DNA of 62,201 nucleotides, filler included. It is 17 parts of 17 records of this genome, joined end to end, with 100 filler letters (N's around TTAATTAATTAA, not from the genome) between each part and the next. Parts side by side here need not be neighbours in the genome. Positions count along the whole stretch, not along the records: positions 41,787 to 46,215 come from SRR16133337_48078; 16 more parts are not named here. The stretch is one strand, 5' to 3'. The position numbers and the translations under genes are program-made. Positions within the stretch are counted from its first letter, which is position 1, and every line of letters starts with the position of its first letter. Below, in pieces: positions 1-62,201 of the stretch. The notes beneath the pieces were generated by a model, which saw only the letters and a program-made list of their open reading frames with translations, was not told where the DNA came from and searched no databases.

Positions 1-40
1 TTCAACAATTCAACAATTCCACAATTCAACTAATTCCACA
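1..40. repeat. Degenerate 8-bp tandem repeat (TTCAACAA/TTCCACAA) downstream of wzc
   Basis: ttcaacaa ttcaacaa ttccacaa ttcaactaa ttccaca; the reverse complement recurs at 41584-41614. Confidence 0.75.
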
Positions 41-63
41 TCTTTCTTAAGCCTCCTTAAAAA

Positions 64-2439
64 TTAGGATTTGAATATGGATTTCCACCAAGGTAAGGGT
101 GGATTTTTTCCATAACCATAAGATCCGTAGGTCCCTTTGCCAGAACTCTTTTTAGAATCAGAGGCATTGATTAGCATGGCCATATTCGGCAAATGTTTGT
201 CTTTGTATAAACTTTGAGGCATTGCCAAGAGACGCTTATCCAAGTAACCTGCTCTTGCAACATAGACAAATAAATCTGCGTATTTACTAATCAGTAAAGT
301 ATCTGTTACAAGGCTTACAGGAGCGGTATCTACAACGATATAATCGTAGCTCTTTTTTAATTTTGAGAAAAATTCTTCTATTCTAGGACTCAAGAGTAAC
401 TCCGCTGGGTTTGGAGGAATTACCCCTGAAGGATAGATGTCTAAGTGATCATATCCTTTAAAAGAAGATTTAAAATCTTCTATTTCTATCGCAGTATCTT
501 TGATGTAATTTGTAATTCCTTTTGATTTTGAAACTCCTGTATATGCTGTTATTTTTGGAGCTCTTAAATCCATCCCTACCAAGGCTACTTTTTTACCTGA
601 AAGTGCCAAAGTACAGGCTAAATTTAGAGCGATAAAAGATTTTCCTTCACCACTCTTTGTAGAAGTTACAAAAATAGATTTACAGTTGTCTTCAACATCC
701 GTTAATAGAAACCCTAAATTGGTACGCAACAAACGGAATGCTTCCGTGACACTAGAACGATCTCCTTCTTTTACAAAAATATTCTCTTTGGAGTCTTTGA
801 TTGGAATATCTCCTAGAATGGGTATAGACACCCTTTCCTCTAGATCTTTACGAGTATGTAACTTGGTATCTAACAATTCCTTTAGATAAAGGATGGTAAA
901 AGGAATTAATAATCCTAGTAATAAACCTGCTAACAAAACTATTTTTCGTTTTGGAGAAACGGGATCTTTAGAACTATAAGCCCTGTCAATCACTTTAGAA
1001 TTTGCCGTGGTTACCGCCAAAGAAATCGCATTTTCTTCTTGTTTTTGTAGCAAATACAAATACAAGGCTTCTTTAATCCCTTGTTGCCTTGCTATATTTT
1101 TGTATTCTCTTTCTTTTCTGGGAAAACTGGCCATTTTTGCGGTAATGCGATGGTCTTGTTTGTTCAGTTCTTTTAAGGTAATCTGTAAAGACGTTTTTAA
1201 ATTGACCAAACTTTCCTTTAGACTTCGCTGGAAACTGAGCAATTGTGCCTCCAAATTTTGAACAAGTGGATTGCTAAGGCTAGAGTTTCTCAAAATCTTA
1301 TTTCTTTCTAAAACTACTTCATTGTATTGTGCTGTTAAAAGGGCAATAGAAGGGTCTGAAAAACCAATGTTTGCGGGAATCAAATCAAAAGAAGTTCCCT
1401 GTTGCTTGATATAGTCCTCCATAAACTCTACCAGCTTCATTTGAGTGGTAGCCTCAAACAATTGCTTTTCACTTTCACCTACGGATGCAAAAAAATGGTT
1501 GGCTTCTCCTTCCATACCCGTTAATTTGTTTTCTTTTTTATAGGTTTCTGCCTCTTTATCAACAATCGCTAACTCCTCCTTTATAATTTCTAAACGATTC
1601 TTAATAAATTGAGCGGTGTTTTCTCCAACTTCACTCTTATCGTGAATCGCTTCGTTGTTGTAATTTTTGACCAAGGTATTTAAAATAGCCATGCCTTTCT
1701 TTTTAACCGCATGCTTGATCGATAATTTTAAGACACTGGATTCTTTCTCTATAGGTTCTACTTGAATGGCTTTTACCAATCCCTCAATCACATTTTGGAT
1801 AGGTTTTATCTTGATTTTAATCTCTTTTTCAAGGATTTCTTTTTTGTCATAGGTTGTTTGAACTATTAAAAATTTGAAATCCTCCATAAAAAACTCCTTT
1901 CCAAAGTCAATTTTTGAAATCGGTGTTTTATCTGCATCAGACAATTCAAAAGTTGTTTCAGATAAAACCGTCACATAAAAGGTGGTGTCTAATTTTTGAA
2001 AAAGTACCTCTTCTTTTAAGCATTTTAATCGAATGGGAAGTTGTTGCTCATAAATTTCTGATTCTTTGATGCTTGCTTTCTCAAAATACGAAATATTTAA
2101 CTCCAAATCTTTGACAATACTTTCTGCCAAACTTCTAGACTTTAGCAATTGAATTTCATTTTCAAGGGAGCTACCTCCTCCTCCACTTAATAAACCTAAG
2201 TCTTGAAAAGCAGAGAGTTCTGAACTAAAAGAACTGTCATCATCTTTGATTAAAATGGTGGTTGAAACCTCATATTGTGGGGTTGTATATCTCAAGAATA
2301 AAAATGCCAATACCAATGCTAAAAAACCACTTAGGACAAACCATTTCCAATGAACCAAGTATTTTTCTAATTCGTCTCTTAAATTCAACGAGGCTTCAAA
2401 CTCCTCTTGAAGATTGTAATTAGGTTTAGAGGTATTCAT
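64..2439 (-). CDS. wzc: Polysaccharide co-polymerase / BY-kinase (Wzc/GumC family)
   Basis: 791 aa; two TM segments flanking a coiled periplasmic region; Walker A VTSTKSGEGKS, DLRAP, Walker B IVVDTAP; C-terminal Tyr cluster YGSYGYG; next to wza. Confidence 0.93.
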   Translation of the reverse strand: MNTSKPNYNLQEEFEASLNLRDELEKYLVHWKWFVLSGFLALVLAFLFLRYTTPQYEVSTTILIKDDDSSFSSELSAFQDLGLLSGGGGSSLENEIQLLKSRSLAESIVKDLELNISYFEKASIKESEIYEQQLPIRLKCLKEEVLFQKLDTTFYVTVLSETTFELSDADKTPISKIDFGKEFFMEDFKFLIVQTTYDKKEILEKEIKIKIKPIQNVIEGLVKAIQVEPIEKESSVLKLSIKHAVKKKGMAILNTLVKNYNNEAIHDKSEVGENTAQFIKNRLEIIKEELAIVDKEAETYKKENKLTGMEGEANHFFASVGESEKQLFEATTQMKLVEFMEDYIKQQGTSFDLIPANIGFSDPSIALLTAQYNEVVLERNKILRNSSLSNPLVQNLEAQLLSFQRSLKESLVNLKTSLQITLKELNKQDHRITAKMASFPRKEREYKNIARQQGIKEALYLYLLQKQEENAISLAVTTANSKVIDRAYSSKDPVSPKRKIVLLAGLLLGLLIPFTILYLKELLDTKLHTRKDLEERVSIPILGDIPIKDSKENIFVKEGDRSSVTEAFRLLRTNLGFLLTDVEDNCKSIFVTSTKSGEGKSFIALNLACTLALSGKKVALVGMDLRAPKITAYTGVSKSKGITNYIKDTAIEIEDFKSSFKGYDHLDIYPSGVIPPNPAELLLSPRIEEFFSKLKKSYDYIVVDTAPVSLVTDTLLISKYADLFVYVARAGYLDKRLLAMPQSLYKDKHLPNMAMLINASDSKKSSGKGTYGSYGYGKNPPLPWWKSIFKS

Positions 2440-2446
2440 AAGTTAA

Positions 2447-3217
2447 TTATCTTAATGTTATGGAGATTACTGTTAGCAACAAAGAAACGGCTGATATCAC
2501 AATTCCATTGGTAGAACTGTTTGTAGAGGAATTGATTTTGGGTTGGTTGGGTTCTACATACACCACATCATTTTGTTGTAAGTAATACACTGGGGAATCA
2601 AAAATCGTTGGAGATGTTAAATCAATTCGTTCGTATACTTTTCCTTGTGCGGTTTCTCTGATCACCAAGACGTTTTGACGAGTTCCATAAATGGTTAAAT
2701 CTCTTGCCAATCCTAAAGCTTCCAAAATACTTATCCGTTCATTCTTTACGGGATAAGTACCTGGATTATTTACCTCTCCCAATACCGTAACTTTAAAATT
2801 TAACAACTGTATACTCACAATAGGATCTACCAAAAAAGGGGCTAATTTTTCTTTGAACATCTGAATTGCCTGTAAACGGGTAAGCCCTGCCAAATGGAGC
2901 GTCCCCAATTGCGGAAATTCAATCGTCCCATCTTTCGCGATCAAATAGGTTTGCAATTGTTGAGTTCCTGTTGCAGAAAGACCTGTCGCATTAAAAGAAG
3001 CTACCGGTAAATTAAAAGGCAAAGCGGCAACATTGTCTAAAGAAGATATGGTGATAGACAACTGATCGTCTGCTTTTAATACAGGAGTGTAATTCTGGTT
3101 TGACTTTTCACTTACTTCGTCTATCCCTTGAAAATAAACCAAATCTTTTTTGGAGGCACAGGAGCAAAAGAGTAAAAAAATTGCTGTCAAAGACAGCATC
3201 GTTTGTGATTGCTTCAT
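2447..3217 (-). CDS. wza: Polysaccharide export lipoprotein (Wza family)
   Basis: Lipobox FCSC; YLIAKDGTIEFPQLG, VTVLGEVNNPG, LQQNDVVYV motifs; ATG 3217 preferred over TTG 3235. Confidence 0.92.
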   Translation of the reverse strand: MKQSQTMLSLTAIFLLFCSCASKKDLVYFQGIDEVSEKSNQNYTPVLKADDQLSITISSLDNVAALPFNLPVASFNATGLSATGTQQLQTYLIAKDGTIEFPQLGTLHLAGLTRLQAIQMFKEKLAPFLVDPIVSIQLLNFKVTVLGEVNNPGTYPVKNERISILEALGLARDLTIYGTRQNVLVIRETAQGKVYERIDLTSPTIFDSPVYYLQQNDVVYVEPNQPKINSSTNSSTNGIVISAVSLLLTVISITLR

Positions 3218-3285
3218 TAAAAATATTTTTTGCAAATGTATAAGAATTATTTTGGAATTGGGAGTTTTTTTGTTTCTTTTTTGAT

Positions 3286-3335
3286 GGTGATGCGGTGAAA
3301 CCGTAATGCGGTGATGCGGTGAAACGGTGATGCGG
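3286..3335. repeat. 8-bp tandem repeat (GGTGATGC/GGTGAAAC) x6 at contig end
   Basis: ggtgatgc ggtgaaac cgtaatgc ggtgatgc ggtgaaac ggtgatgc gg. Confidence 0.8.
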
Positions 3336-3435
3336 NNNNNNNNNNNNNNNNNNNNNNNNNNNNNNNNNNNNNNNNNNNNTTAATTAATTAANNNNNNNNN
3401 NNNNNNNNNNNNNNNNNNNNNNNNNNNNNNNNNNN
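3336..3435. other. Artificial contig linker (first of 16)
   Basis: Identical 100-bp N44-TTAATTAATTAA-N44 (stops in all six frames) starting at 3336, 5821, 8998, 11553, 13763, 16113, 25190, 27679, 32209, 35311, 37922, 41687, 46216, 52957, 57651, 59783. Confidence 0.99.
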
Positions 3436-3733
3436 TGACTAGCGCACGCTAAGAATTAAAACTTTATGTCTAATTAAACGAAACTTTCGTTGGCAAGCGT
3501 AGGACATTTCCCCGTTTGAAACAAGTTGTGGTTTCACATGTTCGAACGTTAGGGCTTGCGACAAAAGAATATATTTATGGAACAAATTTACAGCTAAACA
3601 AATTTTGTAAAAATTAAAACAAAAGCGTTTCCATAAATTTGTAAAAATTAAAACAAAAAAATCGAACATCGACTTTGCATCCCCTCAACAGAGTTTAAAT
3701 CTTTTATAATTTGAATAGGTATTTGAACTATAC

Positions 3734-5801
3734 CTCGTGCCACGAATCTTCCATTCCATTTCCTCCAACTGTCTCCTTTTCATCACTTTGTTCACTGTCA
3801 CTCGATTTTTGTGAATTTGATTTTGAAAGATGTTCGAGCGAACTTTTTAGTTTTGATCCCTTGCGATTTGGTTCCACCTCTTTCTTCACTTCGATTTTTT
3901 CAAAATACGTTGGATCACCCTCCCATTGAATATTGTAAAGTGCACTCATGAACCGATCTTCGTTTATATCGATGTGTGGGTCGGTGAGAAGAATTTTCTG
4001 AATCATTTTTTGATCGAGTTGCGTGAGTTGATGTTCATGATTTGAGAGAATGACAATCGCCGTGCGAACAAGGATCGAATCACCTTCAGAAAAAAATCTA
4101 AAAACAATTCGTTAAACGCAGTGTTACAAAAAGTGATGCATTTCCAATAAACGAATATACAGTGTCTACGGAGTAAGAACCACACCCGCCACATCCTATT
4201 GACGAGTTTTAGGGTCTGTTTTGTAGGGAGGGTGGGTGGGGCGTAATACAAAACATATTTTTAGCGTAAATTCTTTGTAAAAAAATCTAAAGAGGAAAAT
4301 GTTCAATTTTTCGTAAGGAAATTGCATAAAATATGTTTGTTGAAAAAAAATGTAATCTCCAGTCGTTCAAGTGCTCTGGACTACGTTTTTCGAGTAACCC
4401 ACTCTACTACCTCTGCCCCTCAACTCCCCACACACCTACACCCGTCCATATTTTGAGAAAAAATCGACCCTTAAGAGTTGGAGAGAGGAGGAGCTTGATA
4501 AGATATATCACGTGCTATGTTTTCGGATGTGTAAAATGTCGTAATACAAAATACAAAAATAATGAGAGGATACAACCTCAATCCTACCATGTGTGTTTCG
4601 AAATTTTGAGGGATGGCGTTCAAGACGGACGAAATCACAAAATCGTTTTCCTGCACTGGTAACGAAAGTTGGTTAAATTATTAGATTTGTTACCACCACA
4701 AGCGAATTTGGCTTTTTGTGACTGCGTGGAAATAAGCAACGTTGGTGCCATTGCAAAAATTCGGGAGTTGTTGAATTTCTGCAGCTGAATGCTTGGTAAA
4801 CCATGTTCAAACGCGAGTCTCCACCCACACTCGACACGTTTTCGTGTTTGTATCATTTTAAAATCAAAAACGTTTCTTTCGAACCTAGCATCCTCTAAAC
4901 ACATACTCCATCTTCTCCAACACGCTGTGTAGCTGGATGGCCTAGATACTTGAAAATAAAAAAGACACTTTGGCCAATGATGCTCTTGATTTTAAACATA
5001 GACATAGCAACCGAAAAAAAAATCACAATAGTCAATTAGGACGAAAAAGTACTTACGCGTCCCACACACGGCTTGCAAGAGGGAATGGTAGAGGTTGAGT
5101 GAAGAGAGTTAGAACCCAGTTTATGAAGAACGTATCTGACTGAACATTTTGCTTTTGAAAGTGCTTGTAGACGAACGGAAGATTTTCTCTGAACTTTTGA
5201 TCAAAAACCTAAAAATACACGCATAAAAGAACGTTAAAAACATGTTTATATTGAATCATCTTCACGATAAGGCAATCTAGTTTATGTGTGTCTCAATAAT
5301 GCTACAATGCAATCATTTTTAAATAAACAAGAATCGCACACGATCCATCAAATCCAACCTGCGTGTTAAAGTGTCCGAGGGAAACTTGCTTGTAATGAAA
5401 TAAAGTAAGTATAACTTAGGCGTCAGGATGACCGTACTTAGCAGTACTGACACCCACCACAGCAACACACTACAATTAACAAATTTGAATTTAATATGAT
5501 TTTTGGATTTCGTAAGACGAAATTATTGCCCAAACGTGGAAAATTCTCCAGACCTCTTTGTTGCTCCAAAAAATTCTTTTACATGTGTAGTAAAATATTT
5601 TTCATTAATCATGCTGAACACACACATATTCATTTTATTTTATTTTTTGAAAACAAAATGTACAAGACAGAACTAAAGTTCAGACATATTTACCATCGAA
5701 AGCTCAAGAACATGTTGAAAGTTCCCCGTTGGTAAAAATATTCCTGTTGGAAGATTAACAAGATTGACCAATGCGATGAATGCAGTTTCTGGGTTCATAT
5801 A
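3734..5801 (-). CDS. Eukaryotic TBC/RabGAP-domain protein (TBC1D12/14-like), partial; exons 5694-5801, 5057-5208, 3734-4097
   Basis: GT-AG introns with matching phases (0, 2); spliced product YMNPETAFIALVNL...FRENLPFVYKHFQKQNVQSDTFFINWVLTLFTQPLPFPLASRVWDAFFSEGDSILVRTAIVIL matches the C-terminal half of the TBC domain. Confidence 0.88.
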
Positions 5802-6039
5802 CTAAAGAACAGACACATTANNNNNNNNNNNNNNNNNNNNNNNNNNNNNNNNNNNNNNNNNNNNTTAATTAATTAANNNNNNNNNNNNNNNNNNNNNNNN
5901 NNNNNNNNNNNNNNNNNNNNACATGAAAACATTAACATTCAATGAGCAAGCAAATTCCCTGAACACAAAATTTTCCATATTTCTCTCAAAGATTGCTCGA
6001 TATGTCGTATTCTCAAAAACACAAAAAAACCCTAAATAC

Positions 6040-8465
6040 CTGTCCAAATGCAATTTGACAAATTCCATCAAAAGTTGCCCTTGCGAATATATCTTGAATA
6101 TCAACCGCATCTATTTAAAACAAAATGAAATTCCATTTTTCAGCGTTAAAAGGAGTGTGTGTGTGAGTGTGTGTGTGTGGTGAATAAAAATTCGATTTTC
6201 TGTTAAATCATGAATGCTAAGATATATGTTGTGTGTGTGCACCTACTCTTACCAGAAATAAATGAAATACATTACAGAAAATAAAAATTATAAGAAAATA
6301 ATAACGCTTCAAGGATAAAAGACACCCAATATAAAAAGCTACTTCTACGAAAAAGATAATTTAAAAACACACCTGTGATTTGGAGTGGAAACATGAAAAA
6401 TTCTTTTTGTGCGGATTCTAAGTACAGTAACTCGTTTTGCTTATTTTACCTTCAAATTGTTCATTTCGAACCGTGCTTTTGTTGTTAATTAAAATGTTCA
6501 ATTTGGTGCACCACATGTATGTAATTTTTCAACTTTTTCGCAGAAAACATTTTTCAATTAAAATTTAATTTCAAAATTGAAAATTGCGAAAAAATTAAAT
6601 GCATAAACAATAAAAAAACAGGCAAGTTCCCTGAATGCCAAATAAAACATTTTCACATGATTGTGAACAATTACTGTACAAAAAATCCCAGCAAATCTTG
6701 GGGCAAGATAAGAAAAAAAAGGAAGATCTATCATATAACTAAAATTCACTAAGTACCTCCTCCATAAGTCGGACTGTGCTCATCAAATGCGTTTTCTATC
6801 GTATTTACTATACTTATAAGATCATCCTTTTCTATCATGGGTCTAAATAATCCGATCGAGAGGTACTTGTCATTAGTTTTCATATTGTAGAGTGTCATGA
6901 GATCCGAATGTCCGTATTTTTCAAACAATTCGACGTACTTTCTAAATCCGTTGCGTGAAAGGAGAATTTCGCAATTCAACGTGTCTACAGACAACATACC
7001 TGAGTGTTGGGGAAATGATTTTTTTCTCACTACATCTGTGATTCTAACGGACCGACAACTGTATGTAACTACTCGCGGACGAACGACACAAAAATTCAAA
7101 ATTTTCACGTTGTTTTAAAAAAAATTGACAATTTTTCATTTGTCAACAATTAAATACAAGTTTTATGCTAGATGGAAAAGACTCTTTGGGTGTCCAAGGG
7201 GTTGTATTTTGAAAGTGTGTCAAATTTTTCACACGTTTACGCTTTTTCAAACTTTAGTACTAACTCTGCGACCAGAATTATACTTTTGTGAGATGTTTCG
7301 AACGTAATATGATTTTTTCTTCAATCTCATATATTTCTGAATATACCTGCTATTCCTTGCCCGAATTACGACACGAGTGAAAAGTCAAAGCATATTTACA
7401 AAACCGACACTCCGTTAAAAAATGTATCATACAACCCAGCTAGGGACTAAATTCTCAATAATATTCAATTGGAAAGCAAAAATAAATATAATATGTCGGT
7501 GATAGAGAGTGTGATAGTGAGTATTTGACTAAAAGCTAGTCGAATATTTCGTCTTAAAAAGTGCATAACAAGTTTGAAAGATTAAGCAAGACTTGAAAAC
7601 TAGAATGGAAAACAAACATTTTTTCTCCAACAAATCATAATTTTGCGCACCAGATGACCTCCACATACTGTACATTTGAATTTTTCGCTCTCAATCGACA
7701 GCAAAAAGCATTTCTTGCGAAGCCTTGTAAGTTACATACCTTTTCCTGAACCTTCTGCATGAAGTTTGAGTCTCTTCACAATTTTCTCCCCACATTCAAT
7801 GAATGAAGGAAACATCGTTTCTCGAAGCATTCGGTGTGAAAACATATATGAAAATAATTTACGTTGGCGTCTCCATTCAGTGCCTGAAGAACAAAACAAA
7901 ATATTTGTTATTTCCAAATAAATACGACTACAAAAAATGCGTTTGGTTTGGAAGCCATATAACAGAGATATCGTTAAACTGTCCACAACAAAAGCAGGGT
8001 GATAAATTTCCTAAATTTCACGCGTTATATTTGCCGTTCGCGCAGGAAAATATAAGAAGTTATTAGTACGAATTTTGCATTCCTGCATAAAAGGGTGGTT
8101 TGATATAAGAAAATGTTATTTATTACGATTGTGTTGTGCAGTTATAAAAATATAAAAAGACTCGAGGAGCCCTAAAAAAAATTTGAGGTCGAGAAAAGGC
8201 CACGTTATTTTTTCGTAGTTGTACACGTCTTTGAAAGCAAGTAGGATGGTTGAGTTACTGGCGGAGATGGTCATATAAATCAGTGTTTTATTTCTGGAAT
8301 GCTGTTTTTTTGTATCACGTAGATGGTGTTTGTTAATCTGTTGGTGGATGTATTACCATCAGATGCGAAAATTCCATCGCCAAATAATTCGACACCCATT
8401 TCACGCGCCTTACTGTCACGAGGAGAATTCAAATATTTGTTGAATTGCTTTTCAAATACCCATTC
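6040..8465 (-). CDS. Eukaryotic cytochrome P450 (resembles CYP86/CYP704-type), partial; exons 8357-8465, 7740-7883, 6040-6110
   Basis: Phase-1 GT-AG junctions give ELFGDGIFASDGTEWRRQRKLFSYMFS...DAVDIQDIFARATFDGICQIAFGQ (C-helix WxxxR and E-helix motifs). Confidence 0.88.
6749..7108 (-). CDS. Hypothetical ORF with a SAM-domain-like segment, inside a P450 intron
   Basis: 119-aa ORF; LLSRNGFRKYVELFEKYGHSDLMTLYNM..D.YLSIGL resembles the SAM pattern L..(I)G...Y...F...G...L..L..L...D....G. Confidence 0.3.
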   Translation of the reverse strand: MKILNFCVVRPRVVTYSCRSVRITDVVRKKSFPQHSGMLSVDTLNCEILLSRNGFRKYVELFEKYGHSDLMTLYNMKTNDKYLSIGLFRPMIEKDDLISIVNTIENAFDEHSPTYGGGT

Positions 8466-9097
8466 CTATGAACAAACAACAAGAAACAAAAAAATCAGAT
8501 TCCGTTCGATTTAAACATAAAATATCAAAACGGGCGTAGAAATGCTCATTAAACTTGAGACGCACAGCACATATCAATCATTCCACTCGCACATGTCCCA
8601 AAAGCACCTCTCATCCTTCGAAATTTGAAAATGCAGAAATGTGTGATAACTCTCGAACAGGAACATTTGTTCTTCTTTAAAAACATGTTTAGCAAGTTCA
8701 TCGCATTTTTTCAAGAAATTCAGGTTGGTTTACATGATTTTTTGTGAAATCTCATCGAAATTTGTGAATGTCATCATATTGTGCGATATCAGTGAAATGG
8801 ATTTGCTTTTCATCATTTTTTTATGAAAATTCGCAGGAAATTGTGAGTTTCGTGTAAACATTTAACGTACAATTTTTCATCAAATAACAACCCCATCAAC
8901 ACACGCCACTCTCCCACTCATCATCAAAACCGAAAATTTCTGAATTTTTAAACTTCACCTGTAACCACTCACCACACCACACCACTCCGCGTCCTCTNNN
9001 NNNNNNNNNNNNNNNNNNNNNNNNNNNNNNNNNNNNNNNNNTTAATTAATTAANNNNNNNNNNNNNNNNNNNNNNNNNNNNNNNNNNNNNNNNNNNN

Positions 9098-11552
9098 TTA
9101 CCTATGTTGTTTAAGGGGGCATTAACCAAATGAATAAAAGACCAAATGACGGTGTGCCTAATGGAAAGTCTAGGAAGAAGCGTAGAAGGATGACCGGCGG
9201 AGCTCCAATGCCTAGTGCGGGAGATGTCGGCGCATGTGACGTGTACAGCGTAAACCGTAAGGGCAGCTGTGCACTGATAAATCCTGATATGCTTACCTCT
9301 GAAACTTTAAGCAGGGTGCCAGGTGCAAAAGAGGTGCTTGGCGTGAAACTTACTTATACAATAATCCTGAGTCCAACTCCGGATACTTCAGCGGTCTGGA
9401 ATGCTATCCAGAAACTCGCTTGCAGGGATCAGATCCTTTCCGTTAAGAAACGTGAAAACGGTTTCCACACATGTTTTGTTGTTGAGTGTGCGGAGGAACT
9501 GGATCCCATTGTGCGGGGTAAGCTGAAGACTGAATTATCGAATGAATTATCGGTGTTTGCGACTATCGTCGAGACAAGGAAGAAGTCCGCTCGGGCATCT
9601 TCTGGACTACACTCGCCCTATAACCACCATTTAGGTGCTCTACGTATAGTAACGTGGAATATCAATGGTTGGCAGAATAAGCGAGACGAGATTCTTGAGG
9701 CGGCACGTGTCAATGAGTTTGACATCATTGCTCTTCAGGAAACCCGTGTAGGCGAAACGAGCAGACAGAAAGTCGCCGGTAATTTCATATTCCAGAATCT
9801 CAACACTTCCGGGAGACCGGGTAAGCATGGTGTTGGTTTTCTATCCCGAAAACACCTAAGAGTCGAATCTATCGACGTGGGTGTCTGGCTAGAAGGATAC
9901 GTCTTCGGCCTCAGCGTGAAGAATTCGTGCCTAAGTAGCGTGTTGTACTTGTTTAATGTGTACATCCCTCCTAGTTTCTCCTCGGCGAAGCGAAAGATGA
10001 TGTACAAAATGCTACATAGGCGTATACGAAAAATGAGAACAAAAGAATGCCACATAATCGTACTGGGGGACTTTAACGGTCCCATCACCGAGAATGTTGG
10101 CAACCTTGCTCGGTTTCCAAGTAATCGCCGACCGGATAGCCATGGAAATCGGTTTGTTAACGAGACAGATTTACATAGTGCGTATGGACGTGATTACGAA
10201 GAGACCCTGTCTCATAGTGTCCGGGGGAAGCCGTTCAGTTCACTGGACCACATTCTCACGGATATGCGTGTTATCTCTGAAAGTGACCTTCGAGGACTTA
10301 TATGGTCGACACTTGAATGTAGTGATCACTACCCTGTGTCGATAGATATTAATTTCCGAGGCGGACCGAATAGACGCATGAAAAAGATTGACAATAGTCA
10401 ATCAGCGTTTAGGAAGAATGCCGCGAAGATTGGTGTTGAGTTTGAAGCTATGAATCGTTTCTGGATACTTCCGGAGAACGACGCGCAGCGGCAGACGACC
10501 ATCTTCATACAGAAACTAATGTCATGCGCAAGCCCATTTATCGTCAAAGGAAATGCTTGGAGACCTGCGAGCCGGATCCTACCGAATTGGATAGTCAAAA
10601 ACCTACATGCCCGAAAGTTACTGTACCAAAAGATCAAACATCTTCACGGTCCCGAAAAAGAAAGGACTTGGGAAGACCATGTGAAATGGCGGAAACAGGA
10701 CCAATGGGACATAGCCAGGTATAGACACGAGGAAAGTAGGAAACGGGTGGAATTAACTCTCAGGGACCGCCGCGAGAATCCAGCTAAATACTGGAAATCA
10801 TTGAGACAGTTATCTGGGTGCGGGAAATCGCACAGGATAGACCAGGTAAGAGACCAGGATGGAAACCTATGTCGGGAAGGCGAGACTTTCGTCAGGGCCT
10901 TCAGTTCTCATTTTGCACAACTCGGGTCGAAGGGCTATTGCGGTCCGGACAACCAGAGAAGTAAAGTATTACGAGCGAATCAACGAGCGCTAAGTGCCGA
11001 CGCGGATTTCGGGTGTGAAACAATCGGTGTTGCCCCTTTGGAAGGTTTGACAAGGGATATTACGCTCGAAGAACTAACCGATCAGGTGAACAAGCTCGCG
11101 AATGGGAAAGCCCCAGGGCCGGACCAGGTAGTGGGTGAGTTAATAAAGAACTTCGGGCGTAACACTTTGTTAAACTTAAAGACTTTGCTGAATTCCATTA
11201 TCCGAACAAAGCAATATCCGAAGGAGTTTCAGATCGCGGAAATAATCGCTCTTCCTAAGGGTGGTGACAGCCAAGATCTGGGCAATTATCGAGGTATCTC
11301 ACTCGTCAGTGTCCTTGGGAAGCTGTTTACTGGTATCCTCGCAAAACGCCTGTTAACGCAACTGGAGAAGGAGTCTGTCCTCATGGAGGAACAAGCAGGC
11401 TTCCGCTACGGTCGCGAATGCCCAAGCCAGGTGAAAGCTTTGGTGGAAGTCATAATGAGGCGCAGGAGGAAGGGTAAGCGAACGTTAGTAGCCTTTATTG
11501 ATGTGAAGAAGGCATTCGATAGAGTGCCGAGAGAGTTATTGTGGTACGAATG
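9098..11552 (+). mobile_element. Non-LTR retrotransposon (LINE, APE-RT type), truncated at contig end
   Basis: The whole contig is one APE+RT ORF, visibly more GC-rich than neighbouring contigs. Confidence 0.92.
9130..11552 (+). CDS. LINE ORF2-like endonuclease-reverse transcriptase, 3'-truncated
   Basis: APE motifs TWNING, IALQET, NVYIP, LGDFN, LDHIL, SDHYPV; RT motifs KAPGPD, LPKGGD, NYRGISL, QAGFR, FIDVKKAFDRV. Confidence 0.92.
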
Positions 11553-11711
11553 NNNNNNNNNNNNNNNNNNNNNNNNNNNNNNNNNNNNNNNNNNNNTTAA
11601 TTAATTAANNNNNNNNNNNNNNNNNNNNNNNNNNNNNNNNNNNNNNNNNNNNATGGTGTCAAAAGCGAAGGAATGAAAAAAAAGACTGCATGGCATTTCA
11701 AACTCTTTTAC

Positions 11712-13022
11712 CGTGTAATCGGAGTCTTCTGGGTCTTCACCAGTCAAAATCAATTCCATTTTCTCCTTCACTTTCTCTTTCTTCGATTTTGGTGGTGTGA
11801 GTGTCTTCGATTTTGGTGGTGTTAGTGTCTTCGATTTTGGTGGTGTGAGTGTCTTCTTTTTCTTTTTCATCTTCTTTGGGGACGAAGGCGAAGAAGACTT
11901 GCTTTTTGGTCTTGGTTTTGGAGATTTCGAAGGCTTTCTTGAAGAGGAGGAGGTGCCTTTGGATTTTGACTTTTTTGTTCGTCTCGTAGGTTTCTTTTTT
12001 GTTTTCGATTTGGCTTTCTTTTTCCTCCTTGTTCTTGTTTTCGTCTGTATTTTAACCTCTAGATCTTCCTCCTCTAAATATAAAACAAACGTGAACGTCT
12101 TCAATTTGCAAAAAAGAAACATCGCAAAACTTAACACAGTAAGAATCACCCATTATGCACGCGCCACAACCACCGCACTCTGCCTCAAACCATACACACA
12201 CATCCTCATACACACATACACCGTCCAGACCCCACACCTCACACCCACTCCACTCGTCACGCTACCTTCCTCTCTAAGCGTTGTTTCAGCGATTTTCGAA
12301 TTAAATATTGGGGCTTTGAAAAAAACAAAAGGTGCTTACACTGTTTTTTTTCAAAAAATGATTTTTGTCGAAGGTGTGTGAACGAATTCTTACGGGATCA
12401 AGTGCTGTATTTTGAAGAGATGAGGGGGAGAAAATTGTGTTTGTTCAACGTTAGGAAACGCATGTTCGTCAACAAAAATCTTGGTCTCGCTCAGTCAGAA
12501 TTGAACGATTATCTTGAAATTTAATCTTATTGTTGAAATCTCGATAGTGTGAACCCCCAAACCTTTTATGAAAAAGAGCGAAATTCACGGCGGAGGTGTG
12601 TGCTGGTGTACCAATACTTGACAAAATTTTGGGTTTGCCAGTTTTTTTATGGAAGGAATACACCAAAATACTCAATCATTTAAGTGTATATAGAGTGGAT
12701 TGTAGTAGGTTTCCCCGTCAGACTTACCACTTGTTGTTGGCATAAGGTCACTAGCTTCTTCCTCATCGCTATACGGTTCACTGTCTATTTGCTTAAAATC
12801 TTCGTCAACACCATCGTCTTCAACTTTTGTGATGAAATCTTCATCATCTGAGTCATCGTCTGAGTTATCACTATCTTTGGGGTGCTCGGGTGCATTTTCA
12901 GCATCACTTTCTTTCAGCCGATCGAGTGATGTTGGCATACCATCGTCTTCTTCAATGGCATTGTCGTCATTTGAGAATCCAATAAATTGGCCAACTTTCA
13001 CATCTTGATCAGATTTCCATTC
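11712..13022 (-). CDS. Eukaryotic low-complexity protein (acidic block then K/S/P-rich basic block), partial; exons 12728-13022, 11712-12073
   Basis: ttag|GAA...G|gtaagt and ttag|AG...ACG|gtaaaa give a phase-1 in-frame join; D/E-rich stretch followed by KKK/SPKK/TPPK. Confidence 0.6.
11781..11852. repeat. 24-bp coding tandem repeat x3 (KTLTPPKS on - strand)
   Basis: cttcgattttggtggtgtgagtgt x3 with one synonymous mismatch. Confidence 0.9.
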
Positions 13023-13951
13023 CTAACAAAAATGTAATGAAAATTGCTTTTAATCTTTGTTTGTATAATATAAATGAGCAAATTGGTGAGATTTTTTGAG
13101 GTGTTTTGCTGAAATTGATAATATGATTTAATTTTGCAAACAAAACGCTAACAACTCGCCCGGCACGCACACTACAAACCAACCATGCACACTTACCGTA
13201 AAACTAACGACAAGAAAAAAAAAACTTTAGATAAATTCGAGTGTGGCCAACTTCAAATTTTGTCGTTTTACGACTGTACCTTAAATGCTTTGCCTTTTAT
13301 CCAGGCACAATTTTCTTTAAATAAAGAAAATTGATGTTGCTTATTTGTATCCGTTAAGTTTTTCTTCAACAATATTTTTTAAAGTCCCAAAGTACTTTAC
13401 AGAATAAGAAAAGCAATCCTCGGATCTAAAAATAAGCCCTAAAGCCTTGGTCTGTAACATCAGATCTGTGGCAAATAGCTTTGAGATTAATTCATTTTAG
13501 AGTAAGGAATAAATTTACATCGATATTAGATAGTTGCTACAATTGGGTGCACTATTTGAAGAAGAAGAATCGGCACCCGAGGGCATTATAATCGATTTTT
13601 TGTAAAGCAGTTAATGGAAAGAGGACGAATTATCACAAACATTAATTAATTATTTTTTAATTTTTTGCGGATGTGTTTGGGTTGCAACAATGAGAAATTG
13701 GGTGACAACAAGTGTTGTTTCAGCAAGATGGAAAAAATTTTATTTGGAGATTCAGGTAATTTNNNNNNNNNNNNNNNNNNNNNNNNNNNNNNNNNNNNNN
13801 NNNNNNTTAATTAATTAANNNNNNNNNNNNNNNNNNNNNNNNNNNNNNNNNNNNNNNNNNNNTAGTTGAAAAATTGAAAATTGCGAAAAAATTCAATCCA
13901 AAAACAAATCGGCAATTATCTTAATCACAATTAATGTTTTTAGTCATTTAC

Positions 13952-14131
13952 CTGTTCAGCTGCCTGCCGTAGAGCGGCATAGTCAATTTTTGGGATAAAT
14001 CGAAGAACAAATTCTTCCCTGAATTCTGCATCTTCATCTTGATGAACTTTTGTAGCCTTAATACCTAATGGGAAATTGTCTGAGCAGCCCTTGCGGACAC
14101 AAATGAGTTGGTTATGAGTCATCAATCGCAT
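13952..14131 (-). CDS. TRM112: Multifunctional methyltransferase subunit TRM112, exon 1
   Basis: MRLMTHNQLICVRKGC..FPLGIKA...EFREEFVLRFIPKIDYAALRQAAEQ then cag|gtaaat; matches eukaryotic M(K/R)LLTHN.L...FPL...F..R.IPK. Confidence 0.85.
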
Positions 14132-15402
14132 TGTTCTTTTTGTTGTTGTGAAACAATGAGACTTATTATTGAAAATTGAATACGATTGAAGCTTGCAAAT
14201 CGATTTCACCTAGAAAAAAAAGCAAAAAATATGTCAGGAAATTACAAAAAAGTACATTTTTTTCACAAGGGGGGAAAAAGTTGTGCTCAAACTTTTCCAT
14301 CGAAATATTTTGGAATGTGAATAAGATATGTTCGCTTGCTTTCACATATGTTCAAATTTCCACATAGTAAAGAGGTATCGAATTTCACGAAAACATGCAA
14401 AGGAAGAAAACGAAGTTCCGTTGTAAAAATTATTGATAGAAATGAATTTGGGAAGTAAGACGAGATCGGTGGATGGACTATCAAAAGTCAAAATACATTT
14501 GGAGGTGAAGATTTTCAGATACTCGAGGTTACAGGGGCTAACGGAGTGAGAATCCATCCACATGAAATCGATAGTCAGAGCGTGAAATGTACATTTTGAA
14601 ACTTTTGCCAAGCGACAGAGAGGTGTTTTGGTTTGTACCGATCTAATTCCAACACGAAAAGTTTCAAATGTGGGGTCGATTTCTTAAGTGCTTTTTGCCT
14701 GCTCATTCTTAAAAATTTCCGTGTTAATTTAAATAGACTTGCAAATACGCGCATTTAGATGAAAAACAGCGTATTATGAATTGCCAAGGTTTTCAGAAAA
14801 ATTATTTTTTTGGTAAGCAATTCATCCCCTTCACACCCTTTCCCATCGGCCCAGATTCCACAAGGCTTTTCGACCTTTGTTAAATTTACATTCATACACA
14901 ATAGTGGAAAAATTAAAACTGTTTTTCCTTGTTGGACATGGAACTTTTTCATATTTTAATTGGATAAAGGATGACAAAACAAACAGCGTCTGTGAAAAAA
15001 GTTAAATGTGAAAAGGTGTTTGCTTGGTGAGGAAATAGACGGAACGGCAAAGAACAACGAAACATTCATGCGAAAAGGCTTTTGGAATAAAATTAAAAAG
15101 AGGAAAATCGCGAAATTTCGCGTCACTCTCTAAAAATTCTCTATGCTAGATGAGGACATCGTACCTTAAAAATAAGCCGCGTTGTGCCTTCTGCTGAAAA
15201 AACCTAAACCTAATGCGAGTTATCGAAGCTGTTTTTTTCTTGGAAAAAAAATGCATGGTTTTTTAATTCGAATTCCGTTGTTTTCAAATAACCAACTAAG
15301 AGTAAATTGATGTTTTGAACAGAAAATGAGGCACTTTTGAAATTACAAATGAATTTACACGTAATGCTTATAAAATTTATACATCTGTATGTAAAAATCA
15401 CT

Positions 15403-15563
15403 CTACTTGTGTAAAGTGCCATCTGTACCCCAAAGAGAAGTTATTGCTGCAACACCACATCCACCACTTTCTAACACGTCGTTACAATGTTCTGGCCCAA
15501 GTCCACCAAGTCCATAGATTGGAATCTTACATTTAGAAACAAAATTTGCAAAGTTGTCCCATC
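15403..15563 (-). CDS. Terminal exon of a thiamine-phosphate-synthase (ThiE/TenI)-like domain protein
   Basis: ttttttgtag| then (G)WDNFANFVSKCKIPIYGLGGLGPEHCNDVLESGGCGVAAITSLWGTDGTLHK*; P.Y.LGG and G..G.A.I..LW motifs; absent from the ORF track. Confidence 0.72.
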
Positions 15564-16212
15564 CTACAAAAAAACAAAACAAATAAATCCTGTGTTTTCA
15601 AGAAGATAAGTTTTTAGAAATATTTTTTTATTCAAAACAACCCAAGCTTAAAACATCCTTGTTTGTTGTGTTGAAATACTGAAATTAAATTGTACAATTT
15701 TTGGACAAGTGAGATCACGCTACGTACCAGCATTTTGTTGCTTTTGGGGAACCATTTGAAAAGTTTAGTTCGTTGCCAACTAAAATGTTTATGTGATGTA
15801 ATTTTCACAAATATAAACAATTTGACGAATAATGAAAATTAACTCCTGACGCATCGATTAATCGCGTTCTAAGAATATCTATTCTGAAATTAATTGTGCT
15901 TGATGAGAAACGAATAACAGAAAAAACAAGTACAATTAATTAATTTCAGAAGTTAAGGTTTGTAAAAAAAAGCTTTGAGAGCTCAAAAACCAACTTCCCT
16001 AAATTTGGAAAATTGTTCTTTTCACGCGTTGAGCTAAAAAATATCTAGGATAGCAAAAAGCGATTTCAATTAGTGTCGTTTGCATTTAAAAATTCTATTA
16101 CAAAAAATACTANNNNNNNNNNNNNNNNNNNNNNNNNNNNNNNNNNNNNNNNNNNNTTAATTAATTAANNNNNNNNNNNNNNNNNNNNNNNNNNNNNNNN
16201 NNNNNNNNNNNN

Positions 16213-17832
16213 ATTAATGCGTTTAAAATTTTCTACAGTTCCTGTTTTACCGCAAATTTCGATATTTTTTAGACGTACCTGTTTTCCAGTGCCTATTTTA
16301 AATACATCGTGCATTCCTTCAATAATAGGGTCAAAATGTTTTTTATCAATGGTCGTTTGATGTGGTTTGGTGTAGGTTGAATCGATGACGGCAATTCCAT
16401 GAATTCCTTTTAAAAGATGAGGTGTATAATAAAAACCCCTATTGGCAATCGTGGCCGTCATATTTGCCAGTTGAATCGGTGTTGTTAATATTTGACCTTG
16501 ACCAATGGCATTGGAAATTGTATAAGTAGCTCTCCAACGACCTTCTGGATACCAATGGTTATACAAAGTAGCGTCAGGAATTAACCCTTTTTGTCCTTGG
16601 GGTAAATCATATCCCAAGTATTGACCCAGTCCAAAACTACGTACATGTTTGCTCCATACATTCATCCCTTCCGATGCGGTTGGGTATTTTTCTATAATTC
16701 TACGATATACATTTGCGAAATAGCTATTACAAGATTTGGCAATACCTCTTCTTAGTTGGATGGGAGAATTTACAATTCCACAATGACAAGCCATAAATTC
16801 TTTTTCTTTAGCTCCATAACGATAGCCATGATGACAATAAAAAGAAGTTTCAGGAGTTATGATTTTTTCTTGAAGTCCTATCAGTCCTTGGATCATTTTA
16901 AACGAAGAACCAGGTGAATATTGAGCTAAAAGGCTTCTGTCGTACATCGGCTTGTGGATGCTGTCGTTAAAAAACAAAACGGCGTGTTTGGAACGTAAAC
17001 GACCTACCATCAAATTAGGGTCATAACTTGGCATGGTAATTAAGGCTAAGATTTCTCCTGTATGGGGTTCAAGGGCAACAATTCCTCCTCGTTTTCCTGT
17101 CATTAAAGCTTCTCCATATTGCTGTAATTCAGTATCGATAGATAAGATTAGATCTTTACCGGGTATTGGAATTGTATCGTATATTCCTTTTTTAAAGGAA
17201 CCAATAATTTTGTTAAAACGGTCTCGTTGTAGGTACTTTACACCTTTTATACCCCGCAACAGAATTTCATATTGTTTTTCTATACCTGTAGTTCCAATGA
17301 GTTCGCCCGATTGGTAGTATGGATTTTTACGTGCCGTTTCATCATTTACTTCATTTACATAACCCAAAACATTGGCCGCTGAATTAAAAGGATAGTAGCG
17401 TAAGGATTTTTTATCGATATAAAAACCTTTGTATTTATACATTTTTTCTTGTAAATATGCATAATCTTCTTTAGAAAGATGTGCTAAGAAAACAGAGGGC
17501 AATCTAGGAGACCATTTTTTTGCTTTGCGATAGCGTTTTAAAAAAGAGGCTTTATCGATATGTAAGAGTTTGCAAAACTCTAAAGTATCCAAGGCTTTTA
17601 CTTCTCTTGGAACTACCATAAGGTTGTAGGATTGTTTATTGGTAACCAACAAAGTGCCATTTCGATCAAAAATATAACCTCTTTCAGGATACTGGAAGAT
17701 TTTTTTAACCGGAGAACTTTGTAGGATTCTATTTTCTGTTGACGGATCAATAACTTGTAAAAAGAACAATTTACCGATAAAGATAAATGCCACAAGAAGG
17801 ATAAAAAAAGATAATAAATACCCTCGTTTCAC
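16213..17832 (-). CDS. mrdA: Penicillin-binding protein 2, 3'-truncated
   Basis: ERGYIFDRNG, SxxK (PGSSFK), SxN (KSCN), KTG (GKTGT); follows mreD. Confidence 0.95.
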
Positions 17833-17843
17833 AGATGTTTGTT

Positions 17844-18362
17844 TTAATAATTAGCCCTTTTCCTCTTTGTAAAAAGGAGGATGCTTAAAATACTTAAAAG
17901 GATTGTAAAAATACTAGTAGTTATGGATTTATAAAAGACCATTTCAAAATTCTTCCAACTAAAATAATCCAAACTAAATAGGATAAAATGGTGGATTAAA
18001 GTGAGGAGACTCATAAAGGTAGTAATCCTCAACAAGGATTCATTTTCGAGTTTAAAAAGGTCAAAGTCTAAGTCCGATCTGTTTAAAATTAATTTTAACG
18101 TGTACAAACGGATGTAAGCAATGCAAACTGTTGCTGCCGCATTGATTCCTCCTGAATTGGAAAAAAAATCCACACAAAGCCCTAGTAGAAAGCAAACCCC
18201 TATAAAATTACTGCGTTCCTTTTTTAGGGGGTATAAGAATACGAAAAGGATATACAAGTTGGGATTGATGGATCCCAAAAAATGTATATTGTTTAAGACC
18301 AATACTTGAAGAAGTAACAGAAGTATAAATCGAAAACCAAGTATCATTGTGCCTCTAGTCAT
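17844..18362 (-). CDS. mreD: Rod shape-determining protein MreD
   Basis: Hydrophobic 172 aa, LLGLCVDFFSNSGGINAAA; lies between mreC and mrdA. Confidence 0.9.
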   Translation of the reverse strand: MTRGTMILGFRFILLLLLQVLVLNNIHFLGSINPNLYILFVFLYPLKKERSNFIGVCFLLGLCVDFFSNSGGINAAATVCIAYIRLYTLKLILNRSDLDFDLFKLENESLLRITTFMSLLTLIHHFILFSLDYFSWKNFEMVFYKSITTSIFTILLSILSILLFTKRKRANY

Positions 18363-19164
18363 TGTTCTTTTCTAATTGTTCAATTTCTTCTTTATCGATG
18401 TTTTTAATCACCTGTACATAGCTCAAGTTACTCATGTCGTTCAACAACTGAATTTGAATGTTTTCGTATGTTTTGTTATTAGAATCAAATTTTTTGATGA
18501 TCCCAATTAGGATGCCCTCGGGAAATAAAGTTGATTTTCCACCGCTAACAATTGTATCTCCTATTTGAATAGAAGCTTGTCTTTGAATATCGTGTAATTG
18601 TACGGTCTCATACTCGTTTCCATCCCATGCTAAAGTTCCAAAATAATGACTGTTTTTTAAGCGAGCATTGACTTTTGAATGGCTATTTAAGATAGAAAGT
18701 ACCGTTGCATAGTTCTTGGAAATATTGTTGATAACTCCAATGATTCCCTTGCTGTTGATCACTCCCATATCAAGGCTCAATCCATCTGTAGTTCCCTTAT
18801 TTAGGGTTAAGATATTATTTCTTTTGTGATAACTGTTTTGGATCACTTTTGCAGTGATAAAGAGATTTTTTTGAAGCGTGGCATCTATTTCAAAAGAAAA
18901 GGGGACTTTGTTTTTTAGATCCAAAGCATTTCTTAAAGCGGTATTTTCTTCGGCAAGTTTTTGATTTTCAGTCTTTAAAGAAAGGTATTCGAAAAAAGAA
19001 CTGGAGATATTAAAAAAACCTCCTGTTATCTTGTTTGCAGAGTTGATAAATTGACTTTTATGAAAAGAATGGGATTGTATGGTTAATAAAAGTGCAAAAA
19101 TTTCCAGCACTAAAAAGAGCAGGAAATATCTGTATTTCTGAATAAAATAAATAATATGCTGCAT
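18355..19164 (-). CDS. mreC: Rod shape-determining protein MreC
   Basis: TM plus coiled coil, LNKGTTDG, GDTIVSGG..FPEGILIG; start moved to ATG 19164 because 19185 lies inside a REP-like hairpin. Confidence 0.93.
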   Translation of the reverse strand: MQHIIYFIQKYRYFLLFLVLEIFALLLTIQSHSFHKSQFINSANKITGGFFNISSSFFEYLSLKTENQKLAEENTALRNALDLKNKVPFSFEIDATLQKNLFITAKVIQNSYHKRNNILTLNKGTTDGLSLDMGVINSKGIIGVINNISKNYATVLSILNSHSKVNARLKNSHYFGTLAWDGNEYETVQLHDIQRQASIQIGDTIVSGGKSTLFPEGILIGIIKKFDSNNKTYENIQIQLLNDMSNLSYVQVIKNIDKEEIEQLEKNND

Positions 19165-19177
19165 TTCCGAGTTTAGA

Positions 19178-19214
19178 TACTCCATCCTATTCGGAAAGCT
19201 AATAGGATGGGGTA
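19178..19214. repeat. REP-like hairpin (member of the dispersed family)
   Basis: tactccatcctatt-9 nt loop-aataggatggggta; 14-bp stem with one G:T pair. Confidence 0.7.
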
Positions 19215-19263
19215 GAGTTATGAGATTTTCAGGTTTTCAGTTTTCAAACTTTTAACGGAATCT

Positions 19264-20292
19264 TTATTTCAACAATACGCTTTTGTAAAGGACAATGTTT
19301 TTCAAAGTGATTCCTGTACCTCTTACAACAGCTCTTAATGGATCTTCGGAAATATAGACGGGTAAGTCTGTTTTTTTAGAAAGACGTTTGTCCAACCCTC
19401 TTAACATAGAACCCCCTCCTGCTAAATAAATTCCAGTATTGTAAATATCGGCGGCCAATTCAGGAGGTGTTTTCGATAAGGTTTCCATTACAGCATCTTC
19501 AATACGCAAAATAGATTTGTCCAAAGCCTTGGCAATTTCTCTATAAGATATCTGTACCTGTTTAGGTTTACCGCTAAGTAAATCACGCCCTTGTACAAGC
19601 ATATCCTCTGGGGGTGAATCCAAATCTTCTGTAGCAGCTCCAATTTTAATTTTAATTTTTTCAGCAGTAGTTTCACCCACAAATAAGTTGTGTTGGGTAC
19701 GCATATAATACATAATGTCGTTGGTGAACAAATCCCCCGCAACTTTTACAGATTTATCACAAACAATCCCCGCCAACGCAATTACCGCAATTTCAGTGGT
19801 TCCTCCACCTATATCAATAATCATGTTTCCTTTAGGTTCCATAATATCGATCCCCACACCTATGGCCGCCGCCATGGGTTCATAAATTAAATAAATTTCT
19901 TTGGCATTCATGTGCATGGCAGAATCACGAACAGCTCGTTTTTCTACCTCTGTAATTCCAGAAGGAATGCAAATGACCATACGTAAAGCAGGTGGAAACC
20001 ATCTTTGTTTGATAGAAGGAATATTTCTAATAAATTCCTTAATCATTTCTTCAGAAGCTTGGAAGTCGGCAATAACTCCATCTTTTAAAGGGCGTATTGT
20101 TTTGATGTTTTCATGAGTTTTACCCTGCATCAGATTTGCTTTCTGACCTGTTGCAATAATTTTACCTGTAGTTCTATCTCTAGCTACAATTGAAGGAGCG
20201 TCAATAACAACTCTTCCATTGTGAATGATAAGTGTGTTTGCTGTTCCTAAATCAATAGCAACATCTTCAATCATGAAATCAAAAAACCCCAT
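19264..20292 (-). CDS. mreB: Actin-like cell-shape protein MreB
   Basis: AIDLGTANT, IRPLKDGVIADF, EPMAAAIG, DIGGGTT, LAGGG. Confidence 0.97.
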   Translation of the reverse strand: MGFFDFMIEDVAIDLGTANTLIIHNGRVVIDAPSIVARDRTTGKIIATGQKANLMQGKTHENIKTIRPLKDGVIADFQASEEMIKEFIRNIPSIKQRWFPPALRMVICIPSGITEVEKRAVRDSAMHMNAKEIYLIYEPMAAAIGVGIDIMEPKGNMIIDIGGGTTEIAVIALAGIVCDKSVKVAGDLFTNDIMYYMRTQHNLFVGETTAEKIKIKIGAATEDLDSPPEDMLVQGRDLLSGKPKQVQISYREIAKALDKSILRIEDAVMETLSKTPPELAADIYNTGIYLAGGGSMLRGLDKRLSKKTDLPVYISEDPLRAVVRGTGITLKNIVLYKSVLLK

Positions 20293-20368
20293 AGTTTTTT
20301 TGGTATATTTAATTAATTCGTAAGAACATACTCCATCTCATTTGGATTCTCCTTCAAATTTAGTAAAA

Positions 20369-21895
20369 TTAATGTTTAAAATGGCGTGTCCCTGTAAAAA
20401 CCATTCCAATATTATTTTCATTACAATAATCGATAGATAATTGGTCTTTTATAGAACCACCCGGTTGAATTACCGCTTTAATTCCTGCATTTCCTGCAAT
20501 TTCTACACAGTCAGGAAAAGGAAAGAAAGCATCACTTGCCATTACCGCTCCATTCAAATCAAAATGGAATGCTTTTGCTTTTGCAATTGCTTGCTCTAAA
20601 GCATCTACTCGAGAGGTTTGTCCTGTACCTCCAGCACATAACTGTTTGTTTTTAACTAAGATGATGGCATTTGATTTTGTGTGTTTGCCTATTTTTGATG
20701 CCAATAATAAATCCTTAATTTCAGCCTCTGTAACCACTTTGTCCGTTACATTTTTTAAACTTTCTTCGGTATCCGTTACTTTGTTAGGATTTTGTGCTAA
20801 AACTCCGTTTAATGCTGTTCTGTAATTTATATCAGGCAATTCAACTTCCTTTTGAAGCAAAAGAATTCTATTTTTCTTTCCTTTTAAGATTTGCAAAGCG
20901 GCTTTAGAATAGGAAGGAGCAATGACAACCTCGCAGAATAAACGGTGGATTTCTGTAGCGGTTGTTTTATCAATTTCTTTATTGGCAATTAAAACACCAC
21001 CAAAAGCAGAAGTTGGATCACCTGCCAAAGCATCTCTATAAGCTTGTGCTAGCGTATCTCTTTGTGCAAATCCACAGGCATTATTGTGTTTTAAGATGGC
21101 AAAAGTAGGGGCTTCCTCTTTGAACTCTTTGATTAAGTTTACCGCAGCATCTACATCTAACAGGTTGTTGAATGACAATTCTTTACCGTGTAATTGGTCA
21201 AATAATTCTTCTAAGTTACCATAGAAAAACCCTTTTTGATGTGGGTTTTCTCCATAACGTAATTGTTTTACCGTGTCAAAACTTTCTCTAAATACAGGGG
21301 TATTGTCGTTCATGTAATTGAAGATAGCCGTGTCGTAGGAACTTGAAATGGCAAAAGATTTTGCAGCAAAAGATTTGCGTTCTGCTAAAGTTGTAGCACC
21401 CTTACAATTTGTCATAATGTCTAAAAAGTTACCATACTGTTTCCTAGAAGAAATACAAACAACCTCCTTAAAGTTTTTAGCAGCCGCTCTAATTAAAGAA
21501 ATTCCACCAATGTCAATTTTTTCAATAATTTCTTCTTCGGAAGCACCACTAGCGACTGTTTTTTCAAAAGGATACAAATCCACAATCACGATGTCTATTT
21601 CTGGAATTTCAAATTCCTTTAATTGTACTTGGTCACTTTCATGATCACGTCTATTTAAAATACCTCCAAATACTTTTGGATGTAATGTTTTGACACGACC
21701 TCCTAAAATGGAAGGATACGAAGTTAAATCCTCTACACGAACCACGTCAATTCCTAGATTCTTGATAAAAGTTTCCGTACCTCCAGTTGTGTAAATCGTA
21801 ATGTTTAACTCGTTTAATTTCTTTACAATAGGTTCTAAATTCTCTTTGTAAAATACAGAAATTAAGGCAGATTTTGCTGTTTTGCTCGTGTCCAT
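20369..21895 (-). CDS. purH: Bifunctional AICAR transformylase / IMP cyclohydrolase
   Basis: GGRVKTLHP, IDIGGISLIRAAAKN, LRYGENPHQ, ASDAFFPF, TGTRHFKH. Confidence 0.97.
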   Translation of the reverse strand: MDTSKTAKSALISVFYKENLEPIVKKLNELNITIYTTGGTETFIKNLGIDVVRVEDLTSYPSILGGRVKTLHPKVFGGILNRRDHESDQVQLKEFEIPEIDIVIVDLYPFEKTVASGASEEEIIEKIDIGGISLIRAAAKNFKEVVCISSRKQYGNFLDIMTNCKGATTLAERKSFAAKSFAISSSYDTAIFNYMNDNTPVFRESFDTVKQLRYGENPHQKGFFYGNLEELFDQLHGKELSFNNLLDVDAAVNLIKEFKEEAPTFAILKHNNACGFAQRDTLAQAYRDALAGDPTSAFGGVLIANKEIDKTTATEIHRLFCEVVIAPSYSKAALQILKGKKNRILLLQKEVELPDINYRTALNGVLAQNPNKVTDTEESLKNVTDKVVTEAEIKDLLLASKIGKHTKSNAIILVKNKQLCAGGTGQTSRVDALEQAIAKAKAFHFDLNGAVMASDAFFPFPDCVEIAGNAGIKAVIQPGGSIKDQLSIDYCNENNIGMVFTGTRHFKH

Positions 21896-22184
21896 TTTAG
21901 GGCTTGTGAAATTTTGTTCGAAGTTACTAATTCTGAAAAGGTTTTACAACATTTATGTGCTACTAAAATTAATTATTTTAAAGGTGTTTGAAGTTCAAAA
22001 GTTTTTTGTAGGTTTAAATTTCTAAGCATCGTTTTGGGTTTTATACTCCGCTCCCTTAGAAACAAAAGAAGTGTGACTTTAACGTTGCTACTTTCTCCTT
22101 TTAAACCTCTCTGTACCTTTCCTAATTTCATTCAGAAAAAAAGAGTATTTTTGAATGGCATCAGGATCCTAATCTTTTTATGTT

Positions 22185-22742
22185 TTGAGTAAACGGAAAA
22201 ATATTCTTCTTTTTTTAGCAAAATTTTTCACTGCCTATTTTGTGTTGTTTGGAATGTATTCCTATTATTTGAATCGTACACAACAGAAAGCACCTAACTT
22301 TCAATGCTCTCCAATGACAAAGGCAGTTGCCGATCAAACAAAAAGGGTGCTTAATAAGTTGGGCTATGCTGTAACTACGGAGTCTCATAATCAAGAATTG
22401 TCCGTAAAATTATTAGTCAATAATGTGTATATTGCAAGAGTTGTTGAGGGGTGTAATTCTTTAAGTATTATCATTCTTTTTATTGCTTTTATCATTGCCT
22501 TTTCTGGACCCTTTAAAGTTACCATCTTGTATGCGGTTATAGGGAGTTTTATTATTTATACGGTCAATATAGTACGAATCGCTTTCTTGACGATTGCTTT
22601 GTATGAGTTTCCAGACCAACAAAAAATACTTCACAGCCTTGTTTTTCCTGCTATAATTTATGGTTTGGTGTTTTTGTTATGGATTCTTTGGGTAAATCTA
22701 TTTTCTAATTACAAAAAGATCAAAGATGAGAAGAAGGTATAA
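22185..22742 (+). CDS. xrtF: Exosortase family protein XrtF
   Basis: ARVVEGCN (Cys), NIVRI (Arg), LH..VFPAIIYG (His); paired with the downstream membrane protein. Confidence 0.88.
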   Translation: MSKRKNILLFLAKFFTAYFVLFGMYSYYLNRTQQKAPNFQCSPMTKAVADQTKRVLNKLGYAVTTESHNQELSVKLLVNNVYIARVVEGCNSLSIIILFIAFIIAFSGPFKVTILYAVIGSFIIYTVNIVRIAFLTIALYEFPDQQKILHSLVFPAIIYGLVFLLWILWVNLFSNYKKIKDEKKV

Positions 22743-23169
22743 ATACCCTGTACTTGTGATCTTATTTTTTGTATTGGTACTGATTCGTGCATTTGAAAGT
22801 ACTCTTTTTTATGATCCGTTTATTGTTTTTTTTCAAAATGATTATTTGTATACCTCTATTCCAGATTACGAAACACAAAAGTTGTTTTTAAATCTCTTTT
22901 ATAGATATGCTCTCAATACGATAATTTCTTTGGCAATTATTTATTTTGTCTTTGAGAAATGGAGAAATGTTCTATGGGTTGCCAAATTGTATGTGTATGG
23001 TTTTTTTGTATTGATTTCTGTGTATGCTTTTCTTTTGCATACGGAATTTGAGTACGGATATTTACTTCCATTTTATATCCGTCGTTTTATCATTCACCCT
23101 TTATTTTTATTATTGTTTTTGGTAGCTTTTTATTATGAAAAGTTATTAAATTCAAAGTTTTCTCTTTAG
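22726..23169 (+). CDS. Exosortase F system-associated membrane protein
   Basis: LIRAFE..LFYDPF, RY.LNT, FYIRRFIIHP; overlaps the xrtF stop. Confidence 0.85.
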   Translation: MRRRYKYPVLVILFFVLVLIRAFESTLFYDPFIVFFQNDYLYTSIPDYETQKLFLNLFYRYALNTIISLAIIYFVFEKWRNVLWVAKLYVYGFFVLISVYAFLLHTEFEYGYLLPFYIRRFIIHPLFLLLFLVAFYYEKLLNSKFSL

Positions 23170-23386
23170 AGTTCATCAACCATTACCCTTTGGCAAGTTC
23201 AGAACATAAGGTATACTCCATTTAGACGGAGTCTTTAAGTTTTTACATCAATTTATTTCAGGACGAGACAAAATAGGCGGTCCTAAAAAAGATTCCTTTT
23301 GTTCCTAAAGCCAAAAAATCCAATCCTTTTTTGTAAATTTGTACCATTCTTAAACCATTAAGAATAGCTTCCTAGAAGCACTTACA

Positions 23387-24433
23387 ATGTACAAATCGCT
23401 TATACGCCCCATCCTTTTTCAATTCGATCCAGAAAAAGTACACCATTTTACTTTTTTAGGGATTAAAATTCTTTCAAAAATCCCTGGAATCCCTTCTTTA
23501 TTAAGAAGGATTTATCAAGTAAATGATGTAAGATTGGAAAGAGAATTGTTTGGATTGAAATTCAAAAACCCTGTTGGTTTGGCGGCAGGATTTGACAAAA
23601 ATGCGGTTTTATATAACGAATTGGCAAATTTCGGATTTGGATTTATCGAAATAGGAACCATCACCCCAAAAGGTCAAGTTGGAAATCCAAAGAAACGTTT
23701 GTTTCGCCTAAAAGAAGACCAAGGGATTCTCAATAGAATGGGCTTTAATAACGATGGAGTAGTAGCAGTTATAGAAAATTTAAAAGAAAACAAAGGCAAA
23801 GTTATCATAGGAGGAAATATTGGTAAAAATACGGGTATTCCAACGGAACAATACACACAAGATTATTGTGCTACCTTTAAAGCTTTACATCCCTATGTAG
23901 ATTATTTTGTTTTAAATATAAGCTGTCCAAATGTAAGCAGTCATGCCAAACTACAAGACAAAGACTATTTGTTAGCGCTAATTGTGGCAGTTCAAAAGTT
24001 AAATGCGAAGGAGGTCATCCAAAAACCAATTTTATTAAAAATTGCTCCAGATTTGAATTCCCAACAGCTAGATGAAATCATTGAATTGGTAACCAAAACT
24101 AAAATAGATGGGGTGATAGCCTCCAATACCTCTACAAATAGGGAAGGATTAAAAGTAACAAAAAAACGATTAGAAATTATCGGAAATGGCGGACTTAGTG
24201 GAAAACCGATCAAAGACAGAAGTACCGCTACCATTAAATATTTAGCCGAAAAATCCAACAAATCATTCCCAATCATTGGAGTAGGAGGAATCCATTCCGC
24301 AGAAGATGCACTTGAAAAAATAGAGGCAGGGGCAGATTTGGTACAAATCTATACAGGATTTATTTACGAAGGTCCCTATTTGCCTAAAAAAATCAACAAA
24401 GCAATCCTGAATAAGTATACTCAGCCCACCTAG
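23387..24433 (+). CDS. pyrD: Quinone-dependent dihydroorotate dehydrogenase
   Basis: [42 protein letters not shown]. Confidence 0.97.
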
Positions 24434-24454
24434 AATTCTGTATCTTTGGTTCTG

Positions 24455-25189
24455 ATGAAACCCTTTGTAAAGATCATAGAATGTCCTAGAGATGCGATGC
24501 AAGGCATCAAAGAATTTATTCCTACAAAAGCAAAAGCAACCTATATCAATGCTTTGTTAGGGGTAGGTTTTGATACGATTGATTTTGGAAGTTTTGTATC
24601 TCCGAAAGCCATTCCTCAGATGCGAGATACAGCAGAAGTTTTAGCACAATTAGATGTCTCAGAAACCCAAAGTAAATTGTTGGTAATTGTTGCTAACATA
24701 CGAGGAGCAAAAGATGCTTCCAATTTTGAAGAAATCGATTATTTAGGTTTTCCTTTTTCTATTTCTGAAAATTTTCAAATGAGAAATACTCATAAAACCA
24801 TTGAAGAATCCGTAAAAGTATTGGATGAAATTTTAACGATTGCTAGGAATTCCAATAAAAAAGTAGTTACCTATTTGTCCATGGGTTTTGGGAATCCCTA
24901 TGGAGATCCTTGGAATGTAGATCTTGTTGCAAAATGGATAGAGCGTTTGTCTTCTATGGGAGTTGAAATCATATCCTTATCTGATACGATTGGAAGTGCA
25001 ACACCCGAAATTATATCCTATTTGTTTTCAAGTCTAATCCCTAAGTATCCACAAATTGAATTCGGTGCACACCTACACACAACCTATGCTTCTTGGAAAG
25101 ATAAAGTTGATGCCGCATTCAAAGCTGGGTGTCTTCGTTTTGATGGAGCTATCAAAGGTTATGGGGGTTGTCCAATGGCAAAAGATGAA
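24455..25189 (+). CDS. hmgL: Hydroxymethylglutaryl-CoA lyase, 3'-truncated
   Basis: ECPRDAMQG, GSFVSPKAIPQM, LSDTIG, HLH, GYGGCP. Confidence 0.9.
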
Positions 25190-25464
25190 NNNNNNNNNNN
25201 NNNNNNNNNNNNNNNNNNNNNNNNNNNNNNNNNTTAATTAATTAANNNNNNNNNNNNNNNNNNNNNNNNNNNNNNNNNNNNNNNNNNNNCTCCAACTGGG
25301 CGTTTTCCAATATATTTTCCGTTTCGGCCCGAACTCGCATAAAATTGGACAGGCAAAACATATAAAAGAATCCGACACCCCAGTAAAATGTTTTTATTTT
25401 TCCCGGTATTCCCAACTAAAAACCGTTGAATTTTACTTTCATACGAAATCACTAATTAACATAC

Positions 25465-27544
25465 TATGCATTTCCGAGAGCAAACGCAAGTGCAGACATA
25501 AGATCATCTGGCATAGCAAATAAAAGTCCTTCCTTAAATCGTCCAGGATTATTGTACATCATGTGTAATTGTGTTGCTGGATGTATTAAAACAACTCCAA
25601 TCAGATGGTAAATAACTCGCAACATTAAAGCCTCTTCAAGAGTATTGTCGTCCGTAAAACGCATCAAACTAAAATAACACAAAACATATTATACTTTTTG
25701 TAGGGAGAAGAATAACAAGAATTTTGAGACAATACCATTATTTATGAAGAAATACACATATTTAGCCCTCGACTTCGGGTGTTAAAATTGAAAACGGAAC
25801 GTATGCCATTGTTCTTTCAATTTTAATATTTTGTGTAGCAATTTTTACACATGTTTCGAGCCGGTTTGCAAATAAAGCACAACATTAAGGCTAAAACATT
25901 TGTACGTTTCGAGTATCCAAAACGTCATTAGATGAATAAAGTCGTAGTCAAGTGCTCAAAATGTCTCTTTTTCTTCCTTAAAATATGCTGACGGTTTGTC
26001 AGATGATAAACCGTTGTACAGCGTTCTACCTTTCCAAGAACAAATGAACACGTTATTTTTTCGAGCAATTCTTGTTGGGGAAACTTATTACAGCCATTTA
26101 CAACGATTTTATTGTGCTTCAAAATCGTTATTGTGATCTTTTTTTAGACAGTTTTTATCTCGAGTCGACAAATATTGATACATGCGATCGACATAAAAAT
26201 TGATGTGTATCGTGCAAACACTAAAATTAATACACTAATAAATTTAAAATCCAAACACCTTCAAAAATGATTTCGCCTCCGTACAGATCTAAACGTCAAC
26301 CTGTTCGTTATCATGTGTAAAAACAAAATTTACCATTTCTACTGTAGACTTAGAAACTTTGCCGCGTGGATTTTCTTTTCTGCCAACCACATACTCCGTT
26401 TTTTGTTGAACAGCCCGCCAACACGGCGATTAATTTCCTTCCTATGAAATTTAACATTTTTTTGGAAATATCTTTGTCCCATTATGAAAAGTGTTTTCGT
26501 TCCATGCACTTATATTCAAAATACGAGCTATTTACTGCAGCCAGAAATATCAATAGTTCGCAAAATATACAAGCTGCAACTTTTGGTCCCAACTTCAAAC
26601 CATTGAGTTTAAGCAAAAATATTTATGTGTGGAAAATATTTTTGTTTGGTTTGCAAACTTCAAAAAACCCAAACACATTTTTGTACAAAATATTACAACA
26701 AAGCAGAAAAGAAACGTCTTCTTACAAACACGCAAAATTTAACAAACAAAACAGACATCCTTGGAAATCATTGGTTGTTTGAGAAACATAAAAAACTTTC
26801 CATTTTATGATTTTTCGCTGTCCAATCGTGACGAAAAGGACGGAAAGTATTAGCAATGGTATACGTAGTGCAAGAAAAAAATTTGGATTCTTAAGCAAAA
26901 TTAATTTATGATAAGGCCCAATTCATAGAAAGGTAAGTGTTAAACACATAAGTTTCCTCATGTATGCGACATTTTAATTCGCCTTTTCGCTTTTTTTATC
27001 ACAGTTTGCCTCTTTTTTTTACACTCAACAAAAGTTAGAGTGTGGTACCTCAATATGGGAGCGAATAACATAGTGTTTCAAAATTTCCTCATGTAGCATT
27101 TTGCCCCAAATTTTACGTATTAATTTTGTGCATAGCGTTATTTCATACGCAAAACGTGTTTTGTGTTTCGTTGCTAAACCACATTTACATTCTTGTGCAA
27201 GGAAGTTTCGAAAAAATGAAAATTGTCTAAACGATTTTTTTTTCAACTTCAACTTCAAAACGTATTCCCATTGTCTTCCCCAAAAACTTCAAAAAACATT
27301 ACAACGTTAAAAATGCATATTAACCTCTTCCGCTTAAATTTGTTATTCGCAATATTAACGAGTAATCTTTTCCATCGTTTGTCTCGTAATGTTTTATCCA
27401 TTGCTCTACTTTCGAGCCAATCTTGCACTTCACGTTGTTTATCATTATTTCTGAAATATCCTAATTCAACTGCAGAACTAATGAGATGAGGAAGCTCTTC
27501 TGTTTTAATTTCAATTGTCTTCAGCGCCTTTGCGGTGTTTGCAT
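25465..27544 (-). CDS. Eukaryotic gene fragment, possibly RNF213-like (segment before the RZ finger); exons 27325-27544, 25465-25668
   Basis: Phase-2 compatible GT-AG join; ...RVIYHLIGVVL...MYNNPGRFKEGLLFAMPDDLMSALAFALGNA(Y) resembles the F/L-P-x-MPED segment that precedes the RZ zinc finger; the finger itself is not on the contig. Confidence 0.4.
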
Positions 27545-27825
27545 CTAAAACACAATTATCAAAACACAATCACTTCAAAATGTGTACTGAGAATATTTTA
27601 TTTTGTCATGTCACATGTTCTTCAAAATTCATGAACATATGATTTTTTTATGGATTCTTAACTGTGTTTTGCCTGTCCNNNNNNNNNNNNNNNNNNNNNN
27701 NNNNNNNNNNNNNNNNNNNNNNTTAATTAATTAANNNNNNNNNNNNNNNNNNNNNNNNNNNNNNNNNNNNNNNNNNNNAAAATTCGGGTTTCTAAGTGGG
27801 CGGAGTATGTGGTTATTTGTACAAT

Positions 27826-28941
27826 ATGCGAAGAGAATTTTTAATCAAAAAGATAGCGTTTTTACTGTTTTTAGTTTGCCTTGTTTCTAGTGCACAATCT
27901 CATGAAAATAAGGAAGCAGTGCCATTGTCTAAGATCGTACCCGAATCTAAGCAAACTCTAAAAGACGAAATTAAAGAATTTATCAACCATCATTTGTTAG
28001 ATTCTCACGATTTTAATCTGTTTTCATACAAAGATGCCACTGGAAAAGAAATCCATATTGGAGCATCTTTACCCGTTATTTTATGGGATTCAAAAACAGG
28101 ATTGCATGTATTTTCTTCTTCTAAGTTTCACCACGGTAAAGCCATCGCACAGCATCATAATAGCTATTATAAATTAGAGCATGGTAAAATTTATAAAACA
28201 GCGGCACAGGGTACTATTGATTATGATGAGGATCACCATGCAACCAATGTAAAACCTTTAGATTTTTCGATTACTAAAAACGTTGTTTTTATATTTCTAG
28301 TAGGTTTATTGATGTTGATGATGTTTGGTCGCATGGCAAAAAACTACAAAAACAATGCAATGCCAAAAGGAATGGGGCGTTTGTTAGAACCCATTATCTT
28401 ATATATAAGAGATGATATTGCCATTCCAAATATTGGAGAAAAAAAATACAAAAGATACATGAGTTATTTGTTGACGGTATTCTTTTTTATATGGATTATC
28501 AATTTGTTAGGGTTAACACCACTCGGAGTAAATGTTACCAATAACATTGCCGTAACTTTAGCATTGGCTCTAATGACTTATGCAATCACCACTTTTTCTG
28601 GAAATAAAAATTATTGGGGACATATTTTTTGGATGCCGGGAGTTCCAGTTCTCATGAGATTTGTTTTAGCTCCTATTGAATTATTAGGAACAATTATCAA
28701 ACCTTTTTCATTAATGATTCGTTTGTATGCGAACATTACTGCAGGTCATATAGTTCTCATGAGCATTGTAGGATTGATGTTTATCTTTAAAAACTGGATT
28801 GGAAGTCCCCTCTCTTTTGGCTTGGCATTGATTCTTTCTTTATTAGAATTATTAGTAGCAACACTACAAGCTTATATTTTCACCATGCTCTCTGCACTTT
28901 ATTTTGGTTTCGCTGTAGAAGAGCATGAGCAGGCTCATTAA
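27826..28941 (+). CDS. atpB: F0F1 ATP synthase subunit a (Bacteroidota long form)
   Basis: LDFSITKN, PFSLMIRLYANITAGH, LQAYIFTML; ATG 27826 preferred because GTG 27796 lies in a REP-like end. Confidence 0.96.
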   Translation: MRREFLIKKIAFLLFLVCLVSSAQSHENKEAVPLSKIVPESKQTLKDEIKEFINHHLLDSHDFNLFSYKDATGKEIHIGASLPVILWDSKTGLHVFSSSKFHHGKAIAQHHNSYYKLEHGKIYKTAAQGTIDYDEDHHATNVKPLDFSITKNVVFIFLVGLLMLMMFGRMAKNYKNNAMPKGMGRLLEPIILYIRDDIAIPNIGEKKYKRYMSYLLTVFFFIWIINLLGLTPLGVNVTNNIAVTLALALMTYAITTFSGNKNYWGHIFWMPGVPVLMRFVLAPIELLGTIIKPFSLMIRLYANITAGHIVLMSIVGLMFIFKNWIGSPLSFGLALILSLLELLVATLQAYIFTMLSALYFGFAVEEHEQAH

Positions 28942-28973
28942 AATTGAATGTTTAATTAATAAATAGATGTATT

Positions 28974-29165
28974 ATGACAATTCCAACTATGGTAGGAGCA
29001 GGTTTAATCGTAATCGGTGCAGGTATAGGTATCGGTAGAATTGGTGGATCCGCAATGGATGCTATCGCACGTCAACCAGAAGCTTTTGGTAAAATTCAAG
29101 TGGCGATGCTTATTGCCGCAGCACTTATTGAAGGTATTGGATTTGCTGCATTATTTGCAGTTTAA
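28974..29165 (+). CDS. atpE: ATP synthase subunit c
   Basis: GxGxGxG repeats, ARQPE, ALIEG. Confidence 0.97.
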   Translation: MTIPTMVGAGLIVIGAGIGIGRIGGSAMDAIARQPEAFGKIQVAMLIAAALIEGIGFAALFAV

Positions 29166-29170
29166 ATAAT

Positions 29171-29208
29171 AAACAAACGGCGGCAACGGTTGGTTGTCGC
29201 TATTGTTT
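29171..29208 (+). promoter_or_regulatory. Intergenic stem-loop between atpE and atpF
   Basis: aaacaa-acggcggcaac-ggttg-gttgtcgcta-ttgttt. Confidence 0.55.
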
Positions 29209-29243
29209 AAAACAAAATGGATTAAATAACAATTTATAAACTT

Positions 29244-29744
29244 ATGGACAAGTTAATAGAGCAGTTTTCATTAGGATTGTTTTTCTGGCAATTACTATTG
29301 TTTATTAGTTTGCTATTCTTATTAAAAAAATTCGCTTGGAAACCCATTTTAAATGCGGTTAACGATAGAGAAGAAGGAATCAAGAAGGCATTAGAATCTG
29401 CGGAAGAAGCTAAAAAAGAAATGCAGTCTTTAAATGCAGATAACGAACGTATTTTAAAAGAAGCAAGAACAGAAAGAGATCGTTTGTTAAAAGATGCTCG
29501 TGAGATCAAAGAAAAAATGATTTCTGAGGCAAAAGAAGAAGCTCAAAAGCAAGCAGGAATTATCATCGACAATACAAAAAAGACTATTGAAGTTGAAAAA
29601 CAAGCAGCCCTTGCAGATTTGAAAACACAAGTAGCCGAGTTGTCTATCCATATTGCTGAAAAAATAGTAAAAAGAGAATTGAGTGCTGAAAAAGAGCAAT
29701 TAGCATGGGTCGATAAAATATTAGGAGACGTTCCCTTAAACTAA
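29244..29744 (+). CDS. atpF: ATP synthase subunit b
   Basis: GLFFWQ, KKFAWKPIL...RE, long coiled coil. Confidence 0.96.
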   Translation: MDKLIEQFSLGLFFWQLLLFISLLFLLKKFAWKPILNAVNDREEGIKKALESAEEAKKEMQSLNADNERILKEARTERDRLLKDAREIKEKMISEAKEEAQKQAGIIIDNTKKTIEVEKQAALADLKTQVAELSIHIAEKIVKRELSAEKEQLAWVDKILGDVPLN

Positions 29745-29751
29745 GAGTACG

Positions 29752-30309
29752 ATGAAAGGAACTAGAGCCGCATTGCGGTACGCAAAAGCAGTTTTGAATC
29801 TTGCAAAAGAGACGAGCAATGAAGTGGAGGTAAATAACTCTATGCAGTTAATTGCTCATACAATTGTGGGAAGTAAAGAGCTTGCGGTGGTATTAAAAAG
29901 TCCAATAATCAAAGGGGTCGATAAAATGAAGGCTTTAAAAGCTGTTTTTTCGGATGCTATAGATCCAATAGCTCTTGGAGTCATTGGTTTGTTAAGAGAG
30001 AACAAAAGATTGCCTTTGTTGACGTTAGTTGCAAAACAATATTCCATATTGTTTGATTTCGACAAACTAGTTGAAGTTGCTAAAGTAACAACAGCAATTC
30101 CTTTAACAGAGGATTTAAAAAAGAAAGTGCTTGTAAAAATAAAAGAGCTAACAGGAAATAAAGCTTCTATAGAAAATGTAGTAGATGCTACTATTATTGG
30201 AGGGTTTATTTTACGTGTGGGTGATCTTCAATACGACGCAAGTATTTCTAATAATTTTAACGAGTTGAAAAGACAATTTGACAACCGTCATTTTGTCGCA
30301 AAAATTTAA
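29752..30309 (+). CDS. atpH: ATP synthase subunit delta
   Basis: RYAKA, IIGGFILRVGD.QYDASI. Confidence 0.95.
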   Translation: MKGTRAALRYAKAVLNLAKETSNEVEVNNSMQLIAHTIVGSKELAVVLKSPIIKGVDKMKALKAVFSDAIDPIALGVIGLLRENKRLPLLTLVAKQYSILFDFDKLVEVAKVTTAIPLTEDLKKKVLVKIKELTGNKASIENVVDATIIGGFILRVGDLQYDASISNNFNELKRQFDNRHFVAKI

Positions 30310-30314
30310 TGAGA

Positions 30315-30477
30315 TATTTCCTCTAACTTGGTTTTCGGAAAATTTAGCCCATTATTTTTGTAGGTAGCAAGGCTAAATCTTCAAATATTGCATGGCTATG
30401 GTTGAAAATGGAAACGAAGCTAGAAGTAAAAAGAAACCGCTAAAAATTCGGAAAGGGTAGGAGGGAGTATATATCTA
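30315..30477. repeat. ~160-bp MITE/REP-like element between atpH and atpA
   Basis: Imperfect terminal inverted repeats; homologous in reverse orientation to 49781-50012 (gttttcgga.aatttagcc.att.ttttt...tagcaag.ctaaat.ttcaaa.at.gcat.gctatggtt). Confidence 0.7.
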
Positions 30478-30488
30478 AATAATAGAAG

Positions 30489-32066
30489 ATGGCAACAATT
30501 AAAGCCGCTGAAGTTTCAGCAATTTTAAAACAACAATTGACAAATTTTGAAGCTTCTGCTTCCTTAAGTGAAGTAGGAACTGTTTTACAAGTAGGGGATG
30601 GTATTGCTCGTGTATACGGTTTGGCAAAGGTACAATATGGAGAATTGGTTCAGTTTGAATCGGGTTTAGAAGGGATTGTATTGAATTTAGAAGAAGACAA
30701 CGTTGGAGTTGTACTTTTAGGTGCTTCCATTTCCGTGAAAGAAGGGTCTACAGTGAAGCGTACAGAACGTATTGCTTCTTTACAAGTTGGAGAAGGAATT
30801 GTTGGGCGTGTTGTAGATACCTTAGGAAACCCAATTGATGGGAAAGGACCTATTGTTGGTGAAACTTTTGAAATGCCTTTAGAACGTAAAGCACCAGGGG
30901 TAATTTTTCGGGAGCCTGTTACGGAGCCCTTGCAAACAGGAATCAAATCTGTAGATGCCATGATTCCTATTGGTCGTGGTCAACGTGAATTGATTATTGG
31001 TGACCGTCAAACAGGAAAATCAACCGTTGCGATTGATACCATCTTAAATCAAAAAGAATTTTACGATGCAGGCGTACCTGTATATTGTATTTATGTTGCC
31101 ATTGGACAAAAAGCGTCTACGGTGGCAGGTATTGTAAACTTATTTGAAGAAAAGGGTGCCTTAGCCTATACGACTGTGGTTGCGGCTAGTGCATCGGATC
31201 CTGCTCCCATGCAGGTATATGCTCCTTTTACAGGGGCGGCCATTGGAGAATACTTTAGAGATACGGGCAGACCTGCTTTGATTATTTTTGATGATTTATC
31301 AAAACAAGCTGTTGCTTACCGTGAGGTATCTTTGTTATTGAGAAGACCCCCTGGACGTGAGGCATATCCTGGAGATGTATTTTACTTACATTCTAGATTG
31401 TTAGAGCGTGCGGCAAAAGTAATCCACAACGATCCTATTGCCGCTCAAATGAATGATATTCCTGTTTCTTTACAAGGAAAAATTAAAGGAGGAGGTTCTT
31501 TAACGGCTTTGCCAATAATTGAAACCCAAGCAGGAGATGTATCCGCCTACATTCCTACCAATGTAATTTCGATTACAGATGGACAAATTTTCTTGGAGTC
31601 TGATTTATTCAACTCGGGAGTACGTCCAGCAATCAACGTAGGTATTTCTGTATCTCGTGTTGGAGGGAATGCACAGATCAAATCCATGAAAAAAGTAGCA
31701 GGTACTTTAAAATTAGATCAAGCACAATACCGAGAGTTAGAAGCTTTTGCGAAATTTGGTTCAGATTTAGATGCCGCTACAATGAATGTAATTTCTAAAG
31801 GACAACGCAATGTTGAAATTTTAAAACAAGCACAAAATGACCCTTATTCTGTAGAAGATCAGATAGCCATTATTTATGCGGGTTCTAAAAACTTGTTAAA
31901 AGAGGTTCCTGTAAACAAGGTAAAAGAATTTGAAGCAGATTATATCTCCTACTTAAATGCAAAGCATAGAGATACTTTAGATTCTTTGAAATCAGGGAAG
32001 TTAGAAAAAAAATCTTTAGAGGTTCTGGAAATGGTGGCTACTGAAATTTCAGCAAAATTTAATTAA
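30489..32066 (+). CDS. atpA: ATP synthase subunit alpha
   Basis: [51 protein letters not shown]. Confidence 0.98.
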
Positions 32067-32159
32067 AAAAGGAGCAGTGGCTACAGAATAGTTCGTTATG
32101 AGACTAACGACTCAGTACTAACTGGGCGGAGTATAATTACCCACTACTAAATACCAACC

Positions 32160-32208
32160 ACGAATTACGAATTACGAGCTACGAACTACGAACTACGAAC
32201 TACGAACT
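32160..32208. repeat. 7-bp tandem repeat ACGAA(C/T)T x7 at contig end
   Basis: acgaatt acgaatt acgagct acgaact x4. Confidence 0.88.
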
Positions 32209-34700
32209 NNNNNNNNNNNNNNNNNNNNNNNNNNNNNNNNNNNNNNNNNNNNTTAATTAATTAANNNNNNNNNNNNNNNNNNNNNNNNNNNNNNNNNNNN
32301 NNNNNNNNAAAAATCTATTTTTAGCTCAAAATTTAAAACATTTTTGTGGGTTGAAAATTCACTGTGTGGTGGTGATCATGAATTTATGTAATAAAAGTAT
32401 GCTACGCTACATTCATGTGATTTTTTCACAAAATGTTGAACTATTTTTTCACTGAAAAATATTATGATACCATAATAATACTCGTACAAAGAAGGCAAAC
32501 TCATAAACCACATTTTTTTGCACAATCCATGTCCCCAAAACTCCGCACATTTCCATCCCCCTCATTGTATTTAGAATGAATACCTAAAACCCCACGCAAC
32601 ACCCACACACTACACTAAATCAAAATGTTAAGAGAAAGAAGGCGCCTCTCAACACAAAAGACAAAACGAGCTGAGTGCCAATTAAATTAAAATGTGTATG
32701 TGTTGAGAACGAGATTAATAAGCGAGGGGGTTCAGTGGGCGCCTTTTGTTTCCATTCATTTTGCACTTTTACCCAAAAGCATTTCGCAAAATTCCAATTA
32801 TTCCCAACACTCCCACGTAAATATTAACTTACCTCCTTTTGAGGAATTGGTGGGAGAAGATTAAAAACTTTCTCAATCCTCAACGGAAGGAGGCTCCCCG
32901 GTTTTTTTTGTCTTCACGAAAACCCAGCGGCGAAATTAATGTTGAGTGAAAAAGGGATTGTGAGCAAAGTATTTTTCACTACTTGGGTGTCTACTGCGAA
33001 ATTCCTCAAAATTAATTAATAATACTGATTGTCCTACATTTCATCAAAATTCGAAAATTGCAGGTGTTTTGTGGATTTTCAGTTTTGACAGTTACACAAG
33101 GGTGTTAATCAAATGAAATGCACCCTTCAATTGTGTCATTTTTTGAAAATGAAAAGAATTACATTTTGAAGCCATTCCAATCACCGATTTAATAAAAAAA
33201 TGGTTCAGCACGGCTTTCCATTAGTTTTTTGACTATGGCACATACATTCTTTTTTTGTGATACGTGTAGAATGTTTTTTGGAAATGAAATCCTTTTTTTT
33301 TGGTGTTGGCTTTTCATGTGTTTTTCAATCCTGTCAATTCTAAAATACGATTTTTGTACAAGCCAAAGAGACAGCAAACCCAAGAGATCAAAACAAATTT
33401 TCATTTTCCCCAAAATTCGAACCCCAATCGTCAAATTTCGTAATTCTGGTGTATCGCCCGGTGAAAGTCACAATAAACATTTTCTATTTTTTATTTGCGG
33501 CATGCAAACAACACGAATTTTCGCAATTGGGGGAGTACAGTAAGGAGGCTTGTGCCGAAATGTATCAACAAAAATGAAAGAGCAAAAACCTTAATTGTTT
33601 TTAAAATAAGAACACGACACATTCTAATTTTTGCGAGTGAGTGGGCGAAAATTCACTCTTCAGATGGAGCGCTATTCAATTTGACCCTTTTCTGTTTTTT
33701 AAAAGCACCGACTGTTTCCTCTCGAAAAAGTGAATGCGCACTAGTGATAAATTTCGCCACAAATTTCGACGTTACGAGAGAAGACAAACTAATGCCCAAC
33801 ATTTTTCGCAAAACAGCTTACCCCATTTCGAAGAAGGCTCTTCGTTCACACCAACATTCAACAAGTGCTTCAAATGGCTCCTTCACATTGTTTTCCATAC
33901 ACTGAGAGAAGCTAAAATTTCGTTATTTTTGCCATTCAACTAAATGGTTGATTTTTCTATTTTCATGCATTCAGACAATTGGTTTGGTCAAGTTGGTGTA
34001 AATGGTTCACCCTGAAATTTCCAAAAAAAAAAAATCCACTCTTTTCCGAATGGAGCCGTGCGAAATTTTTGCCTTGATTTTCCGTTACCTTTCACGGAAA
34101 ACTGTAAAGGACATCTATAATTGCGTGTTGACTTTGTGGCGAAGGGCTGTGTTCGAAAACAAATTTTGATTATTGTGCGCAGTTTTGAAAGCGTTTGTAC
34201 AAAACCAAATATGGTCAGTTCTCTTTATTTTGGACTCAAACCATGCAATTTAGTTTCACTTGTGAGTATTTCCGCTTCCGGTCGCAATTTTGATGCGGCA
34301 ACGCTCTTGTGCGTCGGTTTGCCATTTTATTTTGGTTCACGGGTTTCGCGCGCTATCACTGACCTTTTCAACTCGTCGGATTAAGGGGACGTGCCTGTAT
34401 GAAGTAGCAAAAAAACTTGAGCTCAGTTCATCCGAGTAATTGAGCGTCTCTTTTCTTTCCTCAACGGATACGGCCATCTCCCCTCCATTTTGGTTGGAAA
34501 TCGGCCTTCTCATTTTTTGGACTTGTTGGGGGGACTCTCATTCCATCACAATTCAAAATTCACTTGCCAATTTTTAGTAGTTGATGTGGGACGTTCGTGT
34601 GAAAGCACGGTGTATTTTGGAACCCATTTATTTGAGTGGGTGGGGTGGACCCAATTTTGTCAATTAAAAATGAAGTTATGTTAGGCAACACGTCATCCCC

Positions 34701-34868
34701 ATGTCTTCTGGTGTAGAAATGGTCGCTGCCAGTAACTCACAACAAGATCTCAATTCTTCAATGGAAATGTCAGAGACACACTCAGGAGAACACCCGCCCC
34801 GTCAAAGAAGAGCTCGATCACTAAGTGGGGATGATGAAGGCTCTGTTGAGATTAAAGAAGACGATAAG
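34701..34868 (+). CDS. Putative first coding exon of an unknown eukaryotic protein
   Basis: ATG...MSSGVEMVAASNSQQDL...RARSLSGDDEGSVEIKEDDK then aag|gtatgt; no family recognised. Confidence 0.35.
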
Positions 34869-35760
34869 GTATGTGTGTGACAAATCTTATTTTTTTGGGT
34901 GCGTTCAGTGGATTTGCATGTGGTGTTTTCACTCAGACCCCACGAGAAACAGAAAGTTGAATAATTGGTTTGATGACAATACTTATCTGACAGCACAATT
35001 GTTTTTATCTTTCGATTTCACTCCTGGAATATTTGGGAGTCAGAAACTTTGAAAAAATACACAGCACTAAAAAAGCGCTTTTGAAAATTCGGCTTGTCTT
35101 AATGGTCGGATCACACCTTGGGAAGTGGAGGTAAGAGAACACGTCATATTATTGTTCAGGGATCTATCTCCATTCATGGTGTTTTTTTCCCTTGCGTACA
35201 GTGCGTTGATCCTGAAATATTTGAAATATGCATTTGATTATTTTGTGCGCCACATTTATTTTTGGGTTTTGTACGCAACTCGTAAATTCATTTCCCAATA
35301 ATTTTTTTGANNNNNNNNNNNNNNNNNNNNNNNNNNNNNNNNNNNNNNNNNNNNTTAATTAATTAANNNNNNNNNNNNNNNNNNNNNNNNNNNNNNNNNN
35401 NNNNNNNNNNCAATAATGAACAAAAATACACAAAAATTGGAGAGCACTTTTGAAGAATCCAAAAAATTTTCGCAGGGGTACGTTCGATAATTTCTCATTG
35501 ATTTGCGACAAATCAAAAACCGATATGAGATTTACCACCTTTTAAGGATTTTGAAAAACGACTTTTATTGTTTTTTACTTTTTTCTTTTTCATATGGATT
35601 GTTCACTTGAAATGTGAAAAAATATTATGAAAACATCCTAAAAGTCAATCTTGCATTCATATTTGTTTGTTAAAATTTTGTGTGGTGAAGATTTCGAGGT
35701 AAGAAAATGCACTTTTTACATATTAAAAATGTTACGTATATTTGTTACCTTGCCATTTAC

Positions 35761-37846
35761 CCCCAGAACATTCTTCTCACTGAGTAATAGTTCTCTATAT
35801 CCACTTATGATGTGTAGAAACAACGAATGTGCGATTGGTAAGGTTGCAGATGTGAATTGATTGAAATATCTGCTTTGAATTACAGGACCATTGACATGTG
35901 TGCTGAACGATTCTTGTAATATCTTTGCTGCATTTTGTGATTTCGTTGACAGATATTTCATCATTTCTGAGTGTTGCTAACAAACAATGAATGAAAAACG
36001 ATAAAGAATCAAAAACTAAATTTTATCTTTCTTCAACGCCGTTCACCAATACTTGTTCCAATTTTCATGTCCTAATAATGCCTGCCGTATTCGTGTAGCA
36101 CATACTAATTTATGGCGCGTGTATTGTTCTTGCATGAAGTTTTTCACTGGAATGCATACGTCATCAGCCTTTAGCCAGTCGTGCACGGATTTGTAGTGAG
36201 AATTACGAGTGCCCGTGACACCACAGAACGGCCAAAACTAAAATATTAATACGAAAATAAATAATTTAACGTGCAATAATTGGTTGAAAGAAGGACATTG
36301 AAAAACCTCGAAATAGAGAAATAACATACTTCTTGATGATCCATGAGGTTCTGATACAAGTGTGAGCAAGATATTTCCCATCTTCCAGTGCTGCCGTTGT
36401 ATACCCAATGGGGTTCTTTCAGTACGCCGAGAAATACACTAGCTGCTTTAATCTTCTGGTGTAGTATTTGCTGTGTATCGAAATCCGAAATCCATAATGC
36501 GTAAGTAAGTTTTCGAGAATATGTTCGTTTGTTCGCCACAGAAAGTGTCCCAACTCCATACTTATTTGCATTTTCGGTCATCGCATCGCTTCCCAAGACA
36601 AACATGTTGTGTTGGATTGTGGATTCAAGCATGGTCTGATAATCACAAGACAAACAAGTTCCGTTTAGTATGAAGTTCAAATATGCAAACTGACATTTCC
36701 TATTACAAGTTGAAAATACGGGTTGTCTTCGAGAAAATAATGGTTTATTCGAACGAAAGAAATGATGAAAAATTATGAACCTGATATGTTTTGTGATTGA
36801 TGTATGTGAATGATGTTATTTCCTCTTCATTATCCTCATTTACATAAACTTGCAGAGCAATTGATTTCTTTCCAGAATATCCATAATGAACCATTTCATT
36901 GGTGGAATAAGATGAATCTTTATCAACTAGCCATCTAGACCGTATGCATGCTGCAATTTTTGTTGTTTCACAATTGAAACAGAAGTCATTCAAATAAATA
37001 GCGACATACTTTCCATGCGCATACACTTCCAATACATTTTTCATACTATCATGATTTATATCTCGATCTTGTTGATATGTGCTCCAGTACATGTCAAAAT
37101 CTACAGTACATACACACAAGACATTTACTACACTTGGACACTTTGCCTAACTTTGAATGGAGTAGTAGATAAAATGAAACATACCGGCGTATGGCACTAC
37201 AAGTTGCAAGCGAACCATTTGAGGCGGAATTATCATTCTTTCACTGATTTCTTCACACATCACGTCATCAACCAAGAATGAAAAAAATTCAGAATTCTTG
37301 AATAGGATCATCTTGTCATCAAATAGGATTGCTTTCTCTCGTGGCAAACTAAGACGTATGCAAGAGAGAAAACAAAGTTTCAAAACTTTTCATGAATTTA
37401 CTATAATTTGTTAAGAAAAATAAAATATTACAAGATCGATAACATTGGATTCATGTGCTTCAAACACATACAACACAAAGAACTATACAAGATCGAGAAT
37501 TTATATTTTTATTTCAAAATTTTAGGTTTCAAAACACAAATCCAATTGGGCTAAAATCTGATATTTTTGAACCTTTTTTCAAGAAAAAGACATGAATAGG
37601 GGGTATGTATGTGTGTTAGTTTACCTTGCGCCAATTGTTTGGCGGAAGATTGTTTTATCAACATCGATTACTGATCCACGAAACACAAAATGTGTCTTGG
37701 TTTTGTCATTCGGATTGTCGATGTCGTGTGACATGAAGAATTTGTCCTCGTCCAACGCCTTCATGTTATGCACATATGGCGTATCCATCGGAGTCACACT
37801 GAGTTTGGTTGAATCGATTTCCGAAATATTTGTCACCATGTCATCC
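35761..37846 (-). CDS. Multi-exon eukaryotic hypothetical protein, partial
   Basis: About six consecutive minus-strand open segments bounded by YAG| and |GT (e.g. 37625-37846); one junction near 36700-36780 does not phase cleanly. Confidence 0.5.
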
Positions 37847-38069
37847 CTGCGTAAAAACAAATGGCACAAGAATTATGGAGAGTGTTTGTCATGGGGACCA
37901 TTGTTAAATTAAGTTCGCGAANNNNNNNNNNNNNNNNNNNNNNNNNNNNNNNNNNNNNNNNNNNNTTAATTAATTAANNNNNNNNNNNNNNNNNNNNNNN
38001 NNNNNNNNNNNNNNNNNNNNNCTTTCGACTCATTTGTCTTGTAGATGGTGAAATCGTAAAATAAAATAG

Positions 38070-38678
38070 ATGAAAACTAAAAACTTACTTTTAATTTTTA
38101 CAAGAAATCCAGAATTGGGGAAAGTAAAAAGTCGACTTGCTAAAGACATTGGGGAAGAGAAAGCTTTGCTTGTTTATCAAGAATTATTGTTGCACACCAA
38201 GGTCATCACAGAAGAGTTGCCTGTTGATAAATGGGTTTTTTATTCAGAATACATCTTAGAAAACGATGTATGGGATTCCGAAAAGTACACTAAAAAAATA
38301 CAGCATGGAACTGATTTAGGGGAGCGAATGTCAAACGCCTTTAAAGAGGGGTTTTCGTGTGGATATAAGAACCTTATCATTATTGGGTCAGATATCCACG
38401 ATTTAGAACAACAGCATATAGAACTCGCTTTTGAAAAACTTGCCAATCAGGATACTGTAATTGGACCTTCAGAAGATGGAGGCTATTATCTTTTAGGAAT
38501 GAAAAAATTTATTTCAGCAATTTTTCAAAATAAAGAATGGGGAACGGACTCTGTGTTTCAAACGACATATAACGATTTGAAAAAAAAACATTCCATCGCC
38601 ATTTTGGAAATGTTAAATGATATTGATGTAATTGCTGATATAAATCCCGATTCATACCTAGCAAAGTTAGGTCTATAA
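38070..38678 (+). CDS. TIGR04282/DUF2064-family transferase (arsenosugar-cluster associated, CofC/GT-A-like)
   Basis: LIFTRNPELGKVKSRLA, QHGTDLGERM, IIGSD, IGPSEDGGYYLLGM, W.T..V, L.DID. Confidence 0.88.
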   Translation: MKTKNLLLIFTRNPELGKVKSRLAKDIGEEKALLVYQELLLHTKVITEELPVDKWVFYSEYILENDVWDSEKYTKKIQHGTDLGERMSNAFKEGFSCGYKNLIIIGSDIHDLEQQHIELAFEKLANQDTVIGPSEDGGYYLLGMKKFISAIFQNKEWGTDSVFQTTYNDLKKKHSIAILEMLNDIDVIADINPDSYLAKLGL

Positions 38679-38708
38679 TTCCGTCCACTTAACAACAACA
38701 GACCTACC

Positions 38709-38870
38709 GTGATAAAAATAGTTTCAATTTCTTGGAAATTAATTGGAAAACCTTTAGTTTTAACGACACAAAAAACGAGTATAGATATTTCCTTTTTAGA
38801 AAAAGGAATGTATTGAATTTAAGTGAATTTTGACAACAGATCCATGACAAAAAAAATAATGATCCCATAA
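38709..38870 (+). pseudogene. Relic of a T9SS type-A C-terminal sorting domain
   Basis: VIKIVSISWKLIGKPLVLTTQKTSIDISFLEKGMY*I*VNFDNRSMTKKIMIP*; IDIS.L.KG.Y...KKI signature with two in-frame stops and no upstream body. Confidence 0.65.
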
Positions 38871-38871
38871 A

Positions 38872-39684
38872 ATGATCCATAAATTAGAAGAAACTACAGC
38901 CTTTTTAAAAGCAAAGGGAATAAGTGTTCCAGCGATTGGAATTGTATTGGGAACAGGACTCGGAAAACTCGTTGAAGCCATTCAAGTTGACGTTTCAATT
39001 TCCTATAGTACGATTCCTAATTTTCCCATTTCTACCGTTGAATCCCATACTGGAAAATTGATTTATGGAACGTTGGCAGGAAAAAAAGTCGTGGCAATGC
39101 AAGGAAGATTTCATTTGTACGAAGGCTATACCTTAGCAGAAGTAACCTATCCCATTAGAGTTTTAAAATATTTAGGAATTCACACTTTATTAATTTCAAA
39201 TGCCGCAGGTGCCCTCCATCCCACTTATAAAAAAGGAGAATTGTTATTGATTCAGGATCACATCAATTTGCAAGGAGGTTCCCCTCTAGCAGAAAAAGGA
39301 ACAGAAGTATTTGGACCCCGATTTGTAGATATGTCTGCCCCCTATTCTAAAAAATTAAATGCCCTTCTAAAAAAGAGTGCCCTTCAAAATAACATTTCTC
39401 TGTACGAAGGAGTTTATGCAGCCGTTGTGGGACCGCAATTGGAAACCCGAGCGGAATATCGCTATTTAAGAATCATTGGAGCAGATGCGGTAGGGATGTC
39501 AACCGTACCCGAAGTCATTGTAAGCAATCAAATGGGGATTCCTTGTGCAGCTATTTCTGTACTAACCGATGAATGTAATCCCGATAATTTACATCCCATC
39601 AATATTTCTGAAATATTAACATTGGCAGGGAAAGCAGAGCCAAAATTAATCCAACTTTTTACAAGTCTGATAAAACAATTATAA
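38872..39684 (+). CDS. punA: Purine-nucleoside phosphorylase (trimeric type)
   Basis: IVLGTGLG, MQGRFHLYEG, SNAAG, GPQLETRAE, AVGMSTVPE; SVLTD (Asp at the position usually Asn). Confidence 0.93.
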   Translation: MIHKLEETTAFLKAKGISVPAIGIVLGTGLGKLVEAIQVDVSISYSTIPNFPISTVESHTGKLIYGTLAGKKVVAMQGRFHLYEGYTLAEVTYPIRVLKYLGIHTLLISNAAGALHPTYKKGELLLIQDHINLQGGSPLAEKGTEVFGPRFVDMSAPYSKKLNALLKKSALQNNISLYEGVYAAVVGPQLETRAEYRYLRIIGADAVGMSTVPEVIVSNQMGIPCAAISVLTDECNPDNLHPINISEILTLAGKAEPKLIQLFTSLIKQL

Positions 39685-39693
39685 AGCAAATAG

Positions 39694-40662
39694 ATGAGTT
39701 ATTTAGAAACAACACACCATGTATATAAAGAAGCGGCTCTTACACCTGATGTAGGACTATGCTGTACGACAAACCCTATTTGGGAATTGCCTGGATTGAA
39801 AATCCCAAAAAGAATGCAAGAGATGAATTACGGTTGCGGAAGTACCGTAAATTCTAGGGATTTATCAAATTCTCCAAAAATTTTATATGTGGGTGTAGGA
39901 GGAGGAATGGAATTGTTACAATTTTCGTATTTCTCCCGACAAAAATCGGGCGTCATCGGCGTTGATGTTGTTGATGAAATGTTAGAGGCTTCCCAGAAAA
40001 ATTTTGTAGAAGCCGAAAAACAGAATTCTTGGTTTAAAAGTGAATTTGTAGCGCTTAAAAAAGGGGATGCTTTAAAATTGCCTGTTGAAGACAATAGTAT
40101 TGACGTAGCGGCACAAAATTGCTTGTTCAATATTTTTAAAACAGAAGATTTAAAAAAAGCCATGGCAGAAATGTACCGTGTCTTAAAACCGCAGGGTCGT
40201 TTGGTTATGAGCGATCCAATTTGTGAGCAACCTATAAACGAAATATTGAGAAATGACGCTCGTTTGCGTGCTTTGTGTTTGAGTGGAAGCCTTCCGATGG
40301 CAGCCTATGTAAAAATGTTGACAGATGCGGGTTTTGGGACGATTGAAATTAGAGCTAGAAAACCGTATCGAATTTTAGATCCTAAAAACTATCCTACCGA
40401 TGAATTGATTTATATTGAATCCATAGAAGTAGCTGCAATCAAAGATTCAATGCCTGAAGATGGTCCTTGTATTTTTACAGGCAGAGCTGCTATTTATTAT
40501 GGAGATCAAGCTTTTTTTGATGATGGAAAAGGACATCTGTTGTTGAAAAATCAACCTTTGGCAATTTGTGATAAAACAGCAACAGCATTACAAAGTTTAA
40601 AAAGAGAGGATATTTACTTTAGTGAAGCTACCTATCATTATGATGGAGGAGGATGTTGCTAG
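39694..40662 (+). CDS. arsM: Arsenite methyltransferase of the arsenosugar-cluster type
   Basis: LCCTT, NYGCG, SAM-binding YVGVGGG, AAQNCLFNI, RVLKP.G, ALCLSG, C-terminal GGGCC. Confidence 0.88.
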   Translation: MSYLETTHHVYKEAALTPDVGLCCTTNPIWELPGLKIPKRMQEMNYGCGSTVNSRDLSNSPKILYVGVGGGMELLQFSYFSRQKSGVIGVDVVDEMLEASQKNFVEAEKQNSWFKSEFVALKKGDALKLPVEDNSIDVAAQNCLFNIFKTEDLKKAMAEMYRVLKPQGRLVMSDPICEQPINEILRNDARLRALCLSGSLPMAAYVKMLTDAGFGTIEIRARKPYRILDPKNYPTDELIYIESIEVAAIKDSMPEDGPCIFTGRAAIYYGDQAFFDDGKGHLLLKNQPLAICDKTATALQSLKREDIYFSEATYHYDGGGCC

Positions 40663-40677
40663 ACTGATTTAGGAATT

Positions 40678-41568
40678 ATGGAAACTTTTTTAAACCTATT
40701 TAAAGACTCTTTTGTAGCCTACGGAAACTATTTACTCTATGCGATTACACACCCTGCATGGAACAATTATTTTTATGCATTGATGGTGATCTCTTTGTTT
40801 GTATGGGGACTAGAAATTCTCTTTCCTTGGAGGAAAAAACAAGGAGTTTTTAGAAAGGATTTTTGGTTGGATACGTTTTATATGTTTTTCAATTTTTTTA
40901 TTTTTAATTGGATCCTATTTATAGCACTTTCAAAAGCTGCTGAAATGGCTTTTCAAAAAGGATTGGGTTTAATTTCTATTGAAATCCGTTCTTTTCAAAT
41001 AGTAGATTTAAATTCCTTCCCCTTATGGGTAAGATTGCTGCTCTTTTTTTTAGTGACCGATTTTGTACAATGGGCCACTCATATTTTATTACATCGTATT
41101 CCGTGGTTGTGGAATTTTCATAAGGTACACCATTCTGTAAAAGAAATGGGGTTTGCAGCACATTTACGCTATCATTGGATGGAGACATTGGTCTACAGAA
41201 CGACCTTGTATATTCCTTTAGCACTCTTAGGAGGTTTTCAGGTAAAAGAGGTCATTTTTGTACATTTGATGGCACTTGTTATTGGACATTTGAACCACGC
41301 CAATATCCAATTGAATTTGGGTATTTTTAAATATGTTTTTAACAATGCCGCCATGCATATCTGGCACCATGCAAAAGAAATTCCTATAAAACACAAATAC
41401 GGCGTGAATTTTGGAATTTCGTTAAGCCTTTGGGATTATCTATTTAAAACAAACTACATGCCTGCCAATGGTCGAGACATAGAATTAGGATTTGAAAAGG
41501 ACGAGAAATTTCCCAAAGACTTTATTTGTCAAGAGTTGTATCCTTTGAAAAAATTTCGCAACAAATGA
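40678..41568 (+). CDS. Sterol desaturase / fatty-acid hydroxylase family membrane protein
   Basis: His boxes HILLH, HKVHH, HLNHAN, HIWHH; NFG...WD.LF.T. Confidence 0.9.
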   Translation: METFLNLFKDSFVAYGNYLLYAITHPAWNNYFYALMVISLFVWGLEILFPWRKKQGVFRKDFWLDTFYMFFNFFIFNWILFIALSKAAEMAFQKGLGLISIEIRSFQIVDLNSFPLWVRLLLFFLVTDFVQWATHILLHRIPWLWNFHKVHHSVKEMGFAAHLRYHWMETLVYRTTLYIPLALLGGFQVKEVIFVHLMALVIGHLNHANIQLNLGIFKYVFNNAAMHIWHHAKEIPIKHKYGVNFGISLSLWDYLFKTNYMPANGRDIELGFEKDEKFPKDFICQELYPLKKFRNK

Positions 41569-41583
41569 GTTGAAAATGAAAAG

Positions 41584-41678
41584 TGTGGAATTGTTGAATT
41601 GTTGAATCGTGGAAAAACTGGCAACAGATAACCTGACTGCAAGACAAAAAGGAACAAAAAGACTGCAAGACAAAAAGG
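41584..41678. repeat. Short-repeat cluster at contig end (8-bp TTGTTGAA units; 18-bp direct repeat)
   Basis: tgtggaattgttgaattgttgaatcgtggaa; gactgcaagacaaaaagg at 41635 and 41661. Confidence 0.75.
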
Positions 41679-41854
41679 CTATAGGCNNNNNNNNNNNNNN
41701 NNNNNNNNNNNNNNNNNNNNNNNNNNNNNNTTAATTAATTAANNNNNNNNNNNNNNNNNNNNNNNNNNNNNNNNNNNNNNNNNNNNTACGTAAACGACAC
41801 TAATACTCTTCATAACGCCAAACTCACATCACCATTACCAATAACTCCTCAAAC

Positions 41855-43858
41855 ATGTCACGATCGCACTCTCCGATGCGAGAAGATTCTGGCGATGACA
41901 GACACAATGAGGATGAAGATCGTGAGGAAGGAGAACTCTCACCACTACATGACGATGACAGGTCAGAGGGGAACACAAAATTCAGTTCCCCATCTCTCTA
42001 GGTGCCATCTCTTACCAAATTAGTCACAGCGCGAAATTTCGGTCCAATAAAAAATTGCTCAAATTTGAAAGCTACCTTACAGAATATGTCTTAATAACCA
42101 AAACAATCAGTACGCGTTGCTCTACCACCCCAAATAACAAATGCCCGAAATTTCGGTCCCACACAGATTACACAGGCACGAAATTACGGTCCTGAAACAA
42201 AAATACACGGCGCGAAATTTCGGTCCAATGAAAATACACTTACCACAGAGTAGCAAACCCACGCAGGAACTGCACACACTTCGTACCTATCATAAAACAA
42301 ACAAACCAAGTCCCTCCATCATAACTCACACACTTGATGACAACGTTTGACAAGTCACGCAGCCTTACAAACCCACAGCGGGTCTGGCAGGTGGATTTGA
42401 CGCATGAATTGACAACCCCACCCACTATCACGTGTTTTCTCAGAGGAAAATTTGGCATAGTTTGCGTCTCGTACACCAAACACGGCAGAAGTCATCCGGC
42501 CCCACAGTTCTTTTACACGTTTACGAGCATGAATCAATATTTCCTCCGTTGGGACAGGTTAAGTGGGGATATGACGGATGTCGGAGCGGGTTTCAAAATG
42601 GGTTCCTGGAGGTGTGATGCACGTTTCCTGTGGCGCATAACGTTACAATATGAAGATTTTGTTCTCATTGCACAATATGGTGTCCCGCTACCACTCCTTT
42701 GGCAATTTTGCGATCCAAATAGTAAGTGATTCCCACAAAAAACTGAAACTTGTGAAAACTATTTATAGAATCCACTCTAAAAATAGAACGGTTATAAATA
42801 GAAAGTGAAATACAAAATTAAATAAAACCTTAAAACAATAGTAAAAACTAAAAATAGACTCTCAATTTGCACTTTAGAGAGACAGAACTCTACGAACTCT
42901 CCATAGCGTACCTCAGAACCAAGTTCCCTGAGGCATTTACCGACACAGATGATCTCGCACCCGCAGAAACAATTGCAGCCCGCAAGGACAAATTTGAACA
43001 CGATCTGCGTCAAAAAGATCGAGATGTACAGTTTGCTTTCGCTGAGGGAACTCTAACCCGAAAATTTTGTCTTTTCTTTGATCAATCACCACGCAATAAT
43101 AAATATCTGCCTGGAGGGTGTGTTAAGGCACTTAACTCAGTCATGCCTACGAAAGATTTTCCAGTTCAAGGGGCAGACTGGCCAGAGGTTGGAATGCGTT
43201 TGCAATTGACGGGCTCACCTGACAAGAAAAAACTTTGGAAACACGTCGTAAATGACATGTTGAGACAGTTCCACAAACGTACAGTTGCCAGAGAAAAACT
43301 TTCACTGATGGCGGCTCACTCCATAGACAGATATCGCGCGTTAGACAACCCCTCAGTGGATGAAACTCGCGATTTTGTCTCAGATATGACAGAGTCATGG
43401 CAGTTCTCAACATTTTTTGACGCAGAGTCAGCATGCCACATCCAAGAAAATGTTGTCGCTCTACTTGCACACAATACATATGGACGTTTTAAATCAAATG
43501 TACGTCTCGAAGATGGACCTCGCCCCTCAGTCTTGAAAGCTGATGAAATTAAAGAAGAAAAGGAGCGCCGAGCAAAACTCAATGAGGATAGAAAACCGTA
43601 GGTCCCCTAAAAACCCAAATCTCACCCCAACCCAATAATTTCACAACTATAAAAGCGTTAAAAGGGGGACAATATGACAATCAATCGTCTAAACATTCTT
43701 TATGTAACTTTAGTCGCAACAGATTCAAACCTCGAGGTGGCACCCAGAGATATCGGGGACGTACTTTCAAAAAACGGCGCCGCAATTACTTTTCTGGAAG
43801 TAGGGGAGGTAGAGGAAAAAGCTCGAATTTTCGGAGAGGCCGGGGGGGTCGTCGCTAA
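41855..43858 (+). CDS. DIRS gag-like protein, three predicted exons (41855-41961, 42878-43597, 43714-43858)
   Basis: Two phase-2 GT-AG introns join MSRSHSP...DDDR|ETELYEL...EDRKP|RNRFKPRGG...RGGRGKSSNFRRGRGGRR*. Confidence 0.65.
42029..42229. repeat. Four dispersed copies of CGAAATT(T/A)CGGTCC (palindromic core CGAAATTTCG)
   Basis: Copies at about 42032, 42146, 42179, 42213; the outer two share 20 bp gcgcgaaatttcggtccaat. Confidence 0.8.
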
Positions 43859-43906
43859 CTGCGCACAACTCCGGCCGCTTTTCCAGGTTTATGATTTACA
43901 ACAAAG

Positions 43907-46215
43907 GTGTGTAGATGGATCAGTGTAAGTGTTCCAACAGTATATATTTTGTTTAGACATCATTTCCGATTCCCAATCGAAAAATTCTCTAAACTACCAC
44001 AAGAAATACGAAAACTTTGTACAGAGATAATACACCCTGCCTTTTACAGAAAAAATAACATACGTCCTTATCATGTGTGGCAGACAAACGAACTCCGACA
44101 GTTAGCTTACGAAGGACGAACTCCAATAGTAACACAATTATTTCAAGGGCACGAACTCCTCTACCCAAATCGACTAGAAAAATGGCGGACATCAGCGCCA
44201 ACGTTTGCCACAAATTCGAAATTGGTAAAAGGTATACTTGAACACGGCCTTTCACTCTTCCCATACTTCACACGAGCACCACAAAGACAACGACCAGCAG
44301 AACTACACAAACTCAAAAAACAACAATTAGCAACTTATCGAGCATGTCCTCAACTAAAGACAAAATTATATCGGCTCTTAGAGACCGGAGTCATCGAAAA
44401 ATTAGATCCCCAACAGACAAAAAATGCATTTTATCATCATGTGTTCGCAATACCAAAGAAAAATGGCGACATAAGAGTGACAGCCAACCTGAAACCCCTC
44501 AACACATATTTGAAAGAAACACCAATCAAAATGCAAGGGGCTGGTCGAATCAAACTTCTCGTATTCCAAAATTGCTTGTTCACGTCCGAGGATTTTACAG
44601 ATGCGTACTGGACCATTCACATACAAAAAGCTTCTAGAAAATACTTGGCATTTTACTTGAATCACAACACAATTTGTACATGGTCAGTCATGCCGTTTGG
44701 ACTTAAACTCGCCACATTCATATACGAAAAAATACAGCGAGCGGTCAATGCAGAAATCAAAAGACTTAACATTACACGTTCAGCATATCTCGATGACGGC
44801 TTGACAATCACACCTCTACAACCAAACCAATTTGAAATTGCACAACAAAATCAATTCTTAGTTAACATAGTGTTTTTGGCATTGGGTTGGAAACTCAACA
44901 TAAAAAAATCGCATTTCAAACCAACAAAACAAATACAACACTTAGGTTTCGATTGGAACTCCTCCCAAATGACAATTTCAATACCAACAACAAAAAGATA
45001 CTCCATTTCAGAGTCATGCAAAACATTTTGGAAAAAAGGACAACATGGCAAAGTCATTACATACAGAGATATTCTTCATTTAATAGGGGTTATACAAGCA
45101 AATTACCTCGCCATCCCAAACATGAATATTCACTGTCGCCAATTAAACAAATGGCGACGAAAATTTGCCAAGTCACATTTCCCAATAAACAATTACGACA
45201 TAAAAATAACACTTCCATTTATAGTTTTACTTGAAATCAAAAGTTGGGTAGTCAAAATACACAGATACCATACAAACAAACTCATACCAGACAAATCATT
45301 TGCAACAATACATGTCGATGCTAGCGGCAAACATGGTTGGGGGTACAACATCGTCCACAATGCGCATAGATTCCATTTCAAGCAAAGTCAAGGCACATGG
45401 CCTCATTTTTTACAGGACACATCTATTAATTGCAAAGAGTTATGGGCGATTTTTCTTTCCTTAAAATCCATTCTGCAGGCTGAAAAGCTACACAACTGCA
45501 CTTTAGACATTGGTACAGACAACACAACCGCACTTGCATACTTCACGAAACAAACAGGAAAATTCCAACACCTCTTACAACCTGTGATTTCTACATTTAA
45601 TCTTCTGGAACATGACAATGTTAAACTCCGATTTTTCTGGATAGCAACAGATAAAAACACAGCAGACAAATATTCTCGTAATTTTCGGGATAGACATAAC
45701 TACACTCTACCCTACAACATTTACACACTAGTGACAAACATTTTCGGAAAACCAGACGTGGACCTATTTGCCTCTGCTGAAAATGCTAAAACAAAGAGTT
45801 ACGTCAGTGCAATCCCACAACCCAATGCACTGTACGTGGACGCTTTCCGCAATGACAAAAATTGGAACGATTTTAAAATAATATGGGCATTTCCACCAGT
45901 ACCATGCATCGATAAAGTCCTCACACGAATAAAATTTGATTCTCCACGCTTAGTTCTGCTGGTCGTACCTTTTTGGCCCAACAGTTCATTCCTAACGACG
46001 TGCTTTGACTTGTTAGTGGACTTTCCAACCTGGCTGACACGTCTGCCAATGCACAAAGACATTCACGACTCCCAACAAGATGCTTGTGCCAATTACCCAA
46101 TATTGGATCTAATCTTGATGCCATTATCCGGGAGATCACAAAGTATTTCGGATTTTCGTGCACAGTTACAGAACTCCTCCTTGCAAGTCGCGCCAAAGGA
46201 ACTAAACAAAATTAT
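43907..46215 (+). CDS. DIRS pol: reverse transcriptase - RNase H - adenine-methyltransferase-like domain, 3'-truncated; true 5' end uncertain
   Basis: FAIPKKNG.IR...NLKPLN, DFTDAY, MPFGL, YLDD, HLG; RNase H VDAS..GWG, INCKEL.AI, TDNTTA, NTADKYSR; MT-like VDLFAS..N, DAF, WAFPP. Confidence 0.9.
46017..46215 (+). CDS. Probable 5' part of the DIRS tyrosine recombinase, overlapping pol in another frame
   Basis: Frame open from 46009 to the contig end, ending ...KYFGFSCTVTELLLASRAKGTKQNY, resembling the L..S....T...Y start of DIRS YR; catalytic residues are off-contig. Confidence 0.5.
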
Positions 46216-46505
46216 NNNNNNNNNNNNNNNNNNNNNNNNNNNNNNNNNNNNNNNNNNNNTTAATTAATTAANNNNNNNNNNNNNNNNNNNNNNNNNNNNN
46301 NNNNNNNNNNNNNNNTCGTCATTTCGGTAAAAGCGTGTTCCATTAGCATCCAAAAAGAACATTTTAGAATAAAACTTTTCAAAAAATTAGAAGAGGAATA
46401 CTTTGCTTTTCTTCCAAAGCAAAGTAACATAACGCAGTACACTATAATACAAATAACAAAGTAAATCCTTATATAATATAATCCACCCGATTAGAAGCCC
46501 CTAAA

Positions 46506-47186
46506 TTAAAAAACATAAAACATCAAGCCCAAACGCACTATACGTAAATCAAGTAATTCACCTGTGTCGAGTTTTGTATTTTCTTTAAAAACAGGAACCA
46601 AAGAGTAACTAGCATAAAAATTCCAGGTTCCATGCCCAGCGGCTAAAGACAAAGCATATTGTAGTTTTTCAATTTCAGCAATATTTCTTTGAGTTACTGT
46701 AGTCCCATCAATTACATATTTAGCTTTAAAATCTAACACATATGAAAAAGTGATCCCCCCATAAATTCTCCAAAACCTATATTTCTCTAAGGTAGAAGTC
46801 CTCCATCGAAATTCAATCGGTATTTCTAAATGGCTTATCTTATACCGATTGCTATCATAAGTCGTTAGGATTCGAAAACTAGAAGTAGCGTTCTCCTCTT
46901 TAATAAACAGATTTTGATTGAAGGTGTTGTATGCGTATCCCACTCCCACCCCTATACCCATGTTACGTCTCTTATTAAAAGGTATATCCCTGATAAAACC
47001 CAAAGAAATTCCATAAGAAAATCCATTTTGGAAGAAACCTTTAGGCGTATTGGAAAACAAATTATAGTGAACTCCAAAATACAATTGATCTTCTAAATAT
47101 TTTGGATCAATTCTTAGCGAATCTGTTTGAGAAAAAACAGAAAGTGTAAACCCTGTAAAAGAGGCAAACAATAAAAAAAATTTCAT
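46506..47186 (-). CDS. Outer-membrane beta-barrel (Bacteroidota porin family / PorT-like)
   Basis: Signal peptide, KYLEDQLY, GFIRDIP.N..RN, EIPIEFRWRTS, terminal YVF. Confidence 0.82.
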   Translation of the reverse strand: MKFFLLFASFTGFTLSVFSQTDSLRIDPKYLEDQLYFGVHYNLFSNTPKGFFQNGFSYGISLGFIRDIPFNKRRNMGIGVGVGYAYNTFNQNLFIKEENATSSFRILTTYDSNRYKISHLEIPIEFRWRTSTLEKYRFWRIYGGITFSYVLDFKAKYVIDGTTVTQRNIAEIEKLQYALSLAAGHGTWNFYASYSLVPVFKENTKLDTGELLDLRIVRLGLMFYVF

Positions 47187-47249
47187 ATCTCTATAGATGA
47201 TGATGATTCTATTTTAAAAATTAGTACAATTCAAAACGAATGTAAAACA

Positions 47250-47283
47250 AAAAAGACATCTGTGAAATGACAGATGTCTTTTT
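47250..47283 (-). terminator. Intrinsic terminator after exbD (symmetric, probably bidirectional)
   Basis: aaaaagacatctgt-gaaatg-acagatgtcttttt perfect inverted repeat. Confidence 0.85.
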
Positions 47284-47303
47284 AAATACCCTCCAAATAG
47301 AAT

Positions 47304-47786
47304 TCATTTGATGTTTTCAGCCAAATCTCCCTTACGGGTAGAATAACTTATTTTAAGAGCGTTAATATCTCTTAATTCAGTTCTTATATCGTGTATGGTA
47401 CCCACACCACATTTTATATCAGACTTGATAGAAGTGGTCATATATGGAATTTCTTCTGGGTTGTGTTTTTCTTGTTCAGAATAAATAAAACTAGCAATAT
47501 CCTTGATGGTTGCAATTTTATCATTCAACTGAATTTTATCCCCTGATCCTAATTTAGGCTGATCTTCAGGCTTTGCTTTCCCCACATAAATGGTACTTAC
47601 CAAACTTTTATGCTCTAATTTTTTCACCTCAGTTGCATTTGGCAATTTTGGTGCTTTGATTTTTAAATCCGTTTCTCTCATGGTTGTTGTTACCATAAAG
47701 AAAAACAATAACATAAATACAATATCTGGCAGAGCCGCCGTATTTACTGCGGGCAATCCTTTTTTCTTTTTTGCAAATTTAGACAT
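47304..47786 (-). CDS. exbD: ExbD/TolR family biopolymer transport protein
   Basis: NTAALPDIVFMLLFFFMVTT. Confidence 0.92.
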   Translation of the reverse strand: MSKFAKKKKGLPAVNTAALPDIVFMLLFFFMVTTTMRETDLKIKAPKLPNATEVKKLEHKSLVSTIYVGKAKPEDQPKLGSGDKIQLNDKIATIKDIASFIYSEQEKHNPEEIPYMTTSIKSDIKCGVGTIHDIRTELRDINALKISYSTRKGDLAENIK

Positions 47787-47794
47787 CTCGTAAA

Positions 47795-48424
47795 TTATTT
47801 AGTAGGTTCTGCATCAGAAATAATCTGAGGATAAGCATCTTTCACTTCCTTAATTACAGCCTTTAATTCCTCCTTTTCTTTTGAGTCCAAAAGTAATAAG
47901 TCTTCAAAACTCATTCCTGCATACTTTCCTTTAATTTTTGTTTTTGCATAACGATTTCTTAATTCAGTATATGCAGAAAGCAATTCATTTTGAACCGTAA
48001 TGTACATCCCATAGGAGGTACCTCTATCACTTTGTACAGAAATAACCGCTTTGTTTGGATGATCTGAAGAGGTATCCAATTTTTTACCATTGCAATAAGT
48101 ACAGATACTTCCAGGAACACCATCAACAGTCTTTCCAATACCTCCTCCATTGTTAATAAAATCTAGGGTGGCTTGTTTGAGATTTTTGAGATCCATTTCT
48201 TCGTCTTCTACCAATAATTGATCTTTTCTATTGATATTGATTTCAAAAATGTTTTTCCTTTTTATAATCGGCGGGATAAAATCTTCTGGCGGTTTTTCAG
48301 ATAATTTACGAGAAACTCCTGAATCTACATCCATCGTAGTTGTTACCAAAAAAAAGATCAGCAACAGGAAAGCAATATCTGCCATGGATCCTGCATTAAT
48401 TTCAGCGTTTTCTCTTCTAGCCAT
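47795..48424 (-). CDS. exbD: ExbD/TolR family biopolymer transport protein
   Basis: INAGSMADIAFLLLIFFLVTT, DRGTSY. Confidence 0.92.
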   Translation of the reverse strand: MARRENAEINAGSMADIAFLLLIFFLVTTTMDVDSGVSRKLSEKPPEDFIPPIIKRKNIFEININRKDQLLVEDEEMDLKNLKQATLDFINNGGGIGKTVDGVPGSICTYCNGKKLDTSSDHPNKAVISVQSDRGTSYGMYITVQNELLSAYTELRNRYAKTKIKGKYAGMSFEDLLLLDSKEKEELKAVIKEVKDAYPQIISDAEPTK

Positions 48425-48431
48425 TTCTTAT

Positions 48432-48890
48432 TTATTTTATAATTGATTTTACAGCTCCTAAAACAATTGCAATAATCGCACTAGCTCCTAATAACAAGGT
48501 ATACCAAATACCTGTACTTACCCATTTAGAGGGACTGCCTGCTTCACCACCTTCTAAAATCTCTCCAGTCACATCTTTGACAGCAAGATCTGATGCCAAA
48601 CCATAAGAAATCCCCAATAAAATTCCAAGGATTACGAAACCTATTAGAGTTTTCTTTAATACTTCTGGCTTTTTTAACAAACTAAAGATAGAGAAAAGTA
48701 CAGCAATTGCTGTAACTATGATTAACAATACGATAGAAAAGGAAACTAGCGGTCCAACAATGCCTAAGGTTCCTTGTCCTTCAATAATAGCATCATCACC
48801 AACGCTTAAAATCTTAATAAAGAAGTAAGCAGCAATCACCGCGATCAAAGCGACTAAGCCTTTTAATATTCTTGATATATTTGTATTCAT
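48432..48890 (-). CDS. Four-TM membrane protein in the exbB-exbD-exbD operon
   Basis: 152 aa, four hydrophobic segments, tightly packed between exbB and exbD. Confidence 0.8.
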   Translation of the reverse strand: MNTNISRILKGLVALIAVIAAYFFIKILSVGDDAIIEGQGTLGIVGPLVSFSIVLLIIVTAIAVLFSIFSLLKKPEVLKKTLIGFVILGILLGISYGLASDLAVKDVTGEILEGGEAGSPSKWVSTGIWYTLLLGASAIIAIVLGAVKSIIK

Positions 48891-48898
48891 AAGGATTT

Positions 48899-49627
48899 TT
48901 ATTTTTTGTGTCTAACCAAAAGGTCAATTAATGAGATGGAAGCATCTTCCATATCGTTTACAATTCCATCTACTTTAGAAATAATATAATTGTAAAATAC
49001 TTGAAGTATAATGGCTACAACCAAACCAAACACGGTTGTTAACAAGGCTACTTTAATACCTCCTGCAACTACTGTTGGAGAAATATCCCCTGCTGCTTGA
49101 ATCGAGTCAAATGCTCCAATCATACCAATCACAGTTCCCATAAACCCTAACATGGGTGCCAATGCAATAAATAAAGACAGCCAAGAAATATTTTTCTCCA
49201 ACAATCCCATTTGCACACCTCCATAACTAACAATTGATTTTTCAGCAATATCAACCCCTTCCTCTACTCTATCCAAACCTTGATAGAAAATTGAGGCAAC
49301 GGGACCTTTTGTATTTCTACAAACTTCTTTTGCCGCATCTACTCCTCCTGAAGACAAAGCTTCATCTACACTGGCTACCAATTTTTTAGTATTTGTGGTA
49401 GCCATATTTAAATAAATAATTCTTTCAATAGCAATTGCCAAACCTAAAATTAAGGCGATCAGTACAATTCCCATAAAAAAAGGTCCCCCTTCTATAAAAC
49501 GTTGTTTTAAAACTTGGTGAAAAGTTTCTGACTCTGTTGATTCTGCTACATTGAAGGCATAGGTGTTTTGAGTTAAACCAAAAAACAAGAAACCCGTAAT
49601 TGCAAAAATTGTAAATACTTTTTTCAT
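48899..49627 (-). CDS. exbB: MotA/TolQ/ExbB proton-channel protein
   Basis: FIEGG, APMLGFMGTVIGMI, GIKVALLTTVFGL. Confidence 0.93.
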   Translation of the reverse strand: MKKVFTIFAITGFLFFGLTQNTYAFNVAESTESETFHQVLKQRFIEGGPFFMGIVLIALILGLAIAIERIIYLNMATTNTKKLVASVDEALSSGGVDAAKEVCRNTKGPVASIFYQGLDRVEEGVDIAEKSIVSYGGVQMGLLEKNISWLSLFIALAPMLGFMGTVIGMIGAFDSIQAAGDISPTVVAGGIKVALLTTVFGLVVAIILQVFYNYIISKVDGIVNDMEDASISLIDLLVRHKK

Positions 49628-49692
49628 GGTGATAAAATTAATTTATTAATATAATTAAAAATCTAAAATAATTTACTCCTACTAAAACATTG

Positions 49693-49779
49693 CGGAGAGA
49701 AGGGGATTCGAACCCCTGTTACAATTTCTTATAAACACGCTTTCCAAGCGTGCGCCTTAAACCACTCGGCCACCTCTCC
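49693..49779 (-). tRNA. tRNA-Ser(GGA)
   Basis: GGAGAGGTGGCCGAGTGGTTTAAGGCG CACGC-TTGGAAA-GCGTG, long variable arm (TTATAA-GAAA-TTGTAA), GGTTCGAATCC, TCTCTCCG; CCA not encoded. Confidence 0.95.
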
Positions 49780-49780
49780 T

Positions 49781-50012
49781 AGATAAATCCCCTCCAACTT
49801 GTTTTCCAAATTTTTACTAGCCTTAGGCTCTAAGCTTTTACCTACTGTCTATCTGTCTTGCAGTCTTTACCAGTTGTAAGTTTTGATTTACGAACTACCA
49901 ACTACGATTTACGATTTCACCTTTTTTATTTAAAACCATAGCAATGCGATGTTTGAAAATTTAGTCTTGCTACAAAAAACAATTGGCTAAATTCTCCGAA
50001 AACGGAATTAGA
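49781..50012. repeat. MITE/REP-like element (copy of 30315-30477) interrupted by short tandem repeats
   Basis: Both ends match the atpH-atpA element in reverse; the middle holds ttacgaactaccaactacgatttacgattt and ctgtcttgcagtcttt. Confidence 0.68.
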
Positions 50013-50514
50013 TTACGTATGTTGTGTTTTTAGCGGACAGCAAGTAACAAAAAAATGTTGGTTCTTTAAAAAAAAAGAGGTGTTTTTTTGCTAATATTCT
50101 GTGTTTTTTACATTCTTTAATATTCGTGTCCAATAAAAAAGCCTCTATAATTGAGACTTTTATCATACCGTTGAAAGCTACCTTGTCCTTCTAAATCCCA
50201 TGGCAATGGTTACTCTGTCTCTGACTATTCATACCCCCTTTAGGGTTCTGCCTACTGTTACAACCGTTTCCCAGTCTCTTTGAATTATCGGATTGGTTTG
50301 TTCTAAATTCCCATCAAGTACAGTGGTCAATATTGGAATATACTCCGCCTGGTTAGAGAAATCGAAGGTGGTAAAGATCTATTCATGAAACCAACCTATG
50401 ATATAGTAGAACCAACTCTCCACTATCTATTTATTCCTAGCAATAGCTTAAAATATCATTATTATCAGGGGGCTGTAGTAACATCTTTTAGCATCTAAAG
50501 ATTACATTGGTGTA

Positions 50515-52776
50515 TTAAACATTTTGTTTTTTGATTAAGTTTAATGCGGAACCTTCATAAAACCAAGCAATTTGATTTGCATTGTAGGTATGATTTAATT
50601 TAATAGAATTGAAAGATCCATCGGTATGTGCAATTACTAATGTCAATTGTTTTTCTGGGGCAAAATCTTTTAAATCAGAGAAAGTAAAACGATCGTCTTC
50701 TTGAATTAAATCGTAGTCCGCTTCATTGACAAAAGTCAATCCCAGCATTCCTTGTTTTTTCAAATTTGTTTCGTGAATCCGTGCAAAAGATTTTACAATT
50801 ACAGCAACAACCCCTAAATGTCGAGGTTCCATGGCAGCATGTTCTCTAGAAGAGCCTTCTCCATAATTATGATCTCCTACCACAATAGAAGGTACTCCTG
50901 CGGTTTTGTATGCCCTTGCTGTAACAGGTACCGTACCATATACCCCTGTTAATTGATTTTTAACGGTGTCTGTTTTTTGGTTGAATGCATTGACAGCACC
51001 TATCAAACAGTTATTAGAAATATTGTCCAAATGTCCACGGAAACGCAACCAAGGCCCCGCCATAGAAATATGATCTGTGGTACATTTTCCAAATGCTTTT
51101 ATTAATAATCGAGCTTCTTTAATTTCAGTCCCTATAGGGATAAATGGAGTTAACAATTGCAGTCTCTCAGAAGTTTCAGAGACTTCAACATTCACACTTG
51201 ATCCATCAGTAACAGGTGCTTGGAATCCCGCATCCTCAACTGCAAAACCATTTGGAGGCAATTCATGACCTGTAGGTTCTTCTAAAAAAACTTCTTCTCC
51301 ATCCACATTGATCAGTGCATCGGTTAATGGATTAAAATCTAATCTCCCTGAAATAGCTACCGCGGCAACTATTTCTGGTGAAGCTACAAATGCATGGGTA
51401 TTTGGATTTCCATCTGCTCTCTTAGAAAAATTACGATTGAAAGAGTGAATAATGGAGTTTTTTTCTTGTCTATCCGCACCTTCTCTATCCCATTGACCAA
51501 TACAAGGACCACAAGCATTCGTAAATATCTTGGCCTCTAAATCTTCAAAAATCTTTATATACCCATCTCTTTCAATCGTATAACGTACTTGTTCAGATCC
51601 TGGATTGATCCCAAATTCTGCTTTTGAAACTAAACCTTTCTCAACGGCTTGTTTTGCGATAGAAGCAGCTCTTGAAATATCTTCATAAGAGGAGTTGGTA
51701 CAAGACCCGATTAATCCCCAATCAATTTTTAAGGGCCAATCATTTGCTTTTGCCACTTCTTTCATCTTAGAAACAGGAGTCGCCCTATCTGGCGTAAAAG
51801 GTCCATTGATATGTGGAGTCAACGTATCTAAATTGATTTCAATAACTTGATCAAAATAGGATTCTGGATTTGCATACACTTCAAGATCCCCTGTTAAATA
51901 AGAGGCAATTTTATTGGCTTGCTCAGCAACTTCTTCACGATTTGTAGCACGTAAATAACGCTCCATAGAAGCATCATATCCAAAAGTTGAAGTAGTGGCT
52001 CCTATTTCGGCTCCCATATTACAAATCGTTCCTTTACCTGTAGCGGACATGGATTTAGCACCTTCTCCAAAATATTCTAGAATCGCTCCAGTACCTCCTT
52101 TTACAGTTAAGATACCTGCTACTTTTAAAATGACATCTTTAGGGGCTGTCCATCCAGATAATTTACCTGTTAGTTTTACACCGATTAGTTTAGGGAATTT
52201 TAATTCCCAAGCCATTCCTGCCATTACATCAACAGCATCTGCCCCACCAACACCAATAGCAAGCATTCCTAAACCTCCTGCATTTACCGTATGAGAATCG
52301 GTTCCAATCATCATTCCTCCAGGAAATGCATAGTTTTCTAAAACTACTTGATGAATAATGCCTGCTCCTGGTTTCCAAAATCCAATTCCATATTTATTAG
52401 AAACAGATGACAAAAAATCAAAAACTTCTTTACTTGTTTTATTTGCAAATTTTAAATCCTCAACAGCTCCTAATTTAGCTTGAATTAAGTGATCACAATG
52501 GACTGTAGTTGGAACAGCTGCTTTCTTTTTTCCTGCTTGCATAAATTGCAATAATGCCATTTGTGCAGTTGCGTCTTGAAGAGCGATTCTGTCTGGTGCA
52601 AAATCTACATAATCTTCACTTCTTTTAAAGGCGGTTTTTGTAGTTCCCTCCCATAGGTGATTGTACAATATCTTTTCAGCTAACGTTAAAGGTTTCCCTA
52701 CTACTTCACGTGCGTTATCTACACGTTCTACCATACGAGAATACACTTCCTTAATCATCTCAATATCAAATGCCAT
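50515..52776 (-). CDS. acnA: Aconitate hydratase (Bacteroidota, mitochondrial-like)
   Basis: [45 protein letters not shown]. Confidence 0.96.
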
Positions 52777-53567
52777 AATCTTATTTAGTTATTTTCTTTG
52801 TATTATTATATTCCATCCAATTCGCTTCCCAAATTTCTAAGGGAACGGAATAGAACTAGATGCGAAGGTATGAAAATGCAGTTATTTTTGAAAGCTCTAA
52901 GCCCAACGAATCTATTAATTCAGTAAGATAAATGAAATTGTAGTTTATTAAGTATANNNNNNNNNNNNNNNNNNNNNNNNNNNNNNNNNNNNNNNNNNNN
53001 TTAATTAATTAANNNNNNNNNNNNNNNNNNNNNNNNNNNNNNNNNNNNNNNNNNNNCGCACAACGAAACATTGTACAAAAACCCGCATTTAAACCCCTAA
53101 AAAGGAGACCGGCTTTTTTTAAAACATCAAACGGTATGAACCAAAACATTCTGTAACCCAATGCTATAACACGGAGGAATTTGCGAGAATATGATTTAAA
53201 AGAAATTCACATAAACTTTGGCAAAAAACCCGGTGTAATACATCACACATGATTTTCATCGTACAAACGCATCACTATAGGCGACAAACTAACCCTAAAC
53301 CCAAAAATGAATTTTGATGGGGACAGAACCACAAAAACAAAATACAGAAAAGTTTGTTCGCAACGCATTGAAGAATCACACATACCGCCAACATGGCACA
53401 CAATACTCTAAAACAAACAAACGACAACTGCTCTGATAATATATACTTTACCCCTTCGCAAGTGATAATTTGATTGTTAAGACATGTGGACTCTAATGCA
53501 CAAAAAATGGAAAAGTAAACGTATTTTTGGCAAAAAAACGACACCACAAACCAACCGATACTATCGA

Positions 53568-54722
53568 TACTCTTAACCCACACCAATGAATTAATGACGC
53601 CAATTATTTTCATTCATGGGCCAAGACGATATGGTGAACTGATACGCGCGCTTGGATCGACTGGTTCTCAAAGCTACAAATTTAACAAACAACTGTTAAC
53701 TTCCACCCACCGCCCTCAAACCAAAAAATATGTGAAAACATACACGATCTTTGTTTTGAAAACTATAGTATAAAATTTCAAAAGAACCTGCAAACCTTTT
53801 AAGTGAAAAATACTCTTAACCCACAACGGCGACAGGCACACGAAAGGGATCTCTCAAGCCCTGTGTCCATAGTTTCCATGACGCAAAGCGAACAACAAAA
53901 TAGTGGGAACATGCTGGCAACGTCTCAGACAGTATGCCCAGATAATTACACGAAGCAGGCCAAGATTTGCTGACTAATCGATGTGCATATTCTCAATTTT
54001 ATGGAACCGCTAAAGGAAAAACACGTTTTGTTACAATATGAACTTCGTATGGACGGACGTTACGGTTTAATATCTCACACGAAATAAAACTACTATTGAA
54101 TACTGATATACAGCAAAAACTCAATATTGAACTTTAAACCACGTTTTAAAACTGCTATTGAATACTGATGTACAGAAAGAGAATGGCGTTTCAGAAAAAC
54201 ATGTCACCTTGAAAAACCAAATAAAGCAAATGCCATTTTCCCATAAAAATTATGCGGAAACCGCCTGTTAAAAAGTAGAGAACATCAAAACCCTTTGAAA
54301 AAGATACATCTCTACTCTTAACCCAGCATAATCCATCACCCATGCGACTTTCATCGTCTGAACGCGACACTAAGCTCTATGTCCATACTTTCCATGTCGA
54401 GGACAACACAGCGTAGTGGGGGGCAGATCTCGTACCACGTCTCAAACGCTTAACCAGACCAGATTTGCATGACTAATCGATTTGCATATTCTCATTTTTT
54501 GGGACTGCTATAAGAAAAACACGTTTTGTTACAACCTGAAACTTTACATGTTACAGTAAAAATGTTACGGTCTTGAAAACAAAAGACTTTTTTAATGATC
54601 AAAATACGTTTTGCAAAAAACAAAAAACCAAGTCCTTTTTTAAAAAATGATTCCCAAAAACAAACCAGTTTTTTTTTAACAGACTCAACAATAAACAATT
54701 GATATTTGAATACTCTTAACCC
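53568..54722. repeat. Diverged tandem duplication units sharing TACTCTTAACCC
   Basis: Motif at 53568, 53811, 54313, 54711; 53811-54066 and 54313-54571 share blocks such as gactaatcgat.tgcatattctca and gaaaaacacgttttgttacaa. Confidence 0.7.
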
Positions 54723-55551
54723 CATCAACAAAGCGTTGCGGTTGTTCACAATGAAGCATTCGATTGACTTGAAGAATCGCTATTTTTGTATATGGCTCGA
54801 GGTTGGTTGCTTGTTTTCGGTGCGATTCGAATTTGAGTGTAATTGTTGTTGTATCAAAAAATGTGGAGAGAATGAACGCAATTTTTACGACAACCTGTGG
54901 ACTGGATGGAAAGACACGTTTTGAGGGGCGAATCGATATATTCACAGAAAGGATTCTTTCCAGAGCCGTGCTGAGGGTCTTTTGATCCATACATGCGAAT
55001 GTGGGGAGGTCACGAAAAGCTATTTCAAAACAATTCACATACACCAAACCCACACACATACCCGAACCTACCAATATTTGATAATTCTCACATACCGACT
55101 GACATCTAGTTTTTACAACGCAAACTATTTTTAAAAAATACAAAACGCAAAAAATTGGATTTACGTGAACCCAAAAAATAGCACCAAACACAATAAAAAC
55201 ACATTTAAAAAACACAAAAAAGAAACTTATCTGATTCACACAAATGAGTGAAAAATTCTGCAATCCATCTTGGGACAAACGCCAATCACTACAAATTGAT
55301 CCGAAAAATGCAAAGATCCATAGACCCAGAGAATTGAGAGTTGATATTATTTGTCAAAAATTGTGTGGAAAGCTAATTCGTTCATACAGCCTCGCTTTGA
55401 TTGGAATCCTTCTGTGCCGCTAAAACTTTTCGCATACACCCACAACAAACAAAAAACTTCCCGGCACACACATACACAAACATACGGGTTCCGACGTACA
55501 GAATTTGTACGTTTGGATTGAAATTCATCTCTGGTGGGATGCTCGACGGTA

Positions 55552-56270
55552 ATACGACTCAATGATAACATTTCTCTCTTGCCACTGATCAATTTTGCGT
55601 GTTGAAATCTCATTGCCGTTAGGAATCTCAGCTCTTTTTGTATATATTACAGTTATCCCATCTCAAGATACAGGTGGATGACAAGAGCCTCTCAAACTTA
55701 CGAACTATTACAAACAAAATAAGTGACGCACCCCCTCCGCCATTTCAAAATTTTAAAAAAGTCACGGAAACCCTACGTTTTCTTCTGAAAACAAAAACAA
55801 TCATCCTGACAATATCAAAAAGTCCAACAACACCTTTTAAAAACATCACAAAGACGACCATCTGATCTGTTTCGAAAAGATTTTTTTAAATTAACACCTA
55901 CAATCTGCCAAAATATAGTTTTCACATGTTATTGCTTCATAAAAACGGTTTAAAGAACCAAAACACAACAAACGTACAGTTTTAACCTAGAGGGTCTCAT
56001 TTACATCGAATTTCCAAGGCATACGACTCAAAAGTGCTTTCTCCGTGTCCTAGATCAATTTTCGTTGTTGATATCTCATTGGTGTTCAATCTCAAGATAT
56101 TGATAATTTACGAGCTACGACAAACAAAATAAATGACACACCCCACTCCCGCCTCCCGAAACACCTTTTCAAAAACACGTTTTTTAAAACAGTGAATAAG
56201 CGCAATTTCTAAAGAACCAATACAAACGTCCTGCCAAAATCAAAAATACCCAAACGACACATTTTAAAAA
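55552..56270. repeat. Second diverged duplication pair
   Basis: atacgactcaa...gatcaatttt...gttga.atctcattg and ttacga.cta..acaaacaaaataa.tgac.cacccc occur twice, about 420-470 bp apart. Confidence 0.65.
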
Positions 56271-58031
56271 ACACACACACGCACAAAAACTACCTTACTT
56301 CCGAAAAGAGTCCGAGAAGACTGATAAATTCTCATATGCGCCCTGAAAATCCCATGATCCAATAAAATAATGTAAAACTCAAAATCCACTAGATGGCGTC
56401 TCAGAACGACCACACGACCCAAATGATTTACGTGTAACATACGGCTAAGTCATTTTCTGTCCTAATCAATTCTTTATGTGTGTTGATGCTTTTCTAGCGT
56501 TCTGAGTGGAATCGCTGCCATTACAAACTTCAGTTTGGATTTGACTGCGTGCGTGATTTTCCCTCACGCCCCTAAAACGCTCAGTGCACAAACACTCAAA
56601 AAAACCCACCTACACAACCAAACCCTTTTGAAATACAAACGTTCCAGCCACGAAATATAACACAAAAAGGGAAAAACGATTTGCTTATAACACACCTCGA
56701 AATATTTTCATGCGGTTCGATCCGGAAGAGATTTTATTTGTTGGTTTGCGCGAGTTTTGTACTTTCTAAAAAAAATGATCTACACACAAACTGAACAAAC
56801 ACATAACACCCGCTCCCACAAACAAACTTCAAAAATACAGCTCAACAAACACACGCTTTTTCAAGAAGTAATAAAACCACAAAGGCTATACCGTAAAAAT
56901 ATCGTCATAATAACCGTATTTGATAAAACCACTTCATAAATCCGAAAATCTAGCAGGGAATGACATTTTTGAGAGTTTCTCAAAAAATATATCGACCGAC
57001 TAACCATTTTTGCACCTAGATTAAGAACAAAACAGAGAAAAACAATCAAATTTAAATGCCTACGAAACCATAAAAATTTTCAAAAAAATTGCTGGGAAAA
57101 AACCAAAGCTTTTGAATTTCAGCAGTGGCTGTTAAACTTTCAAAAATCGTGTATTTTTCATCCATGAACCGGGAAATATAAAAAAAAACCTGAAAACATA
57201 ATTTGTAAATTTAGGGAATATTCAAGCCTTGAATTTTCAACCAAAAAACATTTTTGCGAACTTTGGAGGCAAAAATAGCGAAGGGTGCAACTATATATAT
57301 GTCAATAGATTTGCTGTGTTTTAAAAAATATGTCAAAAAACCCAATAAATAACCGTATTTTTGAGTTAAAATCATACCGGGAAAAAACTAACTTTTGTAC
57401 TCAACGCGAATATTTTTTACTTCCTGTGATCGACTAAACCTTAAAGTATTCGTACGTAAAAAAAGATATTTTGCGAAGGGATATAGCCGCCAAATTGGAG
57501 AATGTAATGCGAAATGTGTGAATTTTTGGAAATTTTGATGTAATGTCCAATTTTACACTACAGACCATATCAATGAATAATTTTCGACTTTGAAATTAGA
57601 CATGTACTTTTCATCTTGTGTTTCATAAAATTTAAATTCCATTTCACATGNNNNNNNNNNNNNNNNNNNNNNNNNNNNNNNNNNNNNNNNNNNNTTAATT
57701 AATTAANNNNNNNNNNNNNNNNNNNNNNNNNNNNNNNNNNNNNNNNNNNNCGTGAAAAGTGAGTTTGTGAAAATTTGTTTTTCAGTCAATGACATATAAT
57801 TGTTTACAATGCAGTATTCTTTTAATCAATTAATTGTATTTGTACTTGGTGTGACGGCTGAATGGCCAGTTATCAGTTGTGACCCGAGATTCTACAGACG
57901 TGAGCGAACAACATGTATACAACTACAAAACTCATTCCTACAATTTGAAATTTGCATAGTGTTCAAAACAAACTAAAAATGAAAAAATTATAGAAAATTC
58001 ACATTTATTCCTATTGATCCCCATACTTTTA

Positions 58032-58307
<276 letters not shown>

Positions 58308-59882
58308 TCAATATCTAATCCCGTTCGGCGGTGGAACAATCATTCTTCTTTTCTCCGTGCAAACAAATCCAAGTTATTTTTATAACCAAAGCAAAAGTGA
58401 CACTCAGATTCATTTGCCCACAAACTCCACACCACCCACTGTCTGTACCTTCGCCCACCACGCCACTTAAATAATGTCCCAACACACTCTAAGGAATTTG
58501 TCATTTTCTTGAAAAAAAGTGGCAGTACATTAGGGTTTCCCCCAAAACTTCCTTTTTTTATTTGAAAATCAAAAATGATTTGTATCTCATCATCTCTACT
58601 GCAAATCACTTGCCTAAACGAAAAACGAGAGGTGCCAAATGCGTCTTTTTTTACCTAAAATGGCAATGCACTTTTATCAATATGCAATTTTCGTGTCAAC
58701 ATGAACCAAAGGTACATATTATTGAACTTCACCAAAAAGTGTGAACGAATAAAAAAATGCGAAAAATAGTTTTTTTTTGTGCGACATAGTTACAAAATAA
58801 TCATTCATTCCAGACAGCTACAAAAAATCTAAAATAATCCAACCTTTCCACTATTCAAAAAGCACCAAGCGGGTAGAGCTCTGGCTGAAAGAGCATCTCA
58901 AGCTAATCAATTGACCCGAAGCGCAATAAGAGAACCAAAAACATTGCGAACTGAGCCGAGGCCGCACCTTCAAGCAAAACCCAAAAAGGAGCTATTTACC
59001 AAACGTTCGCGGAAAAATCAAAACTAGCGTGCGCCAACTCTATAACGGAAATTAAAAAAGCCCCGTGGAATTTGTCCTGAGCAGACGCGCAGTGGGACAA
59101 GTCGCTGAGGTGTGGTGATATGACTCACCTTTTCTTCTACTAAACCAAACAAATCCCCACCGAGCTTTTTGGGCTGCCCTTTTTGAAACATTTACAGTTC
59201 AGAAAATGGTGATATACAATGCCGCGTCAACTCGTAGACAACGATTCTCTACTTTCTGGGGAGCGAAGTGAAGGAAACGAAGAACATTGCAGAAAAATCG
59301 GACAAATCCAACAAACAGGTAAAAGCCGATAAGGCACTACACCGCACAACTAAAAGTGCCTTTTGCACCTCTCAGTTTCCCTTTGGACTTTTCGACGCAC
59401 TTTTTGCCCCTCCAAAAAGATTTCATCCTTTTGCGGGTGAAAGATAAAGCTGCGGTGGCACTTTAGCCAGTTTGGTCACTTCGCATTTTGTGTTCTGCAA
59501 AAATAGATGATGGCTGTGAGGTTGCAGCGCAAAGTGTGAAAATGGGGGCATTTAGAAAGTGGCAAAAACAAACGTACCTTGTTCAGCCATTATGTGAGAG
59601 GAACGACGTCGCTTGGATTGATTGTGGTGCTGTAATAAACAAAAAAATGTCAAATTAACACTGTACAAGATAGTAATCGAAACTTCAGAAACAATGTGTG
59701 TGTTAGAAGGCTTCTACCAACGAGTTCAACGTGTTCAAATTGTATTCAATCACAGGAAGATATACATGTGCGCGATTTTTGCNNNNNNNNNNNNNNNNNN
59801 NNNNNNNNNNNNNNNNNNNNNNNNNNTTAATTAATTAANNNNNNNNNNNNNNNNNNNNNNNNNNNNNNNNNNNNNNNNNNNN

Positions 59883-61127
59883 AGAGCCGCTAATTTTTCC
59901 GTTGATATTATAATTAGGAGCCCCACTTATAAGCCAACAGCGATCTTGTCCGTTTTTTGTTTTTACGTATCTTTCATAAGAATTAGAGTTTTCTTTGAGA
60001 TGTTTTATGTTCTTATATCCAATCGCAGATTCTTTTCCATCATTAAAAAAAATATCTTTTGTACTCTTTCCAATTAATTCTTCTTCTATATAACCCGACA
60101 TTTCAGAAAAACTTTGATTTAGCATTAAAATTTTATCCTTTTTATCTACTTCAAGTAAACCGAGATTCATATTGGCAATGATATTACTGTATTTTTGTTT
60201 TTCTGCCTCAATACTTTGATGGTACTTTTTTTCCAAAGTGATATCCTTATAGCTCCATAGATGACCTTTGTATTTATTTTCTTCAAAAATAGGAATATAA
60301 TCTCTTTCTAAAATTTTACCATCTTTCATCTGTAATTGATCTCCTAAAACTTCTTTTTTATTATAAGTAAGTTCCTGGATACGACTTACAAAAAAATTAG
60401 ATTCTTCAAAAAGGGCTTTATAGGTTTCTGTAAATTTAGGACAATCCATACCTACCATTTCTTTTGGTAAAACAGAAGTTGAAAACAGTTCACAAAACTT
60501 GTTATTTGTCAACACAATCCTCCGAACTTCATCTTCTAGCAAAATCCCTCTATCTAGGTTTAGAATTAAGGTTGCCAATCTATTTTCTGAGGCAATTAAT
60601 AACTCTTCGTCTTGTTTTTGTTTTGTAATATCTCTTACAATTCCTTGTGCCGCAATGGGGATCTTATTTTCATCATAAACAATACTAGAATTGATTTGTA
60701 CAATTTTAAGTTGCCCACTTTTAGTTATAATTCGTATTTGAAAATCTGTGATTAAACCTTTTGTAGCTAATCTTTTAAATGCTTCCTGAGCCTTTCTTCT
60801 ATCGTCCAGATATGCAAGTTTAAATAAATTAATTCTCTCTTTTTTAAAATCATATCCCAACAAACCCACCGCAGCTTCATTCATTTTAATCACAATTCCT
60901 CTTAAGTCTATGACCACATAAGCATCTATAATATTCTCAAAGATACCCTTTAATTCTGAGGTTTTCTCGTGTACTGATTTTTCAAGTTTTAAGTTAGAAT
61001 CTGATAATTTTCTGCTTAAATCATACAATTCAACTGACTTGTCTTCTAATATTTTTTCAGCCTGTTTCCTTGCCGTTTTTTCACGAATCAGGGCTCTTTG
61101 TAAAAGGTCAATTTTATTTTGGCTCAT
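59883..61127 (-). CDS. Multi-PAS sensor protein, probably a histidine kinase, 3'-truncated
   Basis: N-terminal RALIREKTARKQAEKILE.KS.EL coiled coil, three PAS repeats (GIVRDIT, YKDIT, SGY..EELIG). Confidence 0.88.
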
Positions 61128-61622
61128 TTATTTTGTTTAATGATAAATTTTACTTCTGTTCCATCTTCTTTTATTTTCTCCAGAACTATGGTAGCACTTG
61201 AATTAAAATGCTCGAAGGTTTTATAAATCATGATTAAAGAATTTTCCGTCTTTTCTACAACTTCAAAGGTAGGTAATTCCGCATCTGGATAAATTTTTTT
61301 AACCTCTACATGTATATGGTTCTCAACAGAAGACAGCATTTTGATGGGGTCTTTATACATCTTTAACATTTCAGGATAATTCTCCTTTATAACTTCAAGA
61401 AAATGTTCGGCATATACTTCTAAATAGATTGTCTGTAGAAATTCCCGTATTAAAGCTAAGGTTCTTAAGTAAACTCAGTATTTCAGAAAAACGATAAGTT
61501 CCTATTGAGGTATAAACTCCTCCAGACTCCAACTGAGATTGTCCAATAATTTTATCGACCATTTCCAATCCAAACTTGATTTCAATCAATTCTAAAAACG
61601 TCGTAAAAACAATTCCTTTCAT
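61124..61622 (-). pseudogene. Heme NO-binding (H-NOX/HNOB) protein, frameshifted and internally deleted
   Basis: MKGIVF...GGVYTSIGTY...DNL, extra T at 61422-61424, then LEVYAEHF...ENHIHVEVKKIYPDAELPTF; IYK joins directly to TFEHF, so the YxSxR segment is missing. Confidence 0.8.
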
Positions 61623-62039
61623 TTATTTTTTGATCAACTCATTTACACTCCAATACGACAAGATTCTTCCAATTTTAGAGACATATTCTTCATATTTTAA
61701 AGGTTTTAAAACATAACCTGCAATTCCAATTTTATAGCATTCCAAAACATCTCTATTATTATTTGAGGTAGTTAGAATAACCGTTGGAATGTATTTTAAC
61801 CTGTCATCTGCTTTTAAAATTGATAAAAATTCAATTCCATTAAGCTTCGGCATATTCAAATCTAATAAAATAATATCAGGTAAAGCTTCTTTTTTATTTA
61901 AAATCTCCAAAGCTTCTACACCACTATTTGCTTCCGTGATGCTATGCTTTAGTTTTAAAGATGCTATTGTTCTATGTAGTTTCATTACCTCTATTGCATC
62001 GTCTTCTATTAATAAAATACTTAAAATGTTATTTGTCAT
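61623..62039 (-). CDS. Single-domain response regulator
   Basis: ILLIEDD, PDIILLDLNMPKLNG, ILTTS, GYVLKP. Confidence 0.93.
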   Translation of the reverse strand: MTNNILSILLIEDDAIEVMKLHRTIASLKLKHSITEANSGVEALEILNKKEALPDIILLDLNMPKLNGIEFLSILKADDRLKYIPTVILTTSNNNRDVLECYKIGIAGYVLKPLKYEEYVSKIGRILSYWSVNELIKK

Positions 62040-62201
62040 AATGAATCTCTGTTTTGTCTACGACAATATATTACTATTCTTTCAAAAAAAAAATAGATTC
62101 CGCCTAAAAGAAATTAAATATAGATGAATGGTTCTTAAACATCGATTAGTGAAACTTTAAAAAAGGTTAAACTTTTTTTTGTCATGCAGTCAGGTTGTCT
62201 T

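Follow-up and report, generated by a model that had tools for sequence, protein, structure and literature searches.

Two candidate spliceosomal introns in the gag gene of a DIRS-like retrotransposon

Introns are erased when spliced RNA is reverse-transcribed, so that a retroelement keeping introns in an essential gene requires separate messenger and template RNAs. The locus described here raises this problem in a concrete form: upstream of a long reverse transcriptase (RT) frame, a gag-like coding region is broken twice by intervals that start with GT and end with AG. In this work, we ask whether these intervals are spliceosomal introns, what else could have broken the frame, and how an element of this kind would make its proteins and still pass its introns on.

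Source DNA and identity of the element

The window, that is, the whole stretch of DNA that was analysed, has 62,201 bases and is not continuous genome; it consists of 17 contigs of 2.0–9.0 kb and 16 artificial linkers, the latter visible as 32 runs of 44 N that flank in pairs the 12-mer TTAATTAATTAA (N44-TTAATTAATTAA-N44). ORFs fill most of six contigs (cover 0.80–0.98), and the four of these that were tested carry bacterial-type genes, among them Wzz/GNVR kinase, purine nucleoside phosphorylase, aconitase, ExbD, MotA/ExbB and PAS, with full-length Pfam matches on the bacterial contigs. Coding content is low in nine others (ORF cover 0.12–0.58), where only 2 of the 147 ORFs with 55 or more codons have Pfam matches. 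Each of the two is an exon whose splice sites are of textbook form: a PALP (cysteine-synthase-like) exon on the minus strand (58285..58070), bordered by ctgcttag/G and ATAG/gtaaga, and the last exon of a thiamine-phosphate-synthase-like gene (15563..15403), with tttttttgtag/G just before it. By eye, an intron on a neighbouring eukaryotic contig measures roughly 160 nt.

The poorly coding contigs are eukaryotic, and the record is a mixed assembly of a eukaryote and a bacterium, with the element in the eukaryotic part. With eukaryotic and bacterial contigs strung together by linkers across the window, nothing about the element can be read from what lies beside it. The host exons, with their ...TAG/G acceptors and one GTAAGA donor, indicate that the source organism uses splice signals of such a kind.

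Two contigs hold retroelements, at 41787–46215 (GC 0.41) and 9098–11552 (GC 0.476). The second has a single ORF of 812 codons in which AP-endonuclease and RT domains are found, and this LINE protein has 33 matches, the best of them at 30% identity. The first is the subject of this study, and its surroundings are as follows.

41687 to 41786, no strand: artificial linker, parting a bacterial contig from the element contig
41787 to 46215, plus strand: contig of the DIRS-like element, 4,429 nt, GC 0.41, both ends cut by the assembly
43957 to 46213, plus strand: pol, open to the contig end, with RVT_1 at about 44450–44950 and a Dam-like stretch at about 45692–45916
46216 to 46315, no strand: artificial linker, leading to the next contig (bacterial)

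The pol ORF (43895–46213) runs for 773 codons without a stop, in agreement with the original prediction of an uninterrupted pol, with the caveat that it runs off the contig end and is truncated there. A ciliate-type genetic code was considered and rejected, there being no in-frame TAA, TAG or TGA across these 773 codons. Residues 186–352 match RVT_1 (E = 4.6 × 10−13, 49.8 bits against a cut-off of 29.6), the stretch at about 45692–45916 matches Dam (PF05869) under the Pfam cut-off (E = 6.7 × 10−5, 23.1 bits against 28.1), and the Pfam RNase_H match is weak (E = 0.094). The best homologue of pol, P0001, aligns to residues 146–723 at 27% identity, across the RT, RNase H-like and methyltransferase-like regions and over the stretch where P0001 itself gives weak RT_RNaseH matches. 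Only two homologues of pol were found, at 27% identity, and the nearest proteins are DIRS-type.

A methyltransferase-like region downstream of RT is given as diagnostic of DIRS elements in the accessible portions of two papers (PMC3783388, PMC4157794). As described there, DIRS1-like and PAT-like elements have gag first and then a pol comprising RT, RNase H and a Dam-like region. Our element resembles them in having gag ahead of an RT-bearing pol, with RNase H and Dam matches that are weak or below cut-off; the difference is that here the coding region is broken by intron-like intervals and gag is without a homologue.

The 4,429-nt contig stops at 46215 within the pol ORF, and along it we found no recombinase and no terminal repeats, only chance-level repeats of at most 31 nt and four 29-nt repeats. 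There are no Pfam matches to a protease or an integrase in the element. No second copy is present within the window, no loci related to gag or pol within the metagenome and genome contigs searched, and no pol-related loci within viral contigs; nor was any sequencing run listed as containing this contig. The classification as DIRS-like that had been proposed from the sequence is upheld in its domain order only (RVT_1, the Dam-like stretch below cut-off and the P0001 alignment), any recombinase and terminal repeats falling beyond the contig. The accompanying claim of recent activity was not borne out: a single copy is seen, truncated at both ends. The contig is best explained as one end-truncated copy of a DIRS-order retrotransposon, with predicted gag, RT, RNase H and Dam-like methyltransferase.

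Coding blocks and intervening sequence in gag

In the reading examined here, gag is divided into three exons by two introns, all on the same strand as pol.

41855 to 41961, plus strand: proposed gag exon 1, ATG, 35 codons and 2 nt, acidic; periodicity chi2 19.9, p = 0.003
41962 to 42877, plus strand: proposed intron 1, 916 nt, CAG/GTCAGA ... CTAAA-N25-CTTTAG/A, phase 2
42878 to 43597, plus strand: gag exon 2, the central ORF, 239 codons and split codons; periodicity p = 7.7 × 10−7
43598 to 43713, plus strand: proposed intron 2, 116 nt, ACC/GTAGGT ... CTAAA-N21-CTTTAG/T, phase 2
43714 to 43858, plus strand: gag exon 3, RG-rich tail, ending at TAA 43856–43858; periodicity p = 1.5 × 10−4

No stop interrupts the central ORF between 42858 and the TAG at 43599–43601, and its first in-frame ATG, at 43143, is codon 96; the description of a frame that lacks a 5' ATG and stops at 43601 is accurate. 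So are the letters and coordinates of all four borders, gacag/gtcaga at 41961/41962, cactttag/a at 42877/42878, aaaacc/gtaggt at 43597/43598 and aactttag/t at 43713/43714. When the excision was recomputed, both GT..AG intervals proved to be in phase 2, and joining 41855–41961, 42878–43597 and 43714–43858 gave 107 + 720 + 145 = 972 nt, which is the predicted 323-codon ORF from ATG 41855 plus a stop, with AGA (R) and CCT (P) as junction codons. The acidic N-terminus and the RG-rich tail that had been noted are likewise present, with 16 R and 10 G among the last 47 residues. The central ORF has no homologue among 1.84 billion representatives, no Pfam family and no usable atlas match; no zinc finger was found in gag, and a single-sequence AlphaFold model of the central ORF is all-helical at low confidence (pLDDT 42.9).

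A first line of evidence on the nature of the intervals comes from the splice signals. On the plus strand of the 4,429-nt contig, GTA[AG]GT occurs at three sites only (42722, 43598 and 43925) and TTTAG at four only (42873, 43709, 43952 and 45502). Each of these strong donors has a TTTAG downstream within 160 nt, and the minus strand has no such unit. With a unit defined as GTA[AG]GT followed by TTTAG 20–200 nt downstream, a pattern that was chosen after the data had been seen, three units arose in 0 of 3,000 dinucleotide shuffles and two units in 15 of 3,000. The 3' ends of introns 1 and 2 are alike (CTAAA-N21-25-CTTTAG), and the splice pairs read CAG/GTCAGA...CTTTAG, ACC/GTAGGT...CTTTAG and, for a third splice-like unit between gag and pol, AGT/GTAAGT...GTTTAG.

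A second line comes from three-base periodicity, a test for which no training set is required. All three proposed exons are positive and all four tested intron segments are negative (p = 0.31 for 41962–42336, 0.94 for 42337–42720 and 0.98 for 42722–42877 in intron 1; p = 0.88 for intron 2). For exon 1, the observed value is reached by 2.05% of 2,344 windows from non-coding contigs, used as an empirical null, and the base position rich in G coincides with codon position 1 when reading starts at ATG 41855. Base composition follows the same borders, the introns being AT-rich and having a G content of 0.11–0.14 (0.12 in intron 2) against 0.21–0.29 in the exons (0.21 in exon 2). Codon usage was scored with a pol-trained measure that is weak for short segments, and gave +0.198 per codon for exon 1 (null p = 0.14) and p = 0.64 for intron 2. 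By this measure the tail frame scores poorly, at the bottom of the null windows over 43716–43856, which is what an Arg/Gly-rich sequence might give.

Canonical signals, restoration of the frame and the partition of periodicity between exons and introns together suggest that the two gag introns are probably real and spliceosomal. To this extent the original prediction holds, on evidence drawn from the sequence of one copy. That both introns have exactly the boundaries listed above is a narrower claim, to which we would give slightly less than an even chance.

One weak point is the donor of intron 1. GTCAGA agrees with the U1 consensus at 7 of 9 positions, as does the site at 42722, and 8 of the 173 GTs on the plus strand reach this score; GTCAGA is not among the three strong donors, and a better-looking GTAAGT lies within intron 1, 760 nt past it. 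Two further features lie inside this intron.

42025 to 42234, plus strand: four repeats with the palindromic core CGAAATTTCGGTCC, all in intron 1, with GAAnnTTC in three of the four
42325 to 42729, plus strand: 134-codon ORF in intron 1, ATG at 42337, ending at the strong donor GTAAGT 42722–42727

The GAAnnTTC repeats are of a form that we take to resemble a heat-shock element. The 134-codon ORF can be joined to gag in frame in two ways (spliced 42722–42879 or 42726–42877), and we initially favoured it as the true first exon. It was dropped from that role because it has no periodicity (chi2 1.7, p = 0.94), no codon bias and no homologue, and because its length is only marginally unusual, being equalled in 289 of 5,000 region shuffles and 153 of 5,000 local shuffles. 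Nor does it have a Pfam or an atlas match, and its single-sequence AlphaFold model reaches a pLDDT of 42.3. It is most likely a chance ORF.

Entry into pol and competing readings of the locus

The first ATG of pol, at 44531, is residue 213 and falls inside the RT domain; upstream of the conserved part, 70 pol codons are open and ATG-less, as happens in 88 of 5,000 shuffles. Two features between gag and pol bear on how this frame might be entered.

43662 to 43928, plus strand: 88-codon ORF in the frame of exon 2, overlapping the tail, with ATG 43674 inside intron 2
43925 to 43956, plus strand: third splice-like unit, GTAAGT ... TTTGTTTAG, 32 nt, between gag and pol

The acceptor at 43956 shares its phase with that at 43713, so that a splice from the gag donor 43598 to 43956 yields an open Gag-Pol frame of 1,028 codons to the contig end, with the 211-nt tail exon skipped; at any single junction, phases would agree by chance one time in three. 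The 88-codon ORF offers another route, as it continues into pol in frame via the third unit, for which the alternative donor AAG/GTGTGT at 43907 would give a length of 50 nt. Entry by 43598 to 43956 and entry by the 88-codon ORF with the third unit are both compatible with the sequence. Splicing of the gag donor into the overlapping frame was also considered and is not preferred, the sole acceptor starting the exon at 43748 and not being the first AG. By eye, there is no canonical −1 slippery heptamer in 43590–43600 or 43893–43925. Points that weaken the case made by the signals described above include the modest GTCAGA donor, the absence of stops in the tail frame along intron 2 and the length of the third unit, just 32 nt against the roughly 160 nt of the intron on a neighbouring contig.

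Genomic copies of retrotransposons are mostly defective, and this one could be a damaged copy in which a frameshift at the A4 run (about 43592–43598) and a rearranged or inserted 5' region broke gag, the GT..AG borders being coincidental and unspliced. A one-base change in the run itself (43592–43595) would fuse the gag frames without an intron, the RG-tail frame is open all through intron 2 (as in 561 of 5,000 shuffles, 11%), intron 1 lacks a strong-type donor and a single copy is seen. Yet coincidence would have to account for three donor–acceptor units that no shuffle reproduced, for drops in periodicity and G content that fall exactly inside the proposed introns and for a GTAGGT donor that overlaps the terminal stop of exon 2. 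Moreover, a pol that is stop-free and undamaged over 773 codons beside a gag broken twice is a poor fit to even decay. We regard this reading as unlikely.

A different gene model would leave intron 2 exonic: Gag would stop at TAG 43599, pol would be translated from ATG 43674 via the splice 43907/43925–43956, and the RG frame would be a purine-rich by-product. In its favour, the 88-codon frame 43662–43928 is open in only 84 of 5,000 shuffles, its codon usage exceeds that of 98% of stop-free null windows over 43716–43856, where the tail frame ranks at the bottom, and ATG 43674 is the first ATG past the stop of exon 2; with either donor, 43907 or 43925, pol stays open, for 830 or 836 codons. It leaves unexplained, however, the GTAGGT...CTAAA...CTTTAG that closes exon 2. 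In a variant of this model the 134-codon ORF would be gag exon 1, as its ending at GTAAGT and its two in-frame joins to gag would allow, but those joins depend on either a weak GAG as acceptor or a donor of lower strength, and among coding windows of 384 nt none of 665 (0 of 554 in pol, 0 of 111 in gag) is as flat in periodicity as this ORF, which has no codon bias either. Overall, we consider the alternative gene model improbable.

The locus could also be a DIRS-derived host gene that gained its introns after mobility had ceased. Introns are normal in host genes, only one copy is seen and the contig is without terminal repeats or recombinase, although copy number is no guide in so fragmentary an assembly. 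Domesticated genes seldom retain a whole pol. Here, RT and the methyltransferase-like region are retained in one long ORF, and gag followed by pol in separate frames is the layout of a mobile element, which together make domestication a very improbable account. Last, a chimeric contig or indel errors breaking gag would fit a highly fragmented, mixed assembly, but is the least probable of these accounts: the long ORFs left intact on the bacterial contigs (cover 0.80–0.98, with full-length Pfam matches) mean that indel errors are rare in this assembly, pol is unbroken and splice signals stand at the breaks.

Messenger and template RNAs

In the preferred reading, with gag in three coding blocks and two real spliceosomal introns between them (41962–42877 and 43598–43713), the host spliceosome would excise both introns to give an mRNA for the 323-residue Gag. 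The unspliced transcript, from which no Gag could be made, would act as the template for reverse transcription, and the introns would be inherited because the unspliced copy is the one reverse-transcribed. Pol, lacking a start codon, would be entered by a splice onto the 43956 acceptor, for which the gag donor 43598 is the simplest partner, and skipping of the tail exon in that splice would give Gag-Pol. That unspliced genomic RNA would be kept apart from spliced mRNAs, as the original prediction proposed, is the natural inference.

A stronger version of this scheme, which we put forward tentatively and hold to be doubtful as a whole, is a DIRS-order element that would depend wholly on the host spliceosome. 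Its donor at 43598 would be spliced either to 43713, for Gag with the RG tail, or to 43956, for Gag-Pol, so that alternative splicing would replace frameshifting or readthrough; the untranslatable unspliced RNA would serve as template only, and the heat-shock-element-like cluster would lie in intron 1.

Elements of this scheme have counterparts elsewhere. Retroviruses use the unspliced transcript as template and translate from spliced ones; their unspliced RNA is also the messenger for Gag and Gag-Pol, whereas under our proposal the unspliced RNA could not be. Penelope-like elements belong to a different RT lineage, with a telomerase-like RT, and carry a GIY-YIG endonuclease. Pol here has no GIY-YIG match up to the contig end at 46215, which precedes any downstream, C-terminal domain. 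Penelope-like elements are retroelements noted for spliceosomal introns, as stated in the accessible portion of PMC4209133.

The closest known mechanism, as far as the accessible portions of the relevant papers describe it, is the alternative splicing by which Ty1/copia elements make extra Gag, and which in Arabidopsis EVD and barley BARE sets the Gag:Pol ratio (PMC5580714, PMC3735527). The likeness is that a spliceosomal intron is kept, spliced RNA is used for Gag and unspliced RNA is replicated (PMC5580714, PMC3735527). Whereas the unspliced RNA of EVD and BARE encodes a one-frame Gag-Pol and their splicing takes out part of pol, gag would here be unreadable in unspliced RNA and Gag-Pol would be splice-dependent as well, in an element of a different order.

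For DIRS elements themselves, the word 'intron' is absent from the accessible text of three papers (PMC3783388, PMC4157794, PMC2685390), and the available portion of a study of DIRS-1 describes artificial marker introns only (PMC7192593). We found no report of natural introns in DIRS elements in the searchable literature, outside which lie subscription papers and Repbase entries.

The separation of messenger from template is already known from retroviruses, some Ty1/copia elements and Penelope-like elements. If the introns described here are confirmed, a third retroelement order would join the list of those that keep introns, and the element would offer a case of a genomic RNA that does not serve even to make Gag, with a bearing on how DIRS elements choose their template.

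Make-up of the window and origin of its contigs

The window holds 17 contigs linked by 16 artificial spacers of the form N44-TTAATTAATTAA-N44. Gene adjacency across these linkers is meaningless. Two examples are:

41687-41786 and 46216-46315, artificial linkers, each a six-frame stop spacer

The contigs with low ORF cover (nine, 0.12-0.58) carry two exons that are parts of ordinary eukaryotic genes:

58285..58070, minus strand, PALP/cysteine-synthase-like exon, acceptor ...TAG, donor GTAAGA
15563..15403, minus strand, last exon of a thiamine-phosphate-synthase-like gene, with a poly-T ...TAG acceptor

These two exons identify the nine contigs of low ORF cover as eukaryotic. Six further contigs are densely coding (ORF cover 0.80-0.98):

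1-3335, 16213-25189, 27779-32208, 38022-41686, 46316-52956 and 59883-62201, densely coding contigs
49693-49779, minus strand, tRNA within the densely coding contigs

Bacterial-type genes were found on the four of these contigs that were tested, encoding Wzz/GNVR kinase, PNP, aconitase, ExbD, MotA/ExbB and PAS proteins, and these contigs belong to a bacterium that was co-assembled with the eukaryote.

A second retroelement

A further contig, with a GC content of 0.476, carries a LINE-type retroelement:

9098-11552, plus strand, single 812-codon ORF, open at both ends

Two domains are recognised in the ORF, an AP-endonuclease of the Exo_endo_phos type (4.6e-16) and an RT domain of which only the beginning is present (1.2e-11), and its protein shares only 30% identity with its closest homologue.

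Sequence features within the DIRS-like element

Three features were located in the DIRS-like retrotransposon, two of them in the proposed first intron of gag (41962-42877):

44290-44305 and 45951-45966, perfect 16-nt inverted repeat in pol
42325-42729, plus strand, 134-codon ORF whose 3' end lies exactly at a GTAAGT donor
42025-42234, plus strand, a repeat of roughly 29 nt, in four copies, whose palindromic core is CGAAATTTCGGTCC

The inverted repeat, recovered by self-search with an E value of 0.23, is probably due to chance. Periodicity, codon bias and a homologue were all looked for in the 134-codon ORF, and none was found; it is probably a chance ORF, although it could be the leader exon of an alternative transcript.

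Three of the four roughly 29-nt copies contain GAAnnTTC, which resembles a heat-shock-element half-site pair, and the array is placed roughly 100-300 nt upstream of ATG 42337. A heat-shock promoter has been reported, according to a title cited in PMC2685390, in the terminal repeats of Dictyostelium DIRS-1. In the present element all four copies lie inside the proposed first intron.
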